From a virus: 64,000 nucleotides of DNA. Location: the IMG/VR virus record IMGVR_UViG_3300034520_000200, positions 1 through 64,000 of that record; one strand, written 5' to 3'. Below are positions 1 to 64,000 of this stretch, one piece after another; positions within the stretch are counted from its first letter, which is position 1; each line of letters opens with the position of its first letter. The notes under the pieces were generated by a model. That model was given only the letters and a program-made list of their open reading frames with translations, had not been told where the DNA came from and made no database searches. The position numbers were made by a program, and so were the translations under genes.

Positions 1-25
1 AAAATGATATTTAAGGGAGGACTTA

Positions 26-646
26 TTGATGGGAGTTTTATCTGACAGACAAATAAGAGAATATGTTGAGAGGTACAAAATGATTGATCCGTTTGAACCA
101 AAACAAGTAAAAGAAATTATATTTAATTCTAATGTAGAATGTGGAGAAGCTCTTTCAAAAATTATTCCAGTTATTTCTTATGGAACTTCATGTTATGGCT
201 ATGATCTTAGAGCTGGAAATGTTTTTCAAGTATTTACAAATCTAGATGATTATGTAGTAGATCCGAAAAACTTCAATCCAAAACTTTTATTTGAGAAGAA
301 AGTTCAACCACATGAAGCTGTCATTATTCCTCCCAATAGTTTTGCGTTAGCTGTTTCAGTTGAAAGGTTTAAAATTCCGAGAAATATAGTTACAATATGC
401 ATGGGGAAATCAACATATGCTAGATGTGGAATTATTGTTAATGTAACTCCTTTTGAACCAGAATGGGAGGGATATCCGACATTAGAAATATCTAATACTA
501 CTCCTTTACCAGCAAAAATATATGCTTATGAAGGTTTGGCACAAGTAATGTTTTTGACTGGTGACGAAGTATGTGAAATATCATATGCTGACAAGAAAGG
601 TAAATATCAAAATCAAGAAAACAAGCCAGTTCCTCCAAAAGTTTAA
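26..646 (+). CDS. dcd: dCTP deaminase
   Basis: [30 protein letters not shown] and YQNQ motifs of the dCTP deaminase family; RBS GGGAGG upstream. Confidence 0.93.
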
Positions 647-661
647 AAGGAGGAGATATAT

Positions 662-1012
662 TTGCTGCAAGTATATACAGAAATAATTAGACCTGATATT
701 AAGATAAATAAAGTTATAATAGAACTTGACAATATATATGAACTTGTTGTTGAAGGTGATAATTCAGTTATTTATACTAATGAATTTTTTAATTATCATC
801 TTAAAAAATTCCATATCGATAATATTTTATTTTTGATATTTTGTGAAGATTGGTTAAAAAATAGAAATGTAAAAGCAGAACTTAAAATTATGAGAAATTT
901 GAATATAATTGATAAAATGATATTTAGTTTTATACTTTGGTTAAAAAGGAAGGTGTATAATGAATTAGGTTTGGAATCATTTGAATTAGCTGAAGAAATA
1001 AAGGAGGATTAA
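662..1012 (+). CDS. hypothetical protein
   Basis: TTG start after AGGAGG; lies between dcd and the RNR gene. Confidence 0.7.
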   Translation: MLQVYTEIIRPDIKINKVIIELDNIYELVVEGDNSVIYTNEFFNYHLKKFHIDNILFLIFCEDWLKNRNVKAELKIMRNLNIIDKMIFSFILWLKRKVYNELGLESFELAEEIKED

Positions 1013-1015
1013 TTT

Positions 1016-3232
1016 ATGTTTTTAGATGCTGCAATTAAAATCTTAGAAAAAAGGTATTTAGAAAAGAATGATAAAGGAGAAATTATCGAAACTCCTGAAG
1101 AAAGATTTGAAAAAGTAGCAGATGAGATATCAAAAGCTGAAAAAAATGAAGAATTACAAAAAAAATGGAAAAATAGATTTTTAGAACATATGTTAGAATT
1201 AAATTTTCTGCCAAATTCACCTACTCTAATGAATGCTGGCAAAAATATTGATAGTCGTTATAAACAATATTGTGCTTGTACAGTAATTGATATAGATGAT
1301 AATATGGAAAGTATTGGAGAATCTGTAAAAGAGATAATGCTAATTCATAAAACCGGTGCTGGGACTGGAATGAATTATTCAAAATTAAGACCTAAGGGTT
1401 CTTTAGTTAGTACAACAAAGGGTAAATCATCTGGACCAATTGAATTTATGAAAATACACAACTCAGCTACTGAAGCTGTAAAACAAGGAGGCGTAAGAAG
1501 AGGAGCAAATATAGGTTTATTAGAAATATGGCATCCAGACATTATTGATTTTATAAATTTAAAATCGAAACCCGGTATAATGGAAAATTTCAATTTGTCA
1601 ATAGGTGTATGGGATGATTTTATACGTGCAATTTTAAATGGAAGTAAATATAGACTTCATTTCCCAGGTTTTCAAGAATTTGATAAAGAGGTTGATGCAA
1701 GAGAATTATTTAATTTGATTGTAAAAAGGGCTTGGGAAAGTGGAGAACCTGGACTTATATTTTTAGATACAATAAATAGACATAATCCTACACCTGAACT
1801 AGGTCCAATAAGATCAACAAATCCATGTGGTGAAGTTCCGCTCTATCCTTATGAAGCTTGTAATCTCGGATCTATAAATTTATCAAACATGATTGTTAAT
1901 AAAAAATGGAATTATAAAAAATTAGATCAAACAATTGAAGTTGGTGTAAGGTTTTTAGATAATATTGTAGATTTAACAAAGTTTCCAATTGATAAGTTTT
2001 ATACTTTACTTTTAGGAAATAGAAAAATCGGACTTGGTGTAATGGGTTGGGCAGATGCTTTACTAAAACTTGGAATTCCATATGATAGTGAACAAGCTTT
2101 AAATGAAGCTGAAAGTATTATGAAATATATTAATTCTACAGCATTAGATGTATCTAAAGCATTAGGTGAAGAGAAAGGCAATTTTCCAAATTTCGAGAAG
2201 TCAATTTATAAAGACAAACTTAAATATTTAAGAAATGCTTCAAGAACTGTTATTGCTCCTACAGGATCTATTTCAAGAATTGCAGGGGTTAATTATGGAA
2301 TAGAACCATTATACGAAATTGAAACAACTTCAAGAATTTTGAATGGAGAAGAAATAACGGTATTTCATCCAATTGTTAAACAAATATTAGAAGAACGAAA
2401 TTTGAAACATATTAAATCATCTAAAGATTTACCACAAGATCTTAAAGAAGTTATTAGAGTTGCTCATGAAATTTCTCCAGAATATCATGTTTTAATGCAA
2501 GCTGCATTTCAAAAATATACTGATAATGCTGTTTCTAAAACTGTTAATTTACCATATAATGCGACTGAACAAGATGTGTATAATATTTTTATGTTAGCTT
2601 GGGAACATGGATGCAAAGGAATAACAGTATATCGTGATGGATCAAGAAAAGATCAACCAGTTGTTAGTTCAAAAGAAACTATAACTATAAATAAAGAGTT
2701 TTCAAAAAATATAGTATATGAACATATGCCAGCGAAAATAATTCCAAAAGAAGTGGCTACAGATGCACCTTCAAGGACAATAAGAGTTAAAACTGGTTGT
2801 GGTAAATTATTTGTAGATTTAGTATTTGATGAAACTAATAAAGAATTAACTGAAGTATTTATAACTACTAATAAGAATGGAGGATGTAAATGTAATACTG
2901 AAGCTTTAGCAATGGCAGTATCTGCATTATTGAGATGTAATGTTGATCCGATGTATATTGTTAAGTTGTTAAAACAAGGAGATTCTTGTGTGTCTTTTAT
3001 GAGAGCAAAAGCAAATGATCCGCTTATGGAAGGACGATCTTGTCCAGATGCAATTGGAAGATTAATTGAAAAATATATTAAAAAAAATGAAACAATAGAA
3101 AAATCAAGGATTACTGAAATTGTAACTTATGATAGTGAATATGATATTACTTGTCCTGATTGTGGGAAAAAATTAAGAAATGCTGAAGGTTGTATTATCT
3201 GTCCGGCATGTGGATATAGTAGATGTAATTAA
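1016..3232 (+). CDS. nrdJ: class II (adenosylcobalamin-dependent) ribonucleotide reductase with C-terminal TSCPD/Zn-ribbon extension
   Basis: FLPNSPTLMNAG, TNPCGE, ACNLGSINL, IAPTGSIS, CKGITVYRDGS, SCPDAIG and terminal CxxC...CxxC; no beta-subunit gene adjacent. Confidence 0.92.
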   Translation: MFLDAAIKILEKRYLEKNDKGEIIETPEERFEKVADEISKAEKNEELQKKWKNRFLEHMLELNFLPNSPTLMNAGKNIDSRYKQYCACTVIDIDDNMESIGESVKEIMLIHKTGAGTGMNYSKLRPKGSLVSTTKGKSSGPIEFMKIHNSATEAVKQGGVRRGANIGLLEIWHPDIIDFINLKSKPGIMENFNLSIGVWDDFIRAILNGSKYRLHFPGFQEFDKEVDARELFNLIVKRAWESGEPGLIFLDTINRHNPTPELGPIRSTNPCGEVPLYPYEACNLGSINLSNMIVNKKWNYKKLDQTIEVGVRFLDNIVDLTKFPIDKFYTLLLGNRKIGLGVMGWADALLKLGIPYDSEQALNEAESIMKYINSTALDVSKALGEEKGNFPNFEKSIYKDKLKYLRNASRTVIAPTGSISRIAGVNYGIEPLYEIETTSRILNGEEITVFHPIVKQILEERNLKHIKSSKDLPQDLKEVIRVAHEISPEYHVLMQAAFQKYTDNAVSKTVNLPYNATEQDVYNIFMLAWEHGCKGITVYRDGSRKDQPVVSSKETITINKEFSKNIVYEHMPAKIIPKEVATDAPSRTIRVKTGCGKLFVDLVFDETNKELTEVFITTNKNGGCKCNTEALAMAVSALLRCNVDPMYIVKLLKQGDSCVSFMRAKANDPLMEGRSCPDAIGRLIEKYIKKNETIEKSRITEIVTYDSEYDITCPDCGKKLRNAEGCIICPACGYSRCN

Positions 3233-3277
3233 GGAGGAAACAAATTAAAAAAAGTTGAGAGGAGGTTAATTATAAAT

Positions 3278-3418
3278 ATGGTAAAAAAAGTTATTTATGA
3301 GTATGACAAAGATGGTAAGTTAGTTAAAGTAACAGAAATTGTTCATAAAAATTCAGATTGTAATAAAAAATGTCCTATAGTTGAAAATTATAAAAAAGGT
3401 CCGATGATACTAAAATAA
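3278..3418 (+). CDS. small hypothetical protein (46 aa)
   Basis: AGGAGG RBS, MVKKVIYEYDKDG...; below the ORF-track length cut-off. Confidence 0.6.
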   Translation: MVKKVIYEYDKDGKLVKVTEIVHKNSDCNKKCPIVENYKKGPMILK

Positions 3419-3447
3419 AATGGCCACCTTTTCAGGTGGCCTTATTT
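3414..3447. terminator. bidirectional intrinsic terminator
   Basis: GGCCACCT-tttc-AGGTGGCC hairpin with A/T-rich flanks between converging genes. Confidence 0.8.
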
Positions 3448-3449
3448 AT

Positions 3450-3653
3450 TTATTGATTTTTATATCTCTGCTCATAAGCTTCTATCATTTTTCTAACCAT
3501 ATTTCCTCCAACTCTTCCATTGTCTCTTGAAGAAAGTTGACCTTTATCAATTTGATCGTAGTTAGTAATTCCTAATTCTGAAGCTGTTTCAATTTTAAGT
3601 TTATCAAGCATTCGTCTAGCTTCAGGTATATTCAATTTATTTCTATTGGCCAT
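3450..3653 (-). CDS. alpha/beta-type small acid-soluble spore protein (SASP)
   Basis: LDKLKIETASELG and LSSRDNGRVGGNMVRKMIE are the two conserved alpha/beta SASP helices. Confidence 0.92.
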   Translation of the reverse strand: MANRNKLNIPEARRMLDKLKIETASELGITNYDQIDKGQLSSRDNGRVGGNMVRKMIEAYEQRYKNQ

Positions 3654-3696
3654 TTAACTTTCTCTCCTCTCTCTGTTAATTTTATTTTTGCAGTAT

Positions 3697-3726
3697 TATT
3701 ATAACCTTTTTGTTTCTACGTTATAC
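3697..3726 (-). promoter_or_regulatory. putative forespore sigma-F/sigma-G-type promoter of the SASP gene
   Basis: minus strand reads GTATA-15 nt-GGTTATAATA, matching the sigF-type GYWTA-N15-GGnnAnAnTW consensus. Confidence 0.55.
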
Positions 3727-3866
3727 ATGATAAAATATTTATCTTTTGTAATGAGTTTCCTATTTAAAATTATATTATTTTAAACTATATTAGTACTTTT
3801 ATAATAAAATTTATTTTATTTTTGAAATTTGTGTGATATAATTTAAAATAAAGGAGGTGAAAATAA

Positions 3867-4055
3867 TTGGATGAAAATGGAAAAGTGGTATTTGTAATAA
3901 TGGAAAAAGTGCAAGAAAAATTTATGTTAAAAGTTCGATGTGTTACTGCAAGTCCATCAGTAGTAAGAATGTTAAATAAGAATAATAATTACACAGTCAA
4001 AGTAGTTCCGTTTATTAATTATGAAGATATTAAAACTAAAAAGTATATGATTTAG
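3867..4055 (+). CDS. hypothetical protein
   Basis: GGAGGTG RBS, TTG start, TATAAT promoter upstream. Confidence 0.6.
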   Translation: MDENGKVVFVIMEKVQEKFMLKVRCVTASPSVVRMLNKNNNYTVKVVPFINYEDIKTKKYMI

Positions 4056-4070
4056 AAAGGTGCTGATAAA

Positions 4071-4220
4071 ATGGCTAGGACACAAGGAGCTTATAACAAA
4101 CCTATATTAGAAAGAATATTTGTCTTACTTCCAAAACTCAGTCAAAAAGAACTTCAAGCTGTTAAAAAGCAGATTGAAAATCTTATAGCTATTAATAATG
4201 AAATGAGAAAGGAAGGTTAA
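4071..4220 (+). CDS. small hypothetical protein (49 aa)
   Basis: AAAGGTG RBS, MARTQGAYNKP..., fills the operon gap. Confidence 0.6.
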   Translation: MARTQGAYNKPILERIFVLLPKLSQKELQAVKKQIENLIAINNEMRKEG

Positions 4221-4221
4221 A

Positions 4222-4488
4222 ATGACAAAGGAAAAATTTTGGGATAATGACCCTATTGTAGTAAATGAATTTGAAAAAGGCTCAAAGTTATGTAAAGCTT
4301 TATTAGGTAAAGTAAATAAAAAATACTGTGTAGCTTTACAAACATTCTTTACAGATAAAGATGGAAATGAAAGACCTGGAAAAGGATATTTTATTGTCGA
4401 CTCGAATAAACAATCAGTTATTGAACAGATTGATGATTCAATTCATTCTTTAAATGAATTGAAAAAAGCTCTGGTGAATTTAAAATGA
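4222..4488 (+). CDS. PC4/YdbC-like putative ssDNA-binding protein
   Basis: VALQTFFTDKDGNERPGKG resembles the PC4 'R.W.....P.KG' signature. Confidence 0.45.
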   Translation: MTKEKFWDNDPIVVNEFEKGSKLCKALLGKVNKKYCVALQTFFTDKDGNERPGKGYFIVDSNKQSVIEQIDDSIHSLNELKKALVNLK

Positions 4489-4829
4489 AAGACAGATCAA
4501 CACAAGCTTTAGCAATACAAAATCAATTTCGTGATATTTTTTCTTGTTTAAATAAAGTATCTAAAAGTATTGATGAATTAAACATGGAATATAATGGTAA
4601 AGATTTATACAGAGATGCAAATAGACTTTATAATACAATTAAAGACGAATATGATTTTGTAATGGATGATGATATCAAGAAACAACTTGAGCAATATGTA
4701 GAAAATGTAAAAATAGTTTTAACAAATATTGCAGTAATAAATAAATCAATAAAAAATATACAAGAAAATTTACAAGTTGCAAAAGAATATGTCAATAAAG
4801 CAGCACAGATAATTGATGTTATGATTTGA
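4485..4829 (+). CDS. coiled-coil hypothetical protein
   Basis: ATGA overlap with upstream gene; heptad-rich sequence. Confidence 0.7.
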   Translation: MKDRSTQALAIQNQFRDIFSCLNKVSKSIDELNMEYNGKDLYRDANRLYNTIKDEYDFVMDDDIKKQLEQYVENVKIVLTNIAVINKSIKNIQENLQVAKEYVNKAAQIIDVMI

Positions 4830-4840
4830 GGTGATTTATA

Positions 4841-5173
4841 TTGATAAAGAAAAAGATTGTAAAGAAAAAGAAAATAAAAATTGAAAAGCCAGTTGAAGTA
4901 CCGAAAGTTAAAGTAGAATTATCTCAAGAATTAACACGCCTAAATACTGCTAAAAAAGTAATACATTATGATACTAATGTACCTGAAGGTTGGAAAATAG
5001 TTTGTGAATGCAATCATGATAGTGGAGACCCTATAAAACTAGCTAAACAATGTATTAAAGAGTATCAACAAAAATATCCAAAAGATAATTTTAAAATTCA
5101 ACGTGCTCATCCATATTTAACATATATTCTTAAAGAAATTAAGAATAAGGGAAAATCAAATGGAAAGAAATGA
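4841..5173 (+). CDS. hypothetical protein, Lys-rich N-terminus
   Basis: GAGGTG RBS, operon context. Confidence 0.65.
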   Translation: MIKKKIVKKKKIKIEKPVEVPKVKVELSQELTRLNTAKKVIHYDTNVPEGWKIVCECNHDSGDPIKLAKQCIKEYQQKYPKDNFKIQRAHPYLTYILKEIKNKGKSNGKK

Positions 5174-5711
5174 ATATGAAGAATTATTCAAAAATGATAT
5201 TTTAGAAAAGAAAAGACTGTGTAGGAGTAAAAAGGTTGTAACTACAGGTAAAAAGAAAGTAACTGTTATGACTCCTGTTGATTATTTGAAAGGTCTTGAA
5301 AAGAAAAAATATATAAATTTAGAAAATGATGGAAAGGTGAGATATTATAAAATGTCAGACATTTTGATTTCATTAGATGAGTTTAAGAAATTAGATGATA
5401 ATAAAAAAGCAGAATATCTTAAAAGTTATTTACAGAAATATACAAGAAATGAGATTGCAAAGAAATGGAATGTAAAGAAAAGTTTCCTCAGTTATTATAT
5501 TAATAAATTAGGATTGAAAAATACTACAAATGAATCTCAAAATAATTCTTATAAAGTTGAATCATCAAAGAATTATAAAATAAATGTAAGTGGTGTATTT
5601 AAAGGATCTGAAGTAAAAGAATTTATTGCTTCATTGGATTTAGCAGTAAAAGAGAATAATACTTACTATATTAATATCGTTTTACAACAGAAATTTGAAG
5701 AATCACAATAA
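5160..5711 (+). CDS. putative HTH DNA-binding protein
   Basis: YTRNEIAKKWNVKKSFLSYYINKLGL helix-turn-helix pattern. Confidence 0.6.
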   Translation: MERNEYEELFKNDILEKKRLCRSKKVVTTGKKKVTVMTPVDYLKGLEKKKYINLENDGKVRYYKMSDILISLDEFKKLDDNKKAEYLKSYLQKYTRNEIAKKWNVKKSFLSYYINKLGLKNTTNESQNNSYKVESSKNYKINVSGVFKGSEVKEFIASLDLAVKENNTYYINIVLQQKFEESQ

Positions 5712-5944
5712 CTTTTAAATGTTTATTTATATTAATACATAAATAAAATAGTTAATAAAATAGACAGTGATAGACGTTTCAAAAAAATATCTAAATATTT
5801 TCACCTTAAATTAAATTTTTAGTGTCATATAGAGTGTTTTAGAAATATTAAATGTGGTTTAAAATTAAAATTGAACGTTATATTTAGGTACGTGTGGTAA
5901 TATATTATTATTGAATAAAATTTAATAGTTTGGAGGTGTAAACG

Positions 5945-6025
5945 ATGAGAAAATATAATAATATTCTCATCGATGTATTTTTGATATTTACATTCTCCAA
6001 CATATTATACAAATTAGTTTTTTGA
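5945..6025 (+). CDS. 26-aa hydrophobic peptide in its own transcription unit
   Basis: GGAGGTG RBS; MRKYNNILIDVFLIFTFSNILYKLVF; followed by AATAGACC/GGTCTATT-polyT terminator. Confidence 0.5.
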   Translation: MRKYNNILIDVFLIFTFSNILYKLVF

Positions 6026-6108
6026 AAATAGACCATTTAGGTCTATTTTTTTTATATAATCCTTATATTCATCCTTGTATTTACCTATATATAAGGTTGA
6101 ATATAATC

Positions 6109-6230
6109 AAAACTTTTCTTAACCTTTCTTTATAAATATATTGTTTGTTTTTAATAAAACAAACACCTTTCCGTTTTTACAAACGTTTTGGTGTAATGGC
6201 ATAGGTTGCGTAGGTTAAGAAAAAAGTTTT
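6109..6230 (+). ncRNA. candidate structured RNA element
   Basis: outer arms AAAACTTTTCTTAACCT / AGGTTAAGAAAAAAGTTTT enclose an internal TGTTTGTTT/AAACAAACA hairpin; TTTACC-16-TATAAT just upstream. Confidence 0.35.
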
Positions 6231-6306
6231 TATTGAATGTTATATAATTGATTTTGATAAAATATATTATACTGCAAAATAACAAAATCAAAAGGAGGTT
6301 TTTAAA

Positions 6307-6750
6307 ATGGTAAATGAAATTAGCATTAGTGAAAAGAATATTGAAAATGGAGGTGAGAAAGTATATAACGAAGTTCTTGAAAAAATATTAAAGTTAATTG
6401 ATAATTCAGAAGATATAAAATTTATAGAAGTTAAAAATAAATCTGGTTCAAGCATATTTGATTCAAATAAGATACGATTATTAAAAGTTGTAAAAACTAA
6501 AAGTGGATATAAAATTGAATTTAATGTTCATGTAAGTTCTGTTGAAGGAATGAAAATTTTAACTGATGAAGAAGCAAAAGAAAAACATATGGGAACTGCA
6601 AAATGGATCTATTCTGGTAATGATTTTAAAGTTATTGAAAAACTTGTTTTAGAAGCTATTGAAAATTATAAACATATGAATATTAGTTTTAAGAATAAGA
6701 AGAAAAATGATGAAAAAATAGAAGAAAATGAAATTAAATTAGTAACATAA
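6307..6750 (+). CDS. H(L/M)GT-family paralog 1 (DUF5655/YjbR-like fold, inferred)
   Basis: RLLKVVK..IEFNV..EAKEKHMGT shared with four other ORFs in the window. Confidence 0.75.
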   Translation: MVNEISISEKNIENGGEKVYNEVLEKILKLIDNSEDIKFIEVKNKSGSSIFDSNKIRLLKVVKTKSGYKIEFNVHVSSVEGMKILTDEEAKEKHMGTAKWIYSGNDFKVIEKLVLEAIENYKHMNISFKNKKKNDEKIEENEIKLVT

Positions 6751-6847
6751 CAGACAAATTTATAAAATTATTCAACAATATTATTTATTTTTGGAAATTC
6801 TGATGATATAATTATATTGTAAAAATAAAAATAAAGGAGGTTAAAAA

Positions 6848-7006
6848 ATGGAACAAGAAATGGAATGTGAAGAAAAATACGAAATATGTGAAAATTGCAA
6901 GTTATATGAAAAATTAACAGATGAAATAGGTTTATGTCATGGACCGTTTGAGACTGTATATTTTGATATGCCAATTTGTTCTGACTTTATTAAAAAGGAG
7001 GTTTAA
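6848..7006 (+). CDS. small Cys-rich protein (52 aa)
   Basis: conserved promoter and AAGGAGG upstream; CENC...C...C. Confidence 0.65.
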   Translation: MEQEMECEEKYEICENCKLYEKLTDEIGLCHGPFETVYFDMPICSDFIKKEV

Positions 7007-7008
7007 AT

Positions 7009-7413
7009 ATGGAACATGAAACAAGATATGGAATGGATGGAAGAATGAAGATTGTATCAGAAGATGATGTATTAATTGATGAAGAAACATTTCATAATTT
7101 ATTTGACAATGGTGTATGTGATACTTATATCGAACTTCCACGAATGATAAATTTAGTTGCAAAAGATATAGTAAAAATGGAAGATAATGATACAGATACA
7201 ATTTTATATCATATTGATGGAATAAGACAATTAATAAATACATGTAAAGATGCAATGAATTTATTGATACAAAAAGGAAAAGAATTAAATATTCCTGAAA
7301 AGCATATGAATCCTGATGTAATTGAGAATATTGATATACATTTAGATAAAATATCAGATATGAATATCAAAGATAATCATAACCGATATAAAAGATTTAA
7401 AGATATAAGTTAA
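7009..7413 (+). CDS. hypothetical protein
   Basis: AAGGAGG RBS, acidic composition. Confidence 0.75.
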   Translation: MEHETRYGMDGRMKIVSEDDVLIDEETFHNLFDNGVCDTYIELPRMINLVAKDIVKMEDNDTDTILYHIDGIRQLINTCKDAMNLLIQKGKELNIPEKHMNPDVIENIDIHLDKISDMNIKDNHNRYKRFKDIS

Positions 7414-7455
7414 AATTTACCATTTAATATTTGAAATAATTTTGGTATAATTATT

Positions 7456-7645
7456 ATTGCAGGTTAGGTGGTGACTCCTCTTCCTTAAGATCGTTGTATA
7501 AGTTTTATTTTTTTGAGATTTGTCTATATGACAAATCTGATTTTTGGTAGTTGTTGGTGGTTTTACATCTAATCTGCAATTATTTTCTGTCATTATGGTT
7601 TTCTCCTTTAAAGTGTGACTGATATAAAATGTCAGTCATTTTTTT
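7456..7645 (+). ncRNA. candidate trans-acting antisense sRNA
   Basis: TTTAAT-17-TATAAT promoter with TG extension (7423-7451); 15-bp outer stem 7456-7470/7566-7580 with two G-U pairs; internal AGATTTGTC/GACAAATCT hairpin; terminator TGACTGATAT/ATGTCAGTCA-polyT; no + strand RBS/ORF; loops match start regions of - arm genes. Confidence 0.7.
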
Positions 7646-7705
7646 ATATGTTTTATTTATTTTTAGCAAAAATGATGGTATTATAAAAATAAAAAGGAGG
7701 TTTTT

Positions 7706-7942
7706 ATGGAAGAATTTGAAAATATTAAAGGAAAAGTTACTGTATGTTTAAATTGCAAAGTTGTTAAAATCTCAAAAGATGGAAGTAGAATTTGTGACGA
7801 ATGTAATTATTGTAATACTATAGCATATTGGCCTACAAAGGAAAAATTCTTCGACTATATTGGAATGAATGGATTAAAGGATTTAGTTATAAAAGATGTT
7901 AAACTTATTGATGAAATATTATCTATATTTTCAGTTAAATGA
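7706..7942 (+). CDS. Zn-ribbon hypothetical protein
   Basis: CLNC...CDEC; RBS AAGGAGG. Confidence 0.7.
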   Translation: MEEFENIKGKVTVCLNCKVVKISKDGSRICDECNYCNTIAYWPTKEKFFDYIGMNGLKDLVIKDVKLIDEILSIFSVK

Positions 7943-7958
7943 AAGGAGAGATAAATAA

Positions 7959-8303
7959 ATGAAAAATGTTAAAAGATTAGAAAGTAATGTATGGGTTATG
8001 TCAACAATGATGTTGACACACGATCCTAATAATAGAAGAGGAGCTTATAGAGATTATGGAGAAATTGATAAGAAAGAATATGTCATTTTAACAGCTCCAG
8101 AATATGGATATAATAATTCAAAACAATATAAGGTAAGTCATTATATAGACGATATATTTCATACTCCAGATTTTATTATCAAAACTTATAAAGAATTATT
8201 TTTTGATACTGAAGAAGAAGCAGTTAAATATATAAAAGATAATTTTAATTTAGATTTAAGTATTGAAAGACTTAAAAATGAAGGAATTTATATTCAAGAT
8301 TAA
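7959..8303 (+). CDS. hypothetical protein, paralog of 18476-18823
   Basis: shared GA(Y/F)R, LTAP, L.F.TE..A..Y.K, DLSIER motifs. Confidence 0.75.
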   Translation: MKNVKRLESNVWVMSTMMLTHDPNNRRGAYRDYGEIDKKEYVILTAPEYGYNNSKQYKVSHYIDDIFHTPDFIIKTYKELFFDTEEEAVKYIKDNFNLDLSIERLKNEGIYIQD

Positions 8304-8377
8304 CAATCAATATTCATAAATTTTGTAACACAATTACTATATGTATCATATACTGAATATTAAGGAGGTGATTAAAA

Positions 8378-8707
8378 ATGAGAAAACGTTCTACAGTTAA
8401 TACTCCTTTAATAGATGATAAAATTGCACAAGATTATATTGATGAAGCTTGTGAAGAATTGAGTGTTGGAATTCCCATGTCAACGATTGCTGGCAGAGAT
8501 AAGTTTATTTTAGCTTCAGTTTATTCATTATTTGCTATTGTAACAATGTTAGATAATATGCAGCAAGATTTACATAAAATTACAGTTAAATTATGTGGTG
8601 AGACTGAAGAAGATAAACATAAAAAAATTATGAAAAAACTTATTGATGGTAAGAAGTTGTCTGAAGAAGAACAGAAATTTATTGACGATATAGAAAAAGA
8701 TTTATAA
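8378..8707 (+). CDS. hypothetical protein
   Basis: AAGGAGGTG RBS. Confidence 0.7.
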   Translation: MRKRSTVNTPLIDDKIAQDYIDEACEELSVGIPMSTIAGRDKFILASVYSLFAIVTMLDNMQQDLHKITVKLCGETEEDKHKKIMKKLIDGKKLSEEEQKFIDDIEKDL

Positions 8708-8829
8708 CAGATTTTAAAATCTGTTATTTTTACACAATCTTTATAAACATTTTTAACATATTTATTTATTTTTTGATATTTTGATGATATAATTATATTG
8801 TAAAAATAAAAATAAAGGAGGAAATTATA

Positions 8830-9000
8830 ATGACAGAAAGAAATTTAGAAGAATTATTGAGTATCATGGAAGAAAAACGTAAAATAAGTGTCAATTATAA
8901 TGAATTTCAAACATTATCAGAATTTTTAATACTTCATAACCAAAGTTTTACAGTTAAAGTTTCTGAAAATACTGATATTATTGATGTAATTTTAAATTAG
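8830..9000 (+). CDS. small hypothetical protein (56 aa)
   Basis: conserved promoter at 8746-8795 and AAGGAGG; MTERNLEE... Confidence 0.65.
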   Translation: MTERNLEELLSIMEEKRKISVNYNEFQTLSEFLILHNQSFTVKVSENTDIIDVILN

Positions 9001-9013
9001 GAGGTATATAAAT

Positions 9014-9340
9014 ATGATAGTTAAAGTAAAACATATATTTCATTTTGAACATTATAAAGAAATAGAAGTTCCAGATGATTTAATTGTAGATATAGAAGAT
9101 TTTGAACAAGATGCTGCAGTACAAGATGCTATTGATAAAGCTCGTGAAGAAGCTGAAGAGGAATTTGCAGAATTTAGACGAGAAAATGGTATTGATTGGA
9201 CAAAAGTTGAAGTGAATTATGAATTTGACAATGATAAATATGATTATTGCGACCATTGTGATAAGTTATATCCAAAAGATGAATTAACAATCGATGATAT
9301 AGGACTTTATATTTGTAAGAATTGTAAATCTCAAGAGTGA
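9014..9340 (+). CDS. acidic Zn-finger hypothetical protein
   Basis: CDHC...CKNC; very acidic. Confidence 0.7.
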   Translation: MIVKVKHIFHFEHYKEIEVPDDLIVDIEDFEQDAAVQDAIDKAREEAEEEFAEFRRENGIDWTKVEVNYEFDNDKYDYCDHCDKLYPKDELTIDDIGLYICKNCKSQE

Positions 9341-9451
9341 GGTGATAAAATGGATATCGACAAAGAACTTAAAAAACTTAAAATCAAAAAATCTGATTTT
9401 TTAAAATGGTTTTTGATCGTAAAACTTTATATAACAAGAGGTGAATTTTAA

Positions 9452-10147
9452 ATGTCAGATGATTGCTTAATACAGCAACTTATGGATGAAGTTTATAATA
9501 AATGGAGAAAAAATGAATGTAAAGGTATGAGTAGACTTGAAGTAATTTCTAAATTCTTTACTCTAAGACACAAAGCAGCTGTTCAACTTGGAAATATGAA
9601 TTACCAAGTTGAGAATGGTGGTTGGTCTCAATGGGATATGAATGGATATTCAGAAGATATTGATGATTTGATTGAATATTGTAAAAAAGGAATTGCAATG
9701 AAAATTAAACATTTTGATAAACTACTTGAAATACTAAAAGATGTTAAAATGATTTTAGAAAATATGAAAATACACGAAGAAAATAGAGAATCTTTGGATG
9801 ACGACGAATATTATGATGGTGAAGAAGAATATGAAAGTTTGTCTAGATTAGATGATAAATATTATGAAATAGATCAGACTGAATTAATTGAATCGTTTGA
9901 CGAATTCTTGAAAAGGTTCGATGAAAAGACTGATGTTTCTGGTATAAAAGTTGAATCTACAATAAAACCTAAAGTAAAATTGATCGGCGAAAATGGGAAT
10001 GTCTTTAATATTATAGGTAAGGTGTCAAAAGCTCTTAAACAAGCTGGTCAAAAGAATAAAGCAGGAGAATTTGAAGAAAAAGCATTAAATGCTAAAAGCT
10101 ATATGGAAGTTCTTTGTTTAGTTGCTGAATATGTCGATATTTTATAA
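9452..10147 (+). CDS. DMP19/DUF4375-like protein with an extra C-terminal domain
   Basis: QVENGGWSQW..N motif, acidic; C-terminal KVKLIGENGNVFNIIG module. Confidence 0.55.
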   Translation: MSDDCLIQQLMDEVYNKWRKNECKGMSRLEVISKFFTLRHKAAVQLGNMNYQVENGGWSQWDMNGYSEDIDDLIEYCKKGIAMKIKHFDKLLEILKDVKMILENMKIHEENRESLDDDEYYDGEEEYESLSRLDDKYYEIDQTELIESFDEFLKRFDEKTDVSGIKVESTIKPKVKLIGENGNVFNIIGKVSKALKQAGQKNKAGEFEEKALNAKSYMEVLCLVAEYVDIL

Positions 10148-10186
10148 TAAAAATAAGTTAAAATTTTAGATGAGGAGGTTATAAGA

Positions 10187-10639
10187 ATGGTTGATGTTAC
10201 TATAAGATATCCAGATGCAAATGTAGATATTTCATGTGTTACAATAGATGATCGAGAGGATATTGAATCTGTATATTTCGTATTGAATAATAAAGACAAA
10301 CAATTTGTAGTATTAAAACGTTTTAACAAGAAGTATAAAGACTCTAACGAAGGAGCTTATCGAATAGAATTAGAAGAAGAAGAAATAATAATTAATAAGA
10401 CTTATATATTTCAAATAAGTAAATCTTGTTATTCTAAAAATGATTTGATAAAAGATATTGAAGAACATAACAAGAAATATGACAGATTTGTTGAGCTTCT
10501 TAAAAATCTAGAAGTCCAAGAACTTAAGACTTTGGCTGAAAAAGAACATTTTACTTATGATGTAGCTTTAGAAAAAATGGGATATACAAATGATATTCTT
10601 AAAGAATACGTTGAACTTTGGGAATATTTTGTATATTAA
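10187..10639 (+). CDS. hypothetical protein
   Basis: GAGGAGG RBS. Confidence 0.7.
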   Translation: MVDVTIRYPDANVDISCVTIDDREDIESVYFVLNNKDKQFVVLKRFNKKYKDSNEGAYRIELEEEEIIINKTYIFQISKSCYSKNDLIKDIEEHNKKYDRFVELLKNLEVQELKTLAEKEHFTYDVALEKMGYTNDILKEYVELWEYFVY

Positions 10640-10654
10640 AGGAGGGATAATGAA

Positions 10655-10960
10655 ATGTTTGACTTGCATAAAGTTTTAGATACATTAGCTAATGATTTTT
10701 TTAATAATGATAATGAAGCTCTAACTGCAGTTAGTTTTGATGGAGGAAAAAGGTTCTCAAAATGTTCAATTAGAGTTGAAGATAGACATATTACAATTAG
10801 AATATTCGAAGATTCACATGATGATAGTAATATAATTATGATATTAATCGACAAAATCGATTCAGTAACAATACACAGTATAGGTCGTTTAGAATTAAAT
10901 TTAACAGATAATATTTTTGGAAATGAAAAAATTGTCTTATATAAAATGGAGTCGATATAG
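10655..10960 (+). CDS. hypothetical protein
   Basis: AGGAGG RBS. Confidence 0.7.
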   Translation: MFDLHKVLDTLANDFFNNDNEALTAVSFDGGKRFSKCSIRVEDRHITIRIFEDSHDDSNIIMILIDKIDSVTIHSIGRLELNLTDNIFGNEKIVLYKMESI

Positions 10961-11089
10961 TATTATTACTACCCATCCAATATCTATAAATATACATTCT
11001 CTATATTAACAGTATCATACATACAAAATAAACTAGCTTGATTTAAAGTTCCTTGATCGTATCCTGTAGTACTATCTTTAATTAGAATA

Positions 11090-11118
11090 AAATAAGCCTG
11101 TAAGGGCTTATTTTTTTT
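11090..11118 (+). terminator. intrinsic terminator
   Basis: AAATAAGCC-tgtaag-GGCTTATTT followed by T run. Confidence 0.75.
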
Positions 11119-11376
11119 GTTTAAGTAAATTCTATATTGTGCTTCTATTTTAAATTCTAAGCCTATTAAATATGGTATAAATATTTTTATATTAAAATTT
11201 AATTTAAGAAGCTATAGAGACGTATTAGAAAATCTAAAATTTATCTTAAATTCTATATATTTATTATTTTTATTAAAGAAAAATTGTTTTTTAGAAGTTA
11301 TTTATTTTTTGATATTTTGATGTTATAATATAATTGATAAAATAAATGGATAATTCAATGAAATGGAGGATAATAA

Positions 11377-12003
11377 ATGAGAGAAGTAACAAAAGTGTAT
11401 AAAATCTATAAGTTCGATGAACTTGAACCAAAAGCTAAAGAAAAAGCAATAGATGAAGTAAGAAATATGAAATATGATTTTATTGATGAAACATTATCGA
11501 ATGTACTTAGAGAAGAATTAGAAAAATATGGATATCCAACTAATGATTTAAGATATAGTCTAAATAATCAGCAAGGAGATGGAGTAGCATTTTATGGAAA
11601 TTTATATGAAGAAAATATTTTAAAGATATTAGAAAGGTTGAAACTTGAAGAACTTTATAAAAAATATAAATTGTTTCAAGTTTTCAATGTAACAAGATTT
11701 TTTACTTTTGATATTGAGAAAAACAGAGATTTTTACCGATATGACCATTTTAATACAATGATTGTTAGACTACGTATACATTATTCAATAATTTATGACG
11801 GTAATAATATTTATAAGAGAATAACTAACATATTTGAACAGATACAAAATGTGATTCAAGACGATGTAAAATATGTAAGTAAAAAACTTGAAAGTTTAGG
11901 ATATAAAATAATTGATGATGAATTAAGTGATGAAAGAATAATACAAGATATAAAAGATAATGATTATGAATTTTATTCAAATGGATTGATATATAAAGAA
12001 TAA
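11377..12003 (+). CDS. conserved phage-type hypothetical protein
   Basis: YKFDEL..KAKEKA...QGDGVAF...YEFYSNG pattern; own conserved promoter. Confidence 0.7.
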   Translation: MREVTKVYKIYKFDELEPKAKEKAIDEVRNMKYDFIDETLSNVLREELEKYGYPTNDLRYSLNNQQGDGVAFYGNLYEENILKILERLKLEELYKKYKLFQVFNVTRFFTFDIEKNRDFYRYDHFNTMIVRLRIHYSIIYDGNNIYKRITNIFEQIQNVIQDDVKYVSKKLESLGYKIIDDELSDERIIQDIKDNDYEFYSNGLIYKE

Positions 12004-12253
12004 TATTATTCTTTTTTTTACTATTTTTAAGAGTACTTAACTATAAATTATTTTATTTTTTACGTTTTTTAGTAATTTCTTTTTAACACTCTAACGGGCT
12101 TCTATTTAATTCTTTTTGTTATTTTAATATAATTATATATATAAATAAAAATGATTACTTTTAGATTAAAATAGAAGCTCATAAAAAGAATTAAATAATA
12201 AAAAAAAGAAAGCCTTATAGGCTTAATCTTTAATAAAATATTCTTTATTCATT

Positions 12254-12676
12254 TTATACTATTCCTTCATCTATACATTCTTTAAGAAATTCTTTAAGAC
12301 GTGGAAATGATTTTTCATATTTATTGGATTCTCTTTCTTCTTTCCATATTTCTTCTAGTCCAAGAAGTTTAAATATTTCTTTTTCCCATTCTTTAGGCAT
12401 TTTTACTAGTTGTTCGCCAGAAATATAACATAAATGAAGATAATTACTCCATATTTCTTTAATTTTCGGATTTATTTCTATATATTCATATATTGATAAT
12501 TCACATATTGTATGATCTGTCAAAACAACTTTAAATGATGTATAACTTGTTGGTTCAATTCCAGTCCAATGATATGGATAAAGTTCTTCAACTAATGTTG
12601 GATCAGCTTCTATCATTTTTTGTTTTACATGTTCTGGTAGTTTCTCAATATCTTTAGCATCAAATCTGAAAGCCAT
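12254..12676 (-). CDS. hypothetical protein (last gene of the - arm)
   Basis: GGGAGG RBS; followed by AAGCC/GGCTT hairpin with an A run on + (~12200-12225). Confidence 0.7.
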   Translation of the reverse strand: MAFRFDAKDIEKLPEHVKQKMIEADPTLVEELYPYHWTGIEPTSYTSFKVVLTDHTICELSIYEYIEINPKIKEIWSNYLHLCYISGEQLVKMPKEWEKEIFKLLGLEEIWKEERESNKYEKSFPRLKEFLKECIDEGIV

Positions 12677-12716
12677 TTTAAGCCTCCCGAATTTTTAGTG
12701 AGAGGAATAGGAAAGA

Positions 12717-13232
12717 TTAAAAATTAGTCTTCCCTATTCCAGTTATTACTGCATCATAGTCTTTGCTATATACTATACAATCAATTTTATTAGTTTCTGC
12801 TTCGTTTTTCAAAACTTCAATAATATCTTCGACTGTTTTTACATTGTTTAATGGGTTTTCAAGATTATCACGAATTTGATTTGCATTTACAACTGTTAAT
12901 CCGTCATTTTCATCATAAACAACTACTAAATATCTTTCTAACTCTGTATCTTCCAAAATTGCAATTGGAATTTCGTCTTTGTAAAAATTAATTTTATCAA
13001 TCTTCTTTGATGGTCTCATTCTAAAATCTCTAACTGCATCATTTAATGTTGCAAAGTAATGTCCGAGTATTGGTTCTCCATTTCTGCTTATTATCCAAGT
13101 TACATACGGAGTGAGAGAATTGTTTGGTTTTAAAGCTATGATATATGTTATGTCATCGACTATTTTTGAATCAATCACAATTGCTCCATTATTTAAAGTA
13201 ACACCTCTGTCAATAATTTCATTTTCTGCCAT
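12717..13232 (-). CDS. hypothetical protein
   Basis: AAGGAGG RBS; PYVTW...GHYF motif; boxA-like motif in leader. Confidence 0.75.
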   Translation of the reverse strand: MAENEIIDRGVTLNNGAIVIDSKIVDDITYIIALKPNNSLTPYVTWIISRNGEPILGHYFATLNDAVRDFRMRPSKKIDKINFYKDEIPIAILEDTELERYLVVVYDENDGLTVVNANQIRDNLENPLNNVKTVEDIIEVLKNEAETNKIDCIVYSKDYDAVITGIGKTNF

Positions 13233-13298
13233 TATTGAATCCTCCTTTTATTTTATTTTCAAGGTTCAATAAATCGAATAATACAAAAATGGAGGGGT

Positions 13299-13706
13299 TT
13301 AGATTACCCCTCTTACTAATAGCCTCTTTTTTTCTTGTTCTTTAAAATTCTCCAAAGAAGCTTTTACTATATCTTTTATATGGTCTGCTGTTTGAGTTTC
13401 ATATTTATATCTTACTGTTCCCAAATGTTCATTGTAAGCTTCTTGTCTTGTGTAATATTTCATCCCTGGAAGTTTTGCCAATTCTTCTGGAAGTTCAGTA
13501 TTAATTTCAAGGACAATTTCGCCTGCAGAATAGACCAATTTAAGAAGACGTACATTCCCCTTAAAGTAAGAATATCCCGTCGTTATTGGTCTTTCTACAA
13601 AACCTTTGTTTTTGAGGACCATTGACCGAATAACTTTTAAAGACTTATCAAATTCATTGACAAACTCCTTTTCTTCAGGCTGTTTCTTAATCTTTTTAAC
13701 GGGCAT
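13299..13706 (-). CDS. H(L/M)GT-family paralog 2
   Basis: RLLKLV..VLEIN..EAYNEHLGT. Confidence 0.75.
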   Translation of the reverse strand: MPVKKIKKQPEEKEFVNEFDKSLKVIRSMVLKNKGFVERPITTGYSYFKGNVRLLKLVYSAGEIVLEINTELPEELAKLPGMKYYTRQEAYNEHLGTVRYKYETQTADHIKDIVKASLENFKEQEKKRLLVRGVI

Positions 13707-13867
13707 CTTTTACTTACCTCCTTTCTTTAGATTTTAATTTTTCCTTTGATTATATATTACCATAATTTATTCTAAAAGTAAATACAGTAGAAAACAAATG
13801 GTGTCTCTTTTTTTAACATTTTTCAAATAAAAAAAGAGAAAGGAAAATTTTTTTTTATATTTAATCT

Positions 13868-14263
13868 TTAATCTGAAGAATCAACAGAAAATGTCAATCC
13901 ACATTTCTTACAAGTATAAGTATGTATGAATCTTTCATGACTTTCTTCAGTATATTCATGTTTACATCCAATTTTAAAGACTTTTATTTCATCATTTCCC
14001 ATATCTACTACAGCGTAAGCTACATCAAAAAAGAAAAATATCCACGTATTATAGATTCTACTGCAAGGGTCTTTAGTATTAATATATACTTGTCTAAAAT
14101 CAATATATTTTGGTGAGAATGAAAAAATCTTTCTCCAAAAATTTTTGATATTACTTTCTTCAAAGGGTTCTGGTAATTCATTGTAGTTGTTGAATTTTTC
14201 AATATACTTAAACTCGTCTTTAAATTTACTACGATCGTCTGCAATTGAATTTACTTTATACAT
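13868..14263 (-). CDS. hypothetical protein with C-terminal Zn ribbon
   Basis: GCKH...CKKCG; likely start is the ATG after GGAGGTG. Confidence 0.7.
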   Translation of the reverse strand: MYKVNSIADDRSKFKDEFKYIEKFNNYNELPEPFEESNIKNFWRKIFSFSPKYIDFRQVYINTKDPCSRIYNTWIFFFFDVAYAVVDMGNDEIKVFKIGCKHEYTEESHERFIHTYTCKKCGLTFSVDSSD

Positions 14264-14324
14264 ATCATCACCTCCTTCCAAGATGAATTTTAGAAACTAT
14301 AAAAGTGGCTGCTCCTAAAAACAA

Positions 14325-14963
14325 TTATTGATTAACTTCTACTGTCTGTATATTTTCTGTTTGATTTTCTTCTTTACGATCTTCTACTTTCACAGGTAAC
14401 GTTTCTACAGGAGCTTGGGCTGCAATTTCAATTTTGCCCTTCTTCTTTTTATATTCATTAAGCCGATCTAAATCTTCTTGAGTCATCTTTCTTGTTACAA
14501 CTTCTGAAGCAGCAACTGAAGCTTTTTTATTCTTCTTATTGAGTTTGGATTTTCCAGACTTTTGGATAGTCTTAGAAGTTGAAGCTTCTTTCTTTTCTTC
14601 ACCCTTCCGATTTACCATATCTTGGAAATTCTTCCAAGCCTCATGAAGAGCTTCTTTTACTTCTGCTTCGTCATTGCTCTTCAGAATGTGGACTAAAGTT
14701 CCAAGGTGTTTCTTAGACGCTTCTACTTTCGAGAATGTTTGAAGATTTGGACCAAGTTTTTTAATCGTTGTATCAGATAATTTCACGTTCAATTCTAAAT
14801 ATACTCCTTCTTTTCCTGTCTTAACTAATTTGCAAAACCTATCACTTCCGCTGAAGAAACTATTCCCTGTGGTATTTTCTTTCATTGAAAGTCTGTCTTT
14901 CACTAAATTCTTGATTTCCTTCAAAGTCTTATCAAACCCAAACTTTTCTTTATTTTCTGCCAT
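14325..14963 (-). CDS. H(L/M)GT-family paralog 3 with charged C-terminal tail
   Basis: RFCKLVK..YLELNV..EASKKHLGT; close paralog of 21097-21570. Confidence 0.8.
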   Translation of the reverse strand: MAENKEKFGFDKTLKEIKNLVKDRLSMKENTTGNSFFSGSDRFCKLVKTGKEGVYLELNVKLSDTTIKKLGPNLQTFSKVEASKKHLGTLVHILKSNDEAEVKEALHEAWKNFQDMVNRKGEEKKEASTSKTIQKSGKSKLNKKNKKASVAASEVVTRKMTQEDLDRLNEYKKKKGKIEIAAQAPVETLPVKVEDRKEENQTENIQTVEVNQ

Positions 14964-15125
14964 TTTGGCTCCTCCTTTTTAAATTCAAATTTCTTTTCGG
15001 AGCAGCCACTTAAATTCTTTATTAAATTTTCAAGGTCCATTTTATTTTCAAATATATTATAAAATAAAGTTATCTGAAAGTAAATATATTCTACTGACTT
15101 TTTCAAACTTTTTTTTAAACTTATT

Positions 15126-15266
15126 TCATTCAATATAATCTTCTAAACATCTGTCTAACAAATAAGCTACTCCCACCACCCACAACGGAGAAGAAAACCA
15201 AATCACTGTCATTATTTTACTAAACAAAATAGCTTCTCTCCAATGATTTATAAGTTCTTTTATCAT
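15126..15266 (-). CDS. small membrane peptide (46 aa)
   Basis: AGGAGG RBS; hydrophobic IMTVIWFSSPLWVVGVAYLL. Confidence 0.55.
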   Translation of the reverse strand: MIKELINHWREAILFSKIMTVIWFSSPLWVVGVAYLLDRCLEDYIE

Positions 15267-15269
15267 TTT

Positions 15270-15506
15270 CTATCCTCCTATCTTTATTAATGACATTGAT
15301 TTATCTAATTTCAATTCTTCTTCACTTTTTATAAAATTTTCTATATGTTCTAAAATTCTTCTATTTTCTACAATTTCTCCTTGATGTTTAAGCCATCCTA
15401 AAAGATTCGAAATCAAAAATAGTTTTCCATCTGCATTCAAATTCATAAATCTTTTATATATTCTGTCATATCTTTCTTCTATACTTTCTTCCTTCTTTTC
15501 TACCAT
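15270..15506 (-). CDS. hypothetical protein
   Basis: AAGGAGGTG RBS and conserved promoter. Confidence 0.7.
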   Translation of the reverse strand: MVEKKEESIEERYDRIYKRFMNLNADGKLFLISNLLGWLKHQGEIVENRRILEHIENFIKSEEELKLDKSMSLIKIGG

Positions 15507-16662
15507 CTAAATTCACCTCCTTTTTTATTATCAATTTAATTATACCATTTAGTACTCATAAAGTAAATAAAAATGTTTCTATTTATTATCTTTTTCCTCT
15601 TCTCCCCTCTCTAGTGCAAAATAAAAAGAAATATTAAACAAAAACTAAACTCATAACATAAAACTTAAATTGTAATCTTAAGACTTGGAAGAATTTTCCA
15701 AGTAGTATAAGTCAAGTATATATAAGTAAAAGTATAAAAAGAATTTCTTTTTAAAAAAGCTCTCTTAAAAAAACTTAAAAAGACTTTCTTTCTTTGGCTA
15801 TATATATAAGTACTAATAAACTTAAAAACATTAAAATTAAATTGAAACAATTATTTTAAGTAAATTAAGAACTAAAAACGAAAAATGAAAGGATATAAAA
15901 GGCTCTAAGGCTTAAAAAGCTAGATAGAAATGAAACTACACTGGGTATATTAATCGAGAGAAGGGCTGGAAGGGGAATGGAGGGCGGAGGGAGGGGGACG
16001 CGAGCTCTACACAGGCCCTCCAGAGCGCTTCTACCCACTATTTTTTGCTTTTGGAGCACTTCTCCACTCTCCAAAAATTTTCCAGTTTGTAACAAGTCTC
16101 TCGAAAGCTGGCTTAAGTATTCAAAATGAACAAAAGAATGTTATTTAGAATACTTCTGAAGCTTCTAAGCAGCCTTCGAACTCACTCACTCTTATACCTT
16201 TGGAGTACTTTAGGGTATTGAAGTGGTCTGAAGAAGCACAGAAGAGTACTTCAGAATAGGGCTCTTTTTTTCTGAAGCAAATTTTAAGAACTCAACACTT
16301 TATCCTCCCTATATATAAGGGTGCATGCCTTCGAAAGGGCTCTGAAAGAACAGAAGAGCACATCAGAAATGCTGTAATTCACTTTGGTACTTTTCTTTTT
16401 GGCTGTTGCGCTCTTCTTTTTCAGAGGCTTTTAAGGGCTTAAGAAGCGAAGTTGAGTGCTCTCATATGACAGCTCGCCACAGTCATCTACACAGGGTCGG
16501 GTACCCTTTTTCCGCGGGTTTTTCTCGAAAAACTCTTCTAATCACGCGATTCCACGGCTCATGAATTTTAGGGCTTGGAGGGCTCTTCAGAAGGGGCTCT
16601 GAAGACAATTGTAGGGCTCTTCTATTTTGTAATATGTCAGTTGGAGATTGAGTAATGGTTCT

Positions 16663-17296
16663 AGAGTGAGGAAGAAGTATTTTGCAGAATTAGTAAAAAT
16701 TTCGAAAGTGCAGACTGATTTTGCTACGTAAGATTCGAAAAAGAGCTGAGTTCAAACACCCCTATATATAATAGGGAGGTGAAGACTTGAAAACTGACTG
16801 TAGCGGGTTGTAGCGCTCTTCTGTTAAAAAAAGAAATTTATACATATTCATTACAACTAGGACACCAAGCCCAATCTAAACTACAACCACATATTGGGCA
16901 ATAGATGTAGTTCATGTCACTTTTAATTTTTGGAAAGTATTTTGTCTTCCAAATTTCAATTAATTTTTTTCTACTGATATGTTTTTCATTTTTCTTCATA
17001 TCTTGAATTTCGTTTTTGAAAGCTTCAATAGCTTCCGAACCAGTCATTTTATTAACCTCCTTTTTATTTTTATTATATCAAAAAGTTATCTTTAAGTAAA
17101 TAAAAAAGTTTCTTAAAGTTATGTGAAAGAGTGAGGAAGAACGAGGAAGCAAAAATTACAAATTTTGAGTAAGATTTTATGAAAATGATTATTTAAGATT
17201 CTAAAAATTATTGTGTTCGACTCCTCCTATATATAATAGGGAGGTGCACATTTGAAAATCGACTGTAGTTGTCTGTAGTGGTATGTAAAAAAAAGA
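16663..17296 (+). repeat. degenerate ~170-bp direct repeat, offset 465 bp, flanking the 16838-17047 cassette
   Basis: AGAGTGAGGAAGAA at 16663/17128 and CCTATATATAATAGGGAGGTG...TTGAAAA..GACTGTAG at 16761/17226. Confidence 0.8.
16838..17047 (-). CDS. small Zn-ribbon protein
   Basis: CPICG...CPSC; own promoter and RBS. Confidence 0.7.
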   Translation of the reverse strand: MTGSEAIEAFKNEIQDMKKNEKHISRKKLIEIWKTKYFPKIKSDMNYIYCPICGCSLDWAWCPSCNEYV

Positions 17297-17303
17297 AGGG
17301 TAA

Positions 17304-17555
17304 TTAAGCCCTTCCATCTAAACCACAATAGATACAGTAACTATCTTCATTAAATTCGCAATGATGTGTTTCTAATTCTTTTGCATATTGAATTTTTTCA
17401 TCTATAAATCTTTTTAATTCTTCCATGTCTTGAATGAATTTATCATACCCATCGCATTCTTCTTTAGTTATGCATCCGAGTCTATAATATTGGTTTTGTC
17501 TTTTGTGATAAACAAATTTGTCATTTATAAGAGCTTTTATTTCTTTTATATTCAT
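17304..17555 (-). CDS. hypothetical protein
   Basis: AAGGAGG RBS; terminal HC...CIYC. Confidence 0.7.
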   Translation of the reverse strand: MNIKEIKALINDKFVYHKRQNQYYRLGCITKEECDGYDKFIQDMEELKRFIDEKIQYAKELETHHCEFNEDSYCIYCGLDGRA

Positions 17556-17567
17556 AATTTTACCTCC

Positions 17568-17870
17568 TTAAAACCAAGATGCAAATTGGGGACTTATGTT
17601 CTTGTCAAAATAATCATCGACAAGCTGCTTTGCAATTTTGTAGTTTTTCATACTACCTTTATGATAATGTCTGTTTTTGATTGCAGATTTTAATACATAT
17701 TTTGTTGGGTTTTTAAGTCCTTTCAATAGCATGTCATACACCCATTCACAGTAATATTCTTTTTCTTCTTTGTAGTAATTTATCCATTCTTTAGCAGCTG
17801 TAGGAGTTAAATAACCAAGACTTTCGCAAATAAGATGTCCCATTATTCTTCTGTATTTCTTTTCTTTCAT
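17568..17870 (-). CDS. hypothetical protein
   Basis: AAGGAGG RBS; CESLGY.TP motif. Confidence 0.7.
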   Translation of the reverse strand: MKEKKYRRIMGHLICESLGYLTPTAAKEWINYYKEEKEYYCEWVYDMLLKGLKNPTKYVLKSAIKNRHYHKGSMKNYKIAKQLVDDYFDKNISPQFASWF

Positions 17871-18128
17871 CTTTTTTCCTCCTTTTCATTTATAATACTT
17901 ATATTATACAGAATGTCACAAGAATCTAGTTCTTCAGCTTTTTTTAGTATTTCTTCGTCAGTCCCTATCATAGTTTGTTGTCCAATTATGTTCCACCATG
18001 TTATTCTTTTCATTACAACTTCCTCCTTTTTTATTTTTCAATTTAATTATACCATTTCGTAAGCTTATTGTAAATAAAAATGTTTCTAGATTGGGCTCTA
18101 CAAAATAAAAAAGAGGGAATAAATCCCT

Positions 18129-18425
18129 CTAAAATTCAAGTTCAATTTCTTCAAATTGTTCTTTTAGCCATTTAAGTACTTGTTCGAATGTAACATTTCC
18201 TTTAAATATAGTGAAATATAGATCTAATGGTTCATAGTGAAGTAACAATTCATCATACGGTTCTTCATCTTCTTTCCATTGATTTTCTTCCCATTCTTTT
18301 TTGGAATAGTAGATAAAGAATCCTGTTGTTTTATTATCTTTATTTAGTACAATAAATGTTCTAGCATTTTCATCACCTTGATTAAAAGATGTATATTCTT
18401 TGACTTTAAATTTTTTGGTTAACAT
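18129..18425 (-). CDS. hypothetical protein
   Basis: GAGGAGG RBS. Confidence 0.7.
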   Translation of the reverse strand: MLTKKFKVKEYTSFNQGDENARTFIVLNKDNKTTGFFIYYSKKEWEENQWKEDEEPYDELLLHYEPLDLYFTIFKGNVTFEQVLKWLKEQFEEIELEF

Positions 18426-18475
18426 TTTTAGTTCCTCCTCAAAAGTTTAATTTTAGAGATAGAAGAGGAGTATTT

Positions 18476-18823
18476 CTACTCCTCTACATTAAATCCTGCT
18501 TCTTTAAATCTTTCAATACTTAAATCTACTTGATAATGTCTTTTAACATAATCTATTGCATCTTTTTCAGTTGCAAAATAAAGATCTTCTATAATTTTAA
18601 TAGATTCAGGATTATTTAATAAAGCATTTTCTACGTAAATTGTTACATTCCACATTTCAGTCGGATTTGATTCTACGAATACTTTAGGAGCTGTAAGGCA
18701 TATAGTTTCTTGTCTTTCATATGGTCCTCTAAAAGCTCCTCTTTCAACTTTAATAGGGCATCCAGTTACCATTGAATTTGTCAACTTCCATTCTGACATA
18801 CTTTCTCTTTTTACCATTATCAT
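18476..18823 (-). CDS. hypothetical protein, paralog of 7959-8303
   Basis: shared motifs (see 7959); boxA-like motif in leader. Confidence 0.75.
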   Translation of the reverse strand: MIMVKRESMSEWKLTNSMVTGCPIKVERGAFRGPYERQETICLTAPKVFVESNPTEMWNVTIYVENALLNNPESIKIIEDLYFATEKDAIDYVKRHYQVDLSIERFKEAGFNVEE

Positions 18824-18960
18824 TTCCTCCTTCTATTATTTTTTCAAGGTCCATTTTATAATTTAATTTTATCATAAAGTTTGCATGAAGTAAATAAATA
18901 TGTTTCTTTTTGAATTAGTTTTGGGCTCTACCAGTGAAAAGCGGATGAAGAGGAGTATTT

Positions 18961-19566
18961 CTACTCCTCTTCATATTCTCCAGTTGCATCTACGTTATAT
19001 CCTTCATTTTCAAAAGCTTCTTCTAGATTTTTGAATCTTGAAGTATCTATTCCGAATTTATAAGTTAAGTAGTAGACGACTAAAACTAATTTGATTTGCA
19101 GTGCGAAGCCTAATAAGAATTTTGAATGGTCTGCAACATGATCATTTATTGTTTGTAAGATGTCGTAATGCGAATAAGGTGTACCGAATCCTGCATGTAA
19201 TGCTCCAATTTCTTCTGTAAGTGCTATTAATAAGTTATCAGCATCATTACTTGATACATATCTATAATCATCTTTGTTTACTAGTAACCTTTCTAGAATG
19301 TTCTTGTAATGCTGTTCATTGATTATTATGTCGTAGATTGCTAGTAGTTTGTGGTACCAGAAGAAGTTATATTGTTCTTCTTCAATTGTAGTACCGTCTT
19401 TGAATGTGAGTTTGTTTTCCTTATTGTAGTATGGATTTGGGTCGGTAAATAGTTCTTCAAGTTCTAACTTCTTATCTTGCTTTAGTTTTAGATCCAAGAA
19501 TTTGACCAGATACTTGATCAGTTCCTCCTTTTGAGAAGTGGTTAGAATTTGTTGGTTTTGAGTCAT
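18961..19566 (-). CDS. hypothetical protein
   Basis: AAGGAGG RBS; leader hairpin plus boxA-like motif. Confidence 0.75.
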   Translation of the reverse strand: MTQNQQILTTSQKEELIKYLVKFLDLKLKQDKKLELEELFTDPNPYYNKENKLTFKDGTTIEEEQYNFFWYHKLLAIYDIIINEQHYKNILERLLVNKDDYRYVSSNDADNLLIALTEEIGALHAGFGTPYSHYDILQTINDHVADHSKFLLGFALQIKLVLVVYYLTYKFGIDTSRFKNLEEAFENEGYNVDATGEYEEE

Positions 19567-27099: not shown

Positions 27100-28011
27100 T
27101 TGGGTAGAAGAAGAGATTGGGAATGGCCAGAAATTTGCTGCAATACATGCAAAAACTTATCATCGCAGGTTCCTTGGGATATGGATAGAGGTGAAGCAAT
27201 GAAATACCTCTATTATTTTTGTCCTGTAGTTAAAAGAAAAGTTGAAGTAGAAGAAATTGTTAATCCCAAAAAGATGCCGTGTAAAGGTAAAAATCATATA
27301 AAAATTCAAAGACAATGTAATGCTATTGTCAGATGGAGTGGAAGTCCTCATCTTAAGAAACTTCAAGAAAATGGAATATTTATGAGATGCAGAAGAGAAG
27401 CAGTACATGGAACTACTGTTTGTGCTGTTCATGGAGTAACACCTAAAAAAAGAGTCATGGAGGGAACTAGAATGGAAGTTTGGCAAAAAAGAAAGAATAA
27501 ATTAGAATACTTTGAAAATGAAATTAAAGAAAAAATTGAGGCTTTTAAAAACGATCCTGATTTAGAGAAACTTGAATTTGAATTAGGCTATTTAAAATCA
27601 CTTCTTCCGAGGATAGAAGAATCTAATGAGATAGATACAATTGATAAATTTAAACTCCTTCAAAGGACTTTGGATTCTATATTTAAAAATATGGAAGCAA
27701 GAGAAAGAATTATTGAACAAAGACGTTACAGTTTGGGAGTAGAAAAAGTTCAAATGCTTATGAAATATGTATTTGAAGCTGTTAAAAAGCACGTTTCTGA
27801 TGTTAATATTCTCAAAAAAATAGGTCGAGAAATACAAGGAATAGCTTTAAAAATGAAAAATATAGACGAAGAAGGAGAATTAATGGAAGATCCTAATGAT
27901 TTAGAAGAATACGCTGAAGAAGTCAAATTTTTGCCCAATAAAACAGCTCTAGAAATCGAAAAATCCTTTGAAAAAGCTAAAAAGAAGGTCAAAAAAGTTA
28001 AAAAATCATAA
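27100..28011 (+). CDS. putative terminase small subunit
   Basis: C...C...CAVHG (HGGxSTG-like) Zn motif plus helical C-terminal half; upstream of TerL. Confidence 0.55.
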   Translation: MGRRRDWEWPEICCNTCKNLSSQVPWDMDRGEAMKYLYYFCPVVKRKVEVEEIVNPKKMPCKGKNHIKIQRQCNAIVRWSGSPHLKKLQENGIFMRCRREAVHGTTVCAVHGVTPKKRVMEGTRMEVWQKRKNKLEYFENEIKEKIEAFKNDPDLEKLEFELGYLKSLLPRIEESNEIDTIDKFKLLQRTLDSIFKNMEARERIIEQRRYSLGVEKVQMLMKYVFEAVKKHVSDVNILKKIGREIQGIALKMKNIDEEGELMEDPNDLEEYAEEVKFLPNKTALEIEKSFEKAKKKVKKVKKS

Positions 28012-28035
28012 AAATGATCAAAAAGAGGGGTAAAA

Positions 28036-28662
28036 ATGCTGAAAAAAAGCGGATTTTTTGTAACTTTTGAAGGTCCAGATATGACTGGAAAATCGACCCA
28101 AATTCAGCTAGTAAGCGAAATTTTGACCCAAAAAGGGTACAAAATTACTCAAACTTTTGATCCTGGAGGGACTGAAATAGCCCAAAAAATCAGGGAAATT
28201 ATCAAAAATTATGCTGGAGATATGGTATTAATCACTGAATTATTGTTATTTTGTGCTGCTAGAGCAGAAATAGTTCACAAAGTTATCATTCCATCCTTAG
28301 AAAGAGGTGATATAGTACTTTGTGATAGATTTATTGACAGTACTTTAATATATCAGAGTTATGTTAGAGGTTGGAATGAAGGAATAATTAACAGTTTACA
28401 TTCTCTAGTATGTTCTACACCAAAAACTTACGGAAAAGTATTTGGAATTTATCCTGATTTGACATTTATTTTTACTGGCCGACAATTCAAACATAAAGAA
28501 AACAAAGATTTTTATGACAAAGATGTTGAATTTAATAAAAAAGTTATCGAAGGGTATAACAAATTGAGTAAATCAAGATATATTAAAATCAATTCTGATT
28601 TAGATAAAAATGAAATTGCAAAATTTATTGCTGAAACTATTATCAATAAAATTGAGGAGTAA
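28036..28662 (+). CDS. tmk: thymidylate kinase
   Basis: FVTFEGPDMTGKSTQ, PGGT, ELLLF.AARA, CDRFIDS..YQ. Confidence 0.92.
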   Translation: MLKKSGFFVTFEGPDMTGKSTQIQLVSEILTQKGYKITQTFDPGGTEIAQKIREIIKNYAGDMVLITELLLFCAARAEIVHKVIIPSLERGDIVLCDRFIDSTLIYQSYVRGWNEGIINSLHSLVCSTPKTYGKVFGIYPDLTFIFTGRQFKHKENKDFYDKDVEFNKKVIEGYNKLSKSRYIKINSDLDKNEIAKFIAETIINKIEE

Positions 28663-28668
28663 TCGGTT

Positions 28669-30573
28669 ATGCCTAAAAAAAAGATTCCTAAAACAAGAAG
28701 AATACTACCAGATTTAAGAATTGATACAAAAAAGTTTGTTGACGACCAACCAAAAATATTATCTTTAGATAATATTTTATTGGATTTGGGTGACTTATTT
28801 GTCGAAAATTCTTCTAGAAAAAAGAAAGGTAGAAAGAAAATTCCAAAATCAATCTGGGAGCATGATCCAGTAGATATAGAAACTTTTGTATGTAATCCTG
28901 ATTATTTAAACTTGGGCGATTTTGTTCGCCCTTGTGTTTTAGAAGACCTTAAAGAATTATTTGGAAGAGGTGATCATAGAAAAATAATCAGAAAATATAA
29001 AGAAGCTATATTTGATGAAGCTATTGGGACTGGGAAATCTTACAAGATGTCTATTATTGCAGTATATTTAACTTATTTATTACTCTGTTTAAGGAATCCA
29101 CAAGCAACTTTCGGACTTTCACCAAGGTCTAAAATTGCTATTATGAATATGTCTGTTTCAGCAGACCAAGCAAGAAGAGTTGTTTTTGGTGAAATTAAAA
29201 ATAAAATTGACTGTTGTAAATGGTTTCAAGATTATTATCCACCAAATCCAAGAGTAAAATCAGAACTTCAATTTGACGTTCCTCCAGATAATCCTAAAAA
29301 AGAAATTCCGGGAAAAATTTATAAGAATATTTACATTATCCCAGGTTCAAGTTCTGGTATGGCTCCATTGGGATATAACCTTTATGCAGTTATTATTGAT
29401 GAAGCTACGCTTTGGAGAGATACTCAAAATAAGGATTATGTTGAAGATGTTTATAATATAGTTACTCGTCGTATCACTTCGCGTTTTACAGATCCTGAAA
29501 CAGGAGAAAATATGGGATTTGTAGCTCTTGCAGGATCTCCGATGTATTATGATGATTTTCTAGAAAGAAGAATAAGAACTGTTGAAAAAGAAAGAGCAGA
29601 AAATCCTGAAAAAGAAGATAGAATATTAATCAGACGTAGAAGTCAGTGGAGTGCTAAAATGCCAGATTGGAAGGGACCTGTATTTTGGTTCCATATTGGC
29701 GATTCTAAAGTTTTTGAAACTGTAGAAAAACTTAATATATATAAGAAAAAAATTATTGATAAAGCTATTAAAAAAGGAGAAACTAATGTTAAAGCTGTAA
29801 GTGATCTTTTTGATAAGAATATTGTTGAAATACCTATGCCTTATTATGATGATTTTAAGAAGAATCCAGAAGGTTCGAAGCGCGATCTCGGAGGCTGGCC
29901 AAGTGATAGTATTACACCTTTCTTTGAAAATCCTGAAATTATTGAAGAAAGATGTAACTATTCAAGAGTTAGTCCTTACGATGAAATTACAAGAGAATTT
30001 AAATCTTGGTTTGGACCGATTTCACATACTTGGCATGCTGTTCATATCGACTTAGCATTAACTGGAAATGCTTGTGGAATTGCATTAGGACACAATGAAG
30101 GCTTTAATGAAAATGGAAGTCCAATTCATTTTATAGATTGTATTGTAAGATTGCAAGGTTCTCCAGAAGAGCCAGTTCAGATAGAATATGTAAGACAATT
30201 GATTTATGAATGGACTAAGATGGGATTTATGATAGGTCTAGTTACTATGGATGGATTTCAAAGTGCAGACACAATGCAGTTACTTGCTAAGAAAGGTTAT
30301 ATAGCTGAATATCTTTCAGTTGATAAAGATACAAGAGCTTATAATGAATTAAAAACTGCTATTTATGAAGACAGAGTGGATTATTATTATCATGATGTAT
30401 TAATCGATGAATTAAAGAAAGTTGAAAGAGTGAGAAATAAAATAGACCATCCTAAAAATGGATCTAAAGACTGTGCTGATGCTGTTGCTGGAGTTGTTTT
30501 TGATTTAGTAAGAATATCACAATGGGAGGCTCCTGATGATGATTTTGAAGAAAATCAAGTTATTACTGCATAA
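28669..30573 (+). CDS. terminase large subunit
   Basis: GTGKS Walker A, VIIDE Walker B, HIDLA and DHPKNGSKDCADA nuclease motifs. Confidence 0.9.
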   Translation: MPKKKIPKTRRILPDLRIDTKKFVDDQPKILSLDNILLDLGDLFVENSSRKKKGRKKIPKSIWEHDPVDIETFVCNPDYLNLGDFVRPCVLEDLKELFGRGDHRKIIRKYKEAIFDEAIGTGKSYKMSIIAVYLTYLLLCLRNPQATFGLSPRSKIAIMNMSVSADQARRVVFGEIKNKIDCCKWFQDYYPPNPRVKSELQFDVPPDNPKKEIPGKIYKNIYIIPGSSSGMAPLGYNLYAVIIDEATLWRDTQNKDYVEDVYNIVTRRITSRFTDPETGENMGFVALAGSPMYYDDFLERRIRTVEKERAENPEKEDRILIRRRSQWSAKMPDWKGPVFWFHIGDSKVFETVEKLNIYKKKIIDKAIKKGETNVKAVSDLFDKNIVEIPMPYYDDFKKNPEGSKRDLGGWPSDSITPFFENPEIIEERCNYSRVSPYDEITREFKSWFGPISHTWHAVHIDLALTGNACGIALGHNEGFNENGSPIHFIDCIVRLQGSPEEPVQIEYVRQLIYEWTKMGFMIGLVTMDGFQSADTMQLLAKKGYIAEYLSVDKDTRAYNELKTAIYEDRVDYYYHDVLIDELKKVERVRNKIDHPKNGSKDCADAVAGVVFDLVRISQWEAPDDDFEENQVITA

Positions 30574-30611
30574 TACTACAATGACATATTATATAATATA
30601 AATTAAAATGA

Positions 30612-32303
30612 TTGGAGGTGAAAAATTTGGCTCAAAAAGTAAAAAAAATTAAAAAGGTTACAAATCCATCTGATGAAAGTTTATTAGATACTTTAATATT
30701 TTCTATTGATAGAGAAATAGCAGATACAAAACAAATTGAAGATGATTTTGTAGGAATGTATGAACTTGAAAATGGTGTAGTAGAACCGCCTTATAATCCT
30801 ATTCTTTGGGCATCATTGATGGAGAAAAATACAAGATTAAGTAAATTAATAAGAACTTATGCTCAAAATACAGTTGGAAGAGGTTATAAAATTAGTCCAA
30901 TTGTACCATTTACTAAAGATACTACTGAGGAAGAAAAGAGAGAAATAAATAGACAAATTGAAATTGTAAATTCAGTATTTAAAAAACCTAATAAAAGAAT
31001 GCCATTTAGTACAATAATGAAATTATGCAAGATTGATGAAGAGGCTACAGGAAATGGTTATTTAGAAGTCGCAAGAAATGAAGCAAATAAAATCAAAGGT
31101 TTATATCATGTACCAAGTCATACAGTTAGAGTTAGAAAAGGTGGTTTAGGATTTGTACAAATTAGAAACGGTAAAAAAGTTTATTTTAAACCTATAGGAG
31201 CAGATTTTGATATTGATATTGAAACTGGAGACAAATATCCTTTAAATTCACTTCCTTATAAAAGACGTGCTAACGAAATGATTCAATTTTTAATTTATTC
31301 ACCAAGAAGTTCATATTATGGAGTTCCAAGATATACTGGTACTGCGATAGCAATTGCTGGAAATCAATTAGCTGGAAGAAGGAATTTAGCATTCTTTAAA
31401 AATGATGCAACTCCAAGATTAGTTATTTCAGTATCAAATGGTCAATTAACTCCTGATTCTGTAGCAGAAATAAAGAGTTTTGTAGAAAGTTTAGGAAAAG
31501 GTGCAGAAAATGCACATCGAGTTATGGTAATTCAAGCAAAATCAAAGATGCTTGGACCTGATGCTCAAGCTAATACAAAAATTGAAGTTACTCCTTTAAC
31601 TGTAGGAATAACTGATGATGGTTCTTTTCTTAAATATAGACAAGCTAATGATGAAGAGTTAAGAGAATCTTTTGGTATTGATAGTATATTCTTGGGCAGC
31701 GGATTGACTGCTAATAGAGCTACTGCACAAATAGCTAGAAATATTACTAATGAACAAGAATTTCTACCAGATATTGAAGAAAAAGAATATATGATAAATT
31801 CTTATATTGTTGAAGCAATATTAGCTGATGAAGGTATTAAACCTGAAGATATTAAAATCAAATTTGAATTTATAAGACCAAAATCTACAGATGACGTTCA
31901 GGATGCGGAAATATTTGTAAGATACTTACAAGGTGGAGGAATAACACCGAACGATATAAGACACAAACTTGGACTTCCAGAATTTAAAGAAAAATGGGCT
32001 GATAAACCGATACAAATTGCTTTAATTGAATATCAAATGGGTCTTTATGGAGTTGGTCAAAACACTGAAAGTGCTGGTGAAGACCCGCAAAATCAAGCTA
32101 GAAATGAAGATACTACAAATGAGGGATCAAAATTACCAGAAATAGATGATAATAGTACAAAAGATGAAAAAAGTAAATTAATTAAAATGATTACTAAAGA
32201 AGTTATGAAGCAAATAAATGTACAAAATTTTATAAATAAAATATATTCAACGACAAATATAGATGCTTTTAACACAGTTTTAGAAAAGGAGAATATATCA
32301 TAA
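30612..32303 (+). CDS. portal protein
   Basis: TGNGYLEV.RN, YYGVP, FFKNDATP, ITPNDIR..LGL; follows TerL. Confidence 0.9.
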   Translation: MEVKNLAQKVKKIKKVTNPSDESLLDTLIFSIDREIADTKQIEDDFVGMYELENGVVEPPYNPILWASLMEKNTRLSKLIRTYAQNTVGRGYKISPIVPFTKDTTEEEKREINRQIEIVNSVFKKPNKRMPFSTIMKLCKIDEEATGNGYLEVARNEANKIKGLYHVPSHTVRVRKGGLGFVQIRNGKKVYFKPIGADFDIDIETGDKYPLNSLPYKRRANEMIQFLIYSPRSSYYGVPRYTGTAIAIAGNQLAGRRNLAFFKNDATPRLVISVSNGQLTPDSVAEIKSFVESLGKGAENAHRVMVIQAKSKMLGPDAQANTKIEVTPLTVGITDDGSFLKYRQANDEELRESFGIDSIFLGSGLTANRATAQIARNITNEQEFLPDIEEKEYMINSYIVEAILADEGIKPEDIKIKFEFIRPKSTDDVQDAEIFVRYLQGGGITPNDIRHKLGLPEFKEKWADKPIQIALIEYQMGLYGVGQNTESAGEDPQNQARNEDTTNEGSKLPEIDDNSTKDEKSKLIKMITKEVMKQINVQNFINKIYSTTNIDAFNTVLEKENIS

Positions 32304-32323
32304 TTAAAAAGGAGGGATATTAA

Positions 32324-32587
32324 ATGTTACCTAATTTAATTCCGATTACACAAGATATTTCTACTACTGCAACATCTATTGAAGTTGATTATCACAATTG
32401 TTATGTAAGAAATATTGGTGATTCAGACCTTTATTTTTTAGTTGACAATCCGCAACCTGTTACAAGTACGAATGGAATTTATCTAAAATCAAAGACAGAT
32501 TTTCCTTTGCTGCTTTCAATTGGAACTTTACAAGCTATAGCTGCAACTGGTACTACAAAAATACAAATTATTAAACATAGTTTATGA
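32324..32587 (+). CDS. small beta-sandwich virion protein (putative)
   Basis: V.N.G..DLY...GI.L pattern; head module. Confidence 0.6.
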   Translation: MLPNLIPITQDISTTATSIEVDYHNCYVRNIGDSDLYFLVDNPQPVTSTNGIYLKSKTDFPLLLSIGTLQAIAATGTTKIQIIKHSL

Positions 32588-32650
32588 TAATCAAATGCAA
32601 AACTTTCCTAATAAATTGAGAAGTAATTTAGAATACAAGAAGGTGTTTTT

Positions 32651-34252
32651 ATGCCTTTCGGATTTAACTGTGAATATTCAGATTTTGAAGAATGTGTAAG
32701 AGCTAACAGTGACAAAGATGATCCTGAAGCATATTGTGGATGGTTAAAAAATGAGACTGAAGATAAATGTAATGAAAAATGCAAATTGCGGACAACTAAT
32801 AAGGAGGTTAAAGAGATGCCACAAGCAACTACTGAGATAATAAAAAGATTTGAATTTCCATTACAAGTTATGAAAGCTTACAAAAAAGAAAAAGATGGAA
32901 CTACAAAATATTATGTTGAAGCCATTGCATCAGATACTGGAATAGATTATTACATGGAGCGTATGTCTGAAAATGCAATAAAAAAGATGGTTGAACAAGT
33001 AAAAAAAGGAGTTATTATTTTACCAACACATTGGGATACATTTGAAATTGGAAAAACTGTTGATGGAGAAGCAATTGAAGGAAATCCGTTTATAGAAAAT
33101 AGTAAAGATGCTGCAGCTGATACAGGAACTGATAAGTTAATTGCTTTAAAAGTTACTATTGAATTAGATGATAAATATCCAGAAGCTATGTCATTATATG
33201 ATGAAGTTGAAAAAGGAAGTCCTACAAAACAATTAAGTGTTGGAGGTTGGTTAAATCCAGATAACGAGGATGCTGCATATTGGGAAAAAGTCGAAGCAAC
33301 TATTACACTTCCTAATGGAAGTCAAACAACTGAAACTTATTGGATTTTTGTTTTAGACGATCTTATTCTTGACCATATTGCTATAACAAGGGCTGGTCAT
33401 GCTGCTAATGAAAGGACTGGATTTTTATCTGCTATTTCTAAATCATTACAATGTGATTTAAACAATAAATTTGAAGTTATAAGAACTAATTTTGATAGTA
33501 TTAAAAATTTCAATAAATATAAAACTAAAGCTAAAATGTTTGTTGAAAAACCCATCGAAAAAAGTAAAAATGGAGGTGAAAAAAATAAAATTGAATTTGG
33601 TACTATAACTGAATTTAGTACTACAACTGTTGAGTTACTTAAAAAAGATCTTGTAGATGCATTAAGGTCAGCACTTATTTCAAAGTCTCAAGATAAGGAG
33701 GGTAATATAATGCCTAATGAGGAGGTAAAAAAGACAAATACAGAAGAAACTAAAACTGATTCTGCTTCTGTAGAAAAAGCTACACAAGAAGTTAGCACAG
33801 TTGCTGTTGATGATGAAGTAAAAGATACATCTAAAGAAAAATCTAAAGCAGATGAAACAACAAAACCAAATGAAGAAGTATCTAAATCGAAAGAAGAAAT
33901 AAAAACAGATAAAACTGAAGAAGTTTCAAAATCAACAGATAAAAAAGAAGATGTTGTTGCAAAACAAGAACTTGATATTCAATCTTTAATTGAAAAATCA
34001 ATACAAAATGTAGTTAATAATACTATAAAATCTATTATTGAAGAAACTTTAAAAACTCAAATTACTCCTTTAGCTGAAAAAGTTAAATCAATCGAAAATA
34101 ATATAGCTGGAAGTAAATCAATTGAAGGACAAGATGAATTAGTAAAATCTACTAATGAATCTTCAAATATTTGGGCAGGATCTATATTTAATAAGAGTAT
34201 TGTTGATATTGTTTTAGCAAAAAAAGCTGAAATGCAAAGTAAACAAGAATAA
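32651..34252 (+). CDS. prohead protease / scaffold fusion
   Basis: ASD..ID...ERMS, H, QLSVGG protease motifs; charged low-complexity C-terminus; internal RBS-ATG at 32816 and 33710. Confidence 0.8.
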   Translation: MPFGFNCEYSDFEECVRANSDKDDPEAYCGWLKNETEDKCNEKCKLRTTNKEVKEMPQATTEIIKRFEFPLQVMKAYKKEKDGTTKYYVEAIASDTGIDYYMERMSENAIKKMVEQVKKGVIILPTHWDTFEIGKTVDGEAIEGNPFIENSKDAAADTGTDKLIALKVTIELDDKYPEAMSLYDEVEKGSPTKQLSVGGWLNPDNEDAAYWEKVEATITLPNGSQTTETYWIFVLDDLILDHIAITRAGHAANERTGFLSAISKSLQCDLNNKFEVIRTNFDSIKNFNKYKTKAKMFVEKPIEKSKNGGEKNKIEFGTITEFSTTTVELLKKDLVDALRSALISKSQDKEGNIMPNEEVKKTNTEETKTDSASVEKATQEVSTVAVDDEVKDTSKEKSKADETTKPNEEVSKSKEEIKTDKTEEVSKSTDKKEDVVAKQELDIQSLIEKSIQNVVNNTIKSIIEETLKTQITPLAEKVKSIENNIAGSKSIEGQDELVKSTNESSNIWAGSIFNKSIVDIVLAKKAEMQSKQE

Positions 34253-34285
34253 ATATAATTAATAATTAATAAGGAGGAATTAAAT

Positions 34286-35587
34286 ATGCCTACTAATACT
34301 CAAGAAATGATAATAAAAACAATTGAGTCGTCATCTTTATTAACTGGTGGTCAACTTAATCCAACTCAACAGAGAGAATTCTTCAGACTTATTAGAACTT
34401 TACCTGGTATGTTCAGTATCGCAAGATTCGAAACTGTCGATCAAAAGAAACATCACATTGACAGATTACACATTGGTGAACCCATAACTCATGCAGTGGA
34501 AGAAAACTCTAATGAAGCTCATCTAGCTACTGCAAAAACAAGCCAGATTGAAATTTACACAAAGAAACTGAAATCTAGCTGGAATATTACTACAGAAACT
34601 TTAACTGAAAACATTGAAAAAGGTAACTTCGAACAGACTATAATGGAAGGTATGACTCAGAGAATCGGTACTGACTTAGAGTTATTAGCTATTCAAGGAA
34701 ATACTGTAAAATATGCTGCTGATAATACTCCATTAGGTTTACTTTTGAGAAGAGATGATGGATGGGATGTTTTGACTGAAGGTGCCCATATCGTTGATTG
34801 TGGTGGCGCTACAATCCAGAGAAGTATATTTGCAGAAATGATTAGAAGAATGCCTCAACAGTATCTTGCTGATCCTGGATTGCGTTGGATTGTTTCTAGA
34901 ACAACTTATGTTGATTGGTTAGATCTTATTGCTGATCGTGGAACTGCACAAGGTGATAGAGCATTAGAAGGAAATGCTCCGGCTCCTTATGGTATTCCTA
35001 TGGAACCTATACCTTTAATTCCGTCTGACAAAGAACTTAATGTTCCAACCGCAACTCCTGCAATTGTAGTTGGAACTCGTGCTGATGGATTCAGGATATT
35101 GACTGGTGTAAATGATAAATTATCTATTGCTGTAAATGGTGGTTCTGCAGTAACTATAACATTACCACAAGGTACTTGGTTTGCTTCTCAAGTTGCTAAC
35201 TTCATTAATACTGCTGATGCTTCTCTTACTGGACTTGCTTCTGATGATGGTTTTGGAAGACTTATTCTTAAAACTTCTACAACTGGATCGACTGCATCAA
35301 TTACAATTGGAGCTATTGCAAATAATGCTTATGCTGAATTGGGTCTTAGTGAAGGAACAATTACTGGTAAAGATTCTGGAACTGGTACTGTAAATGAAGG
35401 AACTTTTATTTGGCTTGCTAATCCGAAGAATTTCATTTATGTTTTCTTGAATGGTACTAGAGTTTATTCTGAATTTAATAAAGATTATGATCGCCTTGAA
35501 ACTGTTGTTTATAATGAAATGGATGTTCAGGTAGAAAATCTTGATGCCATCGTCAAAGCTGTTAATATTCGCCGCAGAGAGATATAA
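34286..35587 (+). CDS. major capsid protein (HK97 fold) with inserted domain
   Basis: GGQLNPTQ..EF, ENIE, DLE.L...G, MP.QY, NPKN; position after protease. Confidence 0.88.
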   Translation: MPTNTQEMIIKTIESSSLLTGGQLNPTQQREFFRLIRTLPGMFSIARFETVDQKKHHIDRLHIGEPITHAVEENSNEAHLATAKTSQIEIYTKKLKSSWNITTETLTENIEKGNFEQTIMEGMTQRIGTDLELLAIQGNTVKYAADNTPLGLLLRRDDGWDVLTEGAHIVDCGGATIQRSIFAEMIRRMPQQYLADPGLRWIVSRTTYVDWLDLIADRGTAQGDRALEGNAPAPYGIPMEPIPLIPSDKELNVPTATPAIVVGTRADGFRILTGVNDKLSIAVNGGSAVTITLPQGTWFASQVANFINTADASLTGLASDDGFGRLILKTSTTGSTASITIGAIANNAYAELGLSEGTITGKDSGTGTVNEGTFIWLANPKNFIYVFLNGTRVYSEFNKDYDRLETVVYNEMDVQVENLDAIVKAVNIRRREI

Positions 35588-35601
35588 TGGAGGTGGCATA
35601 A

Positions 35602-35829
35602 TTGGCAAACGAAGTATATATTCCTAAAAATTTCGGTGAAGGCGGATCACATGTTTTAACTTCTAAAAATAAAGAACTACTTGAAGCCATTGCAGACGAT
35701 ATTAATTCTTTGAAAGTTGCTGTTGATAATTTAATAACTAAATTTAATGCTCATTTAGCAGCAACTCATCCTGATTCAACAAATACTATATCACCAACAA
35801 CTGTTACAACTAAAATAAGAAAATCTTAA
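35602..35829 (+). CDS. small head-associated protein
   Basis: GGAGGTG RBS; coiled coil. Confidence 0.6.
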   Translation: MANEVYIPKNFGEGGSHVLTSKNKELLEAIADDINSLKVAVDNLITKFNAHLAATHPDSTNTISPTTVTTKIRKS

Positions 35830-35852
35830 TATTAATAGGGAGGTTATTATAA

Positions 35853-36452
35853 GTGAACGTGGGCACTTTTTTTAGCCTCCGAAATGCTATAAGTCTTTCA
35901 ACGAGAGGACGCTCTGGTATTTTATATTATTTTTCAAAAGGTAAACCAGTTGCTGTTGTTCGCGAAGAAGACATTGAGTTATTTCGGAGTAAAAGTGAAT
36001 TGTTTGAATGTGATATATTTGGAAATCCTATACAGACGACTGCAGCATCTAACAAACCTATATCATTTGTAAAAATAAATCCTAGAGATAATTTTGTTCC
36101 AAATTCAATTCCTAAACTATTTAATGATGATAAACCTGAAGAAACAATAAAAGATGCACTAAATCCGAAATTATATGATTATGATAATGATCCAGATGTT
36201 AAGAAAAGACTTGAGCAGATAAAAAATGGTGAATTAACAGAAGCTCAAAAATTAGCTATGGGAATTGAAGTTGATGATGAAGAAGATGGAATTAAAAAGA
36301 AAAATGAAGTAAAAACTAAACCAATTAAAAAGAGTAAAATACCTGTATCAACTAAAAATGGAAAATTTAAATGTGAAAAATGTGGTAAAAAATTTGCAAA
36401 AGAAGAAGAACTTAATGATCATATGGAAATTCATGATTTAGAAGACGATTGA
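35853..36452 (+). CDS. hypothetical protein with C-terminal C2H2 zinc finger
   Basis: FKCEKCGKKF....L..HM..H. Confidence 0.7.
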   Translation: MNVGTFFSLRNAISLSTRGRSGILYYFSKGKPVAVVREEDIELFRSKSELFECDIFGNPIQTTAASNKPISFVKINPRDNFVPNSIPKLFNDDKPEETIKDALNPKLYDYDNDPDVKKRLEQIKNGELTEAQKLAMGIEVDDEEDGIKKKNEVKTKPIKKSKIPVSTKNGKFKCEKCGKKFAKEEELNDHMEIHDLEDD

Positions 36453-36519
36453 ATAACACTCGTTATGGGGGTGGGGACAGTCTCAGTCCCCACCTTTTGA
36501 GTATAGATAGGGTGGTGAT

Positions 36520-37362
36520 TTGATGCGATACACTACTGTTCAAACACTTTTAGCTAATGGATTTAAACGAACTACTGATAGCAAAAAAATAATTGAAATA
36601 ATTCAGAATTATTCAAATTTTATAAATTCAATTACTGGTCAATATTTTTATCCAAAACAAAAAATTATAAGTAATATTGTTTTAGATGAATGGAGTAGAA
36701 TTATTGTAGCTCCTGATAAAATTCCAATTGTAAAAATTAATAATATAATATATAAGATCGATAATAGTGATATACAATATATATTGTCTCCTAATGAATA
36801 TATTCAATATGAAAGATATATCGAATTAGAACATTTATTTCAAATACATGATATAGAAACTGAAATTTTAATAGCTTTAGGCAGCAGCTATCCAAGATTT
36901 AGATTTACTTTAGATGGAATATTTGGTTGGATTAACAAAAAAGATATTCCGTTTGAAACTATAATTATAGAAGATTTTGATAGTAGTAAATCTTCATTAA
37001 AATTAGAATCAGTAGACGATATAAGTCCTAAAGATTTTCTAACAATAGATAAATATACTTTTTTGGTCGATACAGTAGATTATATAAACAAGGTTGTGAC
37101 TTTCGACCCTGTAATAGTTTCTAAAACTGTCCCTAGTGGTACAAAAGCTGTATCCTATGGTAGTATTATACCTGATATCGAATACTGTGCTATACAGCTT
37201 TGTAAAGCTTCTGCAAAACTTGAAAATAATTATGGCGGAAGAATTTTATATGAAAAGACTGATAGATATGCTGTAAAAACAACACTTTCAATATCTGGAA
37301 TTAGTAATGTAGACATGATATTATCTAATTATCAACCACCTTTATATGTTGGATTTGTATAA
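36520..37362 (+). CDS. head-tail adaptor (putative)
   Basis: YTTV..L, I...TG.YF, P.DI; neck module position. Confidence 0.6.
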   Translation: MMRYTTVQTLLANGFKRTTDSKKIIEIIQNYSNFINSITGQYFYPKQKIISNIVLDEWSRIIVAPDKIPIVKINNIIYKIDNSDIQYILSPNEYIQYERYIELEHLFQIHDIETEILIALGSSYPRFRFTLDGIFGWINKKDIPFETIIIEDFDSSKSSLKLESVDDISPKDFLTIDKYTFLVDTVDYINKVVTFDPVIVSKTVPSGTKAVSYGSIIPDIEYCAIQLCKASAKLENNYGGRILYEKTDRYAVKTTLSISGISNVDMILSNYQPPLYVGFV

Positions 37363-37368
37363 TAGGAG

Positions 37369-37794
37369 GTGAATATTATGCCTCTTAATATGAATTCAGT
37401 TCCAGTCGAAATAAAACAATATGATAATGAAAATACTGTAACTTCTAAATATTTTAAAGAACCCGTTCAAGCAGGAACAAAAGTATATAAAAATACAATA
37501 CAAATTGAAGCACAAGTTAATACAGCAGCTATAAACAGAAGATTATATTTAGGAATTGGTGACGACCAAGGTATTGCAGGATATTTAGTTGCATTGAAAG
37601 ATGAACTAGATGATTTAAATGTACAATTAAAACCTGGAGACATAATTACAAAAATCGGAAATACAGATGTAGATTATAGAATTGTATCAGTTAATGAAGA
37701 TTCAAAAATGTTAAGTCTTTATGATTTTGCTACACCATTATTCGTATTAATAGCTTTTGTTAACAACAAACCAAAAGTCGGTGGTGTATTATAA
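37369..37794 (+). CDS. head closure/stopper protein (putative)
   Basis: LKPGD.I....YRIV.V; position. Confidence 0.55.
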   Translation: MNIMPLNMNSVPVEIKQYDNENTVTSKYFKEPVQAGTKVYKNTIQIEAQVNTAAINRRLYLGIGDDQGIAGYLVALKDELDDLNVQLKPGDIITKIGNTDVDYRIVSVNEDSKMLSLYDFATPLFVLIAFVNNKPKVGGVL

Positions 37795-39231
37795 ATGCCT
37801 AGGGTTAATTGGAGATCATCACAGGTTAGTTATAGAACTGGAGCAAATGCTAAAGCAAGTAAAATTCCGACTAAATTGGGTAAAAATTTAAATTATGGTG
37901 ATTTTGCACAGCCAAAAGATTTTGGAGTTCAGCTTTTTGGTGATTGGGAAGAATTCAGAGATTGGCTTGGAATAGGTTATTATGATTATAAAGGTATGAT
38001 AAAAACATATGATGTGTTACAATTTGAAGATAGAATTGAAGCTGCTCTGAACGAAGCTGCTAAAAAATCTGTAAAATTATTAGTTAGTGAAATTAAAAAA
38101 GGATTAAAAGACGGAGGATATGGGGATAAAAAATTTAAACCTTTAAGTTCAGCTACAATTCAACTTCGTAAAACTAAAGCAGGCGAAAGAGGAGAAAAAG
38201 CAAAAACTTGGGTTGGTGCTACAGCAGTAGGATATATAAAAGGAAGAAAACCCTTGTTAAGAACTGGTGATTTATATAGATCTATTTCTGGACAAGTTTT
38301 AGAAAAAGGATCATTCTTTGTTGGAATTCCAAATGGAATTAAAAATAGAGAAGGACAACCATTAACAATGATTGGTTATGTTATGGAAAGAGGAATGGTT
38401 TTAAGAGTTACTTCAAAAATAGCTGCTTGGTTTGCATCTCAAGGAGTTCCATTAAAAGATACAACTACACATATTTTTATTCCAGCAAGACCATTTTTAC
38501 AACCAGTCTTAAAATCAAATAGAGCAAAAATTTACAAAATATATCGTGATGAAATTAATAAATTTTTATTTACAGTCAAAGGATTTTCACAAAAACAAAT
38601 TAAATATTTCTTAAGACGTAGAGGAATGAAATATAAAGAATCTGCTGAACAAGAATCTAGAGGAACTGTTGCAGCAGCTAAAAGAACTACTACAACGAAA
38701 ACTCGCACTAGTGTAACTGATAAAGTAAAAAATGTAATTAAAACTCAAGAACATAAAGAACCACTTAAAACTCAGCTTTTTGTAGGTACAAAGCCTGACC
38801 CTACACAATTTACTCCAGTAAAAAATCCAAGACCCGGGAGAACATTGCCTAAAGGTGGATTTTGGACGTCAACATTTACTGGTAAAGAAACAATGTCTGA
38901 CTATGTAAGATATATGAAACGTGAAGCTTTAAGATTTAAAGCTGGTTCTAAAGCATATTTATTAGAACCTGACCCTAATGCAAAAATATTTAGGGTTAAT
39001 AATTATGAAGATTTTATGAATATGGTTTCAAAATATGGAATTGGTAAAAATGATGAATTTACAATAGACTTTGAAAGAATGTCAAAAGACTATGATGCAG
39101 TTCACATATCTAGAAGTGGATTAAAAGCAGTTACTGACTTCAGTAAAGATATGGGTCTTTTTGACTGGACAAGCGAAAGTACTTTATGGTTTAGATTTGA
39201 TAAATTAAAGCCGTATAAAAAACAAGAATAA
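37795..39231 (+). CDS. neck/virion morphogenesis protein with C-terminal enzyme-like extension
   Basis: KPLSSATI..K, PLLRTGDL..SI, IPARPFL.P; basic linker; then PKGGFWTS...YDAVH...W.SES domain. Confidence 0.7.
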   Translation: MPRVNWRSSQVSYRTGANAKASKIPTKLGKNLNYGDFAQPKDFGVQLFGDWEEFRDWLGIGYYDYKGMIKTYDVLQFEDRIEAALNEAAKKSVKLLVSEIKKGLKDGGYGDKKFKPLSSATIQLRKTKAGERGEKAKTWVGATAVGYIKGRKPLLRTGDLYRSISGQVLEKGSFFVGIPNGIKNREGQPLTMIGYVMERGMVLRVTSKIAAWFASQGVPLKDTTTHIFIPARPFLQPVLKSNRAKIYKIYRDEINKFLFTVKGFSQKQIKYFLRRRGMKYKESAEQESRGTVAAAKRTTTTKTRTSVTDKVKNVIKTQEHKEPLKTQLFVGTKPDPTQFTPVKNPRPGRTLPKGGFWTSTFTGKETMSDYVRYMKREALRFKAGSKAYLLEPDPNAKIFRVNNYEDFMNMVSKYGIGKNDEFTIDFERMSKDYDAVHISRSGLKAVTDFSKDMGLFDWTSESTLWFRFDKLKPYKKQE

Positions 39232-39250
39232 TTATACGGAGCTGATTTTT

Positions 39251-39814
39251 ATGGAACTTAATCAATTTACTGTATTAAAGGATGCTACTATTGAATTATG
39301 TAAAATATTTGAAAATGTTGGATTTAATAATATTTCAGTAACTAATGACCCTGATTACTATGAAATATCTTTAGAAAGAGATGAAAAATTTCCAGCTTTA
39401 ATTTTTATTGGACCTAGATTAATTCACAATAGATTTGTCCAAGGTCAAGGTCTTTATTCTACTGAAATTATTAAAGATATACAAAATCAAACTTTTATTG
39501 AAAAAAAATCCCCTCGGATAATAGATGTAATTTATAATTTAATTATATTGGGGGAAAATGATCAAGAAGTAATGAATGCTGTTTTGAATATAATAGCAAT
39601 TTTCGATAAAGAAGTTACTATTACAGTGAATAATATCCAACATAGAGTTTATCTTCCAGATTATCCTGATATAAATAATATGGTCAATGAATCACAGCTT
39701 ATACAAGCAGGTTGTACTATTTTAATCGAAGGACTTGAACTTGAGACTAGTACTACTAGTACTACTGGTTATATTGCAACTGATATTATTATAAGACCAA
39801 GTGTTAAAAAGTAA
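39251..39814 (+). CDS. tail terminator (putative)
   Basis: position before sheath; FPAL motif. Confidence 0.55.
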   Translation: MELNQFTVLKDATIELCKIFENVGFNNISVTNDPDYYEISLERDEKFPALIFIGPRLIHNRFVQGQGLYSTEIIKDIQNQTFIEKKSPRIIDVIYNLIILGENDQEVMNAVLNIIAIFDKEVTITVNNIQHRVYLPDYPDINNMVNESQLIQAGCTILIEGLELETSTTSTTGYIATDIIIRPSVKK

Positions 39815-40121
39815 GTTTATAAAGGGAGGTGAATTACAATTGGAAGTTAAAATTCTGAACAAACTTGGCTGTAGTCTAGCAATAAATAAGAAAAAAGGAG
39901 GAATGTATTTATTAAAAACAGGAGTAAATAAAGTTGAGTTAAATGATTTTGTATCTGAAGAAATCGAAGCATTAAAAGCAAATAATATAATTGTTATAAA
40001 AGAAATACCAAAAATTGAATATAATAGTTCTAAAGAAGATAATTCTGAAGAAAATGCAATTGTTTATGGAAGCATAATTGAAGATTCATCTGACAAAAAG
40101 AATAAAAAGATAAAGAAATAA
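39801..40121 (+). CDS. hypothetical protein (likely start at TTG 39840)
   Basis: GGAGGTG RBS. Confidence 0.55.
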   Translation: MLKSKFIKGGELQLEVKILNKLGCSLAINKKKGGMYLLKTGVNKVELNDFVSEEIEALKANNIIVIKEIPKIEYNSSKEDNSEENAIVYGSIIEDSSDKKNKKIKK

Positions 40122-40136
40122 AAGGAGGGATTTATA

Positions 40137-41669
40137 ATGCCCGGTGTAATAGTTGAGAGAATAAGTAAACGATCTCCAAGATCAAATACAAATGATTTAG
40201 CAATATTTGTTTCTGGTCCTGCTGAATGGGGCCCTTTCGATCCAACAATAGTTACAAGTGTAAATGATTTCGAAAATAAATTCGGAAGTCCTATAGCTGC
40301 CAGTTGGGCTTATCAAGGTATTAAGCAGTTCTTTGATGAAAGAGGAGTAGGAGAAGTTTGGTTTAATCGAATTGCTCACTATACTGATGTAACAACTCCT
40401 TCAACTATAACTGCTGTAAAAGCTTCTATAACAATACAAGACAGAGCTGCAGTACCTGTAGATACTCTCAAAGTTGAAGCATTGTATGCAGGTGAATTAG
40501 GTAATCAAATTAGTGTAATAATTAATAATGCAACTGTAGATTCAGCAAACAAGTTTAAAGTAACAGTAAAACTTAAAAATAGTATTGTTGAAACATTTGA
40601 TGAATTATCGATGGATATTACAAGTGACGATTATGTAGAGAAAAAAATAAATGGATTTTCAAGTTATATCAACGTTACAGATCTAGATTCTACTACACAG
40701 ATACCAAGTAGAAATCCTGCAATTGGAACTTATGTTTTAACAAATGGAGATAATGGTATTACAGGTTTAACTGATGATGACTGGATAGGAAATTCTACAG
40801 CAAAAACAGGAATTTATAAATTCGACTTTGTAAAGAATAGAAGATTTATAATGATAGCTCCTGGTCAAACATCAAGAAAAGTTATAAAAGCAATGGCTGA
40901 TTATTGTTACAATAGACAAGTTGGATATTGTATTGCTCAAGCTCCTTATGGAGTAAGTGACAAAGTCGCAGTAGATTTTAAGAATGGAACTGGATCTTAT
41001 TCATCGGATAACATTGGTGGTTTGTGGTATAATGAACTTTCAATTTATCATCCATGGGGTTATGGAAAAATATTGACTCAAAATGTTTTTGGTCCTGTAT
41101 CAGTAGAAGGTGCTATAGCTGCTAATCATTCTAAAACACAATATAGAAGAGGTGTTGCAAAAGCTCCTGCAGGATTAGAAGATGGTTATATTTCTAATTT
41201 AAGTATTTTAGGAGTAGCTTCTGCAGTAGATGCTGATTATTTGAATTCTAATGGAATTTGTCCCATAGTTAATTTCGATAATTTTGGAACTGTGTTATGG
41301 GGTGCAAGAACAACATCAACTGACTCGAATTATGATCAAATTCAAATTACTACTACTGTACAATGGTTTACTCAATGGTGTTATGACAATCTTCTTAAAT
41401 ATACATTTGAACCGATTATAAGTAGCACTTTTGACAAGATAACAATTGATGCATTAAAAGTTCTTTCTGATAAATATGCACAAGGATGGTTTGATGACGG
41501 AGGAACTGGAGATCCTAATGAAGCATATTACTTCCAATGTGATTATGGTAATAACACTCCAGAAACAATAGCTAATAGAAATATTATTATTGATTTTGGT
41601 GTAAGACCTCCGGGAGCTGCGGAGATAATTAAAGTAAGACTGTCTCTATACAGTGGTACTTCGAGTTAA
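40137..41669 (+). CDS. tail sheath protein
   Basis: MPGV..E, G.AEWGP..P..V.S, KAPAG, LWGART, FEP, C...NNTPE. Confidence 0.92.
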   Translation: MPGVIVERISKRSPRSNTNDLAIFVSGPAEWGPFDPTIVTSVNDFENKFGSPIAASWAYQGIKQFFDERGVGEVWFNRIAHYTDVTTPSTITAVKASITIQDRAAVPVDTLKVEALYAGELGNQISVIINNATVDSANKFKVTVKLKNSIVETFDELSMDITSDDYVEKKINGFSSYINVTDLDSTTQIPSRNPAIGTYVLTNGDNGITGLTDDDWIGNSTAKTGIYKFDFVKNRRFIMIAPGQTSRKVIKAMADYCYNRQVGYCIAQAPYGVSDKVAVDFKNGTGSYSSDNIGGLWYNELSIYHPWGYGKILTQNVFGPVSVEGAIAANHSKTQYRRGVAKAPAGLEDGYISNLSILGVASAVDADYLNSNGICPIVNFDNFGTVLWGARTTSTDSNYDQIQITTTVQWFTQWCYDNLLKYTFEPIISSTFDKITIDALKVLSDKYAQGWFDDGGTGDPNEAYYFQCDYGNNTPETIANRNIIIDFGVRPPGAAEIIKVRLSLYSGTSS

Positions 41670-41752
41670 ATATTTTTATATTAAAAAAATAGTAGACGAT
41701 GCTTAGACACAGTCTAGCATCGTCTACATTTAAAAAGGAGGGTAAAATAAAT

Positions 41753-42220
41753 ATGGCTCGAGAAGCATATGCTGCTAATTATTATGACAATTATGCATTC
41801 CTTGTAAGGATTGATGGTTTTGTAAAAGCTGGTTTTTCAAGTGCATCTGGTCTTGAATCTGAAGTTGAAGTAATTGAACATTGGGAGGGTGCTAATTTAA
41901 TTGCACATAAATCTCCTGGTAAAGTAAGCAACAATAATATAACATTAGAGCGTGGAGAAACAGACAATTTAGATATGTATAACTGGTACAAAAAATGTTA
42001 TGATGTTCAAACAGGACAAGGTGAAGCCGACATGAGTAAATTAAAAAAGAATATTATTATAGAACAACAAGACAGATCTGGAAAAGTATTAAAGAAATGG
42101 AGAGTTTATGGAGCTTGGCCAAGAGCTTACAAACACTCTGACTGGTCTGGAGATGGAAATGAAAAAAATATTGAAACACTAGAAATAGTTAATGATGGAT
42201 TTGAACCTGTTCTTCCATAA
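41753..42220 (+). CDS. tail tube protein (T4 gp19-like)
   Basis: F.V.IDG..AGF...SGL..E, PGK....ITL.RG, W....AWP; start reassigned after AAGGAGG. Confidence 0.9.
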   Translation: MAREAYAANYYDNYAFLVRIDGFVKAGFSSASGLESEVEVIEHWEGANLIAHKSPGKVSNNNITLERGETDNLDMYNWYKKCYDVQTGQGEADMSKLKKNIIIEQQDRSGKVLKKWRVYGAWPRAYKHSDWSGDGNEKNIETLEIVNDGFEPVLP

Positions 42221-42314
42221 CATTATACACATATTAGAAGGGCCTTCTATTTAACCCACGTTGGAAGGCCCTTATTAATAAATTTCAAACATAAAATAAA
42301 ATGGAGGTTAAAGT

Positions 42315-43013
42315 ATGTTAGATATTCAAATCGGTAAACTTGTTAAATTTCCTTCTGGTTTTGAATCTGAAGTAAAAAAAATGACTGGTAAAGCACAAAA
42401 TGCTCTTGCTAATCGAAAATTAGTAAAAGAAGGAACAGTTTTTGATGAAGTTATAAAAGAATGTATACCTTATGCCCAAGAATCTGATTTAAATGAATGG
42501 TTAATAGGTGATAAATATTTTGCAATGGTTGCAATAAGAATTGTTACATTTGGAAGTAAATTTGATTTTAGAGTAAAATGTCCTTATTGCGATACTACAA
42601 GTCAATACTGGTTTAATTTAAAAGACTTAGATGTAAAATATTTAAATGGAAGACCAACTGAAAATCTTAAATTTAGATTACCCAATTGTGGAAAAGAAGT
42701 AACTTTTCACTTACTTAAAGGTAAACACGAAAAAATGATGCAAGAAATACTAAAGAAAAAATCTGATAAACTTATTACTTCATTATTAATGTTAAGAACA
42801 GATAGTATTGAAGGAGAGCCAATGGTAGACGAAGATTTTTTTGAAAATCTTGATGCAGATGATATTTATGCATTTCGTGAATATGTAGATGAATGTGATT
42901 GTGGAATAGAAACTACAATTAACCTTGAATGTCCTGAATGTGAAGCTGAATTTGAAAGTGAACTACCTATTGACTCAAATTTTTTCTTTCCCAAAAGTCT
43001 AAAGAAGAGATAA
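42315..43013 (+). CDS. tail assembly chaperone / T4 gp26-like hub chaperone
   Basis: CPYC, CPEC, P...NFF; between tube and TMP. Confidence 0.7.
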   Translation: MLDIQIGKLVKFPSGFESEVKKMTGKAQNALANRKLVKEGTVFDEVIKECIPYAQESDLNEWLIGDKYFAMVAIRIVTFGSKFDFRVKCPYCDTTSQYWFNLKDLDVKYLNGRPTENLKFRLPNCGKEVTFHLLKGKHEKMMQEILKKKSDKLITSLLMLRTDSIEGEPMVDEDFFENLDADDIYAFREYVDECDCGIETTINLECPECEAEFESELPIDSNFFFPKSLKKR

Positions 43014-43180
43014 TGGAAGAAATATTTTTTGCAAGTTACGGTGGATTAATAACGATAACACTAAATGATTTTATGAATATGTCAGTAGATGATATTGATT
43101 GGTTTTTAAATAGATTAGCAGAAGAAAAGAAACGAGAAAAAAATGCAATTGAATCTGCAGCTAGACATAGTAGAAGATAG
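43013..43180 (+). CDS. downstream chaperone ORF, probable -1 frameshift extension
   Basis: T TTT TTC at 42980-42986 leads into this frame without a stop. Confidence 0.65.
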   Translation: MEEIFFASYGGLITITLNDFMNMSVDDIDWFLNRLAEEKKREKNAIESAARHSRR

Positions 43181-43201
43181 AGGAGGTGAATTAAATATAA
43201 A

Positions 43202-46200
43202 ATGTTAAACGCATTAGGATTAGGACTAATATTAACAATGAGAGATTATGCTTCAATGCCCGCTGGAAGAATACAGCGGGCATTGCTTGGTTTAGATGAA
43301 ACAGCAAGACAATTTTCTTACAGATTTATTGTAGCCATGTACCAAGCTAGAGAAGGTATGGATATGATGGCTACTGGTACTGTAGCATTATTAGCGCCTT
43401 TCGGAATTTTAGCTTCGTCATTTGAAACGCAAAGTAAATTATATCAAGTTGTAGCTCAAGGTTTAACTGATATAAATTTACTTTTAGATAAATCGTTAGA
43501 AATATCAAACAAATATGCTGGTATTACGAGAGCTAATTTTATGGAAGCAGCATATTGGATTAGATCAGGAATGTATTGGTTAAGTGATGAAGAAGTTGCA
43601 AAGTTTGCTGCAAATGCAACAATAGTTGCTAAAGCTACAAGAGCTGATACTGAAGAAATGGCAAATCTTTTTGCTACTGCTCATGGTATATTCAAAGATC
43701 TGTATAGAGATATGTCTGATGAACAATTCATGAATATGTTTGCTGGTGGTTTAACTGAAGCTGTTAGAGCATTTAAAACTGAAGGTCATCAAATGGTTTT
43801 AGCATTCAATGATTTAAATGCTGACGCTTCTGCAGTATTATACAATATGGAAGAACAATTAGCAGCATTAGGACTTTTACAACAGACAATGCCTGGTAGT
43901 AGGGCTGGAACGAGATTAAGAGCATTTGTACAAGGTGCTATTGAAGCTGCTCAAGAATTTAATTATCCTATTACTGATGCTGAAGGTCATTTATTAAATA
44001 TTGCAGATTTAGTCGATAGAATTAAAAAAGATTTTGTTAAAATACCAGAAGGTTTTGATATTACTAAATATGAAACTATTGAAGATGCTATGAAAGCAAT
44101 AGAAATATCAAGTGGTGCACAAGTCAAAAATATATATGCTCTACGAAAAGCATTTGGTTCAAGAGAAGCTTTTTCAGTATTACAGTTATTATGGAATAGA
44201 ACAGATCAATTAAGAGAAATGCAAGAAATAGTAAGAAATGGCATGATGCAAGGAATGACAGTTGCTGAAAGAATGGCATATATTATTGACCAAGGTATAG
44301 GAGAAAGATTACAAATTCTTCAACAAAGAGTTCATAATTTCTTTGAATTGATTACAGAAGCTATACAGGGTCCAGCAAAAGCTGTCATAGATTTTGCAAG
44401 TAGCTTTATGATATTAGCACAAAATTTCATAAAAACTAATCCTACAATAGTTAAATTAACGTTTTCTATAGTTACATTAACAGGTGCTTTACTATTTTTA
44501 GCTGGTGTTATATGGACTGTAATTGGAATTCAAAAATTGATGAGTAGTACTATGTATTTGGCAATACAAAGAACTTTTCAAATGATACAAGGAATGAAAT
44601 TGTTATTCACTACATTTACACCTATAATATTAGCAATTTCTGCATTATATTTAGCATATAAATCAAATTTTGCTGGAATTAGAGATATACTAGATTCAAT
44701 AGGTAATAGAATGAAACAATTTGCATATAATACAGTTATGGTTATAAGAGGTTTATGGCAGTTAGTAACTTCATTAAATAATTTAAGATATGGCTATATA
44801 AGTGCTGAACTCAAATCTATGTTAGAATCTTTAGGATTATGGGATTTTGTAAAACATTTATTTATGGGTTATGTAAGAATTAAAATATTTTTAACAAATT
44901 TTGTTACTAGTATAGAAAATACATTCGAAATAATAAAAGCAATAGTTACTCCAATGATAGATATTATTTATACAATATTTAAACCTATAATCAGTTTAAT
45001 TATGTTAGCTGGTCGCGCATTTGGATTTTTAGGAGAATCAGTAACTGAATCTGATGTAGAAAAATTTAGACTTTTTGGAAAAGTACTTGGTAGTATATTA
45101 GGACCTTTAGTAGCATTTAAAAGTATAGGTTGGATTTTTAATTCAATTAAAACAGTTCAAAATTTCTTTGCTGCACAAAGATTAAATTGGCAAAAAATAT
45201 TAACTAATGTATTAACTCCAATAAAGATTAAAAAATTAACAGGAGAAGCTAAAAAAGCTTATAAAGAAGTTTTATGGGCGTTAGATGAAATGCAAAATAG
45301 AACTATGTCACAAGCTACAAGACGTTCTATGAAAGCATTAATATATCATCATGTTAAAAAATATGACTTGCAAGATTTCTTCCCTGAAATTGCAGAACAA
45401 ATGAAGAAAATGAGTACAAAAACAAAAGTTCCAGCTCAAACTATAAGAAAAAGTTTTTGGCAAAACTTTATAGGGTATATCTTCACAATACCTTCTAATA
45501 TTGTAAAACTTATGCAAAATACAACAAAAAGAATTCAAGACTCTGCAAAATTCATACAACAATTTGGAATACAGAAAGGTATAAGTACTTTAATTAAAAA
45601 TATTATACAGTCTGCTAACGTGCAAAAATTAAAAAACTTTTCTAAACAAGTTTTAAAATGGTTAATTACTCCGTTTTCAAATTTGTGGAAATTTACTGTA
45701 AGATTTTTTGATGCAAGTGAAAGAATAATTAGAGCTATCGAAAGGTTTGTAATTGACTTATATAAAGCATTTGTAGATTTAATAAAAGCAGTATTCAACT
45801 TTGCAAAAGTATTTTTAAAAGCTATGATTCCAGTATTCAAACAATTTGGAATGTGGATATGGAGAAGTATAGTAAGTTTAGCTAAATTTTCTTTTGAAAT
45901 AGGAAAAACTATAATTAAAGATTTTATACAGTTAGTAAAATGGATAGGAATTGCAATTGTAAAACTTGCGATTTTTGCTGGAAGAACAATTATGGCTGCC
46001 GTAACTTCATTAGTAAATTTAGGTATAGCTTTAGGACAAGCTGTTGCTGGATTTATTGCGATGGCACTTTCTCTTGGTCCTGTATTGTTAATAACATTAG
46101 CTGTTATAGCATTAGGTTTGGCAGTATATTTATTGTGGAAAAACTGGGATAAAGTAGTGCAAAAATTTAACGAATTTAAAGAAGGAATAATTAAAAGTCC

Positions 46201-46609
46201 ACTTATACAAAAAATTATAGAAATTGGAAAATATATTAAAGATCATATAGTTGATCCTATTATAAAAGCATTAGAAGCAGTTGCAAAATTCTTAGGATTA
46301 GACACTAGAAGTGAATTTTATGGTGGACCAAATGGTACTGGAGCATCTCCAATTCCAACAACAAATAGACAAAGAGTTAAATTACCAACTGAAGAACCTA
46401 TTAATTTTATCGCACCATATGCAGCTGGACAAAATGATAATCTATTGCAGCAATTGCAGGATATGCAACGTTATATAAATGTAGCAAATCAAATGAGAAG
46501 TGAAAATGTTGTTTATGTACAACTTGATGGTAAAACAGTTGCACAAGCGATTGCAAATCGCGTCGATAATCAAAATAGAAGAAGAGTATATGATAACATT
46601 CCCAAATAA
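43202..46609 (+). CDS. tape measure protein
   Basis: 1135 aa helical protein; GS.AGT.LR TMP motif; hydrophobic segments; WKNWDK. Confidence 0.9.
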   Translation: MLNALGLGLILTMRDYASMPAGRIQRALLGLDETARQFSYRFIVAMYQAREGMDMMATGTVALLAPFGILASSFETQSKLYQVVAQGLTDINLLLDKSLEISNKYAGITRANFMEAAYWIRSGMYWLSDEEVAKFAANATIVAKATRADTEEMANLFATAHGIFKDLYRDMSDEQFMNMFAGGLTEAVRAFKTEGHQMVLAFNDLNADASAVLYNMEEQLAALGLLQQTMPGSRAGTRLRAFVQGAIEAAQEFNYPITDAEGHLLNIADLVDRIKKDFVKIPEGFDITKYETIEDAMKAIEISSGAQVKNIYALRKAFGSREAFSVLQLLWNRTDQLREMQEIVRNGMMQGMTVAERMAYIIDQGIGERLQILQQRVHNFFELITEAIQGPAKAVIDFASSFMILAQNFIKTNPTIVKLTFSIVTLTGALLFLAGVIWTVIGIQKLMSSTMYLAIQRTFQMIQGMKLLFTTFTPIILAISALYLAYKSNFAGIRDILDSIGNRMKQFAYNTVMVIRGLWQLVTSLNNLRYGYISAELKSMLESLGLWDFVKHLFMGYVRIKIFLTNFVTSIENTFEIIKAIVTPMIDIIYTIFKPIISLIMLAGRAFGFLGESVTESDVEKFRLFGKVLGSILGPLVAFKSIGWIFNSIKTVQNFFAAQRLNWQKILTNVLTPIKIKKLTGEAKKAYKEVLWALDEMQNRTMSQATRRSMKALIYHHVKKYDLQDFFPEIAEQMKKMSTKTKVPAQTIRKSFWQNFIGYIFTIPSNIVKLMQNTTKRIQDSAKFIQQFGIQKGISTLIKNIIQSANVQKLKNFSKQVLKWLITPFSNLWKFTVRFFDASERIIRAIERFVIDLYKAFVDLIKAVFNFAKVFLKAMIPVFKQFGMWIWRSIVSLAKFSFEIGKTIIKDFIQLVKWIGIAIVKLAIFAGRTIMAAVTSLVNLGIALGQAVAGFIAMALSLGPVLLITLAVIALGLAVYLLWKNWDKVVQKFNEFKEGIIKSPLIQKIIEIGKYIKDHIVDPIIKALEAVAKFLGLDTRSEFYGGPNGTGASPIPTTNRQRVKLPTEEPINFIAPYAAGQNDNLLQQLQDMQRYINVANQMRSENVVYVQLDGKTVAQAIANRVDNQNRRRVYDNIPK

Positions 46610-46627
46610 AATAGGAGGTGAATTTTA

Positions 46628-47098
46628 ATGTATACTGGAAACACAAAAATTATAAAAGCATATTTAGTTGATTGGAATACATCTGAAAAAATTATATTCC
46701 AGTATAATCCTCCAGAATGGGAAGATCGAAGATCAGTTAATTATACTGAAATTGTTATACCAGGAATTTCTCATCCAGTTTATCAATATGTTGCAAGTGG
46801 AGAAAGATCAGTAAATTTTACAATACAATTAAATGCTATGTATAATAAAAATGCTATGTATATCGCTCACTGGATAAGAGCAAGAACTTATCCAGTGAGA
46901 TCTAATATTTCTATTCAAAATGCACCTCACAAAGTTGTATTTATATGGCCAAATGCTATTTCACTTTTAGGAGTTATAACAGATGCAAACAGAAAAATAG
47001 AAGACCATTTTCCAGACGGTAGAATAAAATTAATGTCATTAGAAGTTACAATAAAAGAAGCTATTAAAAAATCTTGGTCTTTCGATATGGTGAGGTGA
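46628..47098 (+). CDS. tail tube initiator / baseplate protein
   Basis: FQYNP, PG...P..QY..GG/SG.R.V.F. Confidence 0.75.
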   Translation: MYTGNTKIIKAYLVDWNTSEKIIFQYNPPEWEDRRSVNYTEIVIPGISHPVYQYVASGERSVNFTIQLNAMYNKNAMYIAHWIRARTYPVRSNISIQNAPHKVVFIWPNAISLLGVITDANRKIEDHFPDGRIKLMSLEVTIKEAIKKSWSFDMVR

Positions 47099-47104
47099 TA
47101 TGTA

Positions 47105-47395
47105 ATGGCTTTAAACAAGTCAAGATACAGCTGGTGTGTTGTTATTAAAGAAAATGATATATATTATATTGGAGGAACTGATCCTTTAAAAATAAGGAAA
47201 AGTGACGATGATATAGAACATATTTGGAGTCAAGGTGATAGACTCGATTTACTTGCTAAAAAATATTTAAATGATGATAAATTATGGTGGATTATTGCTG
47301 AATATAATAATATTATGTTTTTCTTTGAAGAAATTGAAATTGGAAGAATAATTTATATACCGAGTTTATATAGGGTGGTGACAGAAATATTATGA
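47105..47395 (+). CDS. LysM-like baseplate protein (tail X)
   Basis: GDRLD.LA..Y..D.LWW.IA..N...G..IYIP. Confidence 0.85.
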   Translation: MALNKSRYSWCVVIKENDIYYIGGTDPLKIRKSDDDIEHIWSQGDRLDLLAKKYLNDDKLWWIIAEYNNIMFFFEEIEIGRIIYIPSLYRVVTEIL

Positions 47396-48603
47396 TTACA
47401 AGTTATGAACAAGTTTTAACACCCTATGTATATTTGACTTTAAATGGAGCTCAAATTTCAAATGAACTTAATCAAAGAATAATTTCAATAGAAATTGAAT
47501 ATGCTGAAGAAAAACAAGATATGATAACAATTTCATTTGAAAATTCAGACCAATTTGTCAGCGACAATCCACTAATTAAAGATGGTAAAACTTTATCAAT
47601 AGTTTATGGATATGCTAATTTATATGATTATGATGGTGATTTTACTATAAAAGATTATGAAGGTTTAGAAACATTTACAATTTATGGTTATAAAGGTTCA
47701 GGTAAAAAACCAAAGAATACAATACGAGGTATAAAAACAAGTTCAACTAAAACTTCTTCTTCTGTTTATAATCCTTATGGTGGTACTGGAAGAATTAGAA
47801 CAAATAGATCATCTGCTTATCCTGGCTCTGTTTTAGGAGCTACAAGTTCTACTGGAAGTAGTTCAACACCTCCAGCAAACTATGTTCCTAGTGAACTTTG
47901 GAATAAAGCTCCAGTATTAACTCTAATTTATAAAAATCAAGATAATGGTCTTATTATTAGTTTTGATCCTTCTTATAAGACTCAAAGTTTAGCTGAAGGT
48001 TCAGTAATAGAAGGAATTGATCCAGATTCTAAAGATATTTTCAGAGCATTTGTAAGCGATATTGGACAAAAATTAGGATTGAGTGATAATATACAAAGTC
48101 AAATAAATAAAGCTGGAACATGGGTAATTGATGGTATTACAGGTGTAGAAAAATTCATAACAGAGCAAGGAGAAAAATTAATGCAGAAAGTTCTTCCTAA
48201 TACTTCAAAGCTGTTAAATATTGGAACTGGAACTAGTAGTACTGGTACAGGAATTCAAGGAAATGAGATATTAATTGAAGCATCTTTATCGACATTAGGT
48301 CTCCCTGGATTGACAAATGGAGTAAATATTAACATTTTAAATGTAGGTAAAAAATTTAGTGGTAAGTGGTTTATAAAATCAATAAGTCATAGAATCGATA
48401 GTAATGGTTATAGAGTTAATGCTAGTCTTTTAAGACCAACTAAAACTTCACTCGGTAGTGGTAGTAGTAATATACAAAATGTAGATAATAAAAATAACAA
48501 TTATAGCTCATTATTTAATACTATTAAAGATAAGTTTTCAATTATTGTAGATGGTTTTACTGGAAAAGAAATAGAACAAAAAATGCATTATGAAGGCAGG
48601 TGA
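47392..48603 (+). CDS. baseplate hub (late control D-like)
   Basis: D...ISFEN, GYA, G.P.L..G..I.I..VG.KFSG.W.I..I.H. Confidence 0.75.
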   Translation: MITSYEQVLTPYVYLTLNGAQISNELNQRIISIEIEYAEEKQDMITISFENSDQFVSDNPLIKDGKTLSIVYGYANLYDYDGDFTIKDYEGLETFTIYGYKGSGKKPKNTIRGIKTSSTKTSSSVYNPYGGTGRIRTNRSSAYPGSVLGATSSTGSSSTPPANYVPSELWNKAPVLTLIYKNQDNGLIISFDPSYKTQSLAEGSVIEGIDPDSKDIFRAFVSDIGQKLGLSDNIQSQINKAGTWVIDGITGVEKFITEQGEKLMQKVLPNTSKLLNIGTGTSSTGTGIQGNEILIEASLSTLGLPGLTNGVNINILNVGKKFSGKWFIKSISHRIDSNGYRVNASLLRPTKTSLGSGSSNIQNVDNKNNNYSSLFNTIKDKFSIIVDGFTGKEIEQKMHYEGR

Positions 48604-51161
48604 TTAATGTGCCAGATTTTGAAAGTATATTAACGCCTAATCAAGATGCAAGATATTGGGGGAAATATCAAGCAATTGTTGCTGATATTAATGACCCTGA
48701 AAAGAGAGGTAGAATTAGGGTTAGACAGCCTTTTTTTTACGGTAACGAATTATCACCTTGGGCGTTACCTTGTGTTCCTTATGGAGGGTCTAATAATATA
48801 GGTCAATTTTTTACACCAGAAGTTGGAAGCGGAGTTTGGATAGAATTTCAATATGGATTAATATCTAATCCAATATGGACAGGATTTTGGTTTGCAAAAC
48901 CTAATGGAGTGTCAGAACTTCCTTCTGAAACACAAGGTAAACCGTATATCAAAGTTTTAAAAACAAAAAAAGTTGTTTTAACAATAGACGACGATACAGG
49001 AAATGTTGAAGTTAGAAATATAAATACTGGGAAATCAGTTATAATTAAAAGTGACGGATTAGACCCTAATGGAATTGTACAAGATCCAGAACACAGGTTT
49101 GTAACTGACACTGAAAAAGAAACTTGGAATACAATAAAAGCTGGTTCAATAGTAGAAGATTCACTAATTAATGGAAATATTAAAGTTGATGGAGTTGAAA
49201 TTAACGTTTATACTCATCCAGAAAGTCATCCAGCTAATATGATAACTACTGATACAAACAATATGTTTGTATCACAATCTGAGAAGGATAATTGGAATTC
49301 AAAGTTAAGTTCTATACCAATTGCATCACCTACAATAATTGGTGGAATAAAATCAGGTGGAGATATATCAGTTGATTCAAATGGTGTAGTTTCTATTAAT
49401 GACAATAGTCATAATCATACAAAATCAAATATTACTGATTTTTCACATTCACATACAAAATCAGATATTACTGATTTTAGTCACAGCCATCAAACTACAG
49501 ATATAATTAATTTTGATTCTGCAGTAAGTGGTAATGTTGATGTAGTTGCTAATACTTCTGCAAGACATACTCATTCAAATAAATCATTATTAGATACTTA
49601 TACACAGACAGAAGCTAATTTAGCTGATGCTGTATCTAAGAAACATTTACAAAATACTGATAATACTCTAACAAGTTCGACAGTAAATACAGTAAATACT
49701 ACCGGAATTGGGAATATTGTAGATTTTAAAGTTAATAATACAACTAAAACATCAATTGATAATTCAGGTAATTTTACTGGTAATGCTGCTACAGCATCTA
49801 AATTGCAAACAGCTAGAACTGTAACTTTGAGTGGAGATGTTTCTGGGTCAGCTTCATTTGATGGTAGTTCAAATATAACTATAAATACTACTGTAGCAGA
49901 TGATAGTCATAATCATTCTTCAACTACAGGGAATTTTCAAGTCGGAGGAAACCTTTCTGTAACTGGAGATCTTATTGTAAATGGAACTACATTTACAGTA
50001 AATAGTAATACAGTTACAGTAGATGATCCTATTTTAACTTTGGGTGGAGATACAGATCCAGTAATCGACGATAATAAAGATAGAGGTATAGAATTTAGAT
50101 GGCATAATGGTTCAGTAGCTAAAAAAGGGTTTTTTGGATTTGATGATTCTACTGGTAAGTTTATATTTATACCAGACGCTACTAATACTTCAGAAGTATT
50201 TAGCGGAACAAAAGGAGAAATTGATGCTAATGTTGATTGGAATAATGTCATAAACAAACCATCTTCTTACACGCCTTCTACACACACTCATACAAGTTCA
50301 GAAATCTCAGATGCTACTTCTTCAAATACAGCAAACACAATAGTTAAAAGAGATACATCTGGTAATTTTAGTGCAGGTACAATTACCGCTACCTTAAATG
50401 GAAACGCTTCTACAGCAACTAAATTACAAACATCAAGGATTGTATCTTTAACCGGTGGTGTGACTGGTTCAGCTTCTTTTGATGGTTCATCAAATATAAC
50501 AATAAATACTACTGTAGTTGACAATAGTCACAACCATACGAAATCAAATATTACTGATTTTGCTCACACTCATTTAATAAGTGATGTGACGAATTTACAA
50601 ACCTCATTAGATACTAAAGCAGATGTTTCAAATGTTTTAACTAAAAATAATACTATAGCATATACACCTACTGATTTATACCATCCTGCTACTAAAAAAT
50701 ATGTTGATGATATTGTTGTTAGTATTGGAACAGGTGATATGCTTAAATCAGTATACGATACTAACAATGATGGTGTTGTAGATAATTCTGAAAAACTTAA
50801 TGGTCATCCTTCAACTGACTTTGTTCTTAAATCTGGAGATACTATGACTGGCGATTTAAATGTAAGTGGTAATGTGATAACTCCTAACAATGTTCGTTGT
50901 GAAAATTTATATTTAGGAGAAGCAGGTGGAAGTGTTATAGAAGGTAATATTTATAACTTAGATGCAATTTATGGAGCAAACGATATTAGATTAGGTGTAG
51001 GTTCTACTATATATCATTTTATGAATTCTACTGGATTAGCATTGGGAAAAGCTTCAGCACCTTCATCTACACTTGACGTTAATGGAGATATACTTGTTAA
51101 AAGTAAATATAAATTAACTTATAATTCTTCAGAAGATAGTCTTGATTTTGTTTATGTATAG
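48600..51161 (+). CDS. baseplate spike (gp5/gpV OB-fold) fused to a long fibre-like extension
   Basis: DPEKRGRIRV..P, WA.PC, PEVG..VW.EF..G...P.W; downstream HxH and GNA.TA.KL.T.R repeats. Confidence 0.85.
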   Translation: MINVPDFESILTPNQDARYWGKYQAIVADINDPEKRGRIRVRQPFFYGNELSPWALPCVPYGGSNNIGQFFTPEVGSGVWIEFQYGLISNPIWTGFWFAKPNGVSELPSETQGKPYIKVLKTKKVVLTIDDDTGNVEVRNINTGKSVIIKSDGLDPNGIVQDPEHRFVTDTEKETWNTIKAGSIVEDSLINGNIKVDGVEINVYTHPESHPANMITTDTNNMFVSQSEKDNWNSKLSSIPIASPTIIGGIKSGGDISVDSNGVVSINDNSHNHTKSNITDFSHSHTKSDITDFSHSHQTTDIINFDSAVSGNVDVVANTSARHTHSNKSLLDTYTQTEANLADAVSKKHLQNTDNTLTSSTVNTVNTTGIGNIVDFKVNNTTKTSIDNSGNFTGNAATASKLQTARTVTLSGDVSGSASFDGSSNITINTTVADDSHNHSSTTGNFQVGGNLSVTGDLIVNGTTFTVNSNTVTVDDPILTLGGDTDPVIDDNKDRGIEFRWHNGSVAKKGFFGFDDSTGKFIFIPDATNTSEVFSGTKGEIDANVDWNNVINKPSSYTPSTHTHTSSEISDATSSNTANTIVKRDTSGNFSAGTITATLNGNASTATKLQTSRIVSLTGGVTGSASFDGSSNITINTTVVDNSHNHTKSNITDFAHTHLISDVTNLQTSLDTKADVSNVLTKNNTIAYTPTDLYHPATKKYVDDIVVSIGTGDMLKSVYDTNNDGVVDNSEKLNGHPSTDFVLKSGDTMTGDLNVSGNVITPNNVRCENLYLGEAGGSVIEGNIYNLDAIYGANDIRLGVGSTIYHFMNSTGLALGKASAPSSTLDVNGDILVKSKYKLTYNSSEDSLDFVYV

Positions 51162-51172
51162 GGTGAGACTGT

Positions 51173-54100
51173 ATGGCTGTAAAAGCTAGAATCAAAAATA
51201 AAGATTTTCTATTAAATAAAGAAATTAACGAAAGACTTCCAGTAATTCTTAATGGGTTAGTTTACCATTATCCTTTTGATAATACTGTTGTTGGAATATC
51301 ACGAAAGTCTAATTTACTAGATACTTCTGTATGGAAAGTAGGTACTAGTGGTTCTCAAGGTAATTTTATTTGTAATGGCGCAGCTTCTGAAAATCAGATA
51401 ATAATTAAAGAAAATCCTTGGGGAGTTCCCGATGTAATTTGGGCATCATTACAAAATGATGCTACTAGTGATGCTGATGGTGGTTGGAATGTTACTAATA
51501 TTCCAATAGACAAAACTAAAAGATATAGATTAAGTGTATGGATTAGGAGAGAAGATGTAGGAAATGGCAGAACTTATTTCGGATGTCAGGGTAATACAGT
51601 TTGCAATTTAAGTGATGGTGCTAAAAATTCAAATCCGTATTTTGGTTATCCTGCTATTAGTCAATGTCCTGAATTGGCAAATAATTGGTTGTTATTTGTG
51701 GCATATATCCACCCTTATGATTATACTGGGAGCACAGATCCTAGAACTGGAATTTATAGACTTGATGGAACTAAAATTACATCTTATAGTTTAACTGATT
51801 TTAAATGGGCTCCAGATGCTACAGTTGGTGGTCATAGAACTTATTTATACTATTCTACTACAACAACTGAAAAACATTTCTGGTGTAGACCAAGATTTGA
51901 AATAGATGATGGAAATATAGCTACAATACAAGAGTTATTAATGGGTATTGAAGATGTAATACATCCAGTGTTAGATAGTTATACAACTAAGACAGCCGAA
52001 GGGGTAGCAATAGAAATAGCAACTGAAAATTTATTAGAAACTGTTGGCGGAGGAGCTTCTCAAGATTGGTCTAAATGGAGTCATTGGAATAGTGCTTCTT
52101 ATTGGCCTAACTTATGCACACAATATGATGATCCTGTATGGGGTAAAGTTTTTAAAGGTATACCAGGTTCAATTAGTACTTATATTTTTGATTATTATCC
52201 ATATTCTTATGCTGTAGGAGATGTTTTATCTTTTAGTTGTTACATGAGAGTTGATCAGACTGTAACGAAAACAATTACTTTTTACGTTAATTCAAGTAGT
52301 GGAGGTCAGCATAATGTAGCCCCTACTTGTGTAAAGACAGTAAATTTTATGGCAGGAGAGTGGCAATATTTAACCTTTACATCAGGAGCTGTTACTGAAG
52401 CAGTAAATGGTACTGGCGGTTTTGGATTATCAATGGGTAATTTCAATGGTATTACTGTTGAAATAGCTTTTCCACATTTTGAGAAAAATATATTTAACAC
52501 TTCTTATTGCAAAGGAATTAGAAGTGGAAATGGGCTATTAGATCTACCTTTAAATTTAGGTTCAGATTTTACTATATTTTATAGATTTATTCCAGATTTT
52601 TTATGGGCAACTTACTACACTTCAGCATATAATAAATATATGTGGTATTTATATGATAAAAATACAGGTAAAAAGATTTGGCAATCCGATTATCATGCAA
52701 CAGGGACTTATACTTATAGTAATCCTTGGATTGGATTTGATGAATTCAATACGAGTACGGAAGGTTATCCATGGCATTGGCATAGTGTTAATACCATAAT
52801 GACTGGTGGAAAAGAATTTTGGTTTGCACTTACTAAAAGTGGTAGTACTTGGACTAAGTATTTCTTTACTGATTATGGTTATGTTAAAAGTAGTATAGAG
52901 CATACAAAACCTGAAGTTGTTAATTTCTCTCCTAGTAAATTAGAATTATATTATGATTTCTGTTGGAAAGTAAAAGATTTAAGTATATATGACAGAGCTT
53001 TATCTGAGGAAGAGATTTTAAAACTTGCTAGTGCTAAATCTTTTAGTTTAAGGAGTAATGGAGATTTACACACCTGTCTCTTAAAAGAAAAGCAAGATTA
53101 TTTAAAAAGAGATTTACCAACATACATTGATTTTACAGGAGTTATTGACAGCTACTGGTCAAAATATGAACAAACTAACATAAAGGTTTATACTTCTAAA
53201 TGTAGTAATGTTCCGGGACATTCTTATTCATACTTTATTTACCGACCTGCTAATCTTATATATCCTGATTGTGGTAATACTACTTGGGGAGGAATAGTAG
53301 TCAATTTACCAAACAGTGTTAAAAAGCCTGGGACGTGGAAACTTAGATTTAAGTATAGAGGTCATAGTACTCCTAATAATATGGAGGTTTATTTCGCTTA
53401 TTCTGTTGGATGGACTTCTATGGGAGTTGGTTTATATTCTCCAGCAGGAACATCTATTTCAGCTTTTGATACTGATGAGTGGCAACAATTTGAATTTATA
53501 TATACTATAACAGCTGCAGATATTACTCAAACAGGCACTGATAGTAATACTTATGACTGTATGCGTCAAATGAAAATAGGATTTGGGTATCAAAGTACTG
53601 ATAGTATAGGAACCCGAGTGTTTGTAAACGACATAGAAATTCTTCCTGTTTCATTAGATTCTGAAGAAAATGATAGTAATAATGAAGAAATAGGTATAAA
53701 ATCTGACAGATTTTATTGTAATGAAGTTTATGAAGACAAAATATTGCATAAAATCTTTCTACTCGGAACAGCGTTTCCAGATACTTCAGGTTTAGATGTA
53801 GGTGGAAATAGAGTAGTTAGAGTTGATGGGGTAGATATAGTAAATACTACAGGAAGAGGTTTAAGATTAGATACTTTTGATAGTAACATGAGTTATATTT
53901 CAGGAACTACTTATGACGTTTATGGAGACGATTTAGCTAGAACTAATTTAGCAAATGATTTATTAACATTATCGATAACAGATAAATACTGGTCTTTAAC
54001 TTCTTATGATGCTATAGGGACAAATACTAATTTAACTAATGCTATGGTTCAGTTAGGTAGTAAACTTTGGTCAGAAATTGTAACTACTAATTATAGACAT

Positions 54101-54202
54101 ACTTATTGTTGTTTTGGTAAGGGTTCAAAAATTCTTTATGAAGATGGTAGTAAAACTGATTCTGTAGATAGACATAGATCAACTATATCAACAATAATTT
54201 AA
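51173..54202 (+). CDS. multi-domain tail/receptor-binding protein (carbohydrate-binding/LamG-like modules)
   Basis: GLV.HYPFD and IYDRALS.EEI LamG borders; Trp/Tyr-rich beta domains. Confidence 0.7.
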   Translation: MAVKARIKNKDFLLNKEINERLPVILNGLVYHYPFDNTVVGISRKSNLLDTSVWKVGTSGSQGNFICNGAASENQIIIKENPWGVPDVIWASLQNDATSDADGGWNVTNIPIDKTKRYRLSVWIRREDVGNGRTYFGCQGNTVCNLSDGAKNSNPYFGYPAISQCPELANNWLLFVAYIHPYDYTGSTDPRTGIYRLDGTKITSYSLTDFKWAPDATVGGHRTYLYYSTTTTEKHFWCRPRFEIDDGNIATIQELLMGIEDVIHPVLDSYTTKTAEGVAIEIATENLLETVGGGASQDWSKWSHWNSASYWPNLCTQYDDPVWGKVFKGIPGSISTYIFDYYPYSYAVGDVLSFSCYMRVDQTVTKTITFYVNSSSGGQHNVAPTCVKTVNFMAGEWQYLTFTSGAVTEAVNGTGGFGLSMGNFNGITVEIAFPHFEKNIFNTSYCKGIRSGNGLLDLPLNLGSDFTIFYRFIPDFLWATYYTSAYNKYMWYLYDKNTGKKIWQSDYHATGTYTYSNPWIGFDEFNTSTEGYPWHWHSVNTIMTGGKEFWFALTKSGSTWTKYFFTDYGYVKSSIEHTKPEVVNFSPSKLELYYDFCWKVKDLSIYDRALSEEEILKLASAKSFSLRSNGDLHTCLLKEKQDYLKRDLPTYIDFTGVIDSYWSKYEQTNIKVYTSKCSNVPGHSYSYFIYRPANLIYPDCGNTTWGGIVVNLPNSVKKPGTWKLRFKYRGHSTPNNMEVYFAYSVGWTSMGVGLYSPAGTSISAFDTDEWQQFEFIYTITAADITQTGTDSNTYDCMRQMKIGFGYQSTDSIGTRVFVNDIEILPVSLDSEENDSNNEEIGIKSDRFYCNEVYEDKILHKIFLLGTAFPDTSGLDVGGNRVVRVDGVDIVNTTGRGLRLDTFDSNMSYISGTTYDVYGDDLARTNLANDLLTLSITDKYWSLTSYDAIGTNTNLTNAMVQLGSKLWSEIVTTNYRHTYCCFGKGSKILYEDGSKTDSVDRHRSTISTII

Positions 54203-54339
54203 ATAAATATAGATACAATAATAGAATTAATATATGAAGGGTATTTTTATTTCTTAAATTAAATTATAGTGAGTTATTTTAACCCAAATATATTTTATAT
54301 ATTGTGTTTATTTCAGAGTGTCAAACACAGTCTTAGGGG

Positions 54340-54726
54340 GTGCTAAATTTGTCTGATACAATTTTATGGCCATTTACAATAAACAATATCGGAGTTTTAA
54401 ATACAACAAGTAATATTGAAGAAGCAATAAATTCATTATTAACTTTTATATTCTCAATAAGAGAAAATGAAATTTTAGGAGATCCAAATTTATGTAGTAA
54501 ACTTCATTTACTTTTATTTGAAACTGATAAAAATATTTTAGATACTATGAGTAGTTTATACATTGAAGAAGCTATAAATGAATTTGCATCAGATTTTGTA
54601 AGATTTAAAAGTTGTATAGGAAGTTTTGATAACAACAACAAAATATATAATATTGAAATTATTTATGAAATTAAATCAACAAACGAAGAAAAAGTATTAA
54701 ATTATAGTTTAGAAATATTGTATTAA
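54340..54726 (+). CDS. baseplate wedge gp25-like protein
   Basis: WPF..., I...L..I...E....P..S.L..LLFE. Confidence 0.75.
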   Translation: MLNLSDTILWPFTINNIGVLNTTSNIEEAINSLLTFIFSIRENEILGDPNLCSKLHLLLFETDKNILDTMSSLYIEEAINEFASDFVRFKSCIGSFDNNNKIYNIEIIYEIKSTNEEKVLNYSLEILY

Positions 54727-54733
54727 AGGAGGG

Positions 54734-56443
54734 TTGAAGATGCCACAAATTAATTATCTTTCACAAGATTTTGATTCTTTTTATGAAATGTTTAATGAAT
54801 TAATTTCTTCAGAATTTCCTAACTGGTCAAAATATAATAAAAATAATTTAGGAAATGTATTTGGAAAATTTTTATCTATGCTTGGAGATATTGAATCATT
54901 TTATAAAGACAAAATGATTCAACAATTATGTCTTCCGACAGTTACTTTACGTAAATATGCAATATTACTTTGTAAAACTTTAGGATATAGAATGCATTCT
55001 GCAAAACCGTCAACAATAGAACAAATAAAGTTTACAATCGAACCACAAATACAAGATTATATAATTCCAGCTGGTTATCCTGTTAGTACAAAAGCAATTA
55101 ATAGTGACGGTGAATTTATTCAATTTGAAACAGATAGTGATTTAATAATACCTACAGGTCAAACAGAAGGAATTGTTTCAGCTACTCAAGGTATTACAAT
55201 ATCACTAGAAAACATTGGTATTAGTAATGGTAAAGCAAACCAAAGATTTGTATTAGAAAATAGAAAAGTTATAGATGGTTCATATACAGTTTATGTTAAT
55301 GAAAATAATATATTAAAGACTTGGACTGAAGTTGATACATTTGCAGGAAGAGGTAACGAAAATATATTTATTACTGAAGTCGATGAAATTGATAGATCTT
55401 ATATAATTTTTGGAAATGGAAAAATTGGAAGAATACCTCCAATTGGAAGTGAAATTTATTGTACTTATAGAATAGGCGGTGGTGAAAATACAAATGTAGG
55501 AATTGGTACTGTTACTGAAAACAGAGGGAATTTACCCAATATAATATCGATAATGAATTTAACTCCTGCAATTGGAGGTACTGAAAGAGAAACTATAGAA
55601 GAAGCTAAAATAAATGCTCCTATATTTTTTAAAAATACAGAAAAAGCTGTAACTAAATCTGATTTTAAATCATTATGTCTCAATGTCAATGGTGTTAAAC
55701 GGGCACAAGCAACTGCTGGAAGTGCTGGAATAATTGATGTTAGAATTGCTTCTAAAGATAATAATGGAATTCCTACTGAAGAATTAAAAAATGCAGTTAA
55801 ATATTATTTAAATGATAGAAAAATCATAACATTTATTATAAATGTATACGATCCTTACTTTTTACCAGTTAATGTAGATATATATGCTGAAGTAAATTCT
55901 CAATATTTACAAAGTATAGCACAATCAGCAATAACAACAGTGTTAAATAAACTCTTATCTATGGAAACAAAAGATTTTGGAGAAGGAGAAAAATTAGGAG
56001 TTGTATATAAATCAATTTTAGATTTAGATGAAATTGATAGTCTTGAAATAACAAAATTTACAACTTCTCCAATTGTTTATCCTAAAACTCAAAGTGCTAA
56101 TCCTCTTCACACTTTTGATTCTGTAGAAGTATTAAAAGATAATAATTTAGTTGGAGAATGGAAAGTTACAATGTTGAATTCAACTGATTTTAAAGTTGAA
56201 TTTTATGATGAAACAACATCAAGTTATATTAATAAAGGAACTGGTTCTATAGGAACACAATTTACAAGTTTGGGAAATGAAATAAGATTTACAATTACTT
56301 CAAATGGTGGTATAAGTTCTGATGGAGATTATTGGTTATTCTATACAAATAAATATCTTGGTAATATTACAAAAGTTTTAGAACAAGAATTATTGAAACC
56401 TGGAATATATAATATAGTACTGAGTGGTGGTATAAGTGGCTAA
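54734..56443 (+). CDS. baseplate J-like wedge protein
   Basis: Y.S.DF, FET, SNG..NQ.F, FG.G..G..P, GG...E, AVT..DF. Confidence 0.9.
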   Translation: MKMPQINYLSQDFDSFYEMFNELISSEFPNWSKYNKNNLGNVFGKFLSMLGDIESFYKDKMIQQLCLPTVTLRKYAILLCKTLGYRMHSAKPSTIEQIKFTIEPQIQDYIIPAGYPVSTKAINSDGEFIQFETDSDLIIPTGQTEGIVSATQGITISLENIGISNGKANQRFVLENRKVIDGSYTVYVNENNILKTWTEVDTFAGRGNENIFITEVDEIDRSYIIFGNGKIGRIPPIGSEIYCTYRIGGGENTNVGIGTVTENRGNLPNIISIMNLTPAIGGTERETIEEAKINAPIFFKNTEKAVTKSDFKSLCLNVNGVKRAQATAGSAGIIDVRIASKDNNGIPTEELKNAVKYYLNDRKIITFIINVYDPYFLPVNVDIYAEVNSQYLQSIAQSAITTVLNKLLSMETKDFGEGEKLGVVYKSILDLDEIDSLEITKFTTSPIVYPKTQSANPLHTFDSVEVLKDNNLVGEWKVTMLNSTDFKVEFYDETTSSYINKGTGSIGTQFTSLGNEIRFTITSNGGISSDGDYWLFYTNKYLGNITKVLEQELLKPGIYNIVLSGGISG

Positions 56444-57422
56444 ACTAGTTGATAATTTATTTATAGATCAATTACCAGGAGAATTAAAAGTTAAGATAAA
56501 GTTTACAACTCCAAATGAATATTATGATAGTATATATATTTATAGAAGAACAGATAAATACGAAAATGCCAATAATAATTTAATTGATACTGAATCATTA
56601 TTAATCAAACAATTGAATTTTAATGATTACGGTTATAGTAATGAAGTAGAGATAATTGATGATTTAGACATATCAAGTAATATTATTTATTATTATTCAG
56701 TATTAACAAAATATAATAATGTCTTTTATACAAGTTCACTAACTCAGCAATATGTTCCAGTAACAGAATTAATTGATTATGAAAATATACTATGGAATAT
56801 TCAACCTGATGTAATCAAAAATAATGATAACGGTGACATGAAAAAATTTATAAAAGTTTTAGCTAAAATCTTAGAATATATACATGGGCAGACTAAAAGT
56901 CTTGAATTACTATTTGATATTAATAAAATGCCGTTAGAAATACTAAATAATATTGCAAATCAAATGGGATGGAAATTAGATTCAAGACTTCCATTAGATA
57001 TTCAAAGAAATATAGTTTCTAACATAACATATTTTTATAAATGGAGTGGTTCTAGAGAAGGTCTAGACAGACTTGTGAAATTTTACTCTGGATATCCAGA
57101 TAATACAGGTGTTATTGAAGGATCTAGTAAATTATTATTTTCACCTAGATTTATTGATGGACAAGTATCATTTAGTAATTCAAGATGTCCTGATTTTGAA
57201 ACAGATAATTTTTTGTTGATTGGAACTCCAGAAGATCCACTCTTTTACTGTTATGATTTTAAAGATACAAGTAGGTTTAATTTAACACAGTCATTTACAA
57301 TTTATTTCAGAAAACCCCAAGGTTTAAGTCAAAGTCAAGTTGATAATATTATTTCGATTTTAAATGATGTACTAGAAGAAAATTCTCCATTAGGTGTAAA
57401 TTTTGATATCATCGTATATTAA
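56436..57422 (+). CDS. baseplate wedge / P2 gpI-like protein
   Basis: L..IA..MGW, Y...GS..G motif after J. Confidence 0.7.
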   Translation: MAKLVDNLFIDQLPGELKVKIKFTTPNEYYDSIYIYRRTDKYENANNNLIDTESLLIKQLNFNDYGYSNEVEIIDDLDISSNIIYYYSVLTKYNNVFYTSSLTQQYVPVTELIDYENILWNIQPDVIKNNDNGDMKKFIKVLAKILEYIHGQTKSLELLFDINKMPLEILNNIANQMGWKLDSRLPLDIQRNIVSNITYFYKWSGSREGLDRLVKFYSGYPDNTGVIEGSSKLLFSPRFIDGQVSFSNSRCPDFETDNFLLIGTPEDPLFYCYDFKDTSRFNLTQSFTIYFRKPQGLSQSQVDNIISILNDVLEENSPLGVNFDIIVY

Positions 57423-57435
57423 GGAGTGATTTAAA

Positions 57436-59322
57436 ATGGGAATACCTGATATTTCTAGAGACTCTTTTGATGAGACTAAAGATTATATAAAAGTTATTCA
57501 AGAACAAGGTAGACCTTTTGTAGATTACGATTATAATGAGCTGCAAGACATATTACGATATTTATTAAAAATGTCCGTTCAATTTATTGTTGGTATTAAC
57601 GTATTTGATGCAGATGGATTTAAAGTTGTTGGAACTGGACTTTCTAACGACTTTACAGTTAAATCAGGTAAAGCATTAATTAACGGATTGTTTTGTTTTA
57701 ATAGATCTGATAAATTGGCAAGTGAATTAGGCATAACATTAACTACTCCTACAGCTGACAGAACTGATTATGTTTATCTTGATATATGGCAAGAATTTAT
57801 AGATAGTACGCAAGATACGAGTATTAAACATCCTAATCTACCTATTGAAACAAGTCAAAGACTTAAACTTAGAAAAGATATAAAAATAATTGAAGGAGGA
57901 ACAGTACCAACTGCTCCACAAGATCATATTTATGTAACATTAGCACAAATAAATAGAAAAGCTAATGTTAGTACTATAAATAGTACTGATATTATTGATT
58001 TACGTGAAGTTTTTACTTCATATTCTAGTCATAAATATTCAAATCCAATAGATCATCCTGACGGATCAGTGACTGATTCTAAAATAGGTAGTAGAACAAT
58101 TACAGATACAATACAACCAACTTCTGATACAGCACAACTTCAAACTCTTTTATCAAATTTAGCTTATATGATAAAAACTACTACAGGTAAATCTAATTGG
58201 AGAACTAATCCAGATGTAAATTTAGCTGCAGTATATAATCATATTAATAATACAAATAATCCTCATGGTGTAACAGCAACTCAAACTGGAGCTGAGAACT
58301 TAATTAATACTCATAAAAATGCAGCCATTTTAGATCATTTAGATGGATCTGTAACTGACAACAAAATTGGTAATAGAACAGTTGATGATACTTTAGTACC
58401 TAGTAGTAATACAAATAAATTATTAATTTTACTTTCAAATTTAGCAAATAGAATTAAAACTATAACAGGTAAAACTGATTGGAAAACAAGTCCAGATACA
58501 AATTTAGTTAATGTTTATAACCATATAAACAATACAAACAATCCTCATAATGTTACTGCAGCTCAAGTAGGTGCCGATATTTTAGTAAATAATCATAAAA
58601 ATGCAACAACTTTAGATCATCCAGACAATTCTGTAACAGATTCAAAAATTGGAGCACGTTTAATAACTGATACAAGTTCACCAACTGCTGATTCAGGAAC
58701 AATAACATCGTTATTTTCTTGGTTAGCATATATGATAAAGTCAATTACTGGTAAAACAAATTGGAGAACAGTTCCAGATGTAAATTTAGCTACAGTGAAA
58801 CAACATATTGATGCTTCTTCACCACATACTGGACATGCAACTACTACAGATCTTAATAATCATATCAATAATACTAACAACCCACATAATGTTACTGCAG
58901 CTCAGACTGGTGCAGATATTTTAGTAAATAATCATAAGAATGCATCTACATTAGACCATCCAGACAATTCTGTTATAGATAGTAAAATTGGTAATAGAAC
59001 TATAAATGATACTTTATATCCTACAGCTGATACTTCAAATCTTACAACATTACTATCGTGGTTAGCTAATAGAATAAAAACAATTACTGGTAAAACAAGT
59101 TGGCAATTTAATCCAGATGTAAATTTAGTTACAGTTAATAACCATATAAATAATACAAATAATCCTCATAATGTAACTTTAACTCAATTAAATGCTGTTA
59201 ATAAATCTGGAGATACTATTAATGGAAATTTACAAATTAACGGAGATTTTTTAATAACTTCTCATTTCAAATTTACTTACAACTCAACATCAAACAGTAT
59301 TGATATTTCATATATAGCTTAA
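57436..59322 (+). CDS. tail fibre protein with ~4 internal repeats
   Basis: N-terminal QGRP..D.D.NE.Q; repeats DHPD.SVTD.KIG.R...ITGK..W...PD.NL..V..HINNTNNPH.VT. Confidence 0.8.
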   Translation: MGIPDISRDSFDETKDYIKVIQEQGRPFVDYDYNELQDILRYLLKMSVQFIVGINVFDADGFKVVGTGLSNDFTVKSGKALINGLFCFNRSDKLASELGITLTTPTADRTDYVYLDIWQEFIDSTQDTSIKHPNLPIETSQRLKLRKDIKIIEGGTVPTAPQDHIYVTLAQINRKANVSTINSTDIIDLREVFTSYSSHKYSNPIDHPDGSVTDSKIGSRTITDTIQPTSDTAQLQTLLSNLAYMIKTTTGKSNWRTNPDVNLAAVYNHINNTNNPHGVTATQTGAENLINTHKNAAILDHLDGSVTDNKIGNRTVDDTLVPSSNTNKLLILLSNLANRIKTITGKTDWKTSPDTNLVNVYNHINNTNNPHNVTAAQVGADILVNNHKNATTLDHPDNSVTDSKIGARLITDTSSPTADSGTITSLFSWLAYMIKSITGKTNWRTVPDVNLATVKQHIDASSPHTGHATTTDLNNHINNTNNPHNVTAAQTGADILVNNHKNASTLDHPDNSVIDSKIGNRTINDTLYPTADTSNLTTLLSWLANRIKTITGKTSWQFNPDVNLVTVNNHINNTNNPHNVTLTQLNAVNKSGDTINGNLQINGDFLITSHFKFTYNSTSNSIDISYIA

Positions 59323-59324
59323 GG

Positions 59325-59540
59325 GTGATAAATATGGCTGAAACAAAAATTATTAGAATTAATAGTGACAACTCATTAGATATTGCAGGAGAATTAATTG
59401 AATTAGAAGAAAATATTATAAAATTGATGTCAAATGGTAATATCCAAGTTAAAGAATTTATTGAGGGGAGTGCTTTAAATTATGATTCTAATTACAGATT
59501 AACATCTACTTTATTAAGAGAAAACCAAACATTAGCATAG
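59325..59540 (+). CDS. small tail-associated protein
   Basis: context. Confidence 0.6.
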   Translation: MINMAETKIIRINSDNSLDIAGELIELEENIIKLMSNGNIQVKEFIEGSALNYDSNYRLTSTLLRENQTLA

Positions 59541-59556
59541 AGAGGTGATTAAGTAA

Positions 59557-60990
59557 ATGGCTCAACTGAAATCTGGCACGACTATAGGTGGTAATGTAGC
59601 ATTTCATACAGGGAATCTTACATCTGCTAACATAGGTTCAATCACATATGCTGCAGCAACAGGTTCAGCAAATGCTTATACTGTAACTTTAAATCCAGCA
59701 CCAACTTCATTAGTTGAAGGTCTTTGCGTTGCAGTAAAAATAAATGTTGACAACACTGGGGCAAGTACGTTAAATGTTAATGGTTTGGGGGCAAAACCGA
59801 TTAAGAAACCAAATGGTAATGATGTAAGTGTAGGAGATTTGAAAGCTAGTAATATATATACACTGAGGTATAATGGTACTAATTTTATATTACAAAGTGT
59901 ATTTCCAACAGCAACTGAAATAGGGGCAGTATCAACTTCAACATATACAGCATCTGATATTTTAGCTAAAATTAAAACTGTAGATGGTGTAAATAGTGGG
60001 TTGGATGCAGACTATGTTAGAGGGGAAGATGTAATTGAAAAGATAACTATACTTGAAAATAACTTATCTCGTGAAATCTATGATTCTTATAGGACAAGGT
60101 TAGAATTGTATTATTCTGGATATATTTCAAGTATAAATGTTAGTAATTTTAAAGGAATGTTGTTTGATGGATTTATAAATACAAATAATATAAATTCTTC
60201 AAGCACAACTGCAGTAATAAATACAACAGATAAACTTGTAGTATGCCCTTCAAGTGGTTCAACTGAATTAATTCCTTCAAGTGTGACTCTTATAACAAAC
60301 TATAATGATGCTATAGTTGCTAGAAGTGTTTCTAATATTATTGATAATAATACAAGCACAACTATTGGTAATTCATATAGTTCAGGATATAGTGGTTATG
60401 CGATAATAACAGCAGATTTAGGTAGTTTAAAGTGTTTACAAGGAATAAAAACATATGGGACATATACATCATCAGGTATTACTGATATATCATTATCACC
60501 GAACAATTCTTTATGGCTTGTTGGTAGTTGTATTCATGGTTTTAGTTTTGATAGTACTTATAGTTGGAAATCGACGACTTGGGATTATGCAGTAACAAGT
60601 AGATATGTTAAATTCAAATTTTTTATTAATAAAGGAAACTCTGGGTATTTAGCTGAGTTTAGAGTTTTAACTGCTACACCAAGTAGTTCTGTTTTACAAA
60701 CGGTACAAAAAACGCTAGATACTACTGTGAGCAAAGCAGTTCTTTATATAACTTATTATACACCAAGCGGAAGTAGTATTACTCCTCAAGTTTCAAATAA
60801 TGGTGGAACTACATTTAAAACGGCTACTCTTGAATCAAGTCAGCAAGATACATTCGACAGTTTTTATACAGAAAGTAAATACAATGTTACTTTTGATACT
60901 ACTGATAATAGAATTATTTTAAAAATATTATTAAATGCTTCTGGGCAAAGCTCACCAATTATCAAAAGATACTGTTTATATTGGTTATAA
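59557..60990 (+). CDS. tail fibre / receptor-binding protein
   Basis: G.ANAY.., NTGA.TLNVNGLGAK.I, KTVDG..SGLDAD, discoidin-like C-terminal region. Confidence 0.75.
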   Translation: MAQLKSGTTIGGNVAFHTGNLTSANIGSITYAAATGSANAYTVTLNPAPTSLVEGLCVAVKINVDNTGASTLNVNGLGAKPIKKPNGNDVSVGDLKASNIYTLRYNGTNFILQSVFPTATEIGAVSTSTYTASDILAKIKTVDGVNSGLDADYVRGEDVIEKITILENNLSREIYDSYRTRLELYYSGYISSINVSNFKGMLFDGFINTNNINSSSTTAVINTTDKLVVCPSSGSTELIPSSVTLITNYNDAIVARSVSNIIDNNTSTTIGNSYSSGYSGYAIITADLGSLKCLQGIKTYGTYTSSGITDISLSPNNSLWLVGSCIHGFSFDSTYSWKSTTWDYAVTSRYVKFKFFINKGNSGYLAEFRVLTATPSSSVLQTVQKTLDTTVSKAVLYITYYTPSGSSITPQVSNNGGTTFKTATLESSQQDTFDSFYTESKYNVTFDTTDNRIILKILLNASGQSSPIIKRYCLYWL

Positions 60991-61002
60991 GGAGGTAATT
61001 TT

Positions 61003-61152
61003 ATGCCTGAAATACGAAAAGACGGTGATATTTATTATTTTGAGAAAACTGAACAAGAAAAACAAGAGCGTATACACAAAGAGGAACTTCAACAGCGTAT
61101 AATGGATTTAGAAATGGCTATTGCTGCTATTCTTGGGGGTGCAGTTCAATGA
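61003..61152 (+). CDS. small tail-fibre-associated protein (49 aa)
   Basis: AAGGAGG RBS; RI.DLE.AIA motif. Confidence 0.6.
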   Translation: MPEIRKDGDIYYFEKTEQEKQERIHKEELQQRIMDLEMAIAAILGGAVQ

Positions 61153-61289
61153 TGCCTGCATGGAAGAAAAATATTTTCGTAAGAGTAATTCAATATCGTG
61201 TGGCAGAAGAAGGTCGGACTGTTGAGGAAATCCTAGCTGAATATCCTACATTGACACAAGACGAAAAGGATGAAATAAAAAAGCAATAG
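61149..61289 (+). CDS. small XkdX-like protein (46 aa)
   Basis: ATGA overlap; YP.LT.DEK.EI. Confidence 0.55.
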   Translation: MMPAWKKNIFVRVIQYRVAEEGRTVEEILAEYPTLTQDEKDEIKKQ

Positions 61290-61316
61290 AAAATTAATTT
61301 TAAATTTAAGGAGGTT

Positions 61317-62306
61317 ATGAAATTGAATATTCAACGTCCACTTGGAGTTATTCCGTCACGACCTGATTATCGTGATTATAGACTTAATCAATTTACTGAT
61401 ATTGAAAAAACATTTCCAGATTATTATTTAGTCCCTCCATATCAAAATGAGGAAGATATACCTGTATATGATCAAGGGTATACTTCTATGTGTGTTGCAT
61501 TTACAGGTGCATCAATTACTGAACAACAAGAATACTTAGAGACATCTAAATTTAGAAGGGTATCTCCTGGTTGGATTTACGGCAATAGAACTTCAGGTAT
61601 GTATCTAGGAGAAGGTATGGAGCCTCGAGAGGCATGGGCGCAACTTTGTAAAGATGGTGTTCCCGAATATGAAGATTTACCTGTCATTGGTTCTTTTACT
61701 GAATGTTATGAAGCTGTTTATAAAAATAAAGACAGGCTTTTGAAGAAAGCACAAAATTACAAAAAACTTTCTTATGTAGCAGTTAATTGGAAAGACGCTG
61801 ATGAAATAAGAACAGCTATAATGAAATGTGGTGCAATTAATGTTTGTATAGCAGTATATAAAGACTTTGATGAAGTAGGTAAAGACGGATTTCTTACTTC
61901 AAGTACTAAGGGTAGTATTAGAGGGTATCACTCTCTTACCTGTGTTGGATTTTTTACTAAAAATAACAAAGTGTATTTAATAATCTTAAACTCTTGGGGC
62001 AAAGAATGGGGTAAAAATGGATTATGCTATATGCCATATGATTACCGTGGAATTCAAGAGGTGTGGGCTATAACAGATATGCAAAGAAGAGTGATTGAAG
62101 CAAACATAGCTCCACTAATAATTCCTCCTGGTCATTTTGTAATACCGTTTAGAGGTTTGTTTGAGGCAGAAAATGCTGAGCAAATAAATTGGTGGTATAA
62201 TGAAAAAAGAAAGATAGAAGCTGAAGCAATACTTCCTGCGACTAAAAGACGTAGAATTCATGTAATTGAGGGCGAGAAAGACATCATAGTTGAATATCTT
62301 GAATGA
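61317..62306 (+). CDS. papain-like (C1A) cysteine peptidase
   Basis: DQG..SMC, GYH, NSWG.EWG..G catalytic motifs. Confidence 0.88.
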   Translation: MKLNIQRPLGVIPSRPDYRDYRLNQFTDIEKTFPDYYLVPPYQNEEDIPVYDQGYTSMCVAFTGASITEQQEYLETSKFRRVSPGWIYGNRTSGMYLGEGMEPREAWAQLCKDGVPEYEDLPVIGSFTECYEAVYKNKDRLLKKAQNYKKLSYVAVNWKDADEIRTAIMKCGAINVCIAVYKDFDEVGKDGFLTSSTKGSIRGYHSLTCVGFFTKNNKVYLIILNSWGKEWGKNGLCYMPYDYRGIQEVWAITDMQRRVIEANIAPLIIPPGHFVIPFRGLFEAENAEQINWWYNEKRKIEAEAILPATKRRRIHVIEGEKDIIVEYLE

Positions 62307-62316
62307 GGTGTATAAA

Positions 62317-63033
62317 ATGTTTATTATAATAGATGCAGGACATGGTGGTGTAGATCCTGGGGCTATTGGCCCCCAGGGTCTAAAAGAAAAAGATGTAAAT
62401 TTATCAATAGCATTAAAGTTAGGACGCAAATTATCTGTTTGTGGAGTCAAAATTGATTATACAAGAGTTGAAGACGACCCTCATTTTCCTACAGATGAAA
62501 GAGAAAATTTAGCAAAAAGAGTAAGTATCGCAAATACGGCAAAAGCAGACTTTTTCGTAAGTATACATTGTAATGGAAATGTCGAAAGTAATGCAAATGG
62601 AATAGAAACTTATTGTTGGAAACTTGGTGGTGAAGCTGAAAAATTAGCAAAATCAGTTCAAGAAAATTTAGTAAAAGCTACTGGGTTAAAAAATAGAGGA
62701 GTAAAAACTGCTAATTTTTACGTAATTAAATATACTTTAATGCCTGCAATTCTTGTAGAGACAGCATTTATAACTAATCCCATTGAAGAAAAATTATTAA
62801 GTTCAGACGAATTTAGAGACAAATTAGCATGTTCTATAACTAAAGGAATATGTGAATATCTTAAAATCAAGTATATAGATGAAAATACTTTTCAAGACGT
62901 CAGTTCTTGGGCTTTAGAAGCTTGGAAATGGGGAATTGAAGACGGAATTATTGATGGAATAGGACCTAAAAGAATACCTACAAGAGAAGAAATTGTAACT
63001 ATGTTATATAGATACAAAATGCTAAATAAATAA
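62317..63033 (+). CDS. N-acetylmuramoyl-L-alanine amidase (Amidase_3) with SLH-like C-terminus
   Basis: IDAGHGG.DPGA, EK, SIHCN, LVETAFI.N; F.DV..WA...P....TREE. Confidence 0.92.
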   Translation: MFIIIDAGHGGVDPGAIGPQGLKEKDVNLSIALKLGRKLSVCGVKIDYTRVEDDPHFPTDERENLAKRVSIANTAKADFFVSIHCNGNVESNANGIETYCWKLGGEAEKLAKSVQENLVKATGLKNRGVKTANFYVIKYTLMPAILVETAFITNPIEEKLLSSDEFRDKLACSITKGICEYLKIKYIDENTFQDVSSWALEAWKWGIEDGIIDGIGPKRIPTREEIVTMLYRYKMLNK

Positions 63034-63058
63034 TTTACTGAAAGTGAGGTAATGCCTC

Positions 63059-63487
63059 ATGGATCCAGAAAGAGAACAATCATTAATAACTGATGTTGAA
63101 GTCTTAAAAAATAATTATTCAAGATTAGAAAAAACAGTTGAAGATGGTTTTAAAGAAGCAAGAGAAATGTTAATTGAAGAAAGACGAAGAACTAATGGCA
63201 GTTTAGACAAAATTGCTAAAAACATAGAAAATATCTATGATAAGATAGAAGATATGAAAAACGATATTACTAATAAATTTGAAGCCCTTAAAAATGAAGT
63301 TATTGAAATTAAATTAAATCAAGTTAAAAAAGATGTTGAAACAGAAAATATACAAAAAGATGTTAGTAAAAATGAAGATTCTTTAAAAGAACATGCACAA
63401 TATAGTTGGAAAGATTCACTTCCAATTAATATATTATTGATTGTATTGTCATCTTTAATTACTTGGTTTATTTCTACAAAATTTTAA
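63059..63487 (+). CDS. coiled-coil membrane protein (lysis-associated)
   Basis: heptad region plus C-terminal TM segment. Confidence 0.6.
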   Translation: MDPEREQSLITDVEVLKNNYSRLEKTVEDGFKEAREMLIEERRRTNGSLDKIAKNIENIYDKIEDMKNDITNKFEALKNEVIEIKLNQVKKDVETENIQKDVSKNEDSLKEHAQYSWKDSLPINILLIVLSSLITWFISTKF

Positions 63488-63515
63488 TTAAATAAAATCA
63501 AAATAAAAGAGGTGT

Positions 63516-63953
63516 TTGAAAGTGGAATTAACTCCTATTCAACAGTTATTAATTCAGTCAGTAATGCCTATTGTTGGAACTTTAATAAGTACCTTGTTAA
63601 CTGTGCTTCTTGGATATTTTGCATCTTATATGAAACAAAAATATCAAAATGAAAAAATACAAGAAGCAATTCAAATTACAGAAAATGCAGCTTATGATGT
63701 AGTTATGGGACTTGAACAGACTGTTGTTAGTGATTTATTGAAGGCATCTTCAGATGGTAAGTTAACAGAAGAAGATAAGATAATGTTAAAAAATAATGCT
63801 TTAGTTACTTTAAAATCTAGAATTAAACCTCATGTAAAAAATTCATTGCAATTAGTATATGATAATTTAGATAAATATTTTGAAGATTTACTTGAAACAA
63901 CAGTAAAAGAAGTTAAAACTGAATATCCTAGAAAAAACACAAATAAAATTTAA
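63516..63953 (+). CDS. holin (LL-H-like, putative)
   Basis: N-terminal TM segment, V...EQ, K...A motif; after endolysin. Confidence 0.65.
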   Translation: MKVELTPIQQLLIQSVMPIVGTLISTLLTVLLGYFASYMKQKYQNEKIQEAIQITENAAYDVVMGLEQTVVSDLLKASSDGKLTEEDKIMLKNNALVTLKSRIKPHVKNSLQLVYDNLDKYFEDLLETTVKEVKTEYPRKNTNKI

Positions 63954-64000
63954 AATCTAAATTTACTCTATAGACCTTCAAATTTAAGGTATATATTTTT

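What the first reader, a model, noticed from the sequence alone, without database searches (positions are those of the whole stretch)
7423..7645. Candidate multi-target antisense sRNA aimed at the start regions of the phage's own - arm genes
Seen: a + strand unit with its own promoter (TTTAAT-17-TATAAT), a 15-bp closing stem, an internal hairpin and a U-tailed terminator. All three stem mismatches are G-U on + and would be A-C on -. Its unpaired segments copy the + strand of distant - strand genes, so they are antisense to those mRNAs. (a) 7584-7614 matches 20654-20684 at 28/31 nt, covering RBS, ATG and first codons; two of the three differences are G-U compatible. (b) 7583-7608 matches 21560-21585 at 24/26, with weaker matches at the starts of 14963, 13232, 22202, 18823 and the + gene at 8830. 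(c) 7548-7564 TAGTTGTTGGTGGTTTT is identical over 17 nt to 24440-24456, codons ~4-9 of gene 24465. (d) 7507-7521 equals 22861-22875 over 15 nt (AT-rich, weaker evidence). (e) TGACTCCTC matches the RBS of gene 19566. Inference: one modular guide-like RNA with separate loops that shuts off translation of a set of early genes, including three H(L/M)GT paralogs. Part of match (a)/(b) is generic anti-Shine-Dalgarno sequence.
Basis: partly seen in the sequence, partly recalled or inferred. Interest (0 to 1): 0.92.

Follow-up and report, generated by a model that had tools for sequence, protein, structure and literature searches.

The report
Phage small RNA with anti-ribosome-site tail
An uncultured soil phage appears to encode a ~187-base structured RNA whose exposed tail mirrors the ribosome-loading site of several of its own genes, so it may switch them off, but an overlapping 58-codon reading frame on the opposite strand is still a live alternative.

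Summary
The + strand unit is credible. It has an extended -10 promoter (7423-7451) that groups with the phage's own early promoters. The ~187-nt RNA folds at -50.8 kcal/mol, z -5.1. A 35-nt tail is unpaired, and a strong terminator follows.

The tail is the reverse complement of a translation start region. It pairs with five phage gene starts (8830, 20663, 21570, 14963, 13232) at -33 to -40 kcal/mol. None of 150 shuffled controls that kept the anti-SD and anti-AUG letters reached this.

The same letters also read as a ribosome site plus ATG for a 58-codon - strand frame. That frame stays open more than chance allows (31 of 5000 shuffles). However, it has non-coding composition, no fold, and no promoter or terminator of its own.

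The extra "guide modules" (c)-(e) are at the genome's natural background. I found no relative and no RNA data, so strand and function are untested. The scan has not noted this on other DNA.

Verdict: probable phage antisense sRNA. The multi-target reading is partly supported.

The parts
7423..7451 (+). P1 promoter: TTTAAT, 17-nt spacer, TGgTATAAT (extended -10). Predicted start near G7459.
   Evidence: Of the 33 TGNTATAAT sites in the genome, its flanks rank 9th in likeness to the four + arm early promoters, inside the group of gene-linked promoters. On a family PWM it scores only 9.2 bits against 26-44 for the others.
7459..7645 (+). Predicted ~187-nt non-coding RNA.
   Evidence: MFE -48.2 (7459-7645) and -50.8 kcal/mol (7455-7648), z -5.10, 0 of 200 shuffles. 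The + frames carry 9, 4 and 6 stops over 7400-7660. No Rfam family matches.
7456..7470 (+). 5' arm of the 15-bp closing stem. It pairs with 7566-7580.
   Evidence: 15 consecutive pairs, 2 of them G.U (7463.7573 and 7468.7568).
7566..7580 (+). 3' arm of the closing stem.
7472..7486 (+). Internal CU-rich tract (UGACUCCUCUUCCUU), mostly sequestered in a weak G.U-rich helix with 7546-7562.
7516..7538 (+). Internal 9-bp hairpin followed by GAUUUUUGG.
7578..7614 (+). Single-stranded tail (seed). It is the reverse complement of SD + spacer + AUG + 4-5 codons.
   Evidence: Unpaired probability is mostly 0.87-1.0 over 7578-7610, apart from a weak 2-bp hairpin. Five best hybrids are -40.4 to -33.2 kcal/mol, and 0 of 150 controls reach them.
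7615..7645 (+). Intrinsic terminator: 11-bp stem, 3-nt loop, T run.
   Evidence: 2 terminator-like sites found where 0.1 were expected. It is one of the few + strand terminators in 1-13000.
7417..7593 (-). 58-codon open frame with AAAGGAGA-N7-ATG. Rival product, or a by-product of the anti-TIR tail.
   Evidence: Open in 31 of 5000 shuffles. Codon score -0.16, below 0 of 661 real chunks. G at codon position 1 is 7%. pLDDT 46.7. Only itself among 5.8 billion proteins.
7656..7684 (+). P2, the promoter of the next + genes (TTTATT-17-TGgTATTAT), directly behind the terminator.
   Evidence: PWM 26.6 bits, with an SD-start 10 nt downstream. Like promoters occur at 22924-22968 and 17056-17105.
8812..8841 (+). 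Predicted target: start region of gene 8830.
   Evidence: Hybrid -37.1 kcal/mol; -33.5 with opening costs.
20656..20685 (-). Predicted target: start region of gene 20663 (42 aa).
   Evidence: 28 of 31. Hybrid -40.4; -28.0 with opening costs.
21559..21590 (-). Predicted target: start region of gene 21570 (H(L/M)GT paralogue).
   Evidence: 24 of 26. Hybrid -38.0; -24.3 with opening costs. A population variant matches the tail 30 of 30.
14949..14978 (-). Weaker predicted target: start region of gene 14963.
   Evidence: Hybrid -34.7; -21.9 with opening costs.
13218..13248 (-). Weaker predicted target: start region of gene 13232.
   Evidence: Hybrid -33.2; -22.4 with opening costs.
24440..24456 (-). 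17-nt complement in codons 4-9 of gene 24465. Doubtful target.
   Evidence: 17 of 17. -19.4 kcal/mol with opening costs. This level of match is at the natural background.

Best explanation
The intergenic stretch 7414-7705 encodes a + strand small RNA of about 187 nt.

Transcription. It starts near G7459 from an extended -10 promoter of the phage's early type (7423-7451). It stops at the intrinsic terminator 7615-7645. Read-through from the upstream operon 6848-7413, which has no terminator of its own, would end at the same place.

Structure. The first two thirds fold into a domain closed by a 12-15-bp stem that buries the 5' end. The last ~35 nt before the terminator (7578-7614) stay single-stranded. 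They are the reverse complement of a translation start region: SD, spacer, AUG and the first codons.

Proposed function. The RNA most likely pairs over the ribosome-binding site and start codon of phage mRNAs that share this start region, blocking initiation and/or exposing the duplex to RNase III. The predicted targets are 8830, 20663 and 21570, and more weakly 13232 and 14963.

Shown here, all in silico: the motifs, the fold, the accessibility, the complementarity and its controls.

Inferred: that the RNA is made, that it is the + strand that matters, and that pairing represses translation.

The 58-codon - strand frame is read as a by-product of a tail copied from the 5' end of an H(L/M)GT-type gene. 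That frame's openness remains unexplained.
For: - Promoter. TGgTATAAT is preceded by TTTAAT at 17 nt. Flank likeness to the four + arm promoters ranks 9 of 33 TGNTATAAT sites. The eight above it are all gene-linked early promoters. The ten lowest-ranked sites (means 7.8-11.2 of 33) include 7 of the 11 other sites that lack a downstream start.
- Terminator. 11-bp stem plus T run; 2 terminator-like sites where 0.1 +/- 0.4 were expected.
- No + ORF. There are 9, 4 and 6 stops in the + frames.
- Fold. -50.8 kcal/mol, z -5.10, 0 of 200 shuffles. The - strand gives -29.8. 8 of 58 pairs are G.U and would be C.A on the - strand.
- Open tail.
- Pairing. The five best hybrids are -40.4, -38.0, -37.4, -34.7 and -33.2 kcal/mol. 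Controls that keep CTCCTT and CAT average -25.1 to -21.4, and 0 of 150 reach any rank. Among 116 natural anti-TIR sequences it ranks 1st for the 2nd to 5th best target and 2nd for the best.
- Wobble direction. As the antisense partner it beats the reverse direction by 5.7-12.3 kcal/mol for all five targets; the mean of -8.9 ranks 3 of 116. Transition differences are 22 wobble-compatible against 6 not, or 14 against 4 by column, p 0.03.
- Against the - ORF as a gene. Codon score -0.16 is below all 661 chunks of real genes and equal to stop-free shuffles (190 of 300 at or above it). G at codon position 1 is 7% against a mean of 30% (0 of 661 chunks as low). There is no Gly, Ala or Phe. AlphaFold2 gives pLDDT 46.7 with no secondary structure, while the 56-aa orphan 8830 gives 91.9 under the same conditions. 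No - strand promoter better than 9 of 12 and no - strand terminator is nearby.
Against: - The - strand frame from ATG 7593 stays open for 57 codons in only 31 of 5000 dinucleotide shuffles. The other two - frames carry 5 and 12 stops over 7400-7660.
- The tail is a full member of a family of real start regions. Of 11 sites, the other 10 head ORFs of 42-212 codons.
- Real members are as alike to each other as to the candidate (28 of 34). Likeness alone therefore needs no antisense role.
- P1 is a peripheral promoter: 9.2 bits against 26-44 on the family PWM. TGNTATAAT occurs 33 times against 17.5 +/- 4.4 in shuffles, so about half of such sites may be chance.
- The wobble bias is modest. Two other TIRs show as much asymmetry, and 21570 shows 11 against 5 columns. 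The bias may simply reflect the G/U-rich composition of the + strand.
- Both strands fold better than their shuffles (z -5.1 and -4.1).
- P1 is of the same type as the promoters of the proposed targets, so no delay that would explain a shut-off is evident.
- No homologue exists to test covariation.
Confidence: 0.45

Rival explanations
1. A real small - strand gene (58 aa, basic, probably disordered) sits between two + strand units. Convergent + strand transcription from P1 and from the upstream operon then covers it completely, including its ribosome site. That would make it a cis-antisense pair of the P22 sar/ant or type I toxin-antitoxin style. Matches (a)/(b) exist only because the gene uses the phage's common start region.
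For: - SD AAAGGAGA, 7-nt spacer, ATG, and a frame open for 57 further codons (31 of 5000 shuffles). The other - frames have 5 and 12 stops.
- All 10 other sites of the same start-region motif head ORFs.
- A gene caller has called this frame; the protein is on record once.
- Some likely real small genes of this phage also have low codon scores, for example the 95-aa ORF at 24936 with -0.08.
Against: - Codon score is below 0 of 661 real chunks and equal to stop-free shuffles. G at codon position 1 is 7%.
- There is no Gly, Ala or Phe.
- pLDDT is 46.7 against 91.9 for a same-size orphan control.
- No family in Pfam or PHROGs, and no homologue.
- No - strand promoter of the phage type within reach. 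The best hit is 9 of 12 at 7767-7739, in a region where 13 promoter-like sites were found against 16.2 expected.
- No - strand terminator.
- A 15-bp helix would begin 13 nt after the start codon.
- It is not hydrophobic, so it is not a classical type I toxin.
Confidence: 0.25
2. A + strand RNA is made, but it does not act on the phage's own start regions. It could be a structured 3' UTR and terminator module of the 6848-7413 operon. It could be an RNA that binds a protein, or one that acts on host mRNAs or ribosome sites through its generic CUCCUU tracts.
For: - The upstream operon has no other terminator before 7615.
- Two CU-rich anti-SD-like tracts lie at 7472-7486 and 7600-7608.
- Many start regions pair with the tail at about -20 kcal/mol through the SD alone.
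- The host is unknown, so host targets could not be examined.
Against: - Complementarity to five phage start regions extends 26-31 nt, well beyond the SD; 0 of 150 anti-SD-preserving controls reach it.
- The unit has its own promoter just 5' of the stem.
Confidence: 0.2
3. It is a relic without function. A fragment of the 5' end of an H(L/M)GT-type gene was inserted in reverse orientation by recombination between the similar start regions on the two arms, next to a chance inverted repeat, or as a single-copy MITE-like insert with 15-bp terminal inverted repeats flanked by TATT.
For: - Start regions on opposite arms are near-identical inverted repeats, for example 8830 vs 21570 at 26 of 34.
- One population variant has the 21570 site identical to the tail over 30 nt, which suggests gene conversion.
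- TATT lies on both sides of the inverted repeat.
- The early region is rich in repeats.
Against: - The promoter, the fold (z -5.1), the open tail and the strong terminator are arranged in the exact order of an sRNA gene.
- A decaying gene fragment should accumulate stops, and this frame has none.
- No second copy of the stem arms exists in the 86-kb genome.
- No full-length copy was found in 399 Clostridia-class genomes.
Confidence: 0.1

Closest known systems
P22 sar antisense RNA (passages of the review PMC12197685 read with 'find')
   Same: It is a small phage RNA that base-pairs over the translation start of a phage mRNA and blocks initiation. If the - strand frame here is expressed, the geometry is the same: the RNA is made from the opposite strand across the ribosome site.
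   Different: sar is 68-69 nt and acts on one gene (ant) at its own locus. Here the RNA is about 187 nt, has a large stem-closed 5' domain, and its best predicted partners lie 1.2-14 kb away. There is no sequence or Rfam relation.
P1/P7 c4 antisense RNA (same review)
   Same: It is a phage RNA that acts in trans on complementary sites around a ribosome-binding site of the phage's own mRNA. Its specificity differs between related phages (heteroimmunity).
   Different: c4 is 77 nt, from enterobacterial phages, and controls one operon. From recall, it is cut from the same transcript as its target. Here there is a separate promoter, up to five targets on both arms, and a Clostridia-type phage. No Rfam match was found.
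Lambda OOP RNA (same review)
   Same: It is a short promoter-to-terminator antisense RNA inside a phage early region, acting with RNase III.
   Different: OOP is cis-encoded against the 3' end of cII, not against a ribosome site, and it has one target.
CU/C-rich anti-Shine-Dalgarno sRNAs of Firmicutes such as RoxS/RsaE, and type I antitoxin RNAs of Bacillus prophages (recalled; no call made)
   Same: They have an exposed pyrimidine-rich segment that pairs with SD sequences of several mRNAs, an intrinsic terminator, and no need for a long seed.
   Different: Those use short C-rich motifs in loops. Here the complement is 26-31 nt and includes the start codon and first codons. Type I toxins are hydrophobic, and this frame is not.

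Membership tests
Trans-acting base-pairing sRNA (promoter-to-terminator gene) | Own promoter on the RNA strand | tested here: met
   In silico only. TTTAAT-17-TGgTATAAT. Groups with true early promoters by flank likeness, rank 9 of 33. PWM score is low, 9.2 bits.
Trans-acting base-pairing sRNA (promoter-to-terminator gene) | Intrinsic terminator at the 3' end | tested here: met
   11-bp stem, 3-nt loop, T run at 7615-7645.
Trans-acting base-pairing sRNA (promoter-to-terminator gene) | No translated ORF on the RNA strand | tested here: met
   There are 9, 4 and 6 stops in the + frames. The only + ORF of 30 aa or more starts inside the terminator hairpin, with no SD.
Trans-acting base-pairing sRNA (promoter-to-terminator gene) | Accessible seed complementary to target mRNAs beyond chance | tested here: met
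   However, the same complementarity follows if the locus is itself a start region of the family.
Trans-acting base-pairing sRNA (promoter-to-terminator gene) | RNA detected; targets respond | not testable with these tools
   No usable expression data; the host is uncultured.
Trans-acting base-pairing sRNA (promoter-to-terminator gene) | Conservation with covariation in relatives | tested here: inconclusive
   No relative was found in any collection. The four DNA runs of one study are identical over the locus.
Cis-antisense pair with a protein gene (sar/ant type, type I toxin-antitoxin type) | Opposite-strand ORF whose ribosome site is covered by the RNA | tested here: met
   ORF 7593-7417 with SD at 7600-7607, inside the RNA's tail.
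Cis-antisense pair with a protein gene (sar/ant type, type I toxin-antitoxin type) | The ORF is a genuine coding gene | tested here: inconclusive
   For: openness, 31 of 5000. Against: codon score, G at codon position 1, amino-acid content, pLDDT, and no homologue.
Cis-antisense pair with a protein gene (sar/ant type, type I toxin-antitoxin type) | Promoter for the ORF's strand | tested here: not met
   Nothing better than 9 of 12 without TG, in a region at or below chance density. No TGNTATAAT on the - strand near it.
Cis-antisense pair with a protein gene (sar/ant type, type I toxin-antitoxin type) | Small hydrophobic (membrane) toxin, for type I systems | tested here: not met
   The sequence is Thr/Asn/Lys-rich, with no Phe, Ala or Gly and no hydrophobic stretch.
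Any described RNA family (Rfam 15, including phage antisense RNAs held there) | Covariance-model match at the gathering score | tested here: not met
   0 matches at gathering over the window. Within 7414-7705 the best is 18.6 bits against a threshold of 49.9.
MITE-like insert | Several copies with terminal inverted repeats and target-site duplication | tested here: not met
   Single copy in the 86-kb genome. No full-length copy in 399 genomes. Only a 4-bp TATT on both sides.

The most novel reading that the evidence does not exclude
The RNA is a wobble-rich 'consensus antisense': one G/U-rich tail tuned to pair with a whole family of start regions. The family includes those of co-circulating relatives. 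In one sample a more abundant variant carries a 21570-type start region that is a perfect 30-nt complement of the tail. The RNA would then silence a rival phage's early H(L/M)GT gene as well as its own paralogues. That would be RNA-based heteroimmunity between soil Clostridia phages, acting on several genes at once.
Probability: 0.1. Interest if true: 0.75.

Novelty: new variant of a known kind. Interest (0 to 1): 0.45.

Why it matters
Phage antisense RNAs that block a ribosome site are classic (sar, c4, OOP). The known ones act on one gene and come from enterobacterial phages. A promoter-to-terminator sRNA in an uncultured Clostridia-type phage whose single tail covers SD and AUG of five phage genes on both arms would be different. 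It would show that phages use one RNA to set the translation of a paralogous gene set.

It would also give a simple, testable rule: a tail that is the consensus of the start regions, with U and G at the variable positions.

The locus is also a useful annotation caution. A perfect ribosome site followed by a 58-codon frame may be the mirror image of an sRNA seed.

Tried and rejected
Relatives for covariation: none found.
- blastn of 7000-8000 against 50,697 phage records gave no match.
- Flanking proteins 7009-7410 and 7706-7939, and the terminase, in viral contigs gave no relative.
- A 22-nt stem pattern and a degenerate tail pattern in viral contigs gave 0.
- The tail pattern and protein 7009-7410 in metagenome contigs gave 0.
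- The alignment of the two closest H(L/M)GT paralogues in genome contigs and viral contigs gave 0.
- The RNA against 399 scored genomes of the class of the best SASP hit gave only 28-48-nt AT-rich pieces. Three genomes reached by handle gave one 28-nt piece.
- The terminase has only matches under 60% identity in isolate phages.

Expression: no RNA holder was listed by the look-up of sequencing runs. This says nothing either way.

The four DNA runs of one study showed no other letters over the locus, so there is no natural variation to use.

Family searches:
- Rfam at E up to 10 over 6500-8500 and at gathering over the window: nothing.
- tRNA/tmRNA: none.
- Pfam and PHROGs on the 58-aa frame and on neighbours and targets: nothing usable.
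- Foldseek of the 8830 model against the PDB: no match at E of 0.001 or better (collected).

Whole-RNA duplex energies without a length limit over-extend and were dropped in favour of the tail and 30-nt windows (replaced).

Ideas rejected:
- Attenuator or leader of the downstream genes: a full promoter P2 follows the terminator.
- MITE: single copy.
- Type I toxin: not hydrophobic.
- Retron, pRNA or Y-RNA-like RNAs: no RT gene nearby and no Rfam hit. These resemblances were only recalled, not tested further.

The second literature search gave nothing specific. I saw only its listing. I ran no search for a multi-target phage anti-TIR RNA beyond, so I do not claim it is absent from print. Supplementary files were not consulted.
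Full report
CONTEXT

The window is the first 64 kb of an 86,065-bp IMG/VR virus record, estimated about 54% complete. It is very AT-rich, with 23-34% G+C. Rightward early genes occupy 1-12 kb, leftward genes 12.2-24.5 kb, and rightward structural genes follow.

An alpha/beta-type SASP gene (3450-3653, - strand) has its best matches, at 65-70% identity, in Eubacteriaceae and other Clostridia genomes. The host is therefore probably a spore-forming member of the Clostridia. The DNA occurs in four runs of one soil/subsurface study.

THE OBSERVATION

- 28 of 31 for 7584-7614 vs 20654-20684.
- 24 of 26 for 7583-7608 vs 21560-21585.
- 17 of 17 for 7548-7564 vs 24440-24456.
- 15 of 15 for 7507-7521 vs 22861-22875.
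- The 9-mer TGACTCCTC occurs at 7472 and 19569.

The promoter is TTTAAT (7423-7428), a 17-nt spacer, then TATAAT (7446-7451), with TG at 7443-7444.

The + strand of 7455-7648 folds at -50.8 kcal/mol, against -32.05 +/- 3.68 for 200 dinucleotide shuffles (z -5.10, none as good). The fold has:
- a 15-bp closing stem (7456-7470/7566-7580) holding 2 G.U pairs;
- a weak G.U-rich helix;
- a 9-bp apical hairpin (7516-7538);
- an open tail;
- an 11-bp terminator hairpin with a T run.

One correction is needed. The closing stem has two G.U pairs and no mismatch. The whole structure has 8 G.U among 58 pairs.

IS A + STRAND RNA LIKELY?

Promoter.
- TGNTATAAT occurs 33 times in the genome, against 17.5 +/- 4.4 in composition-matched shuffles. 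The motif alone is therefore worth about even odds.
- 21 of the 33 sites have an SD-start within 150 nt. P1 is one of the 12 that do not.
- When the 33 positions flanking the motif are compared with the four + arm early promoters, P1 ranks 9th (mean 17.8 of 33).
- The eight sites above it are all gene-linked early promoters. The ten lowest-ranked sites (means 7.8-11.2) include 7 of the 11 other sites that lack a downstream start.
- P1 also shares the spacer element TTTGAAAT at the same distance from the -10 as the promoters ending at 3842 and 6812.
- On a position matrix built from 11 family promoters, mostly of the - arm, P1 scores only 9.2 bits. Training members score 30-44 and five independent members 26-29. 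I take it as a probable but peripheral member.

Terminator.
- It is one of the few + strand terminators in 1-13000; the others are at 3422, 6024 and 11089.
- It is followed at once by a full family promoter, P2 (7656-7684, 26.6 bits), for gene 7706.
- The upstream operon 6848-7413 has no terminator before 7615. Its transcripts should also end there.

No SD-led + ORF lies between P1 and the terminator. The order is promoter, stem-closed domain, open tail, terminator, next promoter. That is the anatomy of an sRNA gene.

THE TAIL

Positions 7578-7612 are unpaired, with probability mostly 0.87-1.0. Read on the other strand they are ACTTTAAAGGAGAAAACCATAATGACAGAAAAT: an SD, a 7-nt spacer, ATG and codons.

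As an antisense, the 37-nt tail forms hybrids with five start regions out of 115 tested:

| Target gene | Hybrid energy (kcal/mol) |
|---|---|
| 20663 | -40.4 |
| 21570 | -38.0 |
| 8830 | -37.4 |
| 14963 | -34.7 |
| 13232 | -33.2 |

Controls and further measures:
- 150 controls kept CTCCTT and CAT in place and shuffled the rest. They gave means of -25.1 to -21.4, and none reached the observed value at any of the five ranks.
- With opening energies for both partners, the order is 8830 (-33.5), 20663 (-28.0), 21570 (-24.3), 13232 (-22.4) and 14963 (-21.9). A continuum of SD-only partners follows from about -20.
- Among the reverse complements of all 116 start regions, the candidate ranks 2nd for its best partner and 1st for its 2nd to 5th best.

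THE AMBIGUITY

The same letters are a start region in their own right.
- The motif AAGGAG[GA]-N5-8-ATG[AG]C[AT]GAAA, one substitution allowed, has 11 sites. The other 10 all head ORFs of 42-212 codons.
- Real members resemble each other as much as the candidate. 21570 vs 20663 is 28 of 34, the same as the candidate vs either.
- The frame that starts at 7593 stays open for 57 more codons. Only 31 of 5000 dinucleotide shuffles do so.
- The two other - frames carry 5 and 12 stops over 7400-7660.

This is real evidence for a - strand gene, and I cannot explain it away.

AGAINST A CODING GENE

- The frame's codon log-odds score is -0.16. This is below all 661 59-codon chunks of the 45 long genes (mean 0.39, sd 0.14) and below all 45 of their N-terminal chunks.
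- The score cannot be told apart from stop-free shuffles of its own letters (mean -0.12; 190 of 300 at or above it).
- G at codon position 1 is 7%, against a mean of 30% and a minimum of 17%. None of the 661 chunks is as low.
- It has no Gly, Ala or Phe.
- It has no homologue among 5.8 billion proteins other than itself and no family.
- AlphaFold2 from the single sequence gives pLDDT 46.7 with no secondary structure. A fair control, the 56-aa orphan 8830 that uses the same start region, gives 91.9.
- The - strand has no phage-type promoter upstream. The best hit is 9 of 12 at 7767-7739, in a region with 13 promoter-like sites against 16.2 expected.
- The - strand has no terminator downstream.
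- A 15-bp helix would start 13 nt after the ATG.

Caveat: a few likely real small genes also score low, for example -0.08 for the 95-aa ORF at 24936.

STRAND-SPECIFIC HINTS

- The 8 G.U pairs make the + fold 21 kcal/mol better than the - fold. Relative to their own shuffles, though, the strands differ less (z -5.1 vs -4.1).
- For all five partners, the candidate pairs better as the antisense RNA than the partner's complement pairs with the candidate, by 5.7-12.3 kcal/mol. The mean of -8.9 ranks 3 of 116.
- Where candidate and partners differ by a transition, 22 differences keep a U.G or G.U pair and 6 do not. By column this is 14 against 4, p 0.03. The other five members give 10:7, 11:5, 7:7, 10:9 and 7:6.

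This is what a multi-target antisense would look like. It is also what any G/U-rich strand would give, so the weight is modest.

THE OTHER 'MODULES'

- Against dinucleotide shuffles, the four matches of 14 nt or more, all same-strand and all in the - arm, are striking: 0 of 2000 shuffles.
- Against natural 194-nt windows of this genome they are not. 137 of 886 windows have at least four such matches, and 84 of 886 have a 17-mer.
- For the 5' domain alone, 50 of 1409 windows, and 37 of 427 in the early region, have a 17-mer plus a 15-mer.
- (c) and (d) lie in reading frames different from the candidate frame, so they are not protein paralogy. They fall in codons 4-9 and about 7-12 of their genes.
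- (c) would give -19.4 kcal/mol after opening costs.

I treat (c) as possible, (d) as weak and (e) as chance. The 'modular guide' picture is not supported.

A POPULATION DETAIL

In run X2, a 10,886-nt contig has depth 20.8, against 9.83 for the contig that carries the locus. It matches 7583-7612 with 0 other letters and 7584-7614 with 3. The two places are 906 nt apart, the spacing of 21560 and 20654 in the window. In the window itself, the 21560 site differs from the tail at 3 of 30 positions.

A co-occurring variant therefore has a 21570-type start region identical to the tail, GGAGA included. This shows that the tail's sequence is a working start region somewhere. It points to copying or gene conversion between the two loci. 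It fits either reading, and it feeds the boldest one: an RNA aimed at a rival's gene. I could not fetch that contig.

COMPARISON WITH KNOWN SYSTEMS

From passages of the review PMC12197685:
- P22 sar (68-69 nt) pairs with ant mRNA and blocks initiation.
- P1/P7 c4 (77 nt) binds complementary regions around the ribosome site of ant mRNA and underlies heteroimmunity.
- Lambda OOP (77 nt) is antisense to cII and works with RNase III.

The present unit would work like these. It differs in being larger, in having a stem-closed 5' domain, in coming from a Clostridia-type phage, and in having up to five predicted targets on both arms. It is not a member of any Rfam family. The scan's earlier notes hold nothing like it on other DNA.

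VERDICT

| Reading | Odds |
|---|---|
| A + strand RNA is made | about 0.8 |
| It acts by pairing its tail with phage start regions | about 0.45 |
| The - strand frame is translated (not exclusive) | about 0.3 |

The finding is real and worth an experiment, but it is a variant of a known kind. Interest: 0.45.

Noticed in passing
window 5712-6306: A 600-nt gap without a long ORF. It holds a 26-codon hydrophobic ORF (ATG 5946, SD TTGGAGGTG) that runs into a + strand terminator at 6024-6050, then a promoter-like site at 6080-6107. This could be a small membrane peptide or a second small transcription unit.
   Followed up: no
run X2, contig of 10,886 nt, equivalent to window 20654-21589: A more abundant co-occurring variant has the start region of the 21570-type gene identical to 7583-7612 over 30 nt, where the window differs at 3 positions. 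This suggests gene conversion or a related phage in the same sample.
   Followed up: partly
window 8830-9000: The 56-aa orphan protein folds from its single sequence at pLDDT 91.9 as a small alpha/beta domain (H-E-H-E-E). No PDB match at E of 0.001 or better; the top weak rows are Smr, R3H and KH-like nucleic-acid-binding folds.
   Followed up: partly
window 3842, 6812, 7684, 8793, 11329 (+) and 15056, 15539, 17072, 18046, 18866, 19668, 20248, 21686, 22247, 22935, 23537 (-), given as -10 ends: A strongly conserved early promoter family with an A/T-rich upstream block and TGNTATAAT. The + arm and - arm versions differ (TTTATTTTT... vs TTTATTTAC...). 18 of the 20 best matrix hits have an SD-start within 150 nt.
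   Followed up: partly
window 3450-3653 (-): An intact alpha/beta-type SASP gene set against its neighbours, next to a two-way terminator (3422-3441). Best matches are 65-70% identical, in Eubacteriaceae and other Clostridia genomes, which points to a spore-forming host.
   Followed up: partly
window 6307-6750 (+), 13299-13706, 14325-14963, 21097-21588, 24100-24465 (-): The five paralogues align with 12 invariant columns, including H..GT. They have no Pfam or PHROGs family and no relative in viral contigs or genome contigs. Two of them (21570, 14963) are among the predicted targets.
   Followed up: partly
window 1016-3232 (+): A ribonucleotide reductase large chain with a C-terminal TSCPD domain (Pfam E 4e-123).
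   Followed up: no

Follow-up and report, generated by a model that had tools for sequence, protein, structure and literature searches.

Complementary arms around an early phage gene: a probable 5'/3' mRNA helix whose 5' arm can also cover the Shine-Dalgarno sequence

To our knowledge, only few bacterial or phage mRNAs have been recognized in which the 5' and 3' ends are paired around a whole coding region. A small gene of the phage record IMGVR_UViG_3300034520_000200 is flanked on both sides by complementary sequences, which raises the question of whether these represent a chance feature, a DNA-level site or the two strands of such an RNA helix, and what their pairing would mean for the expression of the enclosed gene. 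The window analyzed here is a stretch of 64 kb representing the first part of the 86,065-bp record (28% G+C, estimated to be 54% complete). The stretch is present in four DNA runs from one soil/subsurface study, and no RNA run was found to contain it; among the DNA runs, a single SNP (14642 C>A) and zero variation in the arms were seen.

A sequence-only reading of the locus had claimed a perfect 13-bp inverted repeat located 9 nt past the stop codon of the gene and extendable by 4 A-U pairs past one mismatch, with the second arm lying between a boxA and the ribosome-binding site. The repeat can be read directly from the DNA: AAGTGGCTGCTCC (14303-14315) and GGAGCAGCCACTT (14999-15011) are exact reverse complements, and 9 nt lie between the stop of the ORF at 14325-14963 and the core of the 3' arm. 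Read along the minus strand, the core of the 5' arm is AAGTGGCTGCTCC at 15011-14999, and that of the 3' arm is GGAGCAGCCACTT at 14315-14303. The extension is present as well, with 4 A-U pairs and 1 G.U pair past a G.A mismatch and another 2 A-U pairs past an A.G mismatch. This inner extension covers positions 14990-14998 of the 5' arm and 14316-14324 of the 3' arm, where it begins 1 nt past the stop codon, and 6 outer bp may be added at 15012-15017 and 14285-14290, which gives 14990-15017 and 14285-14324 as the limits of the two arms. The predicted duplex energy is -24.8 kcal/mol for the core alone and -30.4 kcal/mol with the extensions, and pairing of the arms, which are 683 nt apart, would close the cistron into a loop of 0.68 kb. 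In a repeat search over positions 13500-16000, the 14303/14999 pair came first of 71 inverted pairs (41 nt, 78% complementary), and its arms are found nowhere else in the genome at up to 1 mismatch.

The second arm also lies where it had been placed, since the boxA-like word is at 15026-15038 and the GGAGG of the Shine-Dalgarno (SD) region at 14971-14975. As judged from the organization of the surrounding DNA, the gene belongs to a region (12-25 kb) of small early genes encoded on the minus strand, which follow recurring promoters of the form TTTACT-17-TATAAT and have strong AAGGAGG ribosome sites. The order along this strand is promoter, boxA-like word, 5' arm, SD, ORF, 3' arm and next cistron: a promoter-like site (TTTACT, 17 nt, TATAAT; 15056-15084, 10/12 matches) would place the transcription start near 15049 and is followed by the boxA-like leader word GGACCTTGAAAAT of putative function, the 5' arm, the SD region AGGAGGAGCCAA (14965-14976), the enclosed ORF of 212 aa (14325-14963, stop codon 14325-14327), the 3' arm and a cistron of 131 aa (13868-14263). 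The SD of this next cistron is located about 30 nt after the 3' arm, and the stem therefore appears to loop out the first cistron of a longer transcript. From the promoter (15084-15056) to the 3' arm, the minus strand contains no terminator-like site, and the same is true from the 3' arm to the cistron at 13868-14263. The type of SD and promoter and the low G+C content suggest a host with Firmicutes-type RNases. The early region contains six copies of the boxA-like word, each of them intergenic and on the minus strand, and four early genes without a stem are likewise preceded by it.

The same arrangement recurs in a sister unit on the minus strand (21058-21628), where a helix of 30 positions encloses a paralog at 21097-21570. 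It contains a perfect repeat (21075-21087/21599-21611) and consists of 27 Watson-Crick pairs, 1 G.U and 2 C.A, with a duplex energy of -44.2 kcal/mol; the paralog has a separate terminator of its own. The two stems bracket their genes at matching positions, and the earlier statement that their arm sequences differ holds, the letters of both stems being unrelated. The two loci have the same type of promoter and a conserved leader as far as the boxA-like word; they align well from the promoter to this word and again over the coding region, but the arms do not align.

The enclosed ORF is a member of a six-copy paralog family in the phage genome and consists of an N-terminal domain of about 120 aa followed by a Lys-rich tail with a TRKMTQEDLDRL motif. 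Pfam and PHROG searches with the 212-aa protein gave zero matches. An AF2 model (pLDDT 83.8) shows weak similarity in fold to YjbR, DUF419 and T4 MotA's C-terminal domain (Z 6.7-7.7), and the individual VIA Z values of 7.7 (2fki), 7.6 (2a1v) and 6.7 (5jlt) are all <8 and thus below the level excluding coincidence; the Foldseek E-values were at least 0.05, with none at <=0.001. The protein may act early as a DNA-binding regulator for which dosage is important.

A profile search among 1.84 billion representatives yielded 94 proteins at E<=0.001. The DNA was read for L001, one homologue from metagenomic data, and for nine distant members that two related IMG/VR phages contain. L001, which comes from another metagenome, has about 45% G+C, shares 32-35% aa identity and is preceded by a TTTACT-17-TACAAT promoter at about 541-569. 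Its top inverted repeat (of 25) is 29 nt long and 86% complementary, with 4/29 positions being non-Watson-Crick, and forms a duplex of -52.2 kcal/mol with letters unrelated to those of the 14303/14999 arms; one arm ends 5 nt before the SD and the other lies 70 nt after the stop. The helix comprises 19-21 positions at the 14325 gene and 29-30 in the sister and in L001. When the 3' flanks were shuffled 200 times, the observed energy was reached in 0/200 cases for each of the three stems. None of the 13 other family members with DNA has a convincing stem: 11 were unremarkable in the same shuffles (15-173/200), and the duplexes of the two borderline members (L006 and L012, 1/200) are long AT-rich or terminator pairings. 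A quick ML tree with 55 rows groups the three stem genes in a single 15-row clade (SH-aLRT 97) that includes none of the 13 members without a stem, the stem status within this clade being read from the DNA of the three members only. The clade thereby holds three unrelated arm pairs, a case of natural turnover. Since the three stem genes share one clade, the stem looks ancestral to it with the arm letters fully replaced; for the same reason of common ancestry, three out of three should not be regarded as three independent trials.

Further relatives were sought in several collections. The family alignment A3 led in IMG/VR to two related phage records (G001 and G002) that contain only distant family members, and a scan of the flanks of their 126 and 125 genes, respectively, revealed no comparable stem, the six lowest flank energies per genome giving best z-scores of -3.9 (G001) and -3.1 (G002). 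No relatives were found in IMG/VR with the protein, the alignments A1 and A6, the clade member P0005, the L001 protein or a neighboring early gene, in GTDB genome contigs with the alignments A1 and A6, or among GenBank phages by DNA and by protein; the terminase has GenBank phage relatives only at about 31% identity.

A view on all inverted repeats of the record shows how unusual the two stems are. Perfect repeats of at least 10 bp spaced 150-2000 nt apart number 677 in the 86,065 bp, and the 14303/14999 repeat (-24.8 kcal/mol) and its sister (-24.9 kcal/mol) are followed by the next one at -16.9 kcal/mol. Among 100 dinucleotide-preserving shuffles, scanned for perfect repeats of at least 11 bp, only 1/100 reached <=-24 kcal/mol (best -24.2) and 0/100 reached -24.8, while the mean count at <=-20 kcal/mol was 0.16 per shuffle. 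In a scan over distances of 100-2000 nt, the two stems were the only repeats with 8 G/C among those listed. Likewise, when the 5' and 3' flanks of 76 genes from an RBS-based caller were paired, the two stem genes gave the strongest duplexes (-44.2 and -31.0 kcal/mol), followed by a third at -26.6 and a median of -13.8 kcal/mol; a null set of mismatched flank pairs reached a minimum of -53.2 kcal/mol, which may derive from neighboring genes with one common intergenic hairpin. The 14303/14999 repeat is real and non-random.

Several observations indicate that the two arms act as RNA. Folds of the full-length transcripts contain the helix core in the minimum free energy (MFE) structure, with arm-to-arm pairing probabilities of 0.98 for the 14325 gene and of 0.99 and 0.92 for the other two stems. 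In 3/3 cases, both arms are in untranslated parts of one predicted transcript, with one of the complementary strands ahead of the SD and the other past the stop codon, as in the hbs mRNA considered below. The 5' arms moreover carry an anti-SD word, which is meaningful only as RNA and therefore favors this level. The sequence-only reading had argued that base pairing rather than sequence is conserved, which would speak for RNA structure, and the stem of L001, the folds and the anti-SD words all support this view. It had also named two observations that would contradict it, namely homologues without flanking complementarity and a 3' arm outside the transcript: L001, the only obtainable homologue of the same clade, has a stem of its own, and the stretch up to the 3' arm is free of terminator-like sites. 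A search of Rfam gave zero matches at the gathering score, and of the matches with E up to 1, all three were far below gathering. Taken over the three RNA-level readings discussed here, it is very probable that the two arms form a long-range 5'/3' RNA helix. As the 5' arm can also cover the ribosome-binding site, the pairing probably controls the timing of translation or cutting of the message.

The occurrence of an anti-SD word in the 5' arms of all three stem genes (3/3) is new here. At the 14325 gene, the stretch GTGGCTGCTCCG of the 5' arm is complementary to the SD region AGGAGGAGCCAA with one mismatch, the SD being located about 22 nt downstream of the arm, and in the sister a TCCTCCT included in the 5' arm faces AGGAGGA. 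A comparison of the leader (-90 to -21) with the SD region (-20 to +3) over 75 genes ranks the 14325 gene first (-17.7 kcal/mol) and the paralog at 21097 second (-14.4 kcal/mol). The tetranucleotide CTCC is present in 3/47 intergenic leaders, two of which are the arms of the stem genes, and among 15 family members it occurs in the leaders of 3/3 stem genes and of 0/12 others. In the 3' arm, in turn, AGGAGCAGCCA matches the SD region at 10/11 positions, and the predicted partner of this arm is the leader rather than the SD. The transcription unit therefore contains an SD, an anti-SD arm and an SD-like 3' arm. The 3' arm was also considered as the SD of a small ORF, which was rejected for lack of a start codon at SD distance.

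Whether this three-element design may behave as a switch was judged from the folding models. MFE folds of the UTR alone mask the SD in 3/3 stem genes, and addition of the 3' region frees it. In full-length ensembles of the 14325 gene, the probability of an unpaired SD rises from 0.20 without the 3' arm to 0.94 with it. The same comparison gives 0.11 and 0.27 for L001, corresponding to a weak switch, and 0.87 and 0.78 for the paralog at 21097, where the switch is absent. By the partition function of the UTR alone, the SD of the 14325 gene ranks only 11th of 75 (0.20).

The reading favored over all rivals, with a confidence that stays somewhat short of even, combines a switch made of SD, anti-SD and 3' arm with a duplex of RNase III size. 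The following scheme presumes that the RNA pairs in vivo, that folding proceeds in a certain order and, where one is involved, that a nuclease acts. The 5' arm would have two competing partners, either its own SD in a local masking hairpin or the 3' arm in a stronger duplex with 13 perfect pairs, which the extensions would bring to about 20. The nascent leader would initially hide the SD; the 3' arm, once transcribed, would capture the 5' arm and release the SD, so that only completed messages would be translated; decay removing the 3' arm would then mask the SD again. The helix may additionally serve as a processing or stability site, since 19-30 positions are within the RNase III size range in Firmicutes. 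A more far-reaching version, which we consider unlikely, treats the stem as a gate for both completion and integrity of the message. Either 3' decay or each terminating ribosome would reopen the helix and allow the anti-SD to re-mask the SD, whereby output would be metered and truncated messages never translated, and the boxA-like leader may keep the 5' arm at the polymerase for its hand-over to the 3' arm.

These features may be compared with known systems. The closest geometry is that of hbs in B. subtilis, where a pairing of 14 nt (-19 kcal/mol) connects the 5' UTR with a site just before the terminator, overlaps an RNase Y site and restricts cleavage by this enzyme, with RNase III having no effect (Braun, Durand, Condon 2017, PMC5737220). 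The phage unit shares with it the perfectly complementary 13-14 nt upstream of a strong SD and after the stop, the closing of the cistron into a loop and the Firmicutes-type host signals, but its helix is longer (about 20 positions, and 30 in the sister), its 5' arm is an anti-SD, and its 3' arm lies between two cistrons and not before a terminator. For icaR of S. aureus, an anti-SD (UCCCCUG) in the 3' UTR is described to mask the SD, forming an RNase III substrate (Ruiz de los Mozos et al. 2013, PMC3868564). SD/anti-SD pairing involves the mRNA's own 3' region in both cases, whereas the polarity is reversed in the phage, with the anti-SD in the leader and an SD-like 3' arm that is predicted to unmask the SD. 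The messages of the type I toxins aapA3 (H. pylori) and hok are reported to fold via metastable SD-sequestering hairpins into a 5'-3' helix that leaves the mRNA inert until 3' trimming, the ORF there coding for a small toxic peptide and being accompanied by an antisense RNA (Masachis et al. 2019, PMC6733600). A local SD-masking hairpin that precedes a more stable 5'-3' helix formed after the 3' end is made is predicted for the phage as for aapA3; unlike the toxins, the phage ORF codes for a soluble protein of 212 aa, no antisense partner was noticed, and its final helix is predicted to free the SD (0.94 unpaired).

The rrn leader-trailer helices offer a further parallel, as boxA-bound factors are described to hand the leader strand to the trailer strand (PMC8632103). 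The B. subtilis rrn boxA-like consensus is given as AUGAUCUUUGAAA (PMC13753749), and the phage word GGACCUUGAAAAU is similar to it with one U fewer. Both follow the order of promoter, boxA-like word, 5' strand, product and 3' strand, with a helix in the size range of RNase III, but the product enclosed in the phage is a protein-coding cistron with its own SD and not a stable RNA. B. subtilis RNase III is reported to cleave duplexes that measure 10-36 bp and join strands separated by up to 505 nt (Taggart et al. 2025, PMC11780869). These are similar to the phage helix in size and in having their strands hundreds of nt apart in one mRNA; they differ from it in that the phage separation is 683 nt against at most 505 nt. 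Finally, aSD-like words are stated to repress B. subtilis mRNAs even from afar and to be depleted from genes (PMC12697547). The phage unit has the geometry of hbs and rrn, the predicted folding order of aapA3 and the SD/anti-SD theme of icaR, with a predicted polarity that is reversed, the 3' end unmasking the SD.

The helix could also serve without any switch in translation. One possible, if doubtful, account is a pure processing stalk resembling those of pre-rRNA, in which a cut by RNase III would separate the mRNA from the leader and the next cistron and free a monocistronic message with paired ends; the boxA-like leader would recruit host NusB/S10 and hold the 5' arm at the polymerase, and the anti-SD would be incidental. 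This would fit the order of promoter, boxA-like word, 5' arm, product and 3' arm in 3/3 cases, the looping out of the first cistron of a longer transcript, helices whose 19-30 positions are inside the RNase III range, the delivery model for the 16S leader and trailer (PMC8632103) and the resemblance of the boxA-like word to the B. subtilis consensus, L001 having GTTCTTTGAAAAC. The account offers no reason for the first and second places of the 5' arms among 75 genes in pairing with the SD, and the boxA-like word is one U short of the published consensus and, being also present before four stemless early genes, occurs independently of the stem. A search of the 86-kb record for a phage RNase III gene gave none, so that a host enzyme would be needed for cutting. 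A nuclease shield of the hbs type, which appears rather improbable, would instead cover an RNase Y/J1 entry site in the leader and block 3' exonucleases, providing a longer life to an abundant early mRNA without a cut or translational switch. Geometry and size match the proven hbs interaction (PMC5737220), and the strong SD and Firmicutes-like signals suit such a host; against it, the helices of 29-30 positions in the paralog and L001 are far longer than needed and expected to be RNase III substrates, the 3' arm lies between cistrons and not beside a terminator in 2/3 cases, and the anti-SD feature would be unused.

At the DNA level, the repeats might belong to an inverton that cuts the gene from its promoter or represent inverted binding sites for the enclosed protein, each paralog recognizing its own sites in an autoregulatory loop or roadblock. 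The gene is indeed flanked by inverted repeats with the promoter outside, the counts of G.U versus C.A on the sense strand (5 vs 3) show no preference for a strand direction, and the weak similarity of the protein to YjbR folds and to MotA's DNA-binding C-terminal domain makes paralog-specific sites conceivable. We nevertheless regard this as very unlikely, because the L001 repeat is imperfect (4/29 non-Watson-Crick) and thereby differs from sites homogenized by recombination, the arms are unique in the genome, repeats of 29-30 positions are long for the binding site of a monomer, and the anti-SD link and the fixed placement inside UTRs are regularities of the RNA. No resolvase or tyrosine recombinase (PF00239, PF00589) was found in the 86-kb record, which is estimated to be 54% complete, and no strand-change joint was seen at the arms in the contigs of the 4 runs, contigs dropping rare forms; as the record is incomplete and contigs hide such forms, these results only weaken the inverton and operator readings. 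Least probable is that the arms arose by chance or are a functionless relic, e.g., an ancient hairpin split by gene insertion. Weak inverted repeats are abundant in AT-rich genomes (677 here), and the 3' arm is followed by TTTTAT with four T, like the tail of a terminator, but shuffles almost never contain one such repeat, let alone two, and both stems surround paralogs at matching positions, with a third case in a distant genome. A terminator split by gene insertion was rejected, the T-run being present in 1/3 cases and absent from the paralog and L001, and so was a mobile cassette with terminal inverted repeats, given that the arms of the paralogs differ, the promoter is outside and there is no transposase. 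An intrinsic terminator requires a hairpin with a short loop, and the loop here is 683 nt.

The proven cases of hbs, icaR and the type I toxins either shield a cleavage site or mask the SD, and the anatomy of the phage unit predicts the opposite. The unit is also part of a natural case in which a single protein clade has three arm pairs of unrelated sequence, and at about 0.8 kb it is a compact test system in which mutants and compensatory mutants have clear predicted outcomes. If the gate for completion and integrity were true, it would be an inverted counterpart of the designs known from icaR and the type I toxins, kept in a clade of phage regulators through the replacement of all arm letters. 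If unmasking of the SD by the 3' arm holds, the phage would possess a simple and portable RNA device that ties translation to the completion or the integrity of the message, which could be copied for synthetic gene control.

The 10-mer AAGTGGCTGC makes up the opening 10 nt of the 5' arm of ORF 14325-14963, and a whole-genome search places one further copy outside that arm, on the same strand, at 21143-21152 (minus strand) inside the coding region of the paralogous ORF 21097-21570. This second copy could pair in trans with the 3' arm of ORF 14325-14963, or its occurrence in the paralog may be a coincidence. A view on the leaders of the early genes shows that the boxA-like word ACCTTGA(A/T)AA occurs on the minus strand in six of them (13255-13265, 15026-15036, 18840-18850, 19590-19600, 21650-21660, and 24536-24546), four of which are devoid of an enclosing stem. 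Three leaders also have TTTGAAAATAAAA in common directly after the -10 box.

The terminator hairpin of the paralog 13299-13706 (window positions 13292-13312, minus strand) overlaps its own stop codon and contains CCCCTC, which is complementary to Shine-Dalgarno-type sequences. In the related phage record G002, a distantly related member of the family has in its 3' UTR (L007, approximately 1905-2010) a 14-bp stem, GGGCTGTGTTATC / GATAACACAGCCC. This stem lies upstream of the terminator, surrounds some 75 nt that contain two inner hairpins, and is possibly a structured 3' element. One branch of the family carries a fused N-terminal zinc-ribbon (CxxC...CxxC) plus a long acidic linker and is conserved in all three phages (78787-79713 of the focal phage record, outside the window; L003; L012).

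The top long-range inverted repeats of G002 and of G001, a second related phage record, enclose non-coding DNA and no gene, namely 670 nt between 17-bp arms in G002 (L025, 101593-101609 / 102280-102296), the right arm falling within a promoter spacer, and 368 nt between 15-bp arms in G001 (L018, 81475-81489 / 81858-81872). The enclosed stretches are crowded with GAGCTC-type heptamers in both phages.

In L001, a metagenomic homologue of ORF 14325-14963 with its own enclosing stem, the outer 7 bp of the helix are formed by CCTCCTT (748-754) and AAGGGGG (1597-1603), the latter being the Shine-Dalgarno sequence of the next gene. Because the outer helix pairs take in this sequence, the L001 stem would mask the ribosome site of the downstream cistron.
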